This document shows positions 1 through 36,126 of a stretch of DNA of 36,126 bases, in pieces (within the stretch, counting starts at the first letter, position 1; each line of letters opens with the position of its first letter). The stretch is from the NCBI GenBank assembly GCA_013138765.1, contig WTCB01000041.1, positions 1-36,126 of the forward strand, in the 5' to 3' direction. A program made the translations under genes and the position numbers. The DNA comes from Candidatus Nanohaloarchaea archaeon. Lineage in GTDB: Archaea; EX4484-52; GLR71. Below the pieces are notes generated by a model. That model saw nothing but the letters and a program-made list of their open reading frames with translations, was not told the DNA's origin and made no database searches.

Positions 1-2
1 TT

Positions 3-146
3 TCTCAACTCGCACAAGACCTAAAAATAAGACGAGATTTCCTTGCAGGATTCCTTGAAGCCCTGCGCATAACCGGCAAACTTGAAGTGATTGATGTCGG
101 ACGTGCAAAAGTATACAGACCGATAAAAGGGGTGCAGAACATATGA
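3..146 (+). CDS. 3' end of an upstream gene (partial; last 47 codons), winged-helix-like C-terminus
   Basis: Frame 3 is open from the window edge: SQLAQDLKIRRDFLAGFLEALRITGKLEVIDVGRAKVYRPIKGVQNI*. The G-x-L/I-x(4)-G-x-x-K-x-Y pattern resembles the wing of wHTH regulators. The TGA stop (144-146) overlaps the ATG (143-145) of the giant gene as ATGA. No start codon is visible because the gene is truncated by the window. Confidence 0.4.
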   Translation, partial: SQLAQDLKIRRDFLAGFLEALRITGKLEVIDVGRAKVYRPIKGVQNI

Positions 147-3100
147 ATAAAAAAAACATAGCATTCACAATCCTGGCACTCACAACTTTAGCAATAATTA
201 TACCATACATATTTGCAGCATCAAACTACATAGAAGGTACTGTAATCAATCTCGAAAATGGTAATTCTATCGGAAGTGTTACAATAGACATAGTAAACTG
301 CACAGACCAGACACAGATATTCAATACGACAACTACTTATGCAAATGGAACTTTCCAGATAGAATATAACAACACTTGGGGCCAATACTTGATAAACGCA
401 AGCGGCAACCCAAGCTATATCGACAGACAATTCAACAACAACACGCAATGCTTTGAAAACGGCACAGACCTAACATTAAAATTATACCCCGTGGGAACAA
501 GTTCACTAAATATCATATTAAAAGATTCAGTAAACTCCCGACCAATACCAAATGCAATCGTAAAATTATCAAGATCAAACTATGATAGTGAAATCACGCA
601 GATCAACAATAGTCGCTGCACAGATAATATATGTAAAACAGGAACAGATGGAACCATATTGCTCATAGTACCAAATCCCGGAACTTACAACATAACAATA
701 ACCTCAGAAGACTATGACAACTGGAACGAGACCCTTGCAACATTCAACGAATCGACAGAACTTGGAAAAAACAGAGATTACGCAAAACAATTAAGAGGCA
801 GTGGAATAATCTCAGGTAAAGTGACAGATTATTACAACAGCAAAAATGTTGAAAGTGCAACAATAGAACTTTACAGACATGATACTAATCCCTATTCTGG
901 GGAAAACCTAAGCTTTGAAGGAATATACAATTACACAACAACAACAGATGCAGACAGCAAGTACACACTATACATACCCCCAAGTTTAATATTAAGTACT
1001 AATTATGATATCAGTGCATCTCACAACGACTGGACACAGACAATAAATTACAATGGAGACCCAAACACAGATGGTGGTTGGGATAGCTTAAACACAAACA
1101 TAGATGTACATATGAAAGGCACACTTCGGATAAATGGAAGCATAACTGACTGTAACAACAATGAACAAGAAATATCTTTAGACATATACATCACAGATAA
1201 ATCCGGAAACGGATTTGACTATTACACACACACAGACAACGGAAATTTCAGCATATTTGTAAAAAACACAACAACTGGATATGCAGGATACAACATAACA
1301 ATAAACGGCACACAGTATGATGCAACAACTCTTGCAAATGCACAACAAGAAATATCAGAATGTGTAGACGGTTCGCAGAAAGTGAACGGAACTGTAAAAG
1401 ACTCTGAAAACAACCAAAATATTGAAAATGCAACAATCATAATTAATCTTGACGATGGAAACAGTTACAACACAATAACTGCCGTAGACGGAACTTTTGA
1501 AATGGACATAAAAGACAATGTTCAATTCACAATAGATATAGCAAAAACTGGATACACTGGATTATCAAGTCTTACAGATACAGACGGTAATTATGAAACA
1601 ATAAATCTTACTGGCGCATATAACATTACAGGATATGTAGAAGACAAAGAAGGTTCAAGAAGAACATCTGGAGCAAAAATCGAAAATGTGATCATCACTG
1701 TTTTAAATCAGACAACAAGAGCAATATTATACGCGACTGCAACTGACGGCAACGGACAATATTCAATTAACATACCCTCAAACATAAATTACACATTATC
1801 ATGGAATAAAAACTTTTACAATGCAAAAGAAAAAGATTATTCCGCAGGCGAAGACAATGACGGGATCATATACCTAAAAGGAAACACACACATAGACGGT
1901 TACATACTTGATGAAAGTTCATTCGCAACAGACAAAAACATAACTGCAGACACAACAATTGATTTTGCAGACATTAATGGAAAACAATACACAATAATAC
2001 CACAAGACGGCATATTCACAATAGACATGGCAATAGACAATTATAACATAACTGTCTCAAAACCAGGTTACGATACAAAAACTGAAACCGGATTCGTATC
2101 AGGCAGTTCAATAACACAAAATATAAACCTTAGAGGTAGTCTGAACATAACAATAACTACAACTGATAACTTCAGCAATCAATCAATCAGCCTTATAAAC
2201 CTACGGCTTTTTGACAAAGATTCTGGAATAATAAAATATGATAGTATTGCAACTCTTGACGGCACAAAAAACATATTTGTCAATTCTGAAAATACATACA
2301 ATATAGCAGTCTACCACAACAATTATCTACCCCTATATGAATCAATAAACACAGAAGATACAACATTTGAAAAAGAATACAGACTGGTTGCAAAATACGA
2401 GACAAAAATAACAGACGCTGAAAACAATATGCCAGTCGAAAACGCAAAAGTCCAGGCATACCATTATTTCAACCAGACATATCATCCAATGACATTAAAT
2501 GAAACAACGCTTCAAGTGACTGTAAACTGCTCAGGTATGTTACTTGACAACATAAATGTTACAGTCACAGGTCCATCCTATTCAAACTCACAGAACACCA
2601 TAGCAGGGACCACAACATTTGCAGCATTACCGATTGAAACTTACACAGTTGAAGCAAACGGATCAACCAGCGGCTGCAGTACAAAATCAACTGTTATAGA
2701 CATAACTCAAGGTGGTACTGCGTACAACACAACAATACTGTTGAACACAACAATATTAATGATTCATGTTACAAATCCGAACAAAGAAACAATATATCCA
2801 GCAAATGTAACATATGAAAATTCAACAGGTTCAAACATAACGATGCAAGGCCTAAACAACCAATATTATTATGAGAATTACATCGAACTTGGAAATTACA
2901 CAACAACAGTAAATGAAAGCAACCATCATAACAAGACTGTCTTATGCAATGTAACCACTTCAGGAGAAATAAACTTTTGCAACATAACACTTCAACCACT
3001 CCCTGGAAACATAAGCATCTATCTGTTAAATTCCACAGGGAACCCAATCACAGGTGCAATAATAAACATAACAAATGCAACTGCATCCTATGAAATTATC

Positions 3101-6100
3101 GCAACAGACGGCTGGGCAAATTTCACAGATATCGAATCCTTATGGAACCTGACTATAGACGCAATAGACTTAGGATATCAAAATCAAAGTCACAACAACA
3201 TCTATACATACCCTAACACTGACACAACCTACACATTCACATTGAACCAAACAAAAATAACAATAAATGTAACAGATGACCTAGGTATTTTAGAAAATGC
3301 AAATGTATCGCTTACAGACCCATCAACTGGCGCAACCCTTAAAGATTATCTTGGTAATCCCTTAAGCGCACTCACAGATTCTTATGGAAGTGTCACATTT
3401 ACCAGATTCAATATATCCACATACAACATAACAATCAATGAATCCTCCCATGATTTCTACAACCAGACACTGACACTTACAATGGACTCAGACAATGATA
3501 TGCAGATAAATTTAGACACAACAAGAATGACAATTAATGTAATAGACACATACAGCACACCACTTGCAGACATCTATGTAAGTCTAAACAAGACCGATGG
3601 CACAGCAAACTTTACAGGATATACAAACAGCACAGGTACAGTAATCCTTGAAAATCAGACATTCCCACCTGGACTTTACAACCTGACAGTCAATGGAACA
3701 AGTCTTGGCTACAACTACACAGAAAAACAGATAGACATCTATGGTGGTTCACAAAACATTGAAAACATAATACTTGAAGAATACAGACTAAAAATCCAGG
3801 TCAACAGCAGTTATGATAACAGTGCAGCAAAATCAGTAAATGTAACAATTGAAGAGATACCACAGTCAAAAAACACAGATGAAAACGGCACTGCACAATT
3901 CAGAAACCTTGAAAACAAGACATATACATTAACGATAAACGGAACTCAAGTGGGCTACAATGACACAGTATTATCCATAAACGTTACAGGGGACATAACA
4001 GTTGAAATACTTCTTGAAGAAAACACATTTAAGATAGAAATAAAAGATGAAGAAGGAAATCCAGTAAGTGCAGGAATAGACGTAGTTCTTTGGAACCCTT
4101 ATCCAACACTAATTTACGATGATGCATTAGGCAACAATCTAGAAGATGAAACAACACCCACAAACAACAACATAACCTTCAGATTGATGCAATACGAATC
4201 TTCGCCCGGAAACAACATCACAATGTTGGCAGATGGAAGCGACCAAGGATACGGAACAAACCTGACAGATTACACAATATTTAATGGAACAAACGGTCCA
4301 AACACCACCATATTAAACATAACACAGCTTTTAGTCAATGTGACAAACTCAACAGGTGCACCAGTAAACGCCGCAAATGTAACACTATTAACCCTATCTG
4401 GAGGTTATGTCCAAAATGGTCTTGGAGGCGGTAGCCAACAAATGAATGGCACAACTGCCTCAGATGGAACAATAACATTCAAATGGCTATTGCCCGACAC
4501 ATACAATGTATCAATTGAAAAAAATGTAAGCGGAACAATAGTTAGAAACTCAACACTTGTAACAATTACTGCAGGCGAACACAAATATGTTCACATTGAT
4601 CCAAACAACACACTTATACCTTCCCTTAAAGGAACATATTACAATAGCATTCTTGAAAATGACACCTATGACCTCCAAATAAACACAACAGGTCTTGCAG
4701 GACCTGTAGAAAATATAACTGTCAAAGTATATGCAACAGGATACGATTACGACAATGCATACTGGTACAATTACGAAGCGACAGACAACAAGACAACCGA
4801 CGCAAACGGCATAATTGTAATATCAAATATACCCGCCGGAGTTTACGATATATTAATCGATGGAGAAAGTAAAGGTTATGGTATCACAAAAACAAAGATA
4901 CAATTCGGAAAACTGGTATTTTCTGAAGAAACAACAGGAGGCGACGGAATCATTGAGATTCAAATAGATGGACAACCGATAGAAAATGCAGTAGATAACG
5001 GATATTTCATAAGAGTGACCGCAGCAGGATACAAAACATACGACACTTTTGATAATGGTGAAGAAGGATTAAAAGGAACCTATTATGATAATATTAATTA
5101 TGACCAAACCATTTATCCAGGTTATACCCTAAACAACCGAACAGACATAGCACTCAACGGTATCATAAACCTTGTTGGACAGATAACAGACAGTTTAGCA
5201 GTAAATGCACAACCAATTTTCAAAAATATCGCAAACACATTCATAGAGCTCATAATGCATGGGACTGGAACAGTAAGATACACAGCATACACCGATTCAG
5301 ATGGAAATTATAGCATAAATATCAGCCCAGCATTACAAGGCGCAACAGACATTAATTCCCCCCTTACATACGATATTAAAACAACAAAAATTGGATACCG
5401 ATCAATAACTGAAGAAAAAGTAATGCCAAATGCAACTGCAATAATAACTCAAGATATAAAAATTCCAGGATCATCAACAATCAATGGAAGTGTATATACT
5501 TACGATAATAAAGAGATTTCAGGAATCATTGTAAAATACATAGATAACGCAACACTTTCAGAGATATACAAAACTACAACAGATACCAACGGCGAATATA
5601 ACATCACAATAAATCCAGATTATCAACCATACATATTATCATTTTCAGACCCCACATCAAACACAAAAGATTACACAAGCCCTGTATACACAGAACCGCA
5701 TACAAACGAAAAATATTATCTTTTAGGTTCAGAACAGGCAACTCTAAATATATACATAATTGACAATAATAATGTTGAAGTTGAAAATGCAGAAGTTACC
5801 ATCAACTCATTTATTGATGAAAAAATTGCAACCTTCACAACAGACAATAATGGTCGTGTAGACCTTTTCATAGATGGAATTGAATGGAACATTGGTGAAT
5901 ACACCATAACTACAAATGGAAAAACATTAGGATATGGATTAAACACAGAAACAAAAAACATAATACCTGGATACAACACACACACATCAATCATAAATAC
6001 TACCAGAATAAACTTAAGCATCTCAAGCAATCTGGGAAATCCTATATACAACACAACTGCATACCTTACAGGAGATATATTTATCTCTAAAAATATCGAG

Positions 6101-8077
6101 AACAATACCGCAATATTCAATAAGATTCTATCCGGCAATTATACTATCAATTTATCCAGCCCATATTTCAGCCAGTACACAACACCTATAGAAATAAACG
6201 ACAGCAACGCAGGAACACAAATACAAAAAAACATAATCCTAAACGAAAGCATGATTTCAATAAAGATAATAAACCAGACCGGCAACAATTTAGAAAACAT
6301 AAGCATATCAGTCAACGGACCAACATCATACACAGGAAAAACAGACACAGAAGGATGGTTAAACAAAACTCAAATACTTGAAGGAAATTACACAATAACT
6401 TTCACAAACACGACAGAATTCACAGATAACAATTATTTCATACCTCAAAACATCTCAACCACACAGACAATTGGTAACACAACCCATATTGAAGTCAAAA
6501 CAATTGAAAGAATAATAAATGTAACTGTAAACACATATGACTTAAAAGATATATACAACACATCAAGAACAAAAATTGCAGACAACACAATAACAATCAG
6601 TCTTACAAACGAAACAGGACTCACATCAAACAAGACTGGCGACCCCAACACAAAAATCACAAATGATAGTACTGCAAGATTCACAAGCATCTATGACGGT
6701 ATATACACAATAAACACAAGCAGTATCAACTATACATCAGATAATATAACAACATTTAATACAACATCAACAAATTTCAACACAGAACAGAACATATATC
6801 TAAAACAAAATTATATGGCTTACATAAACATAAATATACTCGCTGGTAGCACACCAATATCAAACGCACAAGCAACACTTTACTGGAATGCCACAACAAT
6901 GATCACAACAGGTACATCAGACCAAACAGGTCGTATAATGCTCCCTGTCAATGCATCCATATACAACTCAACGTTACACATAAAAATCTCAAAAACAGGT
7001 TATGTCACAAAAACAACAGCAGACTTCAACATAACTATTGGAGAAATCCACAACAATATTACATCACTTTCACTTGAGGTACCAACTTATACACCAAACA
7101 ATAATAAACCAAGCAGTTCATCACCATCCAGCATATTGCCACCTCCCACAACATCAGACAATGAGACCAATAATAACACAGAAAATAACACAGATACAAC
7201 ACAAGACATACCAACTACATATACTTATACAGATAACAAAGAAGAAATTGAACAGATAATCAAAAATAATATCAATATCTATAATCTCTTAGAACAATCA
7301 TTAGGTCAATTATCGGAAAATCAGATAGCAACAATTGCACAAAATACAGAAACATACGGAAAATATATAGAAATCAAACGAGATATAATTATTGACGAAA
7401 ATGGAATGAGCATTATAAGTCTAGACATACATTACACAGGAAATAAAATATTGAATAATTTTGCAATATATGATGCACTTCCAAAAAATATCCTGACAAC
7501 AGACAATATCAAATTTAATGATAACCTCGCAGAAATATCATTTGACAAAAACACAGATTCATACTTAATAGTATACCCAAACATAGAACCAAATACATAT
7601 TTACGAACAGAATACCAAACAGAGAGATACATCAGTTCGCAAGACACATCACTATTCTCAAAACCACAAATATTTGTAACCGACATAGACAAAGATCTAA
7701 CGATAACACAACCGAATAATACAATAAAAATAACAACCAAAAAAAGTATACTTGATTACTGGTGGTTACTGATTCTCGCAGCGATAGCTACGATTGCGGG
7801 AATTATTATAACAAGGCAGACTGGAAAACAATCCATAAATTATAGTTTCAAACCGATTGAAACAACTAACCCCATGAACCCCCCCGACACAGCACAAGGA
7901 AACACTATGTACAACTTTGAACAAAGAGAGAAAACACTCGCGACTTTGCCCAAACAAGTCGTAGACACAATAGAAAAAACAGAAGAAAAGATATCGCAAG
8001 ATATCAGAAAAGTAGCTCAGAATGAGGTAGCATACCTCGCAAAAACGCTGGAGAAAGAGAGATTTATAGTTGACTGA
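143..8077 (+). CDS. Giant (2,644 aa) cell-surface protein with tandem CarboxypepD_reg/prealbumin-like beta-sandwich repeats; putative heavily N-glycosylated adhesin or S-layer-associated protein
   Basis: Uninterrupted 7.9-kb ORF with a GGGGTG SD about 8 nt upstream. N-terminal Sec signal (hydrophobic core, IFA|AS). A recurring module along the whole length is 'G-x-V/I-x-D ... (T/S)D-x-x-G-x-(Y/F)-x-(I/L)', for example TDGNGQYSINI, TDSDGNYSINI, TDTNGEYNITI, TDNNGRVDLFI, TDENGTAQF. N-x-S/T sequons are very dense. A P/S/T/N-rich linker (PSSSSPSSILPPPTTSDNETNNNTENNTD) precedes a single TM helix (YWWLLILAAIATIAGIII, about 7757-7815) and a charged cytoplasmic tail of about 85 aa. Confidence 0.9.
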   Translation: MNKKNIAFTILALTTLAIIIPYIFAASNYIEGTVINLENGNSIGSVTIDIVNCTDQTQIFNTTTTYANGTFQIEYNNTWGQYLINASGNPSYIDRQFNNNTQCFENGTDLTLKLYPVGTSSLNIILKDSVNSRPIPNAIVKLSRSNYDSEITQINNSRCTDNICKTGTDGTILLIVPNPGTYNITITSEDYDNWNETLATFNESTELGKNRDYAKQLRGSGIISGKVTDYYNSKNVESATIELYRHDTNPYSGENLSFEGIYNYTTTTDADSKYTLYIPPSLILSTNYDISASHNDWTQTINYNGDPNTDGGWDSLNTNIDVHMKGTLRINGSITDCNNNEQEISLDIYITDKSGNGFDYYTHTDNGNFSIFVKNTTTGYAGYNITINGTQYDATTLANAQQEISECVDGSQKVNGTVKDSENNQNIENATIIINLDDGNSYNTITAVDGTFEMDIKDNVQFTIDIAKTGYTGLSSLTDTDGNYETINLTGAYNITGYVEDKEGSRRTSGAKIENVIITVLNQTTRAILYATATDGNGQYSINIPSNINYTLSWNKNFYNAKEKDYSAGEDNDGIIYLKGNTHIDGYILDESSFATDKNITADTTIDFADINGKQYTIIPQDGIFTIDMAIDNYNITVSKPGYDTKTETGFVSGSSITQNINLRGSLNITITTTDNFSNQSISLINLRLFDKDSGIIKYDSIATLDGTKNIFVNSENTYNIAVYHNNYLPLYESINTEDTTFEKEYRLVAKYETKITDAENNMPVENAKVQAYHYFNQTYHPMTLNETTLQVTVNCSGMLLDNINVTVTGPSYSNSQNTIAGTTTFAALPIETYTVEANGSTSGCSTKSTVIDITQGGTAYNTTILLNTTILMIHVTNPNKETIYPANVTYENSTGSNITMQGLNNQYYYENYIELGNYTTTVNESNHHNKTVLCNVTTSGEINFCNITLQPLPGNISIYLLNSTGNPITGAIINITNATASYEIIATDGWANFTDIESLWNLTIDAIDLGYQNQSHNNIYTYPNTDTTYTFTLNQTKITINVTDDLGILENANVSLTDPSTGATLKDYLGNPLSALTDSYGSVTFTRFNISTYNITINESSHDFYNQTLTLTMDSDNDMQINLDTTRMTINVIDTYSTPLADIYVSLNKTDGTANFTGYTNSTGTVILENQTFPPGLYNLTVNGTSLGYNYTEKQIDIYGGSQNIENIILEEYRLKIQVNSSYDNSAAKSVNVTIEEIPQSKNTDENGTAQFRNLENKTYTLTINGTQVGYNDTVLSINVTGDITVEILLEENTFKIEIKDEEGNPVSAGIDVVLWNPYPTLIYDDALGNNLEDETTPTNNNITFRLMQYESSPGNNITMLADGSDQGYGTNLTDYTIFNGTNGPNTTILNITQLLVNVTNSTGAPVNAANVTLLTLSGGYVQNGLGGGSQQMNGTTASDGTITFKWLLPDTYNVSIEKNVSGTIVRNSTLVTITAGEHKYVHIDPNNTLIPSLKGTYYNSILENDTYDLQINTTGLAGPVENITVKVYATGYDYDNAYWYNYEATDNKTTDANGIIVISNIPAGVYDILIDGESKGYGITKTKIQFGKLVFSEETTGGDGIIEIQIDGQPIENAVDNGYFIRVTAAGYKTYDTFDNGEEGLKGTYYDNINYDQTIYPGYTLNNRTDIALNGIINLVGQITDSLAVNAQPIFKNIANTFIELIMHGTGTVRYTAYTDSDGNYSINISPALQGATDINSPLTYDIKTTKIGYRSITEEKVMPNATAIITQDIKIPGSSTINGSVYTYDNKEISGIIVKYIDNATLSEIYKTTTDTNGEYNITINPDYQPYILSFSDPTSNTKDYTSPVYTEPHTNEKYYLLGSEQATLNIYIIDNNNVEVENAEVTINSFIDEKIATFTTDNNGRVDLFIDGIEWNIGEYTITTNGKTLGYGLNTETKNIIPGYNTHTSIINTTRINLSISSNLGNPIYNTTAYLTGDIFISKNIENNTAIFNKILSGNYTINLSSPYFSQYTTPIEINDSNAGTQIQKNIILNESMISIKIINQTGNNLENISISVNGPTSYTGKTDTEGWLNKTQILEGNYTITFTNTTEFTDNNYFIPQNISTTQTIGNTTHIEVKTIERIINVTVNTYDLKDIYNTSRTKIADNTITISLTNETGLTSNKTGDPNTKITNDSTARFTSIYDGIYTINTSSINYTSDNITTFNTTSTNFNTEQNIYLKQNYMAYININILAGSTPISNAQATLYWNATTMITTGTSDQTGRIMLPVNASIYNSTLHIKISKTGYVTKTTADFNITIGEIHNNITSLSLEVPTYTPNNNKPSSSSPSSILPPPTTSDNETNNNTENNTDTTQDIPTTYTYTDNKEEIEQIIKNNINIYNLLEQSLGQLSENQIATIAQNTETYGKYIEIKRDIIIDENGMSIISLDIHYTGNKILNNFAIYDALPKNILTTDNIKFNDNLAEISFDKNTDSYLIVYPNIEPNTYLRTEYQTERYISSQDTSLFSKPQIFVTDIDKDLTITQPNNTIKITTKKSILDYWWLLILAAIATIAGIIITRQTGKQSINYSFKPIETTNPMNPPDTAQGNTMYNFEQREKTLATLPKQVVDTIEKTEEKISQDIRKVAQNEVAYLAKTLEKERFIVD

Positions 8078-8822
8078 AAAAGAACATCTCTCTTTCCAGC
8101 AAGCCCATTTTTTTATCAATTTTTTTCTTTGCACGAACATCTTCATCAAACTTAAGTCCCGCGTCAATATCGAAAAGAATAAGGTTACAAGCATCTGCTG
8201 CGGAATAATTTTTAGATATCTTAAGACTGAGAAGTCCTAAAATTTCAGATTCATCAATTTTTCCATAGGAAAAATCATACATACAACGAACAATCCTGCG
8301 TATCATCTGCCAAAGAAAACCAGTGCCATGAAAATGGATCAATATCAAATTTCCCGAAACTTCAACATTTACCTCAATTTCCCTCACAGATGTTTTTTCC
8401 TTATCTTTTTCAATCCTTGCAAAATTAGAAAAATCATGCTTTCCAGAAAAAAGTTTAGCAACATGCTTAAGCTTATCTAAATCAAGTCTTTTCGCATCTG
8501 AAAAACCGACAACATAAACATAATGTTTCTTGACTGGTAATTTTAGCACACCCTCACTTTTACCAAGAATAAAGATATCTGTGGGCAATTCATGATTCAA
8601 TCGTTCAATATCAACATTTTTTTTAGTCTCAAATTTTGCAAGATTACAGCAAGCAGAAACACCTTTATCAGTCCTGCTAAGGATCCTGAACCGTGAAGCT
8701 TTTTTATCAATCAAATCAAGCCGTTCAAGAGCTGATATGACTTCACCTTCAACAGTCCTTCCTTTAGCCTGTATCTGCGAACCACAAAAATCCTTACCTT
8801 TATATGCAATCTTAAGAATCAT
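8064..8822 (-). CDS. truA: tRNA pseudouridine synthase A (TruA/Pus1-type)
   Basis: N-terminus MILKIAYKGKDFCGSQIQ...GRTVEGEVISAL and catalytic-Asp motif SRTDKGVSA (TruA consensus RTDKGVHA). The length of 252 aa is typical of archaeal TruA. Confidence 0.8.
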   Translation of the reverse strand: MILKIAYKGKDFCGSQIQAKGRTVEGEVISALERLDLIDKKASRFRILSRTDKGVSACCNLAKFETKKNVDIERLNHELPTDIFILGKSEGVLKLPVKKHYVYVVGFSDAKRLDLDKLKHVAKLFSGKHDFSNFARIEKDKEKTSVREIEVNVEVSGNLILIHFHGTGFLWQMIRRIVRCMYDFSYGKIDESEILGLLSLKISKNYSAADACNLILFDIDAGLKFDEDVRAKKKIDKKMGLLEREMFFFSQL

Positions 8823-8852
8823 AACAAAAAGATATACAAAAAGAAATAAAAA

Positions 8853-9857
8853 TCAATTGGGCAGAATTGAATCTGAAAGTGCATTTGCAATTTCGATATA
8901 ATCTTGTGATTTAGGATCATTACAAGGTGCACCGAGATACAAATTTATAAGACATTTCATTGCAGAGATATCAAGTTTTCGATTATATGGATCTGTTGTA
9001 TAATGAACAAGTGCCTTTCGCATAGCTTTATTTGTTATACATATCCCCACAGCCGTTTTATTGACACATGAACTATCACAATATTGAGTTCCATCAGAAA
9101 GACATTCACCGACAGAATAACCATCACAGACAGAACTCCCCCCACCACAGCCAATACCAGTACTATTACAGACTTTATCAGGGTCATCTACAAATTTACA
9201 GCTACTATCACAAAAATCAATAAAATAAGTTTCACCAACAGTACAACTATTTGAATTATATCCCGGTACCTGACCACCACATTCCATATCGGCACCACAC
9301 GCGACACTACAAGCACCATCATCACTTGACACACCATTAGTACAAGTAAAATCATAAGTCAGATTAGCACAGATATAATTGCTATAAGGCGCAGTCACAC
9401 AATCCGCAATATGCGCATTAGTATCAGAACTGAAAGTCCCAAGACACGCCTGATATCCGGAATCAGAACAATTTTGTATTGTTTCATAACTGTATATTAT
9501 GGTGGCATCATCTGATGAAAGACAGACCCCTTCTAGATAATTCCCTTGATCTGATTTTTCCACATGCGCATTCGTCGCCGAAGACAGATTAAGAATATGG
9601 ATATCATCACAATTATTATTTAAATTAATACCTGTCGGAACCCCAGTCACAGTCACATCCTCACAAGAAACATTATACAAATAATTAGATCCAGTATAAA
9701 GTTCTGCATGCGCATTAAAAAGTCCTGACATCTTATAGACTAAAGTACCCAAACTTTGAGTATTTGATACCGTACAGTTTAATTCAGAAGAAACCGGCAC
9801 CAAGACTAATAAAAATGAAATGACCAATGAAATAATAAACACATTTCTAATTTTCAT
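8853..9857 (-). CDS. Secreted cysteine-rich protein (24 Cys in the mature part) with three NAH-containing repeats
   Basis: The ORF track starts at a TTG (9875). The ATG at 9857 gives a clean Sec signal, MKIRNVFIISLVISFLLVLVPVSS. Three repeats: LFNAHAELYTGSNY / ATNAHVEKSDQGNY / DTNAHIADCVTAPYSNY. The C-terminal half carries clustered Cys (ACSVACGADMECGG, GIGCGGGSSVCDGYSVGEC). No family recognised. Confidence 0.7.
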   Translation of the reverse strand: MKIRNVFIISLVISFLLVLVPVSSELNCTVSNTQSLGTLVYKMSGLFNAHAELYTGSNYLYNVSCEDVTVTGVPTGINLNNNCDDIHILNLSSATNAHVEKSDQGNYLEGVCLSSDDATIIYSYETIQNCSDSGYQACLGTFSSDTNAHIADCVTAPYSNYICANLTYDFTCTNGVSSDDGACSVACGADMECGGQVPGYNSNSCTVGETYFIDFCDSSCKFVDDPDKVCNSTGIGCGGGSSVCDGYSVGECLSDGTQYCDSSCVNKTAVGICITNKAMRKALVHYTTDPYNRKLDISAMKCLINLYLGAPCNDPKSQDYIEIANALSDSILPN

Positions 9858-9891
9858 ATAACCACACAAATTCAATATTTCATTAAATCAA

Positions 9892-10515
9892 TTAACAGCA
9901 CATACCCAAAGCCACACAGCATTCGTCTTTTGTCACAAGACCCAAATCAGAAAGTCTCGTATCACAAGTATTGCCCCTTTCAGCAGCATTACATGCAGTC
10001 TCCTGCAACTCAGAAAGCTTGACAATCGGTTTTTTGATGACTTCTGGCGCCTCTATCAGTTCAGAACTCTGTTGAGACCTATTATTTGCAACATCACCTA
10101 CATCATCATCATCTAAAAAACCATTAATACCAGACCCAAAAGAACTATCCACAACATAAATCTCTTGCAGATACTTATTCTTTAAAGAATCATCAATATC
10201 TGATTTATTTATATTGATTTTAGCCTGTTCAATATAGTTATTCTGTTTTATTATAAGTCCCGCAGAGAATCTTACTTTATCATCTGAATCAAGAGCATTC
10301 AATTCAAGTTCTCGCTCATTTGCTAAAGATATAAGTATTTCAGCCTTATCTATAGAACTGAATGTAAATAATAGATGAACCCTTTCAAAAAATAGATCAA
10401 ATGCATAAAATATATCTCCAGGAAGAACACCTGCATCCACTCTATCACCAACAGCATAAGATACAGGCATAATAAAGATTAAAACAAAGAGAATCACAAT
10501 AAAACCATATTTCAT
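9892..10515 (-). CDS. Secreted protein with a C-terminal six-cysteine module (C-x8-C-x14-CC-x5-CC-COOH)
   Basis: The internal ATG at 10515 is preceded by GGTGGGTGTGG (SD-like) and gives the signal peptide MKYGFIVILFVLIFIMPVSYA|VGD. The track start at 10599 adds an implausible Cys-rich leader. The C-terminus is CNAAERGNTCDTRLSDLGLVTKDECCVALGMCC. Confidence 0.65.
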   Translation of the reverse strand: MKYGFIVILFVLIFIMPVSYAVGDRVDAGVLPGDIFYAFDLFFERVHLLFTFSSIDKAEILISLANERELELNALDSDDKVRFSAGLIIKQNNYIEQAKININKSDIDDSLKNKYLQEIYVVDSSFGSGINGFLDDDDVGDVANNRSQQSSELIEAPEVIKKPIVKLSELQETACNAAERGNTCDTRLSDLGLVTKDECCVALGMCC

Positions 10516-10585
10516 AATACTACCACACCCACCATATATATTTATTAAAAATAGTATATAAAAACATAAGTCACAGATTATAGAA

Positions 10586-11095
10586 TCAACAACAGACATT
10601 AAAATCCAAACAGCAACTCTCTTTAGTCAATAAATTATTTGTTGCAAGATTAACAAACTCACAAAAATCATTATAATCATACCTGACGCACCATGCATTT
10701 GTCTTCATTTCACGTCGTATATTCACAGTGCTTGATTTAATTGTATAATTTATAGAGATATTATTCGGATAATCACCAATATAAGATACACCTTTCTCAA
10801 ATTCAAGTGTATACCCCGCCTTTGCAAGAACAGATCTCTCCTCAACAAGATATTCTTCAATATCATCAATTATAGATTTATGACCCACAACAGAAATAAT
10901 ATTAAATATGTCTGATTCCATTTGATTGATAACAAAAAGAGTCCTATCATACTGCATATATGATAGCTCAATATCACGATTCTGCGTAAGTGTACCATTT
11001 AATACTGTAAGTGAAAAAAGAATGACCACAATACTTATTACAAAAAACTGACCTTTGCGTGTTTTCTTAAAAACTCTTTTTTTTATATCAATCAT
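10586..11095 (-). CDS. Pilin-like protein (class III signal peptide) with a C-terminal six-cysteine module
   Basis: The N-terminus MIDIKKRVFKKTRKG|QFFVISIVVILFSLTVL has a basic stretch, KG-Q, and a hydrophobic helix of about 20 aa, as in archaeal prepilins. The C-terminus is CVRYDYNDFCEFVNLATNNLLTKESCCLDFNVCC. The start overlaps the upstream gene by 8 nt. Confidence 0.7.
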   Translation of the reverse strand: MIDIKKRVFKKTRKGQFFVISIVVILFSLTVLNGTLTQNRDIELSYMQYDRTLFVINQMESDIFNIISVVGHKSIIDDIEEYLVEERSVLAKAGYTLEFEKGVSYIGDYPNNISINYTIKSSTVNIRREMKTNAWCVRYDYNDFCEFVNLATNNLLTKESCCLDFNVCC

Positions 11096-12671
11096 AATAC
11101 CACGATTTCCATGTCATTACATAAGGTTGAGACATATCCTTATTTGCAAGAAGTACAAAATCACTTGATACAACATCGCGTGCATTGTCCTGTATAGTAG
11201 ACAAAACTATTGTTTTTGGTGAAACCCACAATATAAGATTTCTCAAAAGATGCCATTCATCAAGTGATACAATATTATCTGTTATCCATGCAGTCCGTCC
11301 CGTAAAACGACCATAATTTGCGATTGAAACCGGCATTTGCCCACCATAATTAGTCTCAAAATCTGATTCGACCAAAACATATTGAGATCTGTTCACCCCC
11401 TCATCACCAAAACCATGACTTGAATATACTTTATTATCCTTGTTCATATCAAAAAAGACATGAGACTCTTCAATATAGAATTCAATTGAATTTCCACGGA
11501 CATCAATTAATGATATTGTATAATTATTACCGTCAAGTTCAATAATATCACCCTGAAAAAGTCCTGAAAAATAACCATCATTTGTAAAATTAAGATCTTG
11601 ATTTTCATCAATATATAACTTATCATATCCTAAACCAGTAGAATTAATAAGCAAAACCCCATAATCTTCATGTTTCAAAGACATCAACTTAAATTTATAA
11701 ATCCCATTTGTTGAATTAATGGTACTTGAAAAATTCAATGTTGAACGAGAATCACCAATACATACACCACCATCATTAACAGTACAATTAGCAGAACCGA
11801 TTGTATGATTAGTGTCCCCTATATATACCACAACAATACCAGTTGTCATATCCCACCACCCCTCTTCAGAAACATTTAAATTAGAAACACCTTCAATATT
11901 TAATACAACCGGACTTACATAAAAATATTTATGTAATACGTATCCCGCTTCAAATGGATTCAAGTCAGAGAATGTAGAATTAAAATCTAAAGAAGGTAAA
12001 CTTGTATCATTCCATAATAATCCAAAAATATTTTTTTGCACATCAAAATCAACAAATGATTCATTGCTTAAATTTGAAATCTGAATCACACCTTTGCCTT
12101 GCCGAAGGAAATTCAAAAGTTTAATATTATATGTATCATTCATCAGACTGACATGACTGACCATCTCAATATCAGTCCCTTCAATAGGAATTACAAGCAC
12201 ATCAAAAGTTTTCCAATTTGCATCAAATGTAGTATTCCTTATTTCAAGCAAAGTTTTTTTACCATTGATGATCACCTGTTTATCTTCACCAAAAATATTT
12301 TGCGATATATTTGTACCGTATCTAAGGTATGTTTCTTCATCAGATGTCAAGACACCAACACGAATCAATGGTTTAATAAGATGTTTAAGAGTAATTGCAA
12401 CACCCATTTTTTCTTTCCCTGCAAGATACGACGCAACTTCAGAAAATGTATCAAAGCTGTTGCCTGAAATTAATTCAGTATAACCAAGATAGTTCATGAC
12501 ACCCGCAATATCTCTTGATTCCTGTGATAACCGTGCCACACGCCAACCATCATTTTCTGATATTACAGAGATAATATTACTAGAATAACTAAGAAGGATC
12601 ATTATTGCAATAACCGCTTCAAGACTATGCATAAACCCTTTACGCTTAAAACAAAACCGTTTCATAATCAA
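11088..12671 (-). CDS. Large pilin-like protein (527 aa, class III signal peptide); candidate minor pilin or tip adhesin
   Basis: N-terminus MIMKRFCFKRKG|FMHSLEAVIAIMILLSYSS. It shares the module DIIELDGNNYTISLIDVRGN with the adjacent 224-aa protein. Confidence 0.7.
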   Translation of the reverse strand: MIMKRFCFKRKGFMHSLEAVIAIMILLSYSSNIISVISENDGWRVARLSQESRDIAGVMNYLGYTELISGNSFDTFSEVASYLAGKEKMGVAITLKHLIKPLIRVGVLTSDEETYLRYGTNISQNIFGEDKQVIINGKKTLLEIRNTTFDANWKTFDVLVIPIEGTDIEMVSHVSLMNDTYNIKLLNFLRQGKGVIQISNLSNESFVDFDVQKNIFGLLWNDTSLPSLDFNSTFSDLNPFEAGYVLHKYFYVSPVVLNIEGVSNLNVSEEGWWDMTTGIVVVYIGDTNHTIGSANCTVNDGGVCIGDSRSTLNFSSTINSTNGIYKFKLMSLKHEDYGVLLINSTGLGYDKLYIDENQDLNFTNDGYFSGLFQGDIIELDGNNYTISLIDVRGNSIEFYIEESHVFFDMNKDNKVYSSHGFGDEGVNRSQYVLVESDFETNYGGQMPVSIANYGRFTGRTAWITDNIVSLDEWHLLRNLILWVSPKTIVLSTIQDNARDVVSSDFVLLANKDMSQPYVMTWKSWYYD

Positions 12672-12695
12672 TCCAAATCCAATAACTATAAATCC

Positions 12696-13370
12696 TCAAA
12701 AATACATAATATTTATCTTTGCCATAAAACCATCAAGTGTTGAATATCTATTTACCGCAACCATATCTCTATTAATGCTACCCCAACCATAAGATAATGC
12801 TGTTCTTTTAAGACCCACAAAATTTCCATCAGAGTCAATTATCGATATAGTATAATTCACACCATTGATTAAAATAATATTATCCTTTACACGATCACTA
12901 TAAAAACTATCTGCCCAAACATCAACAACATCATAACCAGATATACTACTATTTTGCACAGTAAAATTTACAGTTAATTCATCACTATAATCTTTATTAA
13001 ATACAGCAGTTCCAAAATGATTATTTCCTAAAATATCTTCAGTAAATATTATAGGATACTGTTCAATTATTATCTTCTGCCGATATCTATATTTCTCATC
13101 GATTGAATCACGGAGCTTCGTCCTGTTCCCTGCATAAATATCTATCAAAGATTCATTAAGCACATAATCCTTGATTTGAATATCCCTTAAAAACACTTCT
13201 GAAAAAAACCATGCTTCAGCATGAAGATTATTATTATCAATAGTATCATAAAAAGGACCTATTGAACCCATAGCAATATTTGCCGCATACACAACAGATA
13301 AAGCTAAAACAAAAAATGCAAAAATATAATCTATATTTAACTGTCCTTTACGTCTACACTGCAATAACAC
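12696..13370 (-). CDS. Pilin-like protein (224 aa, class III signal peptide)
   Basis: GTG start. N-terminus MLLQCRRKG|QLNIDYIFAFFVLALSVVYAA. It contains NIILINGVNYTISIIDSDGN, paralogous to a segment of the 527-aa protein. Confidence 0.65.
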   Translation of the reverse strand: MLLQCRRKGQLNIDYIFAFFVLALSVVYAANIAMGSIGPFYDTIDNNNLHAEAWFFSEVFLRDIQIKDYVLNESLIDIYAGNRTKLRDSIDEKYRYRQKIIIEQYPIIFTEDILGNNHFGTAVFNKDYSDELTVNFTVQNSSISGYDVVDVWADSFYSDRVKDNIILINGVNYTISIIDSDGNFVGLKRTALSYGWGSINRDMVAVNRYSTLDGFMAKINIMYF

Positions 13371-13403
13371 ACAAAAGACCCCACATATTATAAATCATAA
13401 AAC

Positions 13404-14342
13404 TTACCCAAAAATCATAAAGACAACAAACGCTACAACAGACAAAAATAATGCATGCTTGACACCTGCAGCTGCCGAACCCTCACTAATTTCACCACAC
13501 ATAAAACCACTGGTTATTGCCTGAATCAAGGCCATCAAAAAGAACAACGCTTCAAAATAACAAAGCTGCCCTTCCCCAAAACCAAAAGGAACACATATAG
13601 AACACACAAAAGGTACCATTGAACAATATTCTATCTCAGAACTGCTTGCAGACGAATCAGAAGCACCAAAAAGATTAACATCCATAAGACCCGAAGAGAC
13701 TAAAGGCATCATTATATTATACATCATAAGAGCTATGACTAAGAAAAGAAAAGAAATAAAATACATCATAATAACCTGCTGAGACATATCTGCTTTTCTT
13801 TCATCATGTAGTTCTTTTATAGCCTTTATATCAGTTGAAAGATCATCCATCACTTCAGTAACATCACCCCCTGCATTAAATGCTTCAAGAATTATAGTAA
13901 ATGACCTCCGCATAATACTACTATACTTAAGTCTATCAGCCATAGACGTCATAACCTGCACAAAAGGCATACCCCAAGAAAGTTGATGCACTGATTTTGC
14001 AATTTCAGAATTAAGTTCACCATAATCAGTATTCATACGGCTGCGTAATGCATCTTGAAATGTCATACCACTTTTTTTTGCTTCAGCAAAATCTCTCAAA
14101 AAACGAGGAAACTGTTCTTCCATACGATTATATTTAGAAAAATTAAAATACGCATAAAGCGATGAAGGCACAACCGAAATTATAGCTCCTAAAAACAAAA
14201 TAAATATACCCAATGATTGAAAAATAGGATTAAAAGCTAAAAAAAGACCAAAGATTATAAATAAAATACCAGTTATAAGAGATCCTTTTTTAAACAATTT
14301 CTCATTTTCATGCCTAAAAAACGTATTTATGTCAAAACCCAT
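13404..14342 (-). CDS. Type IV filament platform protein, C-terminal-half equivalent (T2SSF domain; FlaJ/TadC-like)
   Basis: Polytopic membrane protein with a cytoplasmic T2SSF-like segment, FPRFLRDFAEAKKSGMTFQDALRS...ILEAFNAGGDVTEVMDDL. The ATG lies immediately after the TAA of the preceding platform gene, in the same frame. Confidence 0.8.
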   Translation of the reverse strand: MGFDINTFFRHENEKLFKKGSLITGILFIIFGLFLAFNPIFQSLGIFILFLGAIISVVPSSLYAYFNFSKYNRMEEQFPRFLRDFAEAKKSGMTFQDALRSRMNTDYGELNSEIAKSVHQLSWGMPFVQVMTSMADRLKYSSIMRRSFTIILEAFNAGGDVTEVMDDLSTDIKAIKELHDERKADMSQQVIMMYFISFLFLVIALMMYNIMMPLVSSGLMDVNLFGASDSSASSSEIEYCSMVPFVCSICVPFGFGEGQLCYFEALFFLMALIQAITSGFMCGEISEGSAAAGVKHALFLSVVAFVVFMIFG

Positions 14343-15278
14343 TTAATTCGTCTCCGGAGTTATTCCTTTTATCAATAATATCACACCTGCAGAAACTATA
14401 GGTATTATAAGAAACACAACAGCCATCTGTGAACCAACAATAAATCCAGCCATATCTGTCCCCCCCATAGACCCCATTATGGCAGTAAGCACCATAAACA
14501 TAATTGACCCAATCATCACAACAGTAAGGTATATTTCTACAATCATTGAAAGCTTATGTTGTAACATTTTTAGAATCATCTTATATTGTGACATTGCAGT
14601 CTTTGATTTTTCCCTAAGATAAATACGAAGATCCCCACCTGATAACTCAACAGTCCTCATACCCCATAAAAGATCCATAAGCTGTTGAGACGGTGTCCGC
14701 TCGGCCGCATTTTTCAAAGCATGAAGTATATCAATGCCCAACACATCTACTTCTTCCACAATTTTATTTGCTTCTTTTGAAATTTCACCATATTCATTAA
14801 ATTTTGCAAGTGCACGAAACATCGCAATTGGTGGGGTACCGCCACCAGACAGTGTAGTAAGATACAATGTGGCATACGGAACAAGTCCATCTATCTTTTT
14901 TTTTCTTTCATCCCGACGTATACCTGGATACATATAAAAAAAACCAAAAATAAGCCCCGAAAAAAACACAGCACCAAAAATTGAAAAAAAAAGCGACATA
15001 AATATATTACAAGTAATTATAATGATTATGACCGATAAAGACAATGCCATACAAACAAAAACAACTATTGATGTAAGGACTGCCACAGAAATATAATCAT
15101 CTAAAGCCATGTTTATGTCCCCTTTTTTCATAGAGACCTTAAAATCACTAAAATATTTCATATAAGGCTGTACATAAGGACGAAATAAATCCGAAGCAAA
15201 CTTAACATAATTAAAACTACCTTTCAATTGTTCTTCTTGATTAAATGATTTAATCGATGTTGCTGTCATAATCCTCAC
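14343..15278 (-). CDS. Type IV filament platform protein, N-terminal-half equivalent (T2SSF domain; FlaJ/TadB-like)
   Basis: TM helices plus the FlaJ-like segment PYATLYLTTLSGGGTPPIAMFRALAKFNEYGEISKEANKIVEEVDVLGIDILHALKNAAERTPSQQLMDLLWGMRTVELSGGDL. The start overlaps the ATPase gene end by 29 nt. Confidence 0.8.
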   Translation of the reverse strand: MRIMTATSIKSFNQEEQLKGSFNYVKFASDLFRPYVQPYMKYFSDFKVSMKKGDINMALDDYISVAVLTSIVVFVCMALSLSVIIIIITCNIFMSLFFSIFGAVFFSGLIFGFFYMYPGIRRDERKKKIDGLVPYATLYLTTLSGGGTPPIAMFRALAKFNEYGEISKEANKIVEEVDVLGIDILHALKNAAERTPSQQLMDLLWGMRTVELSGGDLRIYLREKSKTAMSQYKMILKMLQHKLSMIVEIYLTVVMIGSIMFMVLTAIMGSMGGTDMAGFIVGSQMAVVFLIIPIVSAGVILLIKGITPETN

Positions 15279-17298
15279 CGATTAAATCCATCAAAGTATT
15301 ACTATCATTATAATATGCATTAATCACTTCATTGACACGCAAATAATTAGTTATATATTTATCAGACATCCACTCCAATATTTTCATCCTTTGACGAAGT
15401 TGATCTTTCAATAAATTTATACTGATCCCGCTCTCATTAGATATCTTACCAAGAATATGGCTCTCTGAAACAACTAAACATTTATCATTAAATGTATCTA
15501 ACTCAAATACTTTATTAGCTAATATTTTATCATTCTCAGAATCATAACCTATTATCTCTTGAACCTGTGTAACTCTTCGTACATATCCATTCTGTAATTT
15601 TAATCTTTTTGCAAATACCAAAAGATCCAATGTTTCAAGAAGCGACTTTGAAAGATTTATAGGTCTTGTAGTAAGCCTATCTACTACTTTTTCTAAAGAA
15701 TCAGCATGGAATGTTGAAAGTCCAGGGTGACCTGTTGCAATCTGCTGAAAAAATACTGAAGCTTCAATACCACGAATTTCACCCACAATTATATAATCAG
15801 GTCTTTGCCTAAGTGAACCTTTAAGAAGATCAAACATACTGACTTCACCACGACGTTTCCCACTAACATCAGACTCACCAAAACCAACCCGCGAAACCTC
15901 TGGTACCCAATGTTCATGAGATAATTTAATTTCAGGAGTATCTTCTATTGAAACCACTTTTGCAGAAGGTTTTATAAACATGGAAACAGCATTCAATAAA
16001 GACGTCTTTCCAGATGCCGTAGCCCCCACAATCAATATAGATTTTCCATACTCAATTGCAAGCCAGAGATATGCAAGAGTTCTTGAATCCATTGTACCAA
16101 AATTAAGAAGATGTACAGGCGTCAATGGTTCATTAAGGAAACGTCTTATCGTTATATTAGACCCTTTTGATGCAATATCTGTAGCGAGTGTTGCCTGAAC
16201 CCTTGAACCATCAGGTAAAGAACCTTGAAGAAGTGGCTCCGCCATAGATATTGACCTTCCACATTTCTGTGCAATCCTCATAACAAGGGTATCTAATTCC
16301 TCATGAGTCTTAAAAATAATATTAGTCTGCAATGAACCAAGTTTAGGATCCCTATGATAAACATACATAGGTATGCCAACACCATCACAGCTTATATCTT
16401 CTATATGGGAATCATTGAGTATTGGCTGCAAAGCTCCAAGTCCAACAAAATCACGAATTATATAATATTTATATATATCAAGTTTACTTTTATCTACTGA
16501 AAAATTAAAACGTATTATTATCTTTTCCATCATAGATTCTATGTATGTTGTAGATGAATCCTTACTGAATGACTTAAAATCAACATCAATCTCTTCTTCA
16601 ATCACTTTCTTAATTTTATCTATCTGACTTTTATCTTGTAAGGATAAAATAGGTTCCACAACAGTATATATTATACAATTTTTTTTATTATCCCATACAA
16701 TGTTCGCCCAAGCATATACTTTTTCACCATCTTTAGGTGCCGGAGGCGTTAATGGATATTTTATATTTGTCTTAAAAAAATCTGAAGTTGTCAAATTCTT
16801 ACGGACACGTATAGTCTTGAGTTCAAGATTTTCCAAATCCACACCTTTAATATCTTCTTTAAGCGTATTCTTCACATTTTTCTTATAATTACTACCAGAT
16901 ACCTGTTTATTTGCCATAGGATTCGAAATGACAGACGAAAAAGACTGTATATTAGAAACCGTTTCATTTTGATTATCAATAATTCCCGAAACAGCATTTT
17001 GAGAATCCGGATAAACTGGAAGTTGAGACTGATAAGGTCTTGGAACTTGATTACCTGAAAAAGACCTAAACGATTGCATTGGTGCAACATTTTCTTCAAT
17101 TATGAAAATTGGAGATGAATTGCCCCCTTTAGAAAAATTAGTAATAGGTAATTCCCTACGTTTTTCAGCACGAGACAATATTTTTTCAGTATTTTCAATC
17201 AGACCACTATTTATATCACTATGAATAATAGATGCTTGATACCTCTTTGCAAACTTTTTTGTAACTTTTCGAAGATTGAATCGTTTAATACTCACCAC
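15250..17298 (-). CDS. Type IV filament assembly ATPase (FlaI/PilB/TadA, GspE-VirB11 superfamily) with an extended low-complexity N-terminus
   Basis: Walker A VGATASGKTSLLNA, Walker B/Asp box RPDYIIVGEIRG, His box ATGHPGLSTFHADS. GTG start inside a GAGGTGGTGA SD-like string. About the first 190 aa are S/N/Q/P-rich and not part of the usual FlaI fold. Confidence 0.9.
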   Translation of the reverse strand: MVSIKRFNLRKVTKKFAKRYQASIIHSDINSGLIENTEKILSRAEKRRELPITNFSKGGNSSPIFIIEENVAPMQSFRSFSGNQVPRPYQSQLPVYPDSQNAVSGIIDNQNETVSNIQSFSSVISNPMANKQVSGSNYKKNVKNTLKEDIKGVDLENLELKTIRVRKNLTTSDFFKTNIKYPLTPPAPKDGEKVYAWANIVWDNKKNCIIYTVVEPILSLQDKSQIDKIKKVIEEEIDVDFKSFSKDSSTTYIESMMEKIIIRFNFSVDKSKLDIYKYYIIRDFVGLGALQPILNDSHIEDISCDGVGIPMYVYHRDPKLGSLQTNIIFKTHEELDTLVMRIAQKCGRSISMAEPLLQGSLPDGSRVQATLATDIASKGSNITIRRFLNEPLTPVHLLNFGTMDSRTLAYLWLAIEYGKSILIVGATASGKTSLLNAVSMFIKPSAKVVSIEDTPEIKLSHEHWVPEVSRVGFGESDVSGKRRGEVSMFDLLKGSLRQRPDYIIVGEIRGIEASVFFQQIATGHPGLSTFHADSLEKVVDRLTTRPINLSKSLLETLDLLVFAKRLKLQNGYVRRVTQVQEIIGYDSENDKILANKVFELDTFNDKCLVVSESHILGKISNESGISINLLKDQLRQRMKILEWMSDKYITNYLRVNEVINAYYNDSNTLMDLIGEDYDSNID

Positions 17299-17740
17299 CT
17301 CTCAAAAATATAGAGTCACCATCATATTCCACTTTTAATATCTTACCCGAACTGGAAACAATACCTTGAACGTTAACAGAGACATCAACAATTTTCCTGC
17401 TATTACCCATTTTTATCATAAATTTATTTTGAGGTGGATTAAACCCAGATATTAAGTATCTTTCTTGACTTATAGTCTCTGGGATTTCAAGAACAACATA
17501 GCCTGATGTTGCATTTGAATATACAAGCTTATCTATTGCAGAAATTATAAAATTAGAGATCTGCATAGCACTCTGCTCTTCAATATCCCCTGAAACACGA
17601 TTATTTATACTATTAAATGTTGATGAAACTCCTGTAATTATCAAAATTGCAAGAGCAATAAACAATATCTCTTCAAGAACTAAATTCTGTCCTTTACGTT
17701 TTCTTGAAAAATATTGCATCACATTCACACTAACTGCCAA
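17285..17740 (-). CDS. Pilin-like protein (151 aa, class III signal peptide)
   Basis: The N-terminus contains ...MQYFSRKRKG|QNLVLEEILFIALAILIITGVSS. It overlaps both neighbours (11 and 14 nt), which suggests translational coupling. Confidence 0.65.
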   Translation of the reverse strand: MAVSVNVMQYFSRKRKGQNLVLEEILFIALAILIITGVSSTFNSINNRVSGDIEEQSAMQISNFIISAIDKLVYSNATSGYVVLEIPETISQERYLISGFNPPQNKFMIKMGNSRKIVDVSVNVQGIVSSSGKILKVEYDGDSIFLRGGEY

Positions 17741-18683
17741 ATGATACTGTCACAGGTGTCACTGTAAGTGGACCTCCTGTCTTTTCGGCAACTACCCCAG
17801 AAACAAAATCATCAAGAGTAGATATTGTCAATGAAACTTTTGTAAGTGAATCACTTGAACCAATAATATTATTTCCTTTCTTTGTAATCAATGTAAGATA
17901 GCCATTCCCATTTTCATTATTAATATCATCAAGCTCACGATATACTAACTTAAAAATAGTCTTGTATCCATCACCATGGGGGATTGTCTTAACAACGATA
18001 ACTCCTGCCTCATTGACGCCTGAAAAACCAGTATTCACTTTTTCAGGACCAGATATTGTGACAAAATCATTAATGCAATCAATATATTCGACTTTATAAC
18101 CATCAGTACCTAAATGAGTTCCTGAAACCGCCCCAGTATAATCCATAGTATTATCAGTACAATCAACATCAACATCATTAATTGTACACAATAGACTAAA
18201 ATTACATTCATTATTTCCGGGCAGCATCACACTATCAGTATTATTCCCTGTATACATCGGTTGCGATATAGGATTAAACCCATCAAGAGAAACCCATTGT
18301 CCTACTGCTGAAGTAACCCCTTTTGTCATTATTGTATAAGTTATAGAATTGATTCGATTAGAAGGTACCATGGCTTTAATGCTGCCATCAGCAGTTTTAT
18401 TGAGCGTACCGCCGTCAATCCTCATTTCTCCTGCAAGATTAAGATTTATCACGCGAGAACCCCCGGATGATGAAACTTCATCAATTGATGTCTTTATATT
18501 CTGCATAATAGAGAATGCCTGAGTAACCTCTGAATTTGTTTTACTTTTATCAAGCATAGGAAGTCCCCACCAAAGTGCACCTGATACTGCAGCAATACTA
18601 ATCCCCGTAAGCAATATCATAGAGATTATCTGTACCTGCGCTTTTTTCCTAACAAAATTTGACGTCATAATAACCATACCCAT
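17730..18683 (-). CDS. Pilin-like protein (317 aa, class III-like signal peptide)
   Basis: N-terminus ...SNFVRKKA|QVQIISMILLTGISIAAVSGALWW, with Ala at position -1. The extracellular part has 5 Cys (ECNFSLLCTINDVDVDC...). Confidence 0.65.
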   Translation of the reverse strand: MGMVIMTSNFVRKKAQVQIISMILLTGISIAAVSGALWWGLPMLDKSKTNSEVTQAFSIMQNIKTSIDEVSSSGGSRVINLNLAGEMRIDGGTLNKTADGSIKAMVPSNRINSITYTIMTKGVTSAVGQWVSLDGFNPISQPMYTGNNTDSVMLPGNNECNFSLLCTINDVDVDCTDNTMDYTGAVSGTHLGTDGYKVEYIDCINDFVTISGPEKVNTGFSGVNEAGVIVVKTIPHGDGYKTIFKLVYRELDDINNENGNGYLTLITKKGNNIIGSSDSLTKVSLTISTLDDFVSGVVAEKTGGPLTVTPVTVSFGS

Positions 18684-18765
18684 AGATTAAATTAATTTAA
18701 TCATAAAAATTAATTTAAATCAGTTATTAATAATTCGTTACCGTAGAATATATAGTTTTAAGGAA

Positions 18766-18817
18766 AAACAAAAAAATAAAGAAAAATTATTTAAAAAAAG
18801 AAGAAAATAAAAAAAAG
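18766..18817 (-). terminator. Oligo-T tract cluster downstream of the major pilin gene (candidate archaeal terminator or attenuator)
   Basis: The minus strand immediately after the pilin stop reads TC-TTTTTTTT-ATTTTCTTCTTTTTTT...TTTATTTTTTTGTTTTT. Archaeal RNAP terminates at oligo-T runs. This sits in a 135-nt gap in an otherwise overlapping operon. Confidence 0.4.
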
Positions 18818-18818
18818 A

Positions 18819-19334
18819 TTAACAATGTGTATCTGTACCAGATACCACATTACATCCATATGCTAAAACATAACCATTATTTAATATGAACTCAAATGTT
18901 TTTGTAGTGCCTACAACTGGAAGATCCTCAGAAGCAACAGTCAAAATACAGGTCTCACTGATTTCAAGAGCATCATTACTAGTACAAGTACCTGTAAATG
19001 TAGGTGTAATTTCAATGGCACCATCTACTTTATAATTAGTAGTACCTTCATCAATCGCCGCAACTACAAGAGTACCAGTATTCTTAATTATAAAATCAAG
19101 ATTTGCTGAAGTTATAGGATTCTCCTGAACCTGTAATATCTGTAAATCAGTCCGCATCTTATCAGATTGTGCACTCACCTGATCCTCAATAGCAGCAGTC
19201 TGTGTATCAGTCATATCCATTATGAACTCATATGCAAGACCTGCAGCAGCAACAGTCATCATAAGAAGAAGAACCATTGCAATTACTGGAGTAATTCCCT
19301 TTCTGTTAACAATTTTTTTTGACATAATTATCAC
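18819..19334 (-). CDS. Archaeal type IV pilin (Pilin_N/DUF1628-type N-terminus); candidate major filament subunit
   Basis: MIIMSKKIVNRKG|ITPVIAMVLLLMMTVAAAGLAY closely matches the archaeal pilin N-terminal consensus (R/K-G-x-S/T-P-V-I-x-x-x-L-L/M-x-x-x-T-V). It is a small beta-rich body with 4 Cys, is first in the pilin series, and is followed by T-tracts. Confidence 0.8.
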   Translation of the reverse strand: MIIMSKKIVNRKGITPVIAMVLLLMMTVAAAGLAYEFIMDMTDTQTAAIEDQVSAQSDKMRTDLQILQVQENPITSANLDFIIKNTGTLVVAAIDEGTTNYKVDGAIEITPTFTGTCTSNDALEISETCILTVASEDLPVVGTTKTFEFILNNGYVLAYGCNVVSGTDTHC

Positions 19335-19349
19335 TCGTTTTTATAAACA

Positions 19350-19565
19350 TTATTTTTTTACACTCAATAATTTATAGATCCTTAAAAGTATCATTGCATT
19401 GAAATACATCGAACCGACAACAAGCAAAAGAAGCATATTGGTTATGCTCACTGCAATGACCGCTGAATTAAGCATTCCGCCACCTAAAATCAAAAAAGCA
19501 GACACTGTCATCAGCATTATACATACAATCAAAAAATTTTCAAGCATTTCAGGTCCTAATTTCAT
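19350..19565 (-). CDS. Small two-TM membrane protein (71 aa)
   Basis: Two hydrophobic helices (FLIVCIMLMTVSAFLILGG and VIAVSITNMLLLLVVGSMYF). Tightly packed between the coiled-coil gene and the pilin gene. No homology recognised. Confidence 0.45.
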   Translation of the reverse strand: MKLGPEMLENFLIVCIMLMTVSAFLILGGGMLNSAVIAVSITNMLLLLVVGSMYFNAMILLRIYKLLSVKK

Positions 19566-19568
19566 AAA

Positions 19569-20114
19569 TTACACACCACCATACGGATTCTGCTGTGCAG
19601 TCTGCTGCTGTGTCTGGAATGGAGATGCGGCCTGTGCACTTTGAGTCGAAGCAGAACCCGATCGTTTAAGCCTTTTATCAATAGTTGAAAGATTTTCTGA
19701 AATGGATTCATTGCTCTTCAACAATTTATCATTAGCATCAGTTATACTCTTTACTAAAGGTACAACCATGCCACGAAGTGCAGATACGGCCTCAGACTCA
19801 TCAACATCTTCTTTGCCTGCCTCTTCGACAATATCAATAAAACTAGTAAGTTTTCCCTGAAGCGAATCAATCTTGCCTATAAGTGTTGCAAGGTCACCGC
19901 GAAGCGATGTATTTGCCTTTACCATCTCATCAACGATCCGCTGATTAAGCTCAACCATATCAAGTATCTTGTCCATCATCCTCTCCATATTTGTAAAGGA
20001 TTTAGATGATTCCATACTGGTTATTCTTTTTTCAAGCCTACGGAGCGGTGTTAGAGGCACAACTTCATAATCCTCATCATCAGAAATTTGTTCATAATCA
20101 TCTTTTCTTACCAT
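19569..20114 (-). CDS. Coiled-coil protein with a Q-rich C-terminus (first gene of the pilus operon)
   Basis: The track start at 20144 is a TTG. The ATG at 20114 is preceded by GGTGA plus 4 nt. Heptad-like helical sequence (LEKRITSMES...MERMMDKILDMVELNQRIVDEMVKANTSLRGDLATLIGKIDSLQGKL) with the tail SPFQTQQQTAQQNPYGGV. Confidence 0.55.
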   Translation of the reverse strand: MVRKDDYEQISDDEDYEVVPLTPLRRLEKRITSMESSKSFTNMERMMDKILDMVELNQRIVDEMVKANTSLRGDLATLIGKIDSLQGKLTSFIDIVEEAGKEDVDESEAVSALRGMVVPLVKSITDANDKLLKSNESISENLSTIDKRLKRSGSASTQSAQAASPFQTQQQTAQQNPYGGV

Positions 20115-20239
20115 TTTTTCACCAATAACCACTCTACATTTCAACTATTAGTCAAATGTGGTATATATAGGTTATGGTTATTATCCTACAATATTTAACA
20201 GAAACAAAAAATATGCAATATAAAAAACTAAAACAAAAA

Positions 20240-20285
20240 TCAAAAAAATAATTTAAAAATAACAAAAAAAGAAAAGGAAAAATCC
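20240..20285 (-). terminator. Oligo-T tracts downstream of the thermosome gene
   Basis: The minus strand after the stop reads GAGGATTTTTCCTTTTCTTTTTTTGTTATTTTTAAATTATTTTTTTGATTTTTG. Confidence 0.35.
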
Positions 20286-20287
20286 TC

Positions 20288-21946
20288 TTACATCATAGGA
20301 GGCATACCGCCGCCGCCCATTGGAGGCATACCTTCAGGCATTCCGCCGCCGCCAAGCTTTGATGCAGAGATTACATCATCAATCCTGAGGATCATTTCAG
20401 CAGCTTCAGATGCAGATTTTATTGCCTGTGTCTTTATCTTGACAGGTTCCAAAACACCCTGTTTTAGCATATCTTGTGTATTATTTGTAAATACATCAAT
20501 ACCTGCCCATTTATTGCCTTTGTCATGAGCAGAGCGAAGTTCAACAAGTATATTGATCGGGTCAATTCCAGCATTCTCAGCAAGAGTCTTAGGTATTACC
20601 TCAACAGCATTAGCAAAAGCAACTATGGCAAGCTGTTCACGTCCACCGACAGAATCACTATACTTTCTTAACTCTTTTGCAATTTCAGCTTCAGGAGAAC
20701 CACCACCTGCAACAACTTTGCCTACCTCAATAGATGCAGAGACACCGCCAAGAGCATCTTTCATAGCTCTTTCAATTTCATCAACCACATGATCAGTTCC
20801 GCCACGGACAAGTATTGAGACTGATTTAGGATCCTTACATTTTCGTACAAATATCATCTCACTTCCGGATATTTTCTTCTCTTCAACAATACCTGCAGAA
20901 CCAAGATCATCCGCATTAATTTCATCAAGATTAGATATTATGCTTCCACCTGTAGCTTTTGATAAGGCATCCATATCAGATTTCTTGACTCGTCTTAAGA
21001 CCATTATGCCCGCTTTAGCAAGATAATACTGTGCCATGTCATCAACACCTTTTTGACAGAATACAACATTTGTCTTTGATGCAATTATCTTTTCAACCAT
21101 CTTTTTAAGCATCTTTTCTTCCTGTTCTAAAAACGCATTCATCTGAGAAGGGTCAGTAATCCTTATCTGCGCATCACTTTCCAGCTCTTTTACTTCAATA
21201 GCACTATTGATAAGAGCAATCTTAGCATTTTCAATCTTTTTTGGCATACCTGAATGAACCACTTCCTTATCAATTATAAGACCGCTGATAAGTGTTGTAT
21301 CATCTGTAGACCCGCCAGCTTTTTTCTCAAGCTTTATCTGATCAAGATCAATGACTGTTTTACCTTCATCTTCAACAGCCACCTGAATTATAGATTCAAC
21401 TGCAATTTTTGCTAAAAACTCTTTTGCAGATTCACTGGATTTACCAGTCATTGAAGTAAGTGCAATCTTTGTAAGAAAATCCTTATCCTTAATATCAACA
21501 GCAATTGCAATCTTATCCAAAATTTCAAGACTTTTCTCTTTTGCAAGCCTGTAACCCTGAGCAATACTTGTAGGATGAATCTTTTGTTCAAGAAGTGTTT
21601 CTGACTGTTTGAGGAGTTCACCAGTAAGAACTGCAGCAGTAGTTGTACCATCTCCTACTTCTGCATCTTGTGCCTTTGCAACTTCAACAACCATCTTTGC
21701 AGCCGGATGTGTTATCTCCATCTCTTCAAGTATAGTCACACCATCATTTGTGATCACGACCTCACCTAAAGAATCCGTAAGCATCTTATCCATACCTTTA
21801 GGTCCAAGTGTCGTCCTGACTGCATCAGCCACAATTTTTGCAGCCGCAATGTTTGCCATCTGCGCATTCCTTCCGCTCTCTCTAAAAGTGCCTTCAGGCA
21901 CAACAATTATAGGTTGTCCACCAATCTGTCCATTCATATTTTTCAT
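20288..21946 (-). CDS. ths: Thermosome subunit (group II chaperonin, CCT/TCP-1 family)
   Basis: Hallmarks are [26 protein letters not shown] (nucleotide binding) and VAGGGSPE. The C-terminal tail is [21 protein letters not shown]. The length is 552 aa. Confidence 0.95.
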
Positions 21947-22012
21947 TCTCCCTGTTTTTTAAGAAACTGTATAATATAATCTTGTAAGAAGTATTGATTC
22001 ATGCGCAACCAA

Positions 22013-22026
22013 GTTTTATAAACTTT
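22013..22026 (-). promoter_or_regulatory. Candidate BRE/TATA box for the thermosome gene
   Basis: The minus strand reads AAAGTTTATAAAAC, about 70 nt upstream of the ATG at 21946. TTTATAAA matches the archaeal TATA consensus. Because the box is palindromic, its orientation is not certain. Confidence 0.35.
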
Positions 22027-22086
22027 ATGATTATGTGAGTATACAGAAAAAATTAAAAAACAAATCAAAAATCTAAAAAAACATTT

Positions 22087-22140
22087 AATTTATAATTTAT
22101 TTTATAAATCATTAAAACTATTTTAATAAATGATTTTTAA
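22087..22140. repeat. Left copy of a 54-bp imperfect direct repeat flanking the IS
   Basis: AATTTATAAtttattTTATAAATCATTAAAActaTTTTAATAAatgaTTTTTAA aligns with 24270-24323 at 46/54 positions by manual alignment. Weaker similarity extends further left (ACAAAT...ATCTAAAAAA). Confidence 0.6.
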
Positions 22141-24218
22141 CCTAACTTTCTCACCAAAATCACTATTTTTTAACACCTCTAAAAATTAATACCCTCTACT
22201 GTTATTCTTTTTATTTGATTATATCTATGATTTTGAAAATTTAAAAATATCTGTTACGACCAATAATTAATGTGGTTGAGATTACACTGATGTATTTATT
22301 GTATCTTATTTTTAAACGAAAAGCATATATACTATTACGACCAATTAAATATTATGCTGAAGTATAACTGGTACCTTAAAAAACATCACCATAATTACTA
22401 TAGTCTTGTAGAACCATACAGAGAGAATGGTAAAAACAGACATCGAATAATATATTATTATGGACAATTGACGGATGAAGAACTGCAGATAATAACACAG
22501 GCTTTAGAAGTCATGAAAAAACGCAAAGCAACAACAAAAATTGAAGACATAATCTTTGAGAATTACTGGCAGTATTTAAATATTGCATTTATGAACAGTA
22601 TCTGGAACCAATGGGATCTTTCTAAAATATTCATGCAATCCAAAAATAAGATTGTGCAGACATCGGAAATTGCAAAAATATTAACGATATATCGCTGTTT
22701 AGCACCCGGGAGCTATATCTCTGCAATAGAATGGAATAAAAAAACGGCATTAAATCGCATTTTAGATATAGATAACCGACATATAAACAAATCAAAAATA
22801 TTCCGTGAACTCGATGAAATTGAGAATAGAAAAATAGATATAGAAAATCATCTATACAAAATATTAAATGAACGTGATGCGGACTTGCAATTTGTATTTT
22901 ACGATCTCACTGATTCATATTTTGAGGGTAAAAAACGCGAATTGGCGACACCTGGAATTACTAAAAACAACGGTTTTCAAAAAAAAAGAATTGTTCTGTC
23001 ACTCTTGGTAAATTCAAAAGGATATCCATTCGCATGGGATATACTTGATGATTACACAGCAGATGTCAATACAATTAAAGACTTATCGACAAAGTGGATA
23101 TCACAGTTCAAATTCAATGAAAAAGAAATAATATTGGTTTTTGATAGAGGTATGGTTTCAGATGAGAATCTTAAACATCTTGAAAATGAAAAATATGTTT
23201 ACATAACTGCATTAGATAAAAATCAGATACCATATCTAAAAAATGCCAACATTGAACGTTTCAAGCCACTCAACGAAGAAAATATGATTGAACACATAAC
23301 AAAAATAGGATTTAAAAAATATGATGATAAAACATATTTTGAAAACATAGGAATAATTGAGGGTAGACGTTATGTCATGATATTTAATCCTAAAATGTTT
23401 GTGGATGAAATAGAATCTCACGATAAACTTATGGTACGGGCAAAAGCATATCTTGATGAAGAAAATAAAGCTTTGACTGATGCGAAAAATAGCAGGAATG
23501 AAGCTAAAACAAGAAATAAGATAGACATGCAATTAAAAGTGTTAAAGGCTAAGAAATTTGTGGATTATGATCTTGAACCTCTGACGATAAAGACAGATGG
23601 TAAAGAAGTCAATAGTTTTCAGATAGTGAAAAAAGATACTGAAAAAACTAAAAAAGCGATTGAAAAGGCAAGAAAAACATATGGTTTGTGGGTTCTTGTT
23701 ACAAATAATATTAACGATGAAAAAGACATGAAGGTTCTTACCGAAGAAAGATTAATTTCTGCATACAGAGATAAGAATCAGATAGAAGATGCGTTCAAAG
23801 ATGTGAAATCGTTCATAAAAATACAGCCGTTCAATGTTTGGACACAAAATCATGTGAAGGCACATTATACGATATGTGTGCTTTCATATCTATTGAATAT
23901 TACAATTACTGACCAATTGAAAAAGATAGAACTCGACATAAAAAGTTCGCAGAAAGTGTATAGCACACTACAGGATGGCATAATCGGCAAGATCACTATT
24001 CAAAATACAGGATTTGAATCTTTAAAACTGATTAAACTTAAAAGTCAGCAAAAAAAGATTGTTGAGTTGTTTCAGTGCGAAACAATTATAGATAAAAAAT
24101 ATTTGAAATCGATTGGAATTAATTATTGAAATGATACATTACGACCAAAAACGAGCAGATTTTATACCTGCACTACTCCGATAGATACTGTTTTTAAAAA
24201 TTGAGTGGGAAACTCGGG
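22141..24218 (+). mobile_element. IS1634-family insertion sequence (about 2.08 kb; boundaries approximate)
   Basis: A single DDE transposase ORF. The candidate terminal inverted repeats are CCTAACTTTCTCACCAAAAT (22141-22160) and the reverse complement of 24199-24218 (CCCGAGTTTCCCACTCAATT), matching at 13/20 by hand. The left end abuts the direct repeat. Confidence 0.65.
22354..24129 (+). CDS. IS1634-family (IS4-like) DDE transposase
   Basis: The N-terminus YYSLVEPYRENGKNRHRIIYYYGQL is typical of IS1634 transposases. Candidate DDE residues lie in VFYDLTDSYFEG, ILVFDRGMVSDENL and YRDKNQIEDAFKDVKSF (the Y-R...E-x6-K signature). Confidence 0.9.
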   Translation: MLKYNWYLKKHHHNYYSLVEPYRENGKNRHRIIYYYGQLTDEELQIITQALEVMKKRKATTKIEDIIFENYWQYLNIAFMNSIWNQWDLSKIFMQSKNKIVQTSEIAKILTIYRCLAPGSYISAIEWNKKTALNRILDIDNRHINKSKIFRELDEIENRKIDIENHLYKILNERDADLQFVFYDLTDSYFEGKKRELATPGITKNNGFQKKRIVLSLLVNSKGYPFAWDILDDYTADVNTIKDLSTKWISQFKFNEKEIILVFDRGMVSDENLKHLENEKYVYITALDKNQIPYLKNANIERFKPLNEENMIEHITKIGFKKYDDKTYFENIGIIEGRRYVMIFNPKMFVDEIESHDKLMVRAKAYLDEENKALTDAKNSRNEAKTRNKIDMQLKVLKAKKFVDYDLEPLTIKTDGKEVNSFQIVKKDTEKTKKAIEKARKTYGLWVLVTNNINDEKDMKVLTEERLISAYRDKNQIEDAFKDVKSFIKIQPFNVWTQNHVKAHYTICVLSYLLNITITDQLKKIELDIKSSQKVYSTLQDGIIGKITIQNTGFESLKLIKLKSQQKKIVELFQCETIIDKKYLKSIGINY

Positions 24219-24269
24219 CTAAAAGCTATTTTTATAGACAAATATCTAAAAAATATATCAAACAAGTTC

Positions 24270-24323
24270 AATTTATAACTTAATTTATAAATCATTAAAA
24301 TCCTTTTAATAACTCGTTTTTAA
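24270..24323. repeat. Right copy of the 54-bp imperfect direct repeat flanking the IS
   Basis: See 22087-22140. It is separated from the proposed right IS end (24218) by about 50 bp that align only weakly with sequence left of 22087. Confidence 0.6.
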
Positions 24324-24408
24324 TAAAGTTTTAAAAAGCTATCAACGTTAAGTAGTATCAATGATTAAACAATCAAATGAATTCAAACTAAAATAAAAGT
24401 GAAACCTT

Positions 24409-24708
24409 ATGACAACAGAGATTAAAAAAATAGAAATTCCAACAACGTTAGATGAAGCTAAATCATATTTAAGAGACGAATATGATAAACTTAAAGATAT
24501 AAAAAACACTCTTGAACGTAAATATAACTCAGGTCTAACATATGATACGCCCAATGAAGCGTGGTGGGGGGCACAATACATACCAAAAATAAATCAAATA
24601 GGGGACGAAATAAGTTATATAAAAGAACTTTGTAGTAAAACAGAATCAGAAATTATAGCAGATGTTAAAAATTATATCAACTCACAAATAGAAGAACATA
24701 ACACATAA
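24409..24708 (+). CDS. Hypothetical small helical protein (99 aa)
   Basis: ATG start with a partial SD (AGTGA) 6 nt upstream. Charged, helical-looking sequence with no recognised family. The structured repeat follows 19 nt after the stop. Confidence 0.5.
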   Translation: MTTEIKKIEIPTTLDEAKSYLRDEYDKLKDIKNTLERKYNSGLTYDTPNEAWWGAQYIPKINQIGDEISYIKELCSKTESEIIADVKNYINSQIEEHNT

Positions 24709-24727
24709 AGAAATAAAACAATAAAAG

Positions 24728-24858
24728 AATTGCCTAAAATCCACTATCCCATGGAGCAAAGCTCCGGGGTATTTCGTGGATTTACAAGACGGCAATTCCT
24801 ACCTTTCTTGATGGTGATAAACCGATGCAGAGCATCGGGGTATTAAACCCATCAAGAA
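24728..24858. repeat. Composite structured inverted-repeat element (two nested-hairpin modules); candidate ncRNA, MITE-like or recombination-site element
   Basis: Module 1 has the outer stems AATTGCC (24728-34)/GGCAATT (24791-97) and AAATCCAC (24737-44)/GTGGATTT (24776-83), which enclose the hairpin GGAGC-AAA-GCTCC (24753-65). Module 2 has a 10-bp outer stem, TTCTTGATGG (24805-14)/CCATCAAGAA (24849-58), enclosing CCGATGC-AGA-GCATCGG (24822-38). In both modules the inner hairpin is followed by GGGGTATT. Confidence 0.6.
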
Positions 24859-24933
24859 ATAAATGAAACAACCCCTCCATCACTTAGAGATAAAAAGTAT
24901 AGTAAAACTATCGAAGACGGAACCGTAACTAAA

Positions 24934-25137
24934 GTGTATAATGAATCTACAGCAAATGAAATGTATTCATACGAGATAGATGAAAACGACCGCATAGAAA
25001 AACCACTAATTAAAGTCACTTATTTTTCTGGTGCACACATACCTCAAAAAGATAAACACTTTTCAGAGTTATCACAAACAATACAAGATATATTTAATAA
25101 CATCGATGGATTCGATTGGATCCAAAAAACTCAGTAG
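24934..25137 (+). CDS. Hypothetical small protein (67 aa; start uncertain)
   Basis: GTG start in the track. The frame is open back to 24847 with no in-frame ATG, and the first in-frame ATG gives MYSYEIDEN.... No recognised family. Confidence 0.3.
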   Translation: MYNESTANEMYSYEIDENDRIEKPLIKVTYFSGAHIPQKDKHFSELSQTIQDIFNNIDGFDWIQKTQ

Positions 25138-25219
25138 TGTATTAAAAAATAATGAAAATAATATTCAAAACTAAATAGAGAAACAATAAATGAAATTAAA
25201 ATAAAAAAAGGTGAAAAAT

Positions 25220-26101
25220 ATGAGTGAAACTATTTATAGTCGTGTTTTTGGAGAAACCCCTGTTGTAGAAATCAACAGCCCACGTGTTCAAGCAACTGAC
25301 ACAAAAGCTGCATGGGATAATTGTGCCATCAAATATTATAATGGTACAATACAAGATGTCGATATAACATCTTCAAGAGATAACATAATGGAAAAATTAA
25401 AAGGAACAAATATAATGAATCATGGTGGTATCTCAAATGCATCATCAATGTTTCGACAGTTTTATGGTGCAAATGAACTTACGTTGCAAGAATTTGAAAA
25501 AGCAATGAACTCAAAACAGACACTACCCTTCGTATTTGATTATGCAGATGCAGTTAAAGATTCAATTATTGCTTCAGGTGAAAACAATTTTGAAACTGTG
25601 CACAATTATAATCTTAAGAATTATCTTAAAATGAATATTTTCGAAGCACAACAAATTAGCAAAACAGAAGAATCAAAAGTTGCAGGCATACAACCTCTTA
25701 ATTGGAAACTGGTTGATACATCCACACGAGGTGGAATTAATGAACAGACGGAAATCTCACTTTTAAGCCAACCAGCACCATATTCATCTGGATTTGACCC
25801 AGGACTAATATATATAGGTAAATCCTTATGGGACGAAACAAAAATGGAAATAACAAATGTTGGTGGCAAAGGACAAGCAACCGGTGCACAAGACTTAGGG
25901 ATATATGGTATTTCTGAAATAGACATTGGTGGTAAAAAACACACACTTGAAGGTATAAACTATCTAACAGAGTATGGAATTAATGCTTTTAATCAAGCAG
26001 AAGAAAAGGGATATAGTAGTGTTGAAATAATAACTCAGACTTTGATTGAAAATAGGATACCAAGTGCAATTGTACCATTACATAAAATATTCATTAAATA
26101 A
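25220..26101 (+). CDS. Hypothetical protein (about 293 aa), soluble, no recognised family
   Basis: The ATG at 25220 is preceded by AGGTGA (25209-25214) plus 5 nt, so the track GTG at 25211 lies inside the SD. No TM helix or signal peptide. The stop is followed after 1 nt by the short copy of the structured repeat. Confidence 0.65.
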   Translation: MSETIYSRVFGETPVVEINSPRVQATDTKAAWDNCAIKYYNGTIQDVDITSSRDNIMEKLKGTNIMNHGGISNASSMFRQFYGANELTLQEFEKAMNSKQTLPFVFDYADAVKDSIIASGENNFETVHNYNLKNYLKMNIFEAQQISKTEESKVAGIQPLNWKLVDTSTRGGINEQTEISLLSQPAPYSSGFDPGLIYIGKSLWDETKMEITNVGGKGQATGAQDLGIYGISEIDIGGKKHTLEGINYLTEYGINAFNQAEEKGYSSVEIITQTLIENRIPSAIVPLHKIFIK

Positions 26102-26102
26102 A

Positions 26103-26153
26103 AAATTGCCTAAAATCCACCACTCATCGAAGCAAAGCTCCAGAGTGTTAAAC
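26103..26153. repeat. Short (deletion-derivative-like) copy of the structured element
   Basis: AATTGCCTAAAATCCACcactcatcGAAGCAAAGCTCCagaGTGTTAAACC corresponds to the 5' part of module 1 (24728-24765) joined to the 3' tail of module 2 (GGGGTATTAAACC, 24837-24849). Confidence 0.6.
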
Positions 26154-26176
26154 CAAAAATAAAAGAGATTATAATT

Positions 26177-26971
26177 ATGGATGCCATTTACAAAAGCTTA
26201 AAAGGAAAAACCGTTATTGTAGTCGGAACAGGCAGCTTAGGTGGTGCCATAGTAAATGATTTTTTAGAACAGGGTTGTAAAGTTTATGGAATAGACAATA
26301 ACCAAGACACACTTGATAATTTATCCAATAAATATTCTGAATATGGATATCTATTTCAACCACAACTTGCAGATGTCACAGAAGTTCAAGACTTTGAAAC
26401 AATCCTTAAAACGATAGGAGATAATGAAGAAACCCCAATACATTCATTTGTATATACAGCAGGACTAGGTGTCTCAAGCGAACCAGACAGTTTCAAAGAC
26501 CGACTTCCCGAAGAATTATTCCAACTAAACGTATTCGGACTTATGTATGGAATAAGAGCCATCTCTGAATATCTTGACAAAGGGTCATCAATAATAGCAA
26601 CTGGTAGCTTAAATGCCACACGCCCAGAACACGGAATGTCAATGTATGATACAACAAAAGCAGCAATACACCAATACATGAAAACCGCCTCATTACACTT
26701 CGGTCCAAAAGGCATTCGTGTAAATGTAGTTGCTCCAGGTTACATACACACAACACAGACAGAAACCGAAATGGAAGACTCAATTACAAAAAAAAGAATA
26801 GAAGACTCAACGACATTAGGATATATAGGTGAACCTAAAGACGTATCATCAGTTGTTATATTTCTTGCATCTGATGCATCTAACTACCTAACTGGTGAAG
26901 TAATCCATGTAGATGGTGGCTTAGCAGATGCCCAATATCCAGCCATAAAAAAACAGATAGACAACATATAA
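26177..26971 (+). CDS. Short-chain dehydrogenase/reductase (classical SDR, FabG-like)
   Basis: Rossmann motif VVGTGSLGGAIV (TGxxxGxG), NNAG-like YTAGLG, catalytic S...YDTTK (YxxxK) and NVVAPGYIHT. Confidence 0.85.
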   Translation: MDAIYKSLKGKTVIVVGTGSLGGAIVNDFLEQGCKVYGIDNNQDTLDNLSNKYSEYGYLFQPQLADVTEVQDFETILKTIGDNEETPIHSFVYTAGLGVSSEPDSFKDRLPEELFQLNVFGLMYGIRAISEYLDKGSSIIATGSLNATRPEHGMSMYDTTKAAIHQYMKTASLHFGPKGIRVNVVAPGYIHTTQTETEMEDSITKKRIEDSTTLGYIGEPKDVSSVVIFLASDASNYLTGEVIHVDGGLADAQYPAIKKQIDNI

Positions 26972-26992
26972 AATAAAAAAAGTACAAGAGTT

Positions 26993-28171
26993 ATGATATT
27001 TATGGAAAATGAAACCGGTTTTGGATCTGATTATTATATCATCTCTCAAATTGAAAACGTTGAAAAAATCGCTAAACAAAAAGGATTAGACCTATATTCC
27101 ACCCCCATGATAATTGGTTTTGATGTTCAGGGACCTGTCGTAAAACTTACAGATGCTTCCTTTGAACCATGGTCACAAATAAAATCAGCCATACTGGATT
27201 TCAACAGAAATAAATCTATCGAAAAAGCCATAATTTCTGGATGGGATTTAAAAAGTCTTGAAAACTTCAGAGATACTAACTTAGGAGACTTACCTATAAG
27301 CATTATAGGTGAACTTGGTTCAATTATAAACTACGAGAATCATATATACGAAATAAATCCAATGAAAGATACATTTGAATTCTATAATATGGAACTTGAT
27401 ATATTCAAAAAAGCTGCAGAAAAAGGATTAAAAATAGCCATACAAGGAAATGCTTCAAAAAACGTAAACTGTTTCTATTTTGAAGGAGATGGTATTGAAA
27501 GAGGAGATATAAGAAACCATTTCCTTGTAAAAGATACAGACATAACTACAAACGATATATATCAATCAATAATAACATCCCCTTTTAATACTGATAACTT
27601 CGAATATAATAATAATAAGGATAAAATCTGTTTTGAGTCCACCATAGAAAATATAGAAATTATTGATTATGTTCTACGCCAAGTATACACATTACAATCA
27701 GTAAGACTCGCAGAAGAAAACGAAAACAAAATATCAATAAGAAGAGACAATGATGATAATATTAATTTCACAATAGATGATATGGTAACATTTTCAAAAG
27801 AAGCCATACCCGACAGCTGGGAAATTGAACCAAATTCAGATTACTGTATCGATGTAATCCATAAAAATAACGGTTACAGACCAACAAAAGAAACAGCAGC
27901 ATATGAACTTGGAAAACTACGATTCGGCGAACAATCTTTCATAATTACAAACATAGGAGACAAAAAAGGTGATGTATTAACTGGACCAAACACAATATTT
28001 TTCGCACAAATTGGTAGTCCCGCAGAAAATTACTGTATAGACGAAAATTTACCATATATACCTGTAGTCAATGCAATCGATTATTTCCACATAATGGCAC
28101 AAATCACAAATACAACAATAAAAAATAGAATTCTATCAGAAATACCCCAAATACAACCAATATATGTCTAA
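26993..28171 (+). CDS. Hypothetical protein (392 aa); weak HAD-IIB-like motif order with a degenerate motif I
   Basis: MIIGFDVQGPV resembles HAD motif I (DxDGT) but has Q at the D+2 position. ITNIGDKKGDVLTG resembles motif IV (GDxxxD). No confident family assignment. Confidence 0.55.
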   Translation: MIFMENETGFGSDYYIISQIENVEKIAKQKGLDLYSTPMIIGFDVQGPVVKLTDASFEPWSQIKSAILDFNRNKSIEKAIISGWDLKSLENFRDTNLGDLPISIIGELGSIINYENHIYEINPMKDTFEFYNMELDIFKKAAEKGLKIAIQGNASKNVNCFYFEGDGIERGDIRNHFLVKDTDITTNDIYQSIITSPFNTDNFEYNNNKDKICFESTIENIEIIDYVLRQVYTLQSVRLAEENENKISIRRDNDDNINFTIDDMVTFSKEAIPDSWEIEPNSDYCIDVIHKNNGYRPTKETAAYELGKLRFGEQSFIITNIGDKKGDVLTGPNTIFFAQIGSPAENYCIDENLPYIPVVNAIDYFHIMAQITNTTIKNRILSEIPQIQPIYV

Positions 28172-28223
28172 AAATAATTCAAACACACACAATTAATAGA
28201 GACTCCAAAAAGCATAAATAAAT

Positions 28224-29564
28224 CTAAATCATCTCAATACGATACATCAAATTATCAAACACTTTTTTAATCTTTTTCTCATCTTTACTTTCACAGACAA
28301 CACGAACCACAGGCGATGTTCCAGAAGGACGCACAAAACAGACAACACCAGATTTATCAAATTTGACTCCATCTTCATCAGAGATTATTAGATTATCTTC
28401 ATCAGATTTGACCATCTCAATTATTTTTACCATTTTATTCTGAACACTACCCATATCCTCAAATTTCATTTTTTCATGTAAAATATGATATTTAGGTATT
28501 GAATCCCTCATAGAAACCAATTCTTTAGCTTTTGCCGCAAGCACTAATGCACAGAAAGTCCCACTGTTATACCAACAGAATTCAGGAAATGCATAATGTC
28601 CATTTGGTTCACCACAAAAATCAGCACCAATCTCTATCGCTTTCTTAGATACAAAAATATCCCCCACCCGAGTAAATATCACTTCAGAACCAGTATAATT
28701 TTCAAGCATCTTTGATGTATCAAGAGATGCCACTATCTTTTCTGCACCAGCTATCTTTGCTAAAATACAAAAAATCTCATCACCTGAAATCCAATTCCCT
28801 AATGAATCATATGCAAATATTCTATCTGCATCAGGATCATGACCAACAATAAGATCCGCCTTATTCTTTTTCAATATCTGTACAAGATGTCTCTTATTAT
28901 CCATATCTGGCTCCGATGGCACTGAACATATAGGAACCTCCTTACAATTAACACGGATCACTTTTGCACCTAACTTTTCAAGAAGAATAGGTGTTGTTAG
29001 AGAAGCACCACCATTACAACAATCAACAACAACAGTAGCATCAATTTTATTTGAATATTTTTTGAAAGCTTCGATAGCTTTAGAGATATAAACATTAGAA
29101 AATTCTAAAGATTTATCAGTAAATAAACCAATATTTTTATACATACAGGATCTAAATTCTGATGACATGAAACGTTTCTTTATCTTTGCCATATCCTCAT
29201 TTGAAAAACCATTACCCTTTTGATACATCAACTTAAAACCATTCCTAGTCCAATCATGATGTGATGCAGTTATCATGACAGACAAATCCGCACCATAATG
29301 ATTGCCTGCAAGCGCAATCTTATCCGTAGGCCCAAGACCCACATCGATAACATCAACACCCGTACTGAGTATACCTGCAACTAACGCACTTTTCAGAGAT
29401 CGACTGCATTGCCTTGTATCAAAACCAACAACAATGGTCTTTTTTGCAAAAGTACCGATAGCCTTACCAAATTTAAGAGCAAACTCTTCATCAAGCTCAG
29501 ATGGATATTCTCCACGAACATCATATCTTGTAAACACGACAGGTTCTTTTTCATTTTTCACCAT
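28224..29564 (-). CDS. alpha-D-phosphohexomutase (phosphomannomutase/phosphoglucomutase-like) with a variant active-site loop
   Basis: Four family loops are present: phosphoserine ITASHHDWTRNGFK (consensus TASHNP), metal GHDPDADR, sugar CGEPNGH, phosphate VRPSGTSPVVR. Confidence 0.85.
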   Translation of the reverse strand: MVKNEKEPVVFTRYDVRGEYPSELDEEFALKFGKAIGTFAKKTIVVGFDTRQCSRSLKSALVAGILSTGVDVIDVGLGPTDKIALAGNHYGADLSVMITASHHDWTRNGFKLMYQKGNGFSNEDMAKIKKRFMSSEFRSCMYKNIGLFTDKSLEFSNVYISKAIEAFKKYSNKIDATVVVDCCNGGASLTTPILLEKLGAKVIRVNCKEVPICSVPSEPDMDNKRHLVQILKKNKADLIVGHDPDADRIFAYDSLGNWISGDEIFCILAKIAGAEKIVASLDTSKMLENYTGSEVIFTRVGDIFVSKKAIEIGADFCGEPNGHYAFPEFCWYNSGTFCALVLAAKAKELVSMRDSIPKYHILHEKMKFEDMGSVQNKMVKIIEMVKSDEDNLIISDEDGVKFDKSGVVCFVRPSGTSPVVRVVCESKDEKKIKKVFDNLMYRIEMI

Positions 29565-30263
29565 TTAATCCACACTCAATATTTTTTCAAGCTCTGAAAT
29601 ATTCTGTATAAAATGCGCAGGATTTCCTTCTTTTTTATCAGAGAGAAGGACTGTACATGCACCAAAACTAGATGGAATCTCAAGATCACGCATCCATGAA
29701 TCACCAACAAAAACCATATCATTAGATTTCAATCCATACTTTTGAGCAACAAGATTATAATAATTTACAGATGGTTTAAGTTCACCAGCAATATCCGAAC
29801 TGATAACATAATCAAAATATTGTTTCCAATCTCCAAAAATTTTATTAAGTTTCATTTCAAGAGGTTGAAGATACTCATCACTTGCAACAATTAAAACAAA
29901 TTTACCTGTTTTTTTCAGCATACTAATTGTCTCAACAGTATTAGATTTTTCAATAAGATTATCTACAACACTTTTCCAAAAAATATCAAGTGACAATTTT
30001 ACCAACGTATCAATCCGGCTTTTATCCACATCCAATTGATTAAGTACCATATCAAGAACAAACTCTCTTTTTCTTCGATTAATATCCTGAGATTTATCCG
30101 ATTTTAAAATATTACATATATGACTACGCCAAACAGTTTTAAGCAAAACCTTATCCAATCCAGTCTCATGCGAAATATAAGAAAACATAAGATCATACGC
30201 TTTTTTTACATCAATATCATACAAAGTATGGTCTGCATCAAAAACAATAGCTTTAACCACCAT
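29565..30263 (-). CDS. HAD-superfamily hydrolase (phosphatase-like)
   Basis: Motif I is IVFDADHTLYD (DxDxT) and motif IV is VFVGDSWMRD. The start abuts the upstream gene stop and the stop abuts the downstream start, so the gene is operonic. Confidence 0.8.
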   Translation of the reverse strand: MVVKAIVFDADHTLYDIDVKKAYDLMFSYISHETGLDKVLLKTVWRSHICNILKSDKSQDINRRKREFVLDMVLNQLDVDKSRIDTLVKLSLDIFWKSVVDNLIEKSNTVETISMLKKTGKFVLIVASDEYLQPLEMKLNKIFGDWKQYFDYVISSDIAGELKPSVNYYNLVAQKYGLKSNDMVFVGDSWMRDLEIPSSFGACTVLLSDKKEGNPAHFIQNISELEKILSVD

Positions 30264-30265
30264 AT

Positions 30266-31531
30266 TTATTTCCTCTTTTTTACAATATTTTCAAACTTAG
30301 AATAACATACCATATTAGAATCAATATTTTTCATAACAACCGTATTAGGTCCAACTATACACCCCGAACCGATAATCACCCCTGGCATCGTACTTACATG
30401 TATCCCAACTCTTGTATCATGACCAATTATGACACCAAATGAATTCATATTTGTAGATACTTCATAACCCTTAACTTTTGGCTTTATTTCATCCCTATCA
30501 ATACGCACATTACCCGTAATCATACCCGCACCAATTCTACAATTTTCACCAATTATTGTATCACCAAAAAAACCAGAATGAATATGTGCACCTTTCATAA
30601 TTATTGTTCTTGCAACCTCACAATTAGCACCAACAATAGATCTTGCTTCAATCATAGAATTACGGATTAAAGAATTATTCCCCACCACACAATTATCCCC
30701 AATATAACAAGGTCCTTTTATCACAGCATTCTCAAAGATTTTAGTATTTTTACCGATATGAACAAGTCCTTCAATCTTTACAGATTTATCAACCTTTGCA
30801 GATTTTGAAATATGTGATTTCATATTAGAAAACATAATTTCTGATACATTAAATAAATCCCAAGGATATTTCATTGTAGAGGTACCTTTCTCTGTAATTA
30901 CAATTAAACTTTCATTTTCACTCATATAAAGCTTCAAAGCATCCTCAAATGCATATTGATGAACCTTTACACGCCTATAATAATCAAAAAAATCATGTGA
31001 TAAAAAATAGATACCCACAAGCCGTATATCTGATGGTTCCTTACCTTTAGCAGGTTTCTCTATAAGATCAACAACCTTATCTTTAACTTTTGTATCAAGA
31101 ACAACGATTCCATAATTCCACGGTATGTTAGTCTTTTTCCCCAACAAAACATTTCCAGCACCTGTCTTTTTAAATTTACGTTGTATAAGATTAAGTAATT
31201 CTAAAACCTCAAAACTGTTCGCATTAAGAACAAAAAAAGCACTATCAATATATTTCTCAGCCTGTAAGACTGCATCACCCATACCTTTAGCTTCTTTTTG
31301 AACAACATACTTAATGTTGACACCTAAAGAGGAACCATCACCAAGCACAGTCTTTATATTTGATCTAGGACTTTGCACAACAATAATATCAATAATACCT
31401 ACATTTTTAAGATTCTCGACAGTCCTTTCAATAATTGTTTTCCCGAAAATCGACACCATGCATTTATGCATACCATCAGATAAAGGTTTAAATCGTGAAC
31501 AATCACCCGCTGCCAAAAGTACTGCCTGCAT
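30266..31531 (-). CDS. glmU: Bifunctional sugar-1-phosphate nucleotidylyltransferase/acetyltransferase (archaeal GlmU-like; ST0452/MJ1101 type)
   Basis: The N-terminal NTP-transferase motif is AVLLAAGDCSRFKPLS (LAAGxGxR). The C-terminal left-handed beta-helix hexapeptide repeats include IGKNTKIFENAVIKGPCYIGDNCVVGNNSLIRNSMI... and IGENCRIGAGMITGN. Confidence 0.8.
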   Translation of the reverse strand: MQAVLLAAGDCSRFKPLSDGMHKCMVSIFGKTIIERTVENLKNVGIIDIIVVQSPRSNIKTVLGDGSSLGVNIKYVVQKEAKGMGDAVLQAEKYIDSAFFVLNANSFEVLELLNLIQRKFKKTGAGNVLLGKKTNIPWNYGIVVLDTKVKDKVVDLIEKPAKGKEPSDIRLVGIYFLSHDFFDYYRRVKVHQYAFEDALKLYMSENESLIVITEKGTSTMKYPWDLFNVSEIMFSNMKSHISKSAKVDKSVKIEGLVHIGKNTKIFENAVIKGPCYIGDNCVVGNNSLIRNSMIEARSIVGANCEVARTIIMKGAHIHSGFFGDTIIGENCRIGAGMITGNVRIDRDEIKPKVKGYEVSTNMNSFGVIIGHDTRVGIHVSTMPGVIIGSGCIVGPNTVVMKNIDSNMVCYSKFENIVKKRK

Positions 31532-31749
31532 CTAATAACACCTACACTTATAATAACCCAATAAATCTTTAAATGTATACTCTAATATTAGTACATCCAA
31601 CATATAACATAAATCCCACATACCAGCAGGAAATACTCACTCTAAATACTATTTAAATTATATCAATTAATACCAATTACACATAATATATCTCTTTATA
31701 TTAATTAACTAAGAACAAATTTAAAAATCAATGTTAAGTAATTATAATT

Positions 31750-31761
31750 AAATTTATAAAG
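31750..31761 (+). promoter_or_regulatory. Candidate TATA box for the ArsR-like regulator (leaderless-type spacing)
   Basis: In AAATTTATAAAG the TATA centre lies about 26 nt upstream of the ATG at 31783. This is consistent with a leaderless transcript. Confidence 0.35.
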
Positions 31762-31782
31762 CCCCACAATGATACTTAATAT

Positions 31783-32688
31783 ATGTACTATATTTGGAAC
31801 AGCAAAAACAATACAATTACTCCCACAAAAGTAATGAAAGCCCAAAGCGCAGCAAATGTGCTTGGACATCCCATACGCTCAAAGATATTAGAAATGCTTT
31901 CTGAAAGAAACCTTTACCCTATGCAAATTGCAGAAGCTCTCGATATGCACGAACAAAAAATATATTATCATATTAACATACTTAAAAATGAAGGATTCAT
32001 AAATGCAGAAGACATAAAATTACCAGGTGCAGCAAAATTATATTCTCTTAAGAAAACTGCATACTCATTCATCCCAAAATACATTGGTTCAAAACACAAA
32101 GAACTTTCTATCCAAGATTACATAACACCTCCCGAAATACTAAAACCGTTTGTCAACAACGGAAAAATAAATTGTAAGATAATAGTCGGTTCACCAATGC
32201 CCCATGGAAAACTTAATAGAACCGAAAGATGTGGTCATCTCGCAGGAGATATCGCAGTCATGCTTGGAAAATATGGTTCAAATGAAAATAAATTAACTTA
32301 TCTGGACACAGAGATTGAAGATTTAAAAGGTAACCTAATTATTATCTCGGGGTTCTATGTCAACCTAACAGAAGGAAAAATAAATAATTACCTACCTATT
32401 AAACTTAATGAAAGTGGCACAAAAATAATATCAACAATTTCTAAAGATGAATTCACAGAACCTGAAACAGGATTTATCGTAAAAATTAAAAACCCCTTTG
32501 ATAATGGCTCAGAGATTCTTGTTCTTGCAGGCATTGAGATGAATGGTACAAAATCAGCAGTCCACGCATTCACAAAATATTTATCCAGAATCGAAAAAGG
32601 TAACAAAATAGACCGAAAAATAACTGCAAAAATTGTACAAGGTATTGAAAAAAACAATAATGTCGAAGATGTAATGTTTTTAGAATAA
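31783..32688 (+). CDS. ArsR-family winged-helix transcriptional regulator fused to an uncharacterised C-terminal domain of about 200 aa
   Basis: The wHTH is HPIRSKILEMLSERNLYPMQIAEALDMHEQKIYYHINILKNEGFI. The rest of the protein has no recognised motif. An alternative start is M at 31834 (MKAQSAANVLG). Confidence 0.75.
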   Translation: MYYIWNSKNNTITPTKVMKAQSAANVLGHPIRSKILEMLSERNLYPMQIAEALDMHEQKIYYHINILKNEGFINAEDIKLPGAAKLYSLKKTAYSFIPKYIGSKHKELSIQDYITPPEILKPFVNNGKINCKIIVGSPMPHGKLNRTERCGHLAGDIAVMLGKYGSNENKLTYLDTEIEDLKGNLIIISGFYVNLTEGKINNYLPIKLNESGTKIISTISKDEFTEPETGFIVKIKNPFDNGSEILVLAGIEMNGTKSAVHAFTKYLSRIEKGNKIDRKITAKIVQGIEKNNNVEDVMFLE

Positions 32689-32734
32689 AATAATTAAATA
32701 AATCACCAAACCCCACTTATCAAAAAATAAATTA

Positions 32735-34108
32735 TTAAATATCACTAATTTCATCCTCAACAATTTTCTTATATTTATAAGATAACTCATCTCTAATTTT
32801 TTCATTAACTGCTTCAGACGTAATCCGTATTATTTGTGCAGTATTTGATGCCCGGACAAGAATCCACCCTTCATCAAAATCAACACGAACCCCATCAAGA
32901 ATATTGACCTTATCTTTTTCATACTGCGCACTAAATCTCTTCTTTAATCTATCAATTATTTCAAATTTAATATCATCAGAACAATCAACTGATATTCTTT
33001 TTTTTGAATAGATAGGAAATTCAGAAACAATCTCAGATAATTTCTTTTCACATTTTGACAAAATCTCAGCAATCTTCAAAGGGATAACGATAGTATCATC
33101 AAAAGGAAAATATTCAGGCAACACAAAATGAAAAGCATTCTCTTCACCAAGCAATGCACCGGTCTCTCGTGCCTTTTGCATCATAAAAGTATGACCCACA
33201 GGTATTCTTAACACTTTAACTCCATATTCACCAAGAGTCCGCTCAATAGCCATAGAACACTCCACATTAACAACCATGGTACCTTTTTTTTCAGAAAAGA
33301 TAGATTGTGCAACAACATATGCAATCTGATCTGAATTAAGTATCTGACCTTTATCATCAACAATTCCTGCCCTATCACCATCACCGTCAAAACCTACACC
33401 AAACGCAGCCCCAGTCTCTAAAACCTTATCTTTAAGTTTTTGAAGGTTCTCAGCCTCAACATCCGGACCACGACTAGAAAATAAAGGATCCACATTATCA
33501 AAAATAACAGTAGGATTAATATTATCAACAGACGAAAATGTCTGTGGTGCAGAAAGGCTAGTGCTCCCATTACCGCAATCAACAACAACATCTATATTTT
33601 TTGCAACTGAAAACGCATCAGATAAATATCTGACATAATCATCGCACATGTCAACACTAGATACCAAACCGACATTATCAGGCTGAACAAAATCACCGCG
33701 AGCAACAATCTCACCAAGCTCACGGTTCACATCTTCAAAAAAACCGACACAATCCTTATCATAGAACTTGATACCATTCCACTCAGAAGGATTATGTGAT
33801 GCCGTAATGAATGCAGTGACATCTTTCTTGAGCTTCCAACCAGAAAATAGAGCAACACCAAATGATGTTATGCCCGCATTGACCACATCAAGACCGCCAC
33901 GAGTAGCACCACGGATAAATGCCTCAAGAAGAACTGGACTGGACGACCTAATATCTGCACCTACTAAAATATCAGAACCCATATTCTTTGATTTCATAAG
34001 CGTAGCAAGCGCAAGACCAATTTTTTCCATAATTTCTTCAGTCAAGCTTTGACCATACACACCACGGACATCATAGGCCCGAAATATCGACATATCCATA
34101 ATATCCAC
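32735..34108 (-). CDS. glmM: Phosphoglucosamine mutase-like alpha-D-phosphohexomutase
   Basis: GTG start 4 nt after GGTGA. The loops are ITASHNPSEWNGIKF, GFDGDGDRAG, GEENAFH and VRASNTAQIIR (a variant phosphate loop). It lies immediately downstream of glmS. Confidence 0.75.
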   Translation of the reverse strand: MDIMDMSIFRAYDVRGVYGQSLTEEIMEKIGLALATLMKSKNMGSDILVGADIRSSSPVLLEAFIRGATRGGLDVVNAGITSFGVALFSGWKLKKDVTAFITASHNPSEWNGIKFYDKDCVGFFEDVNRELGEIVARGDFVQPDNVGLVSSVDMCDDYVRYLSDAFSVAKNIDVVVDCGNGSTSLSAPQTFSSVDNINPTVIFDNVDPLFSSRGPDVEAENLQKLKDKVLETGAAFGVGFDGDGDRAGIVDDKGQILNSDQIAYVVAQSIFSEKKGTMVVNVECSMAIERTLGEYGVKVLRIPVGHTFMMQKARETGALLGEENAFHFVLPEYFPFDDTIVIPLKIAEILSKCEKKLSEIVSEFPIYSKKRISVDCSDDIKFEIIDRLKKRFSAQYEKDKVNILDGVRVDFDEGWILVRASNTAQIIRITSEAVNEKIRDELSYKYKKIVEDEISDI

Positions 34109-34174
34109 AATTTCACCAAAAAATATATACTAATAATAATTTATTCAATAGTTACATAAATAGTTTTCAAAATA

Positions 34175-35962
34175 TCATTTAACAGTCACACTTTTTGCAA
34201 GATTTCGAGGCCTGTCAGGATTGCAGCCACGAAATATCGCAAGATAATAAGAAAGTACCTGTATAGGTATAATATCACATATAGGCGACGCATGACCTAC
34301 ATCTGGCACCTTAATGAAATCATCAAATATTTCATTATCTTTATCAGATACACCAATTATATGAGCACCACGAGACTTAATCTCCATCGCATTGCTCAAA
34401 ATCTCTTTTTTAGTCTCATCATTTGGTGCAAAGACAATGCACGGTGTACCTTTCTCAATAAGTGCGATAGGCCCATGCTTCAATGTACCCCCTGCAAATC
34501 CTTCAGCATGGATATATGACACCTCCTTGATCTTAAGTGCAGCTTCAAGAGCAGTCGGATAACTTTGACCACGACCGATTATATACAGGTGCTCCTTATC
34601 TTTAAGATATGACGCAACTTCAACAGTACTAAGGATTGTCTTTGGATCAGTAAGTTCACCCACATGATTAGCAACACACCTAAGAAGCGCCTTACCTTCA
34701 TCAAGCTTTCCCACAGAAGCATAAGCTAAAAGTGTAAGGATAGAAAGCTGAGAGGTATAGCTCTTAGTTGAAAGGACACAGATCTCAGGACCCGCATTCA
34801 TAAGAAGCGAATGATCAGAATTTCGCATAAGAGATGAACCCATGACATTGACAATAGACAGTATCTTAACCCCCTTCTTTTTCGCAACTTTGACTGCATC
34901 AAGTACATCCGCAGTCTCCCCTGATTGTGATATAGTGATCATGAGCGTCTGCGGAGTCAGAAAATGCTCATAATTTGGAAACTCCGAAGAATCAACAACA
35001 TTGATATGTTTTTTTGCAATCCGTGAAAATGTATAAGATGCTGATAAGGCAGCATGATAAGACGACCCGGAAGCGATAAAAAAAGTCCCATAAGATTCAT
35101 TTATTGCATCAGCGATATCCTGAATTACTTTATCATCCTGATGTATCGCCTTATTTATTGTCTCTTTCTGCTCAGAAATCTCTTTTAACATATAATATTT
35201 AAACTCACCCTTTTTTGCCTGCTCGATATCCCAGTCAATTACCTGTGATTTTTTTGTAATAATCTTGCCAGTCACCGAACAGATAATTTTCATATCACCA
35301 TTAAACACGGCCATCTCTCGATTTTCTAAAAATACAACATTTTTTGTATGTTCAATAAAAGCAGGCACATCACTTGCAATAATATATTCGCCAGCATCCA
35401 CACCAACCCCGATAACGATTGGCGAATCCTTGCGCGCACATATCATCGTATCAAAACCATCATGTATTGCAACTATAGCATAAGTACCTTCAAGAAGAGA
35501 TAATGTCTTACGAAACGCATCTTCAAAAGAGATACCCTTTTTATTCTTCAAAAAATCTTCAATAAGGTACGGTATAACTTCACTATCGGTCTCAGACTTA
35601 AACACATAACCTTTCTTTTTAAGGTTTTTCCTAAGCGCTTGATAATTTTCAATGATACCATTATGGACCACTGCAATCTTACCGTCAGAAGAAAGATGCG
35701 GATGTGAATTTTCTATAGTGACCGTACCATGTGTCGCCCAACGAGTATGGCCAATGCCCATTGTTCCACGATTGATTTTACTTGCATCACCCAAAGAATC
35801 AGCATCGCCAATCATACCAATTTCTTTTATAACAGAAGTTGAAAGATTACCCGATATTGCAACACCCCATGAATCATAACCACGATATTCAAGAATCTTA
35901 AGACTATCAACAATTATAGGGTATGCTTCCCTTTTACCTTTATAACCAACAATCCCACACAT
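34175..35962 (-). CDS. glmS: Glutamine--fructose-6-phosphate aminotransferase (isomerising)
   Basis: N-terminal nucleophile MCGIVGY, class II glutamine amidotransferase domain (GHTRWATHG, HPH), two SIS domains, and a characteristic C-terminus NLAKSVTVK. The length is 595 aa. Confidence 0.95.
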   Translation of the reverse strand: MCGIVGYKGKREAYPIIVDSLKILEYRGYDSWGVAISGNLSTSVIKEIGMIGDADSLGDASKINRGTMGIGHTRWATHGTVTIENSHPHLSSDGKIAVVHNGIIENYQALRKNLKKKGYVFKSETDSEVIPYLIEDFLKNKKGISFEDAFRKTLSLLEGTYAIVAIHDGFDTMICARKDSPIVIGVGVDAGEYIIASDVPAFIEHTKNVVFLENREMAVFNGDMKIICSVTGKIITKKSQVIDWDIEQAKKGEFKYYMLKEISEQKETINKAIHQDDKVIQDIADAINESYGTFFIASGSSYHAALSASYTFSRIAKKHINVVDSSEFPNYEHFLTPQTLMITISQSGETADVLDAVKVAKKKGVKILSIVNVMGSSLMRNSDHSLLMNAGPEICVLSTKSYTSQLSILTLLAYASVGKLDEGKALLRCVANHVGELTDPKTILSTVEVASYLKDKEHLYIIGRGQSYPTALEAALKIKEVSYIHAEGFAGGTLKHGPIALIEKGTPCIVFAPNDETKKEILSNAMEIKSRGAHIIGVSDKDNEIFDDFIKVPDVGHASPICDIIPIQVLSYYLAIFRGCNPDRPRNLAKSVTVK

Positions 35963-36126
35963 AAATTATCAAATCACAGAACATAATGAGAATACAAGCT
36001 ATAAAAAGGTTTTTAAGAAGCAATTGTGGACATTACAACTGGTTTTATAATACCCTTTATATACTCAACAAAAGATTTATAAAGAAAAAGACAATATATA
36101 TTCAATAAGTACAACTATTATAAACA

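Follow-up and report, generated by a model that had tools for sequence, protein, structure and literature searches.

The 13 densely packed genes on the minus strand between positions 8853 and 20144 are a genuine type IV pilus gene cluster, complete in its parts, from a tiny symbiotic, Aenigmarchaeota-like DPANN archaeon. The region is very likely the Aenigmarchaeota version of a filament cassette that is conserved across cluster-2 DPANN as the type IV pilus "Locus 1," in which GroEL lies beside a coiled-coil protein (Hamm 2024; Nat Commun, PMC11291902, Fig. 4). The cassette most likely builds a host-adhesion pilus. Gene content, family assignments, conservation of the signal motif and synteny were established directly. 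The first-pass annotation, made from the sequence alone, had recognized an archaeal type IV filament operon, which is supported here. It had also called the operon atypical, but the same gene order proved to be the DPANN norm in a survey of 64 loci and is already in print (Hamm 2024; PMC11291902). This is a standard, published DPANN pilus locus and not an atypical new system.

Gene order and assembly machinery

The near gap-free run of minus-strand genes described earlier was reproduced in the list of open reading frames, gene by gene and at every coordinate. Neighboring genes overlap by 11, 14, 29, 8, and 14 nt, and intergenic gaps are 0–33 nt throughout, with a 135-nt T-rich gap behind the gene for a 171-aa protein as the sole exception. 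The products are a PilB/FlaI-family ATPase, two T2SSF proteins, six proteins whose N-termini are of the class III (prepilin-like) kind, one coiled-coil protein of the cytoplasm, a miniprotein with two transmembrane (TM) helices and two secreted Cys-rich proteins. As first noted, neither a FlaH/KaiC-like gene nor an A24 peptidase is found anywhere in the window, i.e., the whole 36-kb stretch of DNA analyzed, and a motif scan of ≈1.4 Mb of related loci gave no prepilin peptidase. These absences are nevertheless not diagnostic of an unusual system, since FlaH occurs only in the archaellum and genes for prepilin peptidases often lie outside pilus loci (Makarova 2016).

The assembly ATPase (682 aa, 15250–17298) matches both T2SSE (1.1e-31) and PilB3_C (3.9e-9) above the Pfam cutoff. 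Its Walker A (GATASGKT), Walker B and His box are all intact, and it carries a low-complexity N-terminal extension. The platform is encoded as two halves. The TadB-like N-terminal half (311 aa, 14343–15278; T2SSF 8e-14) covers 6–249 of 555 in one ArlJ/FlaJ model, and the TadC-like C-terminal half (312 aa, 13404–14342; T2SSF 4.6e-16) covers 186–448 of 465 in another. The profile matches thus bear out the earlier description of a FlaI/TadA-like ATPase with a split platform.

The first gene of the cassette encodes the coiled-coil protein CC (191 aa, 19569–20144), for which neither a TM segment nor a signal peptide was predicted and for which a Pfam search returned only coiled-coil noise. Its family is present in 56 loci and has a conserved N-terminal motif, [DE]xYE[IV]VPxxPxRxLEKR, followed by the coiled coil. 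CC corresponds to the "CCP" of DPANN Locus 1, whose coiled-coil proteins have been read as sigma-1-like attachment fibers and not as cytoplasmic parts (Hamm 2024; PMC11291902). The miniprotein (71 aa, 19350–19565) has TM segments at residues 6–34 and 36–55. Orthologs of 69–75 aa occupy the same position in nine loci (including L001, L003, L004, L005, L008, L037, L056, and L067), and as the protein is short it is probably under-detected.

The six pilin-like proteins

The N-termini of the six prepilin-like proteins read RKG↓I (171 aa), KKA↓Q (317 aa), KG↓Q (151, 224, and 169 aa) and KG↓F (527 aa), each leading into a single hydrophobic segment of roughly 20–30 aa. This agrees exactly with the six class III signal-peptide proteins reported before. 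The K-G↓Q/I/F motif and the hydrophobic helix are kept in 42–75 members per family (17 for the P11 family), and an acidic residue at +5 or +6 is conserved in three of the pilin-like families.

P3 (171 aa, 18819–19334; RKG↓ITPVIA) is the archaellin/PilA-like pilin of the set and the probable candidate for the major subunit. It had been labeled a DUF1628-type pilin. Its match to Pfam Pilin_N (DUF1628) stays under the cutoff (22.5 against 25.2 bits), but the TIGR02537 archaellin/pilin N-terminal model passes (4.9e-8; 32.3 bits, cutoff 20). The ortholog in L003 contains PF01917, and the class III motif is present in 50 of 53 family members. The P3 gene is found in only 28 of the 64 cassettes, so in many cases another protein takes this role or the gene for the major pilin lies at another site. 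The intergenic region 18684–18818 has T runs immediately behind the stop codon of P3 and then a TATA-like element, AACTATATATTC, before P4; the CC gene is preceded by a similar element, ACCTATATATACC. From these signals the region may represent an archaeal terminator or attenuator combined with an internal promoter.

The remaining five proteins are minor pilin-like. For P4 (317 aa, 17730–18683), 14 of 26 family members match DUF7289 (best 2.9e-10), and hhalign paired it with a haloarchaeal DUF7289 protein (probability 75%, E 2.6e-5). The AlphaFold2 (AF2) model of P4 (pLDDT 83.6) has an N-terminal helix at residues 11–72 and an all-β domain; this predicted structure has the "lollipop" shape of pilins, and a fold search against the PDB gave no match. 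P5 (151 aa, 17285–17740; Glu at +6) matches DUF7266 with a Pfam E of 0.013 as a single protein and in 20 of 29 family members (best 1.3e-8), with a weak hhalign match to the predicted DUF7266 partner (E 0.02). P9 (224 aa, 12696–13370; Asp at +5) belongs to a family in which 12 of 29 members match DUF7287 (best 2.6e-6), also the top hhalign partner (E 2.5e-3).

P10 (527 aa, 11088–12671; KG↓FMHSLE) represents a family found in 58 loci that varies from 130 to 845 aa in length. One of 23 members matches DUF7288 (0.0019), and the hhalign match (probability 43%, E 2.5e-4) extends over just 28 N-terminal columns, where P10 and the haloarchaeal DUF7288 protein have the H3-L5-E6 register in common. The AF2 model of P10 was unusable (pLDDT 32). 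P10 is a candidate tip or adhesin subunit. P11 (169 aa, 10586–11095; KG↓QFF) has relatives in 22 loci. DUF7261 is matched by one of 13 members (0.01) and is the top hhalign partner (E 6e-3). The protein ends in a Cys module, C-x9-C-x14-CC-x5-CC, and long orthologs, some of 750–850 aa, carry Laminin_G_3 or DUF2341 lectin domains.

Taken individually, the P4, P9, P10, P11, CC and 340-aa proteins of the window have no Pfam or NCBIfam match above threshold, and the DUF assignments of P4, P9, P10, and P11 come from their family members and from weak profile matches. In a 5 × 7 hhalign matrix every DPANN pilin-like family paired best with its predicted DUF partner. Judged by sequence profiles, the five families appear to map one-to-one onto DUF7289, DUF7266, DUF7287, DUF7288, and, weakly for P11, DUF7261. 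The statement that the non-core proteins match no family therefore gives way to these family-level matches and to the DUF5667 identity of a 235-aa protein.

Assembly of a filament, processing, the roles of the subunits and attachment to a host are proposed here from the homology to type IV pili. All six pilin-like proteins would enter the membrane, where a prepilin peptidase whose gene lies at another genomic site would cut the short basic leader after the K-G/A site. A hexameric PilB/FlaI-family ATPase acting on the two half-size TadB/TadC-like proteins could then drive polymerization. P3, with the T-tracts behind its gene, would be the probable major subunit, and P4, P5, P9, P10, and P11 would serve as minor pilins, probably in a complex that primes the filament or forms its tip. 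Adhesion and host specificity likely reside in the large, length-variable P10 and in the C-terminus of P11, which is a Cys module in this lineage and a lectin domain in others. CC and the 2-TM miniprotein may be DPANN-specific accessories; as a guess, they could act at the motor as a scaffold or as a regulator.

The same proteins might instead form a short pseudopilus or surface-display device, comparable to a T2SS, a bindosome or a Com system, that presents P10 or P11 adhesins or lectins, exports neighboring products or imports host DNA. We consider this unlikely. Five of the six prepilin-type proteins look like minor pilins, and the acidic residues in three families, the lack of a candidate major pilin in over half of the cassettes and the long lectin-domain P11 orthologs would all fit such a device. 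DNA import through DPANN pili has been suggested (PMC9563170), and a 2026 preprint proposes functionalized TFF machineries for archaea. On the other hand, P3 resembles archaellins and PilA, and the T-tract behind its gene looks like a terminator, a typical feature of major subunits that are strongly expressed; published work counts the haloarchaeal relatives of the pilin set among adhesion pili; and the window contains no genes for substrate-binding proteins with class III signals.

Conservation in DPANN and relation to known systems

An adhesion pilus of the Locus 1 type also agrees with the distribution of the cassette. The recurrent order is thermosome, coiled-coil, (2TM), (pilin), P4, P5, ATPase, TadC-N, TadC-C, P9, P10, (P11), and it is seen in most of ≈85 loci from Aenigmatarchaeota, Nanohaloarchaeota, Undinarchaeota and other DPANN. 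Among the 64 loci with enough flanking sequence, 63 have P5 and 58 have P4, while the coiled-coil gene occurs in 48 and the T2SSF genes in 59 and 58; further downstream, P9 is present in 50 and P10 in 48. The cassette was found in L001, L003–L006, L087, L088, and most of the 80 named DPANN genome loci, and the order recurs gene for gene in the genome of Ca. Nanohalovita haloferacivicina and more than 50 other loci. A survey of related genomes thus places this gene order among those widely conserved in DPANN.

DPANN islands with FlaI and TadC were flagged earlier as pilus "dark matter" (Makarova 2019; PMC6393860, Fig. 2A), and conserved DPANN loci were later described as holding GroEL, CCP, FlaF/PilA, CpaF, and TadC, with proteomic detection in Ca. 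Nanohaloarchaeum antarcticus (Hamm 2024; PMC11291902). In the window as in Locus 1, the thermosome (GroEL) stands by the coiled-coil protein, and FlaF/PilA-like filament genes, a CpaF-type ATPase and a TadC platform come next; the taxa are alike too (Aenigmarchaeota, Nanohaloarchaeota, Nanoarchaeota, and Undinarchaeota). The window differs in two extra downstream genes for secreted Cys-rich proteins, common only to three close relatives. These papers neither name the five minor-pilin families nor tie them to DUF7287, DUF7288, DUF7261, DUF7266, or DUF7289. The thermosome gene (Cpn60/TCP-1, 20288–21946, minus strand; Cpn60_TCP1 1e-181) adjoins the cassette in 31 of the 54 loci whose upstream flank spans 5.5 kb or more and appears to be a conserved neighbor, an adjacency that does not imply functional membership. 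Upstream of it the window, unlike Locus 1, carries an IS-bearing insertion of 6.3 kb.

The same five pilin-like families are encoded on a Halobaculum halophilum plasmid (NZ_CP058531.1; L089) in the order Pilin_N, ATPase (PilB3_N/PilB3_C), fused T2SSF, DUF7287, DUF7288, DUF7261, DUF7266, DUF7289. Its ATPase is PilB3/PilB4-like. The locus serves here as an example of the euryarchaeal "system 2" multi-pilin type IV pilus, which corresponds to clade 2, PilB4-type (Makarova 2016, Fig. 4B); from published descriptions, it would be of the H. volcanii PilB4 type. Both loci have PilB3_C on the ATPase, and the shared gene order covers only 7287-7288-7261 downstream of the platform, as DUF7266 and DUF7289 follow DUF7261 in L089 and lie upstream of the ATPase, in inverse order, in the window. 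[quoted passage not shown]

The operon had been described as closest in logic to Epd and Tad systems, which is reasonable for the split platform and no further. The Epd pilus of Methanococcus maripaludis ("system 1," Makarova clade 1) likewise has a two-gene platform and many minor pilins in an operon of ∼11 genes, and two tadC genes and multi-pilin sets have been described (Makarova 2016), as has a split-platform "system 1" from DPANN (Sivabalasarma and Albers 2026, preprint). By its description, however, Epd has its own in-cluster peptidase, EpdA, which the cassette lacks, and a major pilin without a globular domain, unlike the archaellin-like globular part of P3. Bacterial Tad/Flp pili share the separate TadB and TadC genes and a CpaF/TadA-type ATPase without a retraction paralog. 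Among PDB entries, however, the ATPase scores only 145 bits against CpaF and 379 bits against the archaeal GspE of A. fulgidus (2OAP), and the window has no Flp-type pilin, secretin or TadZ.

It is very improbable that the locus represents a new, atypical class of type IV filament, unlike any layout described so far, in which the secreted Cys-rich proteins would be integral parts. The proteins without individual database matches and the missing PDB fold match of P4 would speak for it, as would a split platform, known from system 1, that occurs together with a PilB3_C ATPase and the pilin set of a single-platform haloarchaeal locus. The synteny survey largely refutes it, however, as many DPANN have this layout and it is already in print, and the family-level DUF ties and the narrow distribution of the Cys-rich genes point the same way.

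That the locus is a reduced archaellum for swimming can practically be discounted: the ATPase scores best against NCBIfam FlaI (404 bits), ArlJ is the top-scoring model for both halves of the platform, P3 has an archaellin-like N-terminus with weak matches to Arch_flagellin (sub-threshold), ArlF, and ArlG, and JGI annotators labeled homologs "FlaI," but the equivalog cutoff of 550 bits is missed, the euryarchaeal pilus-type 2OAP outscores FlaI structures (300 bits), the platform is split, and, of the archaellum set (FlaB/FlaI/FlaJ/FlaH/FlaFG/FlaCDE or FlaX), the window has no FlaH, ArlCDE, ArlX or other stator or switch genes and no above-threshold FlaF or FlaG. Seven archaellum components are listed as obligatory (Makarova 2016), and the subunits present were considered unable to form an archaellum (Hamm 2019). 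The earlier view that the locus is not an archaellum, Aap or Ups system is upheld.

Cysteine-rich proteins

Extracellular Cys had been described as abundant across the locus. Four proteins are indeed enriched (7.4% in the 340-aa, 3.8% in the 235-aa, 3.6% in the 169-aa, and 2.3% in the 171-aa protein), but the remaining pilin-like proteins contain 0–1.3%. The secreted 235-aa protein (9892–10599) matches DUF5667 above the cutoff (8.3e-13). Its Cys tail, ending in VTKDECCVALGMCC, resembles the P11 tail, ending in LTKESCCLDFNVCC, and on this resemblance the C-terminal Cys module of the DUF5667 protein is a predicted paralog of the P11 tail. The secreted 340-aa protein (8853–9875) has 25 Cys residues, three NAH-containing repeats and an N-terminal hydrophobic signal, and Pfam and PDB searches with it gave no match.

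The DUF5667 gene occurs only in the closely related genomes L001, L003, and L007, and the 340-aa gene only in these and in one remote match. The two genes are genus-level, lineage-specific additions and not core parts, in contrast to the integral partners they had been taken for. Since the orthologs are 183–222 aa long, the true start of the 235-aa reading frame is probably Met29 (∼10515). Likewise, orthologs of 334–338 aa suggest that the 340-aa protein probably starts at Met7.

Gene map and core machinery

The six-frame ORF list agreed exactly with the gene map of the first-pass annotation, giving 13 ORFs on the minus strand from 20144 down to 8853. Overlaps between these ORFs are 8–29 nt long and gaps are at most 33 nt, the sole exception being a 135-nt T-rich spacer after the gene for P3, a 171-aa pilin-like protein.

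According to Pfam, the 682-aa ATPase contains a T2SSE domain (1.1e-31) and a PilB3_C domain (3.9e-9; 37 bits against a cutoff of 27), and no PilB3_N domain was detected in it. The Walker A motif (GATASGKT), the Walker B motif and the His box are all intact. A search of PDB sequences showed that the closest solved ATPase is GspE from A. fulgidus (2OAP, 379 bits, 4.5e-112), followed by FlaI (300 bits) and CpaF (145 bits). The platform is encoded by two genes for proteins of about 311 aa with one T2SSF domain each (8e-14 and 4.6e-16). As one of them aligns with the N-terminal half of the ArlJ/FlaJ models and the other with the C-terminal half, the platform is split.

Six proteins, P3, P4 (317 aa), P5 (151 aa), P9 (224 aa), P10 (527 aa) and P11 (169 aa), carry a class III signal with a basic leader, G or A at position −1 and a hydrophobic helix of about 20 aa. 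Their predicted cleavage sites (↓) are RKG↓I, KKA↓Q, KG↓Q (three proteins) and KG↓F. One hydrophobic segment follows in every case, and the motif is kept in 17–75 members per family. P3 also scores above the cutoff of TIGR02537, and an Arch_flagellin-like match spans its residues 19–155. Three features of the type IV filament superfamily, a PilB/VirB11-family ATPase, a polytopic platform and subunits with class III signals, are thus found in the cassette.

The public gene calls for 11088–12671 and 17730–18683 (514 aa, P0192, and 312 aa, P0121, respectively) begin at internal ATGs, and the 514-aa call strips the KG motif from P10. Conservation of KG↓xxHxxE within the family supports the longer, TTG-initiated form.

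Pilin-like protein families and their haloarchaeal counterparts

None of the non-core proteins had been assigned to a recognized family in the first-pass annotation. Taken individually, P4, P9, P10 and P11 of the window indeed gave no significant Pfam match, and P5 itself reached only 0.013 with DUF7266. When their orthologs were scanned singly against Pfam (13–29 per family), all five families found a match, so that the earlier statement no longer holds. The P4 family matched DUF7289 (14 of 26 members, best 2.9e-10), the P5 family DUF7266 (20 of 29, best 1.3e-8) and the P9 family DUF7287 (12 of 29, best 2.6e-6), while a single member each linked P10 to DUF7288 (1 of 23, 0.0019) and P11 to DUF7261 (1 of 13, 0.01). 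By these matches and the profile comparison below, the DUF7287/DUF7288/DUF7261/DUF7266/DUF7289 set appears to be present, with strong support for P4, P5 and P9 and weak support for P10 and P11.

Only DPANN proteins came up when the P4 and P10 profiles were used in word-indexed homolog searches; haloarchaeal loci were found by tblastn of the ATPase against plasmids. On the Halobaculum halophilum plasmid NZ_CP058531.1, genes for a Pilin_N protein and a 145-aa hypothetical protein precede those for a 989-aa ATPase with T2SSE, PilB3_N and PilB3_C domains and for a fused 679-aa T2SSF protein. After the platform gene come DUF7287, DUF7288, DUF7261 (weak), DUF7266 and DUF7289 proteins, i.e., the same five families. 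When the DPANN family alignments were compared with the proteins of this locus in a 5 × 7 hhalign matrix, the best match was the predicted partner in all five rows. Several of the values are weak when taken singly: P4-DUF7289 reached 75% probability (E 2.6e-5), P10-DUF7288 43% (E 2.5e-4), P9-DUF7287 12% (E 2.5e-3), P11-DUF7261 6% (E 6e-3) and P5-DUF7266 2% (E 0.02), with the P10 and P11 matches lying mainly in the N-terminal helix. An H3-L5-E6 register is also common to P10 (KG↓FMHSLE) and the DUF7288 protein of the haloarchaeon (RA↓QAHTLE). Given the five concordant rows, the independent Pfam matches of family members and the kept sub-order 7287-7288-7261, the best reading is that the five families are one-to-one orthologs of the haloarchaeal set. 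If these five "dark" pilin-like proteins are such orthologs, Haloferax genetics could inform DPANN biology.

The AF2 model of P4 (pLDDT 83.6, pTM 0.75) has, as expected, a long N-terminal helix (residues 11–72) followed by an all-beta domain. Foldseek of this model against the PDB gave no hit below E 0.05 (TM ≤0.12), and the P4 profile gave only a marginal match to a flagellin N-terminus among PDB sequences (E 0.21). The P10 model, built with 12 close homologs, was unusable (pLDDT 31.9).

Conservation across DPANN archaea and relation to known systems

Sequence identity of the ATPase to its DPANN homologs is 49–88%, reaching 82–88% for proteins of Aenigmarchaeota and "DPANN group" MAGs and about 50% for hundreds of DPANN proteins, including those of Nanohaloarchaeota. 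Gene tables of five relatives, ranging from the same genus up to Ca. Nanohalovita haloferacivicina (complete genome), have a common gene order. It runs from a thermosome gene through genes for a protein of about 190 aa, a small membrane protein, pilin-like proteins of about 170 aa (one or two), proteins of 230–320 aa and about 140 aa, and the ATPase to two T2SSF genes and then to genes for proteins of 220–290, 530–840 and 110–180 aa.

The order was then surveyed in 80 loci from genomes of named GTDB species (Aenigmatarchaeota, Nanohaloarchaeota, Undinarchaeota and a few Nanoarchaeota), the six-frame ORFs being sorted by iterated profiles for which the window proteins served as seeds. The iterative P3, P4 and P5 profiles converged on one another via the shared N-terminal helix, so the best-scoring assignment, together with Pfam, decided family identity in place of these merged profiles. 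Among the 64 loci with at least 3.5 kb of upstream sequence, P5 was found in 63, P4 in 58, the 191-aa coiled-coil protein in 48 and P3 in 28. At least 5.5 kb of downstream sequence was likewise available for 64 loci, and among these the two platform genes were found in 59 and 58, P9 in 50, P10 in 48 and P11 in 21. The two secreted Cys-rich proteins, a 235-aa DUF5667 protein (9892–10599) and a 340-aa protein with 25 Cys residues (8853–9875), were found in three loci only (L001, L003 and L007), all from close relatives. These counts describe an ordinary DPANN arrangement with a genus-level appendix of two genes. The layout had been called atypical and the Cys-rich proteins partners of the system; the first view fails because the gene order recurs across the surveyed loci and such a locus is already published, and the second because the pair is confined to the three close relatives.

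The published locus is Locus 1, the cluster-2 DPANN type IV pilus locus, which comprises GroEL, GatE, a coiled-coil protein, the filament proteins FlaF and PilA, CpaF, TadC and an NTP hydrolase and for which proteomics detected several products (Hamm 2024, PMC11291902). As in Locus 1, the window has a thermosome gene (20288–21946) beside the coiled-coil gene (19569–20144), an arrangement also seen in Ca. Nanohalovita haloferacivicina and others, and it combines in one locus a CpaF-type ATPase, TadC and FlaF/PilA-like genes orthologous to the DPANN copies. Locus 1 corresponds gene for gene to the Ca. Nanohalovita haloferacivicina locus and so matches the window; the arCOG number of the ATPase was not found in the supplement of Hamm 2024. 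Earlier work on DPANN had noted a pilus-like system made up of FlaI, FlaJ and an archaellin-like protein (Hamm 2019), and FlaI/TadC islands whose "dark" signal-peptide proteins were predicted to be pilins (Makarova 2019, PMC6393860). The window locus is an added member of this known, conserved DPANN predicted pilus locus, with a lineage-specific pair of secreted Cys-rich genes. The locus itself is not a discovery; the useful yield includes a component-by-component parts list.

DPANN archaea are obligate episymbionts. Few surface machineries are kept across several of their phyla, and the cassette is among these.

By the criteria of other systems the cassette is mixed. A recent preprint assigns split-platform loci, including those of DPANN, to an Epd-like "system 1" and loci with a single platform and an extended ATPase to "system 2" (Sivabalasarma and Albers 2026). 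Two tadC genes occur in many clade 1 and clade 2 loci, and euryarchaeal clade-2 systems have their own multi-pilin sets of the PilB4 type (Makarova 2016). The first-pass annotation saw the logic as closest to Epd/Tad-like systems, which stands as far as the two-gene platform goes. However, the Epd cluster includes the EpdA peptidase and the window has none in the cluster, and the major Epd pilin lacks a globular domain whereas the Arch_flagellin-like match covers most of P3; Epd was compared by description only. The PilB3_C domain and the five-DUF pilin set instead resemble system 2 (PilB3/PilB4-type), which differs in having a single-gene platform, as the haloarchaeal locus does. It is conceivable, but in our view rather unlikely, that the cassette represents a hybrid subtype with a split platform like that of system 1, an ATPase C-domain and five minor pilins like those of system 2, and a DPANN-only module of a cytoplasmic coiled-coil protein and a 71-aa two-TM protein, linked to the thermosome across phyla. 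It would then be a universal host-attachment organelle of cluster-2 DPANN, with host specificity set by a hypervariable P10 body and a swappable P11 C-terminus. The latter would be a Cys-knot-like module here, with a duplicate on the DUF5667 protein; in Nanohaloarchaeota it would be a LamG/DUF2341 lectin.

An archaellum can be dismissed, as no FlaH (KaiC-like), FlaF/FlaG, FlaCDE or FlaX was found among the window ORFs with Pfam/NCBIfam and the FlaI equivalog score of 404 is below 550. The reported lack of a FlaH-like gene and of a peptidase was borne out for the whole 36-kb window, as Pfam and NCBIfam searches of all window ORFs gave neither a FlaH-like gene nor an A24 peptidase. A GxGD[..]K regex scan of the window and 85 loci, a weak negative, gave no prepilin peptidase candidate either. 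Peptidases are mostly encoded away from the locus (Makarova 2016), and TadV has been reported for Tad clusters of Nanohaloarchaeota (PMC9563170).

Proposed assembly, variable subunits and neighboring genes

Judged by homology, the machine would most likely act as a non-retractile type IV pilus. A peptidase whose gene lies elsewhere in the genome would cut the prepilins after K-G/A, P3 would be polymerized by the ATPase and a heterodimeric TadB/TadC-like platform, the five minor pilins would prime or cap the fiber, and P10 and the variable P11 C-terminus would bind the host. P3 is archaellin/PilA-like, and the T-tracts and TATA-like box that follow its gene suggest a strong separate transcript.

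Acidic residues close to the predicted cleavage site are common in three families, with Glu at +6 in P5 (38 of 58 members) and P10 (36 of 41), and Asp or Glu at +5 in P9 (29 of 42). The commonest P10 residue at +3 is His (12 of 41). No conserved acidic residue at +5 or +6 was seen in the P3, P4 and P11 families. The P5, P9 and P10 residues are reminiscent of the contacts that Glu5 makes in bacterial pilins and would fit an ordered minor-pilin complex.

P10 varies between 130 and 845 aa across loci, and long P11 orthologs carry Laminin_G_3 or DUF2341 lectin domains, as in the 750–860 aa proteins of the Nanohaloarchaeota loci L010, L025 and L033. Adhesin modules appear to be swapped around a constant core. 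As host-binding parts, P10 and the variable C-terminus of P11 are the candidates that stand out, and a useful pointer from this analysis is to both proteins as variable, probably adhesive subunits. In other related loci, a 1855-aa lectin/dockerin giant follows the cassette (L005) or three LamG proteins lie ahead of it (L088).

The coiled-coil protein has no signal peptide and no TM segment, and an acidic YE[IV]VP...LEKR motif is conserved in it. A member-wise Pfam scan of its family gave only scattered coiled-coil noise (Mis12, ATG17 and FlgN). We favor a cytoplasmic role at the motor; a sigma-1-like attachment fiber is favored by Hamm 2024 (PMC11291902). The thermosome gene directly upstream is found there across Aenigmatarchaeota, Nanohaloarchaeota and other DPANN, and adjoins the cassette in 31 of the 54 related loci with at least 5.5 kb upstream.

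Cys enrichment had been described across the locus. It is real yet local, with 7.4% Cys in the 340-aa protein, 3.8% in the 235-aa protein, 3.6% in P11 and 2.3% in P3, as against 0–1.3% in the other pilin-like proteins. The C-termini of P11 (10586–10700) and of the DUF5667 protein (9892–10000) end in a shared C-x9-C-x14-CC-x5-CC module (tails LTKESCCLDFNVCC and VTKDECCVALGMCC, respectively). P11 keeps the module in L001, L003, L005, L007 and L009, and the DUF5667 protein keeps it in L001, L003 and L007. This looks like a pilin tail duplicated onto a secreted protein. A repeat of about 45 aa containing S/T-x-NAH occurs three times in the 25-Cys protein (FNAHAE, TNAHVE and TNAHIA), ahead of a Cys-dense region. 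The protein has no Pfam or PDB match, and its repeats are possibly trefoil- or lectin-like.

The remaining window genes encode sugar-nucleotide enzymes, TruA, the thermosome, an IS4-like transposase and a surface protein of 2644 aa with repeats. Neither a tRNA scan nor an Rfam scan of the window gave a match. Between the thermosome and phosphoglucomutase genes, which are directly adjacent in L001 and L003, lies a plus-strand block of about 6.3 kb (21947–28223) with the IS4-like DDE transposase gene (22354–24129, plus strand), two unknown ORFs and an SDR gene. Direct repeats of 64 nt (22077–22140 and 24260–24323; 81% identical), each with an internal palindrome, lie on either side of the transposase gene, and a 50-nt repeat is present at both 24724 and 26100. 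The 2644-aa surface protein (143–8077, plus strand) has at least 14 CarboxypepD_reg-like beta-sandwich repeats and a C-terminal TM anchor. Its gene faces truA in a convergent arrangement immediately downstream of the pilus operon, and the same giant gene neighbors the cassette in L001, L003, L004 and L007. S-layer-like proteins near T4P loci have been described before (Makarova 2016).

What the first reader, a model, noticed from the sequence alone, without database searches (positions are those of the whole stretch)
9892..10690. Shared C-terminal six-cysteine module (C-x8-C-x14/15-CC-x5-CC-COOH) on two adjacent pilus-operon proteins
The last 33-34 residues of the two neighbouring proteins align: CNAAERGNTCDTRLSDLGLVTKDECCVALGMCC and CVRYDYNDFCEFVNLATNNLLTKESCCLDFNVCC. 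They share Cys spacing, an L-x-TK-(D/E)-x-CC core and a terminal CC at the very C-terminus. The upstream parts are unrelated. One protein has a prepilin-type signal and the other a Sec-type signal. A conserved terminal knot on a pilin-like and a non-pilin protein could be a disulfide or metal-mediated docking or cross-linking module, for example to attach a secreted cargo or tip protein to the filament. It could also be a recognition tag. I do not recognise this motif.
Basis: seen in the sequence. Interest (0 to 1): 0.72.

Follow-up and report, generated by a model that had tools for sequence, protein, structure and literature searches.

The report
New six-cysteine docking-type module on archaeal pilins
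The two matching cysteine-rich tails are real copies of a previously undescribed small folded domain that DPANN archaea place on pilus subunits and on the secreted or membrane-tethered protein encoded next door, and it probably helps fasten surface proteins to filaments.

Summary
Both tails are at the stated coordinates, share a C-x8-C-x14/15-CC-x5-CC framework, and are more similar than shuffles allow. All six Cys are invariant in orthologues.

The tails are not a private oddity of this locus. A profile search found 92 protein clusters carrying the module. Most are about 90-aa proteins: signal, lipobox or TM anchor, then linker, then C-terminal module. AlphaFold models it as a three-helix mini-domain (pLDDT 95). 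It has no match in Pfam, NCBIfam, PDB or Foldseek, and no paper describing it was found.

Two flavours exist:
- A, canonical, as on the DUF5667 protein here.
- B, divergent, at the C-terminus of filament subunits. These are class-III-signal pilin-like proteins in Woesearchaeota and Aenigmatarchaeota, and unrelated TrbC/VirB2-type pilins in Altiarchaeota.

B gene, A gene and a third gene with a conserved "X" domain form a cassette in at least 18 loci from other lineages, and also here (10586-11095, 9892-10515, 8853-9875).

Best reading, inferred and untested: the modules are docking elements that join filament subunit, partner and X-type surface protein. The terminal CC is not obligatory, since internal, N-terminal and CCS/CCG forms occur, so a C-terminal processing tag is unlikely.

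The parts
10586..11095 (-). Gene for the 169-aa pilin-like protein, the last prepilin-like gene of the pilus operon. It carries the B-type module.
   Evidence: ORF. The N-terminus MIDIKKRVFKKTRKG|QFFVISIVVILFSLTVL is class-III-signal-like by sequence. AlphaFold (pLDDT 73) gives a long N-terminal helix (15-69), a second helix, a 3-stranded sheet and then three short helices in the tail. Eleven orthologues are aligned. Synteny is conserved. There is no Pfam hit above threshold.
11051..11095 (-). Predicted class-III (prepilin-type) leader, M1-G15.
   Evidence: Read from the sequence. The invariant R13 K14 G15 Q16 F17 F18 V19 I20 is seen in orthologues. Cleavage was not tested.
10988..11050 (-). 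Hydrophobic N-terminal segment of the mature pilin-like protein (Q16-L36).
   Evidence: Sequence. It is the most conserved region of the family, at 82% identity, and is helical in the model.
10589..10702 (-). B-type (window variant) six-Cys module, T132-C169: TNAWCVRYDYNDFCEFVNLATNNLLTKESCCLDFNVCC.
   Evidence: All six Cys are invariant. hhalign to the canonical A profile gives 94.8% probability, E = 5.5e-8. hhalign to the Woese/Alti B profile gives 92.5%, E = 5e-7.
9892..10515 (-). Gene for the 207-aa secreted DUF5667 protein, which carries the A-type module. The longest ORF runs up to 10599.
   Evidence: P0012 is 207 aa. Pfam DUF5667 scores 49 bits against a cut-off of 27. Orthologues start at MKY/MKA.
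10453..10515 (-). Sec-type signal peptide MKYGFIVILFVLIFIMPVSYA.
   Evidence: Read from the sequence. No predictor was run.
10180..10431 (-). DUF5667 domain, residues 57-140 of the 235-aa ORF.
   Evidence: Pfam PF18915, E = 8.3e-13.
9895..10020 (-). A-type (canonical) six-Cys module, KLSELQETACNAAERGNTCDTRLSDLGLVTKDECCVALGMCC.
   Evidence: The AlphaFold model built with the 99-sequence alignment has pLDDT 95.4 and three helices at 4-15, 22-26 and 31-38. It is the best-conserved part of the protein. BLASTP finds 47-67% identity to the C-terminal modules of small proteins in Woesearchaeota and Altiarchaeota.
8853..9875 (-). Third gene of the cassette: a Sec-signal, Cys-rich (25 Cys) 340-aa protein.
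   Evidence: ORF. It has no Pfam hit. It is conserved downstream of the DUF5667 gene in L001, L003 and L042.
8856..9068 (-). X-like region at the C-terminus of the 340-aa protein. The core is NKAMRKALVHYTTDPYNRKLDISAMKCLINLYLG at 8931-9032.
   Evidence: hhalign of the X-domain profile (A8) against this region (A9) gives 95.4% probability, E = 1.9e-8. BLASTP to the gene-3 protein of L023 gives E = 2e-4. The HMM hit in the six-frame scan is weak, at 19 bits.
11088..19334 (-). Rest of the type-IV-filament operon. Prepilin-like proteins: 527 aa (11088-12671), 224 aa (12696-13370), 151 aa (17285-17740) and 317 aa (17730-18683). Pilin: 171 aa (18819-19334). Two T2SSF platform proteins: 13404-14342 (Pfam-tested) and 14343-15278 (assigned from syntenic L001). 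PilB-type ATPase: 15250-17298.
   Evidence: ORFs. Pfam hits are T2SSE plus PilB3_C, T2SSF for 13404-14342, and sub-threshold Pilin_N/Arch_flagellin for the 171-aa pilin. The second platform gene 14343-15278 was not scanned here; both syntenic genes in L001 carry PF00482. Each prepilin-like protein has a [KR]G/A-Q-type N-terminus by sequence. The layout of one ATPase plus two platform genes corresponds to 'system 1' in bioRxiv 10.64898/2026.04.22.720090.

Best explanation
Both tails are copies of a previously undescribed extracytoplasmic mini-domain. It is about 40 aa long, with three short helices and six invariant Cys arranged C-x8-C-x12-15-CC-x5-CC.

The domain is widespread in DPANN archaea and comes in two flavours:
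- B sits at the C-terminus of filament subunits.
- A sits on a Sec-exported, lipobox-anchored or TM-anchored protein encoded immediately downstream.

A third gene follows, encoding a surface protein with a conserved 'X' domain. In this window the trio is the 169-aa pilin-like protein (B), the DUF5667 protein (A) and the Cys-rich 340-aa protein (X at its C-terminus).

Proposed mechanism. The modules fold on their own and are probably locked by three internal disulfides. They act as docking elements that assemble the trio outside the cell. This could work by direct A:B pairing, or by both modules binding the X domain. Either way, the secreted partner and the adhesin-like protein become coupled to the pilus subunit.

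What is shown: the domain family, its predicted fold, the two flavours, and the conserved gene cassette on two unrelated filament types.

What is inferred: the disulfides, any physical binding, and which partner binds which.
For: **Family.** A tail profile searched against 1.84 billion representatives found 94 hits at E <= 1e-3. Ninety-two are genuine, carrying 99 modules. Their median length is 89 aa, and 83 of 99 modules lie within 6 residues of the C-terminus. Spacing is 8/14/5 in 68 modules and 8/13/5 in 24.

**Fold.** The AlphaFold model has pLDDT 95.4 and three helices. The six Cys are the only Cys in both mature window proteins.

**Homology of the flavours.** hhalign probabilities are 90-95%, with E from 1e-6 to 5e-8.

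**Cassette.**
- A DNA-pattern scan for the A module in GTDB genomes gave 24 real loci. Of these, 15 have a B module directly upstream (18 if the degenerate tails are counted) and 20 have an X domain directly downstream. Neither B nor X was used in the search.
- The reciprocal scan with a B pattern gave 22 loci. Among the 11 new ones were two B-A-X loci, one A-X-B and two B-X.
- The B carriers are class-III-signal pilin-like proteins in Woesearchaeota and here. In Altiarchaeota they are TrbC/VirB2 or T4SS_pilin proteins that score above Pfam cut-offs.

**Modularity.**
- A tail-less pilin paralogue, 69% identical, lies beside the tailed one in L013.
- Fusion proteins of the form lipobox-A-A-X exist (P0020-22, P0026, P0067).
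- A alpha/beta-hydrolase in L005 and L012 carries an N-terminal A module.
- The A-tagged 595-aa protein P0069 lies two genes from an X-domain giant protein.

**Co-absence.** In L046-L048 the syntenic pilin-like homologue lacks the tail, and the A and X genes are also missing.

**This lineage.** The B-A-X order is conserved in L001, L002, L003 and L042.
Against: - There is no direct evidence of binding. No complex prediction or biochemistry could be run.
- Partial cassettes exist: B without A (L031, L035, L036, L043) and A without B (L009, L010, L015, L026). A:B pairing therefore cannot be obligatory, and the X domain may be the real partner.
- Tandem modules in fusion proteins are both A-like rather than A plus B.
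- There is no obvious charge complementarity between A and B, judged by eye only.
- The co-absence in L046-L048 is probably a single evolutionary event.
- Many DPANN habitats are anoxic, so stable extracellular disulfides are an assumption.
Confidence: 0.5

Rival explanations
1. The modules never touch each other or the X domain. Each is a self-contained, disulfide-stabilised cap or ligand-binding knob, for example binding a host-surface component, a mineral or a glycan. The same knob is displayed both on the filament and on membrane-tethered stalks. Gene adjacency would then reflect only a shared role in one adhesion apparatus.
For: - The module is confidently predicted to fold as a monomer.
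- It occurs alone on about 80 small tethered proteins and in orphan loci (L015).
- Tandem A-A copies suggest avidity.
- Gene-3 proteins carry adhesin-type PKD, Big_7 and DUF2341 domains.
Against: - It does not explain why two systematically different flavours are kept. B is on filament subunits in every locus but one (L031), and A is on the neighbour, across three phyla and two pilin classes.
- It does not explain why the module gene sits directly upstream of an X-domain gene in 20 of 24 loci.
Confidence: 0.2
2. The tail is a recognition tag for a shared sorting or maturation step, such as C-terminal processing, lipidation of the terminal Cys pair, or handling by a thiol-disulfide oxidoreductase. 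It would not be a functional domain of the mature proteins.
For: - 83 of 99 modules end within 6 residues of the C-terminus, most of them exactly at CC-COOH.
- Both window proteins end in CC.
- One locus (L008) has a signal-peptide protein with a thioredoxin-like GCPYC motif about 2.3 kb upstream (a single case).
Against: - Internal, N-terminal and tandem copies exist (P0020-22, P0026, P0067, P0069; L005 and L012 hydrolase), as do trailing residues such as CCS, CCG and CCQNRG.
- The module is a confidently folded 3-helix domain.
- No conserved enzyme gene is seen in the cassettes.
- There is no match to NCBIfam sorting-signal models.
Confidence: 0.1
3. The six Cys coordinate metal (Zn, Cu, Fe or an Fe-S cluster) instead of forming disulfides. 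The module would then be a metal-binding, metal-bridged or redox element on the filament and its partner.
For: - Six invariant Cys include two vicinal CC pairs.
- The organisms come mostly from anoxic groundwater or sediment metagenomes, judging from record titles.
Against: - There is no conserved His, and the only nearly invariant acidic position (E9 in A3) is not kept across the wider family, so no ligand set beyond Cys is evident.
- AlphaFold gives a compact helical fold with no cofactor.
- An even number of Cys, with no other Cys in the mature proteins, fits three disulfides.
- The only recurrent weak sequence similarity is to the penaeidin domain. From my own knowledge of its solution structure, that domain has three disulfides.
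Confidence: 0.1
4. The small A-type proteins are prepropeptides of secreted Cys-rich peptides, either antimicrobial or pheromone-like. The tails on the pilin and on the DUF5667 protein would be co-opted copies.
For: - The architecture of signal, linker and C-terminal 6-Cys peptide resembles toxin and antimicrobial-peptide precursors.
- 13 of 99 modules give weak Penaeidin hits.
Against: - 40 of 92 proteins have lipobox-like motifs and others have uncleaved-looking TM anchors, so they appear tethered rather than released.
- No processing sites are conserved in the linkers.
- The tight linkage to pilin and X genes would remain unexplained.
- Penaeidin scores are all below Pfam's cut-off.
Confidence: 0.06
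5. The resemblance is chance similarity between two Cys-rich tails.
For: The sequences are short (33-34 aa) and Cys-rich, and the pairwise BLASTP E-value is only 2e-4.
Against: - Shuffle tests reached the observed score in 0 of 20000 and 160 of 20000 trials.
- The Cys are invariant in orthologues.
- Profile-profile E-values range from 1e-6 to 5e-8.
- The gene pair recurs in dozens of independent loci.
Confidence: 0.01

Closest known systems
Penaeidin cysteine-rich domain (Pfam PF05927; PDB 1UEO, penaeidin-3a)
   Same: - It has the same type of Cys framework, C...C...CC-x5-CC, and a near-identical local motif: CCSRLGRCC against CC(S/K)xLGKCC.
- It is the only Pfam family hit repeatedly, by 13 of 99 modules.
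- From my own knowledge of the penaeidin-3 solution structure, its six Cys form three intramolecular disulfides around one helix.
   Different: - All scores are below threshold: best E = 0.011, and 14.7 bits against a cut-off of 25. The PDB profile E-value is 4.7.
- Loop lengths differ: x3/x10 against x8/x12-15.
- Foldseek reports no match.
- Penaeidins are shrimp antimicrobial peptides with a Pro-rich N-terminal domain, not parts of pilins.
- The resemblance is most likely convergence.
Cohesin-dockerin system of cellulosomes (analogy for how it may work)
   Same: Small modular domains are appended to otherwise unrelated enzymes and adhesins. Complementary types sit on scaffold and cargo, and the same module is found on hydrolases and Ig-domain surface proteins. 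This parallels the A module on the L005/L012 hydrolase and the X proteins with PKD or Big_7 domains.
   Different: - There is no sequence or fold relationship, and no dockerin or cohesin Pfam hits.
- No Ca-binding F-hand motif is present.
- The scaffold here would be a filament subunit.
- Binding is not demonstrated.
Minor-pilin/tip-adhesin complexes of type IV filaments (PilY1/PilC with PilVWX-FimU; GspK-I-J)
   Same: A non-pilin secreted protein is encoded beside low-abundance pilin-like genes at the end of a pilus operon. It is presumably carried by the filament through them. The bioRxiv survey notes a PilY-like adhesin in archaeal subsystem 4A.
   Different: The known systems do not use a shared Cys-rich module on both partners. 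There is no PilY1 or other adhesin Pfam hit here. The same module also occurs on VirB2-type pilins.
C-terminal cystine-knot (CTCK) dimerisation domains of mucins and von Willebrand factor (analogy)
   Same: They are Cys-rich domains at the extreme C-terminus of secreted proteins, and they join two polypeptides by disulfide-linked dimerisation (from my own knowledge).
   Different: CTCK domains are about 90 aa, beta-rich, carry 10-11 Cys and are eukaryotic. Here the module is about 40 aa and helical. No Pfam hit was found.
Archaeosortase-type C-terminal sorting signals (PGF-CTERM and relatives)
   Same: They are C-terminal elements shared by otherwise unrelated archaeal surface proteins.
   Different: Those signals are a short motif, a TM helix and a basic tail, and they are cleaved. 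Here there is no TM helix, the element is a folded domain, and it also occurs internally. No NCBIfam hit was found.

Membership tests
Six-Cys three-helix module family defined here (A, B and window-B flavours) | Framework C-x8-C-x12-15-CC-x5-CC with all six Cys present. | tested here: met
   The window A tail has 8/14/5 spacing and the window B tail 8/15/5. The family distribution is 8/14/5 in 68 modules, 8/13/5 in 24, 8/15/5 in 4 and 8/12/5 in 1.
Six-Cys three-helix module family defined here (A, B and window-B flavours) | Significant profile similarity between the flavours. | tested here: met
   hhalign gives A against window-B 94.8% (E = 5.5e-8), A against Woese/Alti-B 90.5% (E = 1.3e-6), and B against window-B 92.5% (E = 5e-7). 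Caveat: Cys-rich profiles can inflate such scores.
Six-Cys three-helix module family defined here (A, B and window-B flavours) | Cassette context: B on a filament subunit, then an A-bearing exported protein, then an X-domain protein. | tested here: met
   In the window: window-B at 10589-10717, A at 9895-10020 and X at 8910-9041, all on the minus strand. The X assignment rests on hhalign at 95.4%.
Six-Cys three-helix module family defined here (A, B and window-B flavours) | Three intramolecular disulfides, or physical binding between modules or to X. | not testable with these tools
No multimer prediction or biochemistry was available.
Penaeidin (PF05927) | Score at or above Pfam's gathering cut-off of 25 bits. 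| tested here: not met
   The best score is 14.7 bits, E = 0.054, for P0026. Thirteen of 99 modules hit at E <= 1, the best being 0.011. The window proteins gave no hit.
Penaeidin (PF05927) | Pro-rich N-terminal domain followed by a C-x3-C-x10-CC-x5-CC domain. | tested here: not met
   Neither window protein has a Pro-rich domain. Only the CC-x5-CC part coincides.
DUF5667 (PF18915), for the protein at 9892-10515 | Pfam score above the gathering cut-off of 27 bits. | tested here: met
   49 bits, E = 8.3e-13, residues 57-140 of the 235-aa ORF. Orthologues carry precomputed PF18915 hits.
Archaeal type IV pilin-like protein (class III signal peptide), for the protein at 10586-11095 | Short basic leader ending in [KR]-G, followed by about 20 hydrophobic residues. 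| tested here: met
   KKTRKG|QFFVISIVVILFSLTVLNGTL. RKGQFFVI is invariant in orthologues. This was judged by eye, with no predictor.
Archaeal type IV pilin-like protein (class III signal peptide), for the protein at 10586-11095 | Match to a pilin family model (Pilin_N PF07790, Arch_flagellin PF01917). | tested here: not met
   The 169-aa protein gave no such hit at E <= 0.1. Foldseek against the PDB gave nothing at E <= 0.001. The 171-aa pilin of the operon hits both models, but below their cut-offs.
Archaeal type IV pilin-like protein (class III signal peptide), for the protein at 10586-11095 | Encoded in an operon with a PilB/FlaI-type ATPase and TadC/T2SSF platform genes. Predicted shape of an N-terminal helix plus a beta-sheet. 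| tested here: met
   T2SSE plus PilB3_C and T2SSF (13404-14342) hits were found in the same minus-strand operon; the second platform gene is assigned from syntenic L001. The model has helix 15-69 followed by 3 strands.
Archaeal type IV pilin-like protein (class III signal peptide), for the protein at 10586-11095 | Cleavage by a prepilin peptidase and incorporation into a filament. | not testable with these tools
   This requires experiment.
TrbC/VirB2 or T4SS_pilin (PF04956 / PF18895), for the B-tail carriers in Altiarchaeota loci | Pfam score above the gathering cut-off. | tested here: met
   L021 scores 42.8 bits and L004 33.8 bits for T4SS_pilin, cut-off 26.6. L024, L034 and L006 score 35.0, 37.9 and 39.5 bits for TrbC, cut-off 27.9.
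Cohesin/dockerin | Pfam dockerin or cohesin match, with Ca-binding F-hand repeats. | tested here: not met
   No such hits were found on the window proteins, the module carriers or the gene-3 proteins.
Archaeosortase/exosortase C-terminal sorting signals and SCIFF-type six-Cys peptides (NCBIfam models) | Match to an NCBIfam model. For sorting signals, a TM helix after the motif. For SCIFF, a cytoplasmic precursor with a radical-SAM neighbour. | tested here: not met
   NCBIfam gave no relevant hits for 10 module proteins. No TM segment follows the motif. Signal peptides are present, and no radical-SAM gene lies in the cassettes.

The most novel reading that the evidence does not exclude
The A and B six-Cys modules, together with the X domain, could form a general plug-and-socket system. 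DPANN archaea would use it to decorate two evolutionarily unrelated filaments, type-IV-pilus-like and VirB2-type, with interchangeable cargo. That cargo would include adhesins with PKD or Ig domains, an alpha/beta-hydrolase and DUF5667 proteins. The attachment might be locked covalently by disulfide exchange at the vicinal CC pairs. This would be an archaeal, filament-based counterpart of the cellulosome principle, and a molecular handle on how these episymbionts attach to hosts.
Probability: 0.3. Interest if true: 0.88.

Novelty: categorically new. Interest (0 to 1): 0.78.

Why it matters
DPANN archaea are tiny and mostly uncultured. They depend on physical contact with other cells, yet how their surface filaments carry adhesins or enzymes is unknown.

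This work defines three things:
- A new, easily recognisable domain family of about 40 aa with six Cys, absent from Pfam, NCBIfam and the PDB.
- Two flavours of that domain, which sort cleanly between filament subunits and their neighbours.
- A three-gene cassette conserved in Aenigmatarchaeota, Woesearchaeota/Nanoarchaeota and Altiarchaeota, present on both type-IV-like and VirB2-like pilins.

If the modules are docking elements, they explain how cargo is mounted on archaeal filaments. They would also be a compact pair of binding parts of possible biotechnological use.

Even if they are not docking elements, the family annotates about 90 clusters of 'hypothetical' small proteins. It also flags the adjoining X-domain proteins as filament-associated surface proteins.

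The hypothesis can be tested directly with peptides of 40 residues.

Tried and rejected
**Searches that returned nothing useful**
- Family libraries: Pfam on the window proteins, on module carriers, on 99 isolated modules and on gene-3 proteins; NCBIfam on 10 module proteins. No family covers the module or the X domain. Only sub-threshold Penaeidin hits appeared.
- Structure: Foldseek of the module model against PDB and BFVD found nothing. Foldseek of the whole pilin-like model found nothing at E <= 0.001.
- PDB sequence profiles for the module, the DUF5667 protein and the X domain gave nothing significant.
- The third homologous-protein search, with the 99-sequence module alignment, returned a single hit. 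The word index does not suit a 42-aa profile.
It was replaced by degenerate DNA patterns.
- The A-pattern scan of viral contigs gave 0 hits.
- BLASTP of the window's ATPase and platform proteins against the Woesearchaeota and Altiarchaeota loci found none within the 8-kb pieces. Linkage to a full pilus machinery is therefore shown only for the window's lineage.
- Literature searches found no description of the motif.

**Ideas tested and rejected**
- I tested whether tandem modules in fusion proteins are an A plus B pair in cis. Both copies score as A, with only a slight B-ward trend in the second copy, so the idea was rejected.

**Not attempted or not possible**
- Mirror-tree or covariation analysis of A against B was considered and not run. 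About 20 phylogenetically clustered pairs of 35-aa modules would not be decisive.
- Disulfide connectivity could not be read, because model coordinates are not returned.
Full report
**1. The observation**

The window carries a minus-strand operon typical of an archaeal type IV filament system.
- It has a 171-aa pilin (sub-threshold Pilin_N and Arch_flagellin hits).
- It has five further proteins with class-III-like N-termini.
- It has a PilB-type ATPase (T2SSE plus PilB3_C).
- It has two T2SSF platform proteins (one Pfam-tested here, the second assigned from the syntenic L001 locus).

The layout of one ATPase plus two platform genes corresponds to the 'system 1' type reported for methanogens and some DPANN archaea (bioRxiv 10.64898/2026.04.22.720090).

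The last pilin-like gene is 10586-11095 (169 aa). The next gene is 9892-10599 as the longest ORF.

The pattern occurs only twice in the six-frame translation of the window, each time directly before a stop codon.

The similarity is not chance:
- BLASTP gives E = 2e-4.
- None of 20000 composition shuffles reached the observed score.
- Only 160 of 20000 shuffles with fixed Cys positions reached it.

The six Cys are the only Cys in either mature protein.

The DUF5667 gene most likely starts at MKYGF (10515; 207 aa), as in its orthologues.

**2. Conservation in the same lineage**

Eleven orthologues of the pilin-like protein keep all six Cys, down to 63% identity. So do the seven full-length orthologues of the DUF5667 protein.

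In the DUF5667 protein the module is the most conserved segment. Its mean pairwise identity is 83%, against 65% for the DUF5667 domain and 47% for the acidic linker.

The two genes are adjacent, and the whole operon is syntenic, in a 154-kb DPANN contig and two other contigs. GTDB records place the lineage in Aenigmatarchaeota.

Some orthologues end in CCS or CCG, so a free terminal CC is not required.

**3. The tails belong to a large, undescribed family**

I searched a profile of the two tail types against 1.84 billion representative proteins. It returned 94 hits at E <= 1e-3.
- One hit is a repeat-protein artefact (P0090) and one is a re-found orthologue (P0013).
- The other 92 carry 99 modules.
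- Their consensus is LSELQxTACNxADxxGTCxT(R/K)LxxLG(I/L)VxxE(E/D)CCxxLGKCC. This is the form seen on the window's DUF5667 protein.
- 79 of the 92 proteins are 135 aa or shorter, with a median of 89 aa. They consist of an N-terminal hydrophobic segment, a low-complexity linker and the module. Forty have a lipobox-like motif.
- 83 of 99 modules end within six residues of the C-terminus.
- Seven proteins carry two modules in tandem.
- Some proteins carry the module directly behind the signal peptide of a large protein (P0069, 595 aa; the 582-aa alpha/beta-hydrolases of L005 and L012).

With the 99-sequence alignment, AlphaFold models the 42-residue module at pLDDT 95.4 as three short helices.

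Nothing in the reference libraries covers it:
- Pfam and NCBIfam have no model for it.
- Foldseek finds no PDB or BFVD neighbour.
- A PDB sequence profile finds only the CCSRLGRCC stretch of penaeidin-3a, at E = 4.7.
- Sub-threshold Penaeidin hits recur in 13 of 99 modules. The CC-x5-CC framework is shared, but membership fails.
- No paper in the searchable library describes the motif.

**4. Two flavours and a conserved gene pair**

A degenerate DNA pattern for E[ED]CCxxLGKCC found 25 places in GTDB species genomes.
- Twenty-four are real module ORFs.
- They come from Woesearchaeota/Nanoarchaeota and Altiarchaeota records.
- A few contigs are labelled Methanosarcinales or Hydrothermota, and these are probably mis-binned.

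In 15 of these loci the gene immediately upstream, on the same strand, ends in a divergent six-Cys module. Its consensus is ICQNAxxxGLCxGLDxV(F/Y)GxGYxxACCSEHxLCC.

The carriers of this 'B' flavour differ by phylum:
- In Woesearchaeota they have class-III-type N-termini, of the ...SQAAMEFLMTYGWAILVV... kind.
- In Altiarchaeota they are TrbC/VirB2 or T4SS_pilin proteins above Pfam cut-offs. A Thr-rich linker precedes the module.
- Three more Altiarchaeales loci have a TrbC pilin with a degenerate tail (...GFAHCCCVNGYPKCC) in the same position.

Profile-profile comparison supports common origin of the flavours:
- Canonical A against B gives 90.5%, E = 1.3e-6.
- A against the window's pilin tail gives 94.8%, E = 5.5e-8.
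- B against the window's pilin tail gives 92.5%, E = 5e-7.

In L013 a tail-less paralogue, 69% identical over the pilin body, lies between the tailed pilin and the A gene. The tail is therefore a discrete add-on.

The reciprocal scan used a B-type pattern and returned 22 loci, 11 of them new. Among the new ones:
- Two are B-A-X.
- One is A-X-B.
- Two are B-X.
- One is B alone.
- One has a partial A directly after B at the contig end, and one has a partial A 2.4 kb downstream of B at the contig end.
- The remaining three are cut by contig ends.

**5. A third component**

In the other lineages, the gene directly downstream of the A gene encodes a Sec-signal protein. It opens with a conserved domain of about 70 aa. 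Its pattern is C-x5-K-xx-L-(R/K)-K-x-L-xx-Y-xxx-P-x5-L-xxx-E-(V/I)-K-D-L-L-x-F-Y-L-S...VDCS, and I call it X.

Variable adhesin-type domains follow X, namely PKD, Big_7 or DUF2341.

I scanned all fetched loci in six frames with HMMs for A, B and X:
- X lies right after A in 20 of the 24 loci found through A alone.
- There are 18 complete B/A/X trios outside the window's lineage.
- L050 also pairs the two: the A-tagged 595-aa protein P0069 lies two genes from an X-domain giant protein.

Proteins P0020-22, P0026 and P0067 are fusions of lipobox, A, A, X and variable domains.

In the window, the Cys-rich 340-aa protein (8853-9875) carries an X-like segment at its C-terminus:
- hhalign gives 95.4% probability, E = 1.9e-8.
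- BLASTP gives E = 2e-4 to the L023 gene-3 protein.

More distant Aenigmatarchaeota give natural variants:
- A 29%-identical homologue keeps a divergent tail (L045).
- Three related contigs have a 121-aa syntenic homologue without the tail, and also lack the A and X genes (L046-48).
- One contig keeps the tail but has lost both neighbours (L043).

**6. How it most likely works**

Shown:
- An independently folding six-Cys domain family exists.
- It has two flavours that sort between filament subunits and their neighbours.
- The B-A-X cassette is conserved across three phyla and two non-homologous pilin classes.
- Fusions link A with X.

Inferred:
- The even number of Cys with no others in the mature proteins, the extracytoplasmic location and the penaeidin-like framework all suggest three internal disulfides.
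- The modules are probably docking elements that assemble pilin, exported partner and X-type surface protein.
- Assembly could be by direct A:B pairing, or by both modules binding X.
- X-linked partial cassettes (B-X and A-X) make the X-hub version at least as likely as direct pairing.

I put 0.5 on the docking reading as a whole.

Rivals:
- Independent ligand-binding or stabilising knobs: 0.2.
- A sorting or maturation tag: 0.1. It is weakened by internal and N-terminal copies and by the confident fold.
- Metal or redox binding: 0.1.
- Secreted peptide precursors: 0.06.
- Chance: 0.01.

**7. Comparison with known systems**

By sequence pattern the nearest thing is the penaeidin Cys-rich domain, but the membership test fails.

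By logic the nearest things are:
- cohesin-dockerin;
- tip-adhesin/minor-pilin complexes of type IV filaments;
- C-terminal cystine-knot dimerisation domains.

All three are analogies only, with their defining features tested and not met, or not testable.

The DUF5667 assignment of the partner protein is a true membership (49 bits against a cut-off of 27). It says nothing about function. The family name did not occur in any searchable paper.

**8. Verdict**

The feature is real, and its conservation and gene context indicate selection and a functional link.
- The docking idea is plausible, and it is strengthened by comparative genomics, but it remains unproven.
- The emphasis on the terminal CC-COOH is not borne out.

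The domain and the cassette appear to be undescribed.

Noticed in passing
window 143-8077 (+): A giant 2644-aa surface protein has a signal peptide, dozens of Ig/CarboxypepD_reg-like repeats (only 'faint' Pfam hits on its homologues) and a C-terminal TM anchor. It is convergent with the pilus operon. The same arrangement is seen in L001, L003 and the distant L047.
   Followed up: partly
window 8853-9875 (-): Besides its X-like C-terminus, the 340-aa protein has 25 Cys and three repeats built around (S/T)NAH(A/V/I)E...NY...C motifs. These are conserved in L001, L002 and L003. It has no Pfam match.
   Followed up: partly
L005 4313-6061 (-) and L012 693-2447 (-): A 582-584-aa alpha/beta-hydrolase (PGAP1/lipase-like Pfam hits) carries a canonical six-Cys module directly behind its signal peptide and has a C-terminal TM anchor. 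It is encoded in the same cassette as a B-tailed pilin, a small A protein and an X protein.
   Followed up: partly
L004, L006, L021, L024, L025, L027, L034 (Altiarchaeota): Several TrbC/VirB2-type pilin paralogues occur per locus, some with Thr-rich mucin-like linkers and six-Cys tails. No VirB4 was identified in the short loci. Only a weak HerA_C hit was seen, at L004 5-544.
   Followed up: partly
L013 5132-5578 (+): A tail-less paralogue, 69% identical, of the B-tailed pilin lies between it and the A gene. This suggests filaments could mix tailed and untailed subunits.
   Followed up: yes
P0006, P0007, P0009; L002 and L003 (N-termini of pilin-like orthologues): The predicted cleaved leader of the pilin-like protein begins MTECCC(V/A)K in one sub-branch. 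That is a Cys triplet in the cytoplasmic part of the class-III signal.
   Followed up: no
window 22354-24129 (+), within the low-GC stretch 22001-26000: A DDE transposase (PF01609) lies in a region where GC falls to 0.29-0.31 and GC skew changes sign. It is probably an insertion element separating the pilus/thermosome block from the sugar-nucleotide genes.
   Followed up: no
window 28224-35962: A cluster for amino-sugar nucleotide synthesis contains two phosphoglucosamine/phosphomannomutases, a HAD hydrolase, a GlmU-like nucleotidyltransferase-acetyltransferase and GlmS. It also includes an ArsR-HTH protein with an S_layer_C-like domain (31783-32688).
   Followed up: no
L011, L019, L029, L032, L033, L037, L039 (labelled Methanosarcinales), L023 (Hydrothermota bacterium), L044 (Campylobacterales): Short contigs carrying typical DPANN cassettes are filed under unrelated taxa in public MAGs. 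They are most likely binning errors, not evidence that the module occurs outside DPANN.
   Followed up: no
L008 1383-2798 (-): A signal-peptide membrane protein with a thioredoxin-like GCPYC motif lies 2.3 kb upstream of the B-A-X cassette. It could be an extracytoplasmic thiol-disulfide oxidoreductase. It was seen in this one locus only.
   Followed up: no
gene-3 proteins (e.g. L014 6134-7963, L016 2336-3439) and L050 8704-13395: After the X domain comes a second Cys-rich motif, C-x-DGT-x-YG-x-CS-xx-KP-x-YC-x-G-x-L-...-C-x-CGC. It is repeated many times in the 1564+-aa protein of L050 and matches no Pfam family.
   Followed up: no
L031 2983-3528 (+): Here a B-flavour module sits on a lipobox-type protein, not a pilin, directly upstream of an X protein. 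Flavour and carrier type are therefore not strictly coupled.
   Followed up: no

What the first reader, a model, noticed from the sequence alone, without database searches (positions are those of the whole stretch)
24728..24858. 131-bp composite element forming two nested-hairpin structures in an otherwise AT-rich spacer
Module 1 has a 7-bp outer stem (AATTGCC/GGCAATT) and an 8-bp stem (AAATCCAC/GTGGATTT). These enclose the hairpin GGAGC-AAA-GCTCC, which is extendable by C-G pairs from CCC/GGGG. Module 2 has a perfect 10-bp outer stem (TTCTTGATGG/CCATCAAGAA) enclosing a perfect 7-bp hairpin, CCGATGC-AGA-GCATCGG. Both modules have the same layout: outer stem, internal loop of about 7 nt, GC-rich hairpin with a 3-nt purine loop, GGGGTATT, outer stem. 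This looks like an internal duplication. The element starts 19 nt after a stop codon and is much more GC-rich and structured than its surroundings. It could be a structured sRNA or 3'-UTR element, a MITE-like repeat, or a cassette-boundary recombination site. It is not a tRNA, and I see no canonical C/D boxes (no CUGA D box).
Basis: seen in the sequence. Interest (0 to 1): 0.65.

Follow-up and report, generated by a model that had tools for sequence, protein, structure and literature searches.

The report
Small hairpin transposon in DPANN archaeon
The two-hairpin stretch is real, but it is one copy of a small gene-less jumping DNA element that occurs many times in a group of tiny uncultivated sediment archaea; it is an ordinary kind of selfish repeat, newly seen in this lineage.

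Summary
Positions 24727-24859 fold into two long hairpins (RNA MFE -60.8 kcal/mol, z = -8.5), the strongest fold in the 36-kb window.

It is not a unique structured RNA gene. It is a dispersed repeat with sharp ends at 24720/24863. Five further independent copies or remnants lie between unrelated genes, in both orientations, in DPANN/Aenigmatarchaeota MAGs. In eight sediment, cold-seep and volcano metagenomes it appears as many short, high-depth contigs with different flanks. In the source metagenome its summed depth is about 15-30x the flank depth.

At one locus (L010/L014), natural populations carry both filled and empty alleles. The empty site has one ATAAA; the filled site has a 138-nt insert with ATAAA on both sides. 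This shows it is mobile.

The element has:
- no terminal inverted repeats;
- two homologous core hairpins (loop AGA, followed by GGGGTATTA) in direct orientation near its ends;
- an invariant 5-nt target;
- 61-70-nt one-hairpin deletion derivatives, one at 26098-26163.

This matches palindrome-associated transposable elements (PATEs), the non-autonomous relatives of IS200/IS605. No cognate transposase was found, so that assignment is inferred.

There is no Rfam or tRNA match, no covariation among copies, no integrase and no RNA data. It is a new member of a known kind, of modest interest.

The parts
24721..24725 (+). Left ATAAA: the target pentanucleotide (TTTAT on the other strand). It is conserved at the left edge of all copies.
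   Evidence: Present in 7 of 8 copies (ATTAA in L006). The empty-site alleles keep exactly one ATAAA.
24726..24863 (+). The inserted mobile unit: 138 nt, made of one variable base, module 1, a 5-nt linker, module 2 and the terminal ATAAA.
   Evidence: Contigs from eight metagenomes begin and end matching at 24720 and 24863, with unrelated flanks. Filled and empty alleles at the L010 locus differ by 138 nt.
24727..24798 (+). Module 1 (left-end hairpin): outer stem 24727-24734/24791-24798, middle stem 24736-24744/24776-24784 (9 bp in the consensus), and core hairpin 24753-24765.
   Evidence: MFE and consensus structures. The window copy departs from the family consensus at 24752 (T, consensus C), 24759 (A, consensus G), 24774 (T, consensus A) and 24784 (A, consensus T).
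24753..24774 (+). Core 1: hairpin GGAGC-AAA-GCTCC (family loop AGA) plus the box GGGGTATTT (family GGGGTATTA).
   Evidence: It is a direct repeat of core 2, with 21 of 25 aligned positions identical in the consensus. G-C/A-T in core 1 become A-T/T-A in core 2, two compensatory pairs.
24804..24859 (+). Module 2 (right-end hairpin): 11-bp outer stem 24804-24814/24849-24859 enclosing core hairpin 2.
   Evidence: It also occurs in metagenome contigs without module 1, or with other sequence in front of it.
24815..24819 (+). Hypervariable pentamer on the 5' side of the internal loop of module 2: TGATA here, TTAAG, TTGTT or TTATA in other copies.
   Evidence: The rest of the element is 90-99% conserved. 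The reason for the variability is unexplained.
24822..24845 (+). Core 2: hairpin CCGATGC-AGA-GCATCGG plus the box GGGGTATTA.
   Evidence: Invariant in the three full copies. It is a direct repeat of core 1.
24859..24863 (+). Right-terminal ATAAA. It is either the element's own end motif or the second copy of a 5-bp target duplication.
26098..26163 (+). Second, one-hairpin ('terminal-only') copy: ATAAA, the 5' arm of module 1, one decayed core hairpin, GTGTTAAACC, a tail and ATAAA. The stop codon of ORF 25211-26101 lies inside its left ATAAA.
   Evidence: Repeat family D4; sequence; orthologous copy in L031 at 5870-5817; aligned with the other short forms in L006 and L036.

Best explanation
The stretch is one full-length copy of a small, gene-less, mobile DNA element found in Aenigmatarchaeota-like DPANN archaea.

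Anatomy:
- The mobile unit is 138 nt (24726-24863).
- It sits immediately 3' of the pentanucleotide ATAAA and itself ends in ATAAA.
- It has no terminal inverted repeats.
- It carries two homologous core hairpins, each a GC-rich stem with loop AGA followed by GGGGTATTA. They lie in the same orientation, one near each end, and each is wrapped in its own outer stem.

This is the anatomy of a palindrome-associated transposable element (PATE), the non-autonomous derivative of IS200/IS605-type insertion sequences.

Inferred mechanism: a Y1 (HUH) TnpA transposase encoded elsewhere in the genome recognises the two hairpins on one DNA strand while it is single-stranded. It cuts next to the ATAAA/TTTAT motifs, excises the strand as a circle, and re-inserts it 3' of another ATAAA/TTTAT ('peel and paste').

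Recombination between the two directly repeated cores gives the 61-70-nt one-hairpin derivatives, such as the one at 26098-26163.

Shown here: the fold, the multicopy dispersed distribution, the sharp ends, the filled and empty alleles, the invariant ATAAA, the absence of TIRs, the direct repeat of the cores and the deletion derivatives.

Inferred only: the transposase family, the strand used, and any effect on neighbouring genes.
For: 1. Fold. z = -8.5 as RNA and -10.0 as ssDNA. It is the top outlier in the window.

2. Multicopy and dispersed.
- A second, short copy lies in the window.
- True copies occur in DPANN MAGs: L013 (archaeon GLR71), L014 and L010 (Aenigmatarchaeota RS_11_38 and CSMAG_1734), L006 (KA24), L009 and L036 (GLR71) and L031. 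They are 83-92% identical and sit between unrelated genes: PurP-like, DeoC, SecF, SMC, HEPN, pseudouridine synthase and an IS66 transposase.
- In metagenomes X1-X9 only 24720-24863 is covered, by many short contigs in both orientations with differing flanks.
- In X1 the flank depth is about 11 and the summed element depth 47-346. At least 9 distinct left and at least 8 distinct right junction contigs are seen.

3. Mobility. At the L010/L014 locus, contigs in X3, X4, X8 and X9 skip the element.
- Empty allele: ...GGAAAAATAAAAAAGAAATG...
- Filled allele: ...GGGAAAAAATAAAG[GAATTGCC...CATCAAGAAATAAA]AAAGAAATG...
- The net difference is 138 nt.
- L036 carries a short copy in a spacer that is empty in the orthologous L038.
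- An X6 allele of the L013 locus lacks the element.

4. PATE-type features.
- No TIR: local alignment score 4 against 4.5 +/- 1.0 for shuffles.
- The cores are direct repeats, 21 of 25 aligned positions identical, with two compensatory stem changes.
- ATAAA is at the left edge of 7 of 8 copies (ATTAA in L006); at the right end it is ATAAA in the full copies and in the window/L031 short copy, and CTAAA in two short forms.
- The one-hairpin forms are what repeat-mediated core deletion would produce. The same process is described for Haloquadratum PATEs such as HqIRS46, a 22-bp direct repeat of the two palindromes that collapses to a 52-bp terminal-only form (PMC3119063).
- Internal passenger segments vary: some copies have a 52-nt two-hairpin insert exactly at the module 1/module 2 junction.
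- TTTAT, the reverse complement of ATAAA, is a documented IS605-family target/TAM in Geobacillus, where PATE-like elements share ends with IS elements and are predicted to be moved in trans by TnpA (PMC10055086).
- IS200/IS605 is the most widespread IS family in archaea (PMC13343696).
Against: No cognate full-length IS was found: no tnpA or tnpB flanked by the same ends. None lies in the window, in about 190 kb of related loci, or in viral contigs.

The ATAAA on both sides is equally what a 5-bp target-site duplication at a preferred target would look like.

The hairpins are much longer and more elaborate than typical IS200/IS605 end palindromes. They have outer stems of 8-11 bp that reach almost to the termini.

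The spacing from the termini to the cores, about 20-26 nt on both sides, does not show the clear 'longer on the left' asymmetry reported for IS608 and for haloarchaeal PATEs.

The active strand could not be determined.
Confidence: 0.6

Rival explanations
1. A conventional MITE moved by a DDE transposase, for example one of the IS1634 or IS66 elements seen next to two copies. It would insert into a strongly preferred ATAAA and duplicate it as a 5-bp target-site duplication.
For: ATAAA flanks both sides of every full copy, and the empty site has one ATAAA. An IS1634-family transposase lies 600 bp upstream in the window, and an IS66 transposase lies next to the L006 copy.
Against: There are no terminal inverted repeats at all. 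No similarity was seen between the element ends and the IS1634 region. The 'duplication' has the same sequence in almost every copy, which is unusual for DDE elements. The two recognition-like motifs are in direct, not inverted, orientation.
Confidence: 0.13
2. A functional structured RNA or cis-acting hairpin module: a 3'-UTR stabiliser, a terminator or insulator between tightly packed genes, or a small RNA or guide-RNA scaffold. It would be maintained by selection and merely be repeated in the genome.
For: The fold is very stable on both strands. Most copies lie within about 50 nt of a stop codon. Copies are 90-99% conserved between organisms whose thermosomes are only about 88% identical. 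Several one-sided changes keep G-U pairs on the + strand. PATEs are reported often to encode omega-RNAs (PMC10055086).
Against: None of the 49 predicted pairs shows a compensatory change among the three full copies. Many metagenome variants break stems without compensation. Orientation relative to flanking genes is mixed. The orthologous short copies (window and L031) have diverged about as fast as the flanking DNA. There is no Rfam hit and no RNA run to test expression. This reading does not explain the filled and empty alleles with an ATAAA target.
Confidence: 0.1
3. A non-autonomous element moved by a site-specific recombinase of the IS110/IS1111 or IS607 type. The shared ATAAA would be the crossover core, and the two internal-loop hairpins would resemble a bridge-RNA-like fold.
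For: There are no TIRs, an invariant short core sequence lies at both junctions, and there are two stem-loops each with an internal loop.
Against: No such recombinase lies near any copy. By inspection, the variable loop pentamer does not match the flanks of the three full copies (sequences). No RNA family matches.
Confidence: 0.05
4. An integron-type attC recombination site that marks gene-cassette boundaries in the variable island between the thermosome and phosphoglucomutase genes.
For: The element and its short copy each follow an ORF of unknown function in a variable island. That island is absent from close relatives, and each of its ORFs is preceded by a repeated AT-rich leader. GCCTAAA in the 5' arm is one mismatch from the attC R'' consensus RYYYAAC (sequence).
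Against: No integrase lies in the window or in the related islands. There is no matching R' site (GTTRRRY) on the 3' side. Other copies are solitary, in either orientation, between housekeeping genes. The window-specific segment relative to L031 does not begin or end at the element. The filled and empty alleles differ by the element alone, not by a cassette.
Confidence: 0.02

Closest known systems
PATEs (palindrome-associated transposable elements) of Haloquadratum walsbyi and other haloarchaea, e.g. HqIRS46 (PMC3119063); PATE-like elements of Geobacillus stearothermophilus (PMC10055086)
   Same: [quoted passage not shown] No inverted terminal repeats. Near-terminal palindromes that resemble each other and lie in direct orientation. 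A short conserved targeting oligonucleotide at the 5' edge. High identity among copies. One-palindrome 'terminal-only' derivatives formed by deletion between the two palindromes. Other small repeats inserted inside some copies. A TTTAT/ATAAA-type target.
   Different: The host lineage is DPANN Aenigmatarchaeota, not haloarchaea or Firmicutes. No sequence similarity to those elements was tested or is expected. The palindromes here are embedded in additional 8-11-bp outer stems, so each half is a 56-72-nt compound hairpin. The same pentanucleotide lies at both edges. The cognate IS200/IS605 transposon has not been identified.
IS200/IS605 insertion sequences (IS608, ISDra2, ISGst2)
   Same: The end architecture matches: subterminal hairpins on one strand and no TIR. 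Insertion is next to a fixed 4-5-nt motif. TTTAT is a known target/TAM for ISGst2.
   Different: This element has no tnpA or tnpB. The spacing between hairpin and terminus differs from what I recall for IS608 (19 and 10 nt, from memory). Guide-cleavage-site pairing could not be established.
[quoted passage not shown]
   Same: Small, non-coding, multicopy and intergenic. It folds into long hairpins and shows presence/absence polymorphism.
   Different: The defining terminal inverted repeats are absent. TIR-based catalogues would therefore not detect this element.
REP/BIME elements (with RAYT transposases) and BOX elements of bacteria
   Same: Modular, mosaic combinations of palindromic units in intergenic regions, often just after genes. 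They are thought to be moved by an HUH Y1 enzyme.
   Different: Here a defined 138-nt unit with fixed ends inserts at a fixed pentanucleotide. The palindromes are direct, not alternating inverted. To my knowledge RAYTs are not known in archaea.

Membership tests
PATE (IS200/IS605-derived non-autonomous element) | Too short to encode a transposase, and multicopy | tested here: met
   138-144 nt. The only long open frame has no homologue.
PATE (IS200/IS605-derived non-autonomous element) | No terminal inverted repeats | tested here: met
   Ends aligned against each other score no better than shuffles.
PATE (IS200/IS605-derived non-autonomous element) | Near-terminal palindromes at both ends, similar to each other, on the same strand | tested here: met
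   The core hairpins plus GGGGTATTA are direct repeats, 21 of 25 aligned positions identical, lying 20-26 nt from the termini.
PATE (IS200/IS605-derived non-autonomous element) | Insertion next to a fixed 4-6-nt targeting sequence, without a true target duplication | tested here: inconclusive
   ATAAA is present at the left edge of 7 of 8 copies, and once in the empty alleles. The right end also reads ATAAA, so a 5-bp duplication cannot be told apart from the element's own end motif.
PATE (IS200/IS605-derived non-autonomous element) | Ends shared with a full-length IS200/IS605 element (tnpA and/or tnpB) in the same or a related genome | tested here: inconclusive
   None was found in the window or in about 190 kb of related loci. 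Whole genomes of the lineage could not be searched.
MITE | Terminal inverted repeats related to those of a DDE transposon | tested here: not met
   No similarity to the neighbouring IS1634 region.
Integron attC site | R''(RYYYAAC)...R'(GTTRRRY) core sites in a single imperfect palindrome; arrays in one orientation next to intI | tested here: not met
   GCCTAAA is a near match to R'', but there is no R' partner. There is no integrase. Copies are solitary and in both orientations. The attC covariance models themselves were not available.
Archaeal H/ACA guide RNA | ACA/ANA box directly 3' of the lower stem, and a K-turn or K-loop in the upper stem | tested here: not met
   The ACA at 24784-24786 is peculiar to the window copy; all other copies read TCA. 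No GA-GA K-turn motif was seen by inspection. No Rfam hit.
C/D-box sRNA, tRNA or any Rfam 15 family | A match to the family model or its boxes | tested here: not met
   ARAGORN found 0 genes. cmscan found 0 at gathering threshold over the whole window. In E-value mode it gave only a chance lncRNA hit outside the element. The putative C-box-like TGATA lies in the hypervariable pentamer.
REP/REPIN with RAYT | 20-40-nt palindromes with a conserved 5' tetranucleotide, mostly as inverted pairs, and a RAYT gene flanked by REPs | tested here: inconclusive
   The palindromes are direct, not inverted, and the unit has fixed ends. The presence of a RAYT-like gene in the genome was not testable.

The most novel reading that the evidence does not exclude
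The element is more than a selfish repeat. It may be an RNA-producing PATE whose two-hairpin transcript acts in trans, for example as an omega-RNA-like scaffold that programmes a TnpB-type nuclease using flanking sequence as guide. Alternatively it may have been co-opted as a hairpin insulator or terminator between the tightly packed genes of these reduced DPANN genomes. A further possibility is that it is moved by an enzyme family not yet linked to hairpin-ended elements in archaea, if the lineage turns out to lack IS200-type TnpA.
Probability: 0.1. Interest if true: 0.6.

Novelty: new member of a known kind. Interest (0 to 1): 0.3.

Why it matters
It gives a precisely bounded, apparently recently active mobile element for Aenigmatarchaeota-like DPANN archaea. 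These organisms have very small genomes and their mobile elements are poorly charted. TIR-based MITE finders would miss this element.

Practical consequences:
- Such repeats break short-read assemblies. The source-run contig stops inside this element.
- They mark variable genomic islands.
- They can serve as lineage markers in cold-seep and sediment metagenomes.

If the cognate TnpA or TnpB is found, the element's TTTAT/ATAAA motif and hairpins would define the target and TAM and the ends of a new archaeal IS200/IS605 clade.

Otherwise it is an ordinary selfish repeat, not a new RNA class.

Tried and rejected
tRNA/tmRNA scan: none found.

Rfam: nothing at gathering threshold over the whole window, and only a chance hit in E-value mode on 24500-25100.

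H/ACA reading: I considered it because of ACA after the middle stem. I rejected it because every other copy reads TCA and there is no K-turn.

C/D-box reading: rejected. There is no CUGA, and the TGATA lies in the hypervariable pentamer.

Collection scans with the 18-mer GAATTGCCTAAAATCCAC:
- Genome contigs gave 15 hits. Five were real, all in DPANN MAGs; ten were chance.
- JGI metagenome contigs gave 14 hits, all chance.
- Viral contigs gave none with two patterns.
- Plasmid and phage BLAST gave none.

Retrieving copies through spurious ORF calls: I searched with the 40-aa open frame that runs through the element and got no candidates.

RNA runs: none listed.

Covariance model R1, built from the three full copies, found no further or more divergent copies in 190 kb of related loci.

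RNAalifold: 0 compensatory pairs.

Empty site for the window's own copy: not found in X1, X2, X3 or X10. The close relative L031 differs by a larger segment (window 22141-25202) whose edges are not at the element.

TIR search and comparison with the neighbouring IS1634 region: negative.

Bridge-RNA-like reading: the loop pentamer shows no complementarity to the flanks in the three full copies (inspection).

Pairing of a guide segment next to the hairpins with ATAAA/TTTAT, in the manner of IS608: I looked at this only by eye and from memory of IS608. It was inconclusive and I do not use it.

Full report
**1. The observation**

As RNA, the + strand folds into two adjacent compound hairpins with MFE -60.8 kcal/mol. 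Dinucleotide shuffles give -29.3 +/- 3.7, so z = -8.5 and 0 of 200 shuffles fold as well. The minus strand gives z = -6.4. The family consensus folded as single-stranded DNA gives z = -10.0. In a scan of 1440 windows of 150 nt across the 36-kb window this is the strongest fold: -60.8 against a mean of -17.9 (sd 6.7), with the next independent window at -41.0. GC is 41% against about 30% locally.

**2. The host**

The window encodes a thermosome subunit (20288-21946, minus strand), archaellin/pilin-like and type IV secretion genes, a 2644-aa surface protein and sugar-nucleotide enzymes, at 31-38% GC. The closest thermosomes (88-94% identity) come from MAGs labelled DPANN, Aenigmarchaeota or 'archaeon'. 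The DNA comes from a marine-sediment metagenome. The host is therefore an Aenigmatarchaeota-like DPANN archaeon.

**3. It is a dispersed repeat, not a unique locus**

- A second, shorter copy lies 1.2 kb downstream at 26098-26163.
- In cold-seep and volcano metagenomes that hold nothing else of this region, 24720-24863 is covered by dozens of short contigs. They lie in both orientations, their flanks disagree, and their summed depth is far above that of single-copy contigs.
- In the source run X1 the flanks have depth about 11 and the element bins 47-346. At least 9 different left and at least 8 different right junction contigs are seen. X1 also contains a second related organism, GLR71-like, so 'about 15-30 copies per genome' is only an order of magnitude.
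- The source-run contig breaks inside the element, as repeats make assemblies do.
- A scan of 185,579 species genomes with an 18-mer from the 5' arm gave 15 hits, about the chance expectation. Five were real, and all five were in DPANN MAGs. They are a full copy in L013 (archaeon GLR71, 92%), a full copy in L014 and L010 (Aenigmatarchaeota RS_11_38 and CSMAG_1734, the same locus, 91%), a short form in L006 (KA24), and a 25-28-nt fragment in L009 (GLR71).
- Loci fetched around related thermosomes added a short form in L036 (GLR71) and the orthologue of the window's short copy in L031.
- The neighbouring genes are unrelated from copy to copy: a PurP-like enzyme, DeoC aldolase, SecF, SMC, a HEPN/nucleotidyltransferase pair, pseudouridine synthase, an IS66 transposase, and here an ORF of unknown function.
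- Orientation relative to those genes is mixed. All copies are intergenic, and most lie within about 50 nt of a stop codon.

**4. It is mobile**

I laid the L010 locus on four cold-seep runs and found contigs that skip the element. Reconstructed:
- Empty alleles read ...GAAAGGTTCTTGGAAAAATAAAAAAGAAATGCCC...
- The filled allele reads ...GAAAGTTCTGGGAAAAAATAAAG[GAATTGCC...CATCAAGAAATAAA]AAAGAAATGCCC...

The net difference is 138 nt. The empty site has one ATAAA and the filled site has one on each side.

Two more comparisons agree:
- L036 has a roughly 70-nt short form directly after a stop codon, in a spacer that is short and empty in the orthologous L038.
- An X6 allele of the L013 locus lacks the element, though there the deletion is larger and imprecise.

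In the window the mobile unit is therefore 24726-24863. The target ATAAA lies at 24721-25.

**5. Anatomy that bears on mechanism**

- The ends are not inverted repeats. The first 25 nt aligned against the reverse complement of the last 25 nt score 4, and shuffles score 4.5 +/- 1.0.
- The two modules share a core in direct orientation. In the consensus these are ACGGA-GCAGAGCTCCGGGGTATTA and ACCGATGCAGAGCATCGGGGTATTA, with 21 of 25 aligned positions identical. The loop AGA and the 3' box GGGGTATTA are the same.
- ATAAA stands at the left edge of 7 of 8 copies (ATTAA in L006), and ATAAA stands at the right end (CTAAA in two short forms).
- The short forms consist of the 5' arm of module 1, one core hairpin, GGTATTAAACC and the tail of module 2. 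That is what deletion between the two directly repeated cores would leave.
- Some copies carry extra sequence exactly at the module 1/module 2 junction. One example is a 52-nt insert with two small A/T-flanked hairpins, found in either orientation. Other contigs show core 2 plus the tail preceded by long unrelated sequence.
- One pentamer, 24815-24819 on the 5' side of module 2's internal loop, is hypervariable, while the rest is 90-99% conserved. I cannot explain this.
- The window copy carries four private changes relative to the family consensus: 24752 (T, consensus C), 24759 (A, consensus G), 24774 (T, consensus A) and 24784 (A, consensus T). Three of them (24752, 24759, 24784) bear on the fold or on the H/ACA reading: the loop reads AAA instead of AGA, the ACA at 24784-86 is TCA elsewhere, and one base pair of the middle stem is lost.

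**6. Interpretation**

The element is gene-less and multicopy. It has no TIRs. It has similar palindromes near both ends in the same orientation, a fixed short targeting sequence, and one-palindrome derivatives made by repeat-mediated core deletion. Other small repeats are nested inside some copies.

These are the defining properties of PATEs, as described for Haloquadratum walsbyi. There PATEs were shown to share their near-terminal palindromes with IS605-type transposons. HqIRS46, a 22-bp direct repeat of the two palindromes, collapses to a 52-bp terminal-only form (PMC3119063).

PATE-like elements sharing ends with IS elements, and predicted to be mobilised in trans by TnpA, are also described in Geobacillus stearothermophilus. 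There TTTAT, the reverse complement of ATAAA, is the transposon-adjacent motif of ISGst2 (PMC10055086). IS200/IS605 is the most widespread IS family in archaea (PMC13343696).

The most likely mechanism is therefore single-strand 'peel-and-paste' transposition by a Y1 TnpA supplied in trans. The enzyme would recognise the two core hairpins and cut next to ATAAA/TTTAT.

This step is inferred. No cognate tnpA- or tnpB-bearing element with these ends was found in the sequence available to me. ATAAA on both sides is also what a 5-bp target duplication would look like. I could not decide which strand is active. A T-rich TTTAT target would favour the minus strand. A few G-U-preserving substitutions weakly favour the plus strand.

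**7. Rivals**

- **DDE-type MITE:** disfavoured by the complete lack of TIRs and by the invariant 'duplication'.
- **Selected structured RNA or 3'-UTR module:** no covariation (0 of 49 pairs), uncompensated stem-breaking variants, mixed orientation, no Rfam match, and orthologous short copies that have diverged like neutral DNA. Expression could not be tested. An added RNA role, for example as an omega-RNA, is not excluded.
- **attC/integron reading:** fails on integrase, core sites, orientation and context.

On context, the element does lie in a variable island (about 22141-28200). That island is absent from relatives in which phosphoglucomutase abuts the thermosome gene (L032, L033). It is present in a different form in L031. 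The island's variable segment does not begin or end at the element.

**8. Verdict**

The structure is real and striking, and its explanation is ordinary. It is a new family, in DPANN archaea, of a known kind of non-autonomous hairpin-ended transposable element. Interest is modest. The open points are the identity of the mobilising enzyme, the active strand, the hypervariable pentamer, and whether the element is transcribed.

Noticed in passing
window 22077-22140 and 24260-24341; L031 7690-7618 and 7059-6980: An AT-rich repeat of about 64-80 nt, 81-96% identical between copies, containing its own palindrome (AAATCATTAAAA..TTTTAATAAATGATTT). It precedes successive ORFs of the variable island like a reusable promoter or leader module. 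In the window one copy precedes the IS1634 element and the other precedes ORF99. In L031 the copies precede ORF139 and the ORF296 homologue.
   Followed up: partly
window about 22141-28200: A variable genomic island lies between the thermosome and phosphoglucomutase genes. It holds IS1634, ORF99, the element, ORF296, the short element, an SDR and ORF392. These two genes are adjacent in L032 and L033 (93% thermosome identity). L034 and L038 also lack the island, L031 has a variant of it, and GLR71 (L036) has a different island with methyltransferases.
   Followed up: partly
window 22354-24129 (+), with 22254-22263, 22335-22344 and 24139-24148: An IS1634-family transposase (591 aa). The decamer TTACGACCAA occurs twice upstream and once just downstream of the gene, possibly as subterminal binding sites. 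No clear terminal inverted repeats were found. The element is single-copy in the source run, but parts of the gene are very abundant in cold-seep run X3.
   Followed up: partly
junction at window 24803/24804 (seen only in metagenome contigs of X1, X5, X6, X8): Some copies carry a 52-nt insert exactly between the two modules, in either orientation: CCAAAAAATGCTCCGCATTTTGGGACCCAAAAACGCATTCGCGTTTTTTAGG. It forms two small hairpins, each flanked by an A-run and a T-run. It may be a second tiny mobile repeat that targets this element.
   Followed up: partly
window 24815-24819: This pentamer is hypervariable between copies (TGATA, TTAAG, TTGTT, TTATA), while the surrounding 130 nt are nearly invariant. 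No complementarity to the flanks or to the opposite loop strand was found.
   Followed up: partly
L009 2546-2519 (minus strand): A 25-28-nt fragment of the element's 5' arm (ATAAAAGAATTGCCTAAAATCCAC) fills most of the 43-nt spacer between the convergent SMC and HEPN genes of MAG GLR71. It looks like a remnant of a former insertion.
   Followed up: no
window 143-8077 (+): A 2644-aa ORF with many CarboxypepD_reg / Ig-like / macroglobulin-type repeats. It is a giant surface protein of the kind common in DPANN genomes.
   Followed up: no
window 19101-19250: The second-strongest local fold in the window (-41 kcal/mol for 150 nt). It lies within the archaellin/pilin-like gene 18819-19334. I did not examine it.
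   Followed up: no
L010 versus L014: Two MAGs deposited under different phylum labels (Nanohaloarchaea and Aenigmatarchaeota) share the same locus, the same element insertion and near-identical flanks. At least one of the taxonomic labels is doubtful.
   Followed up: no
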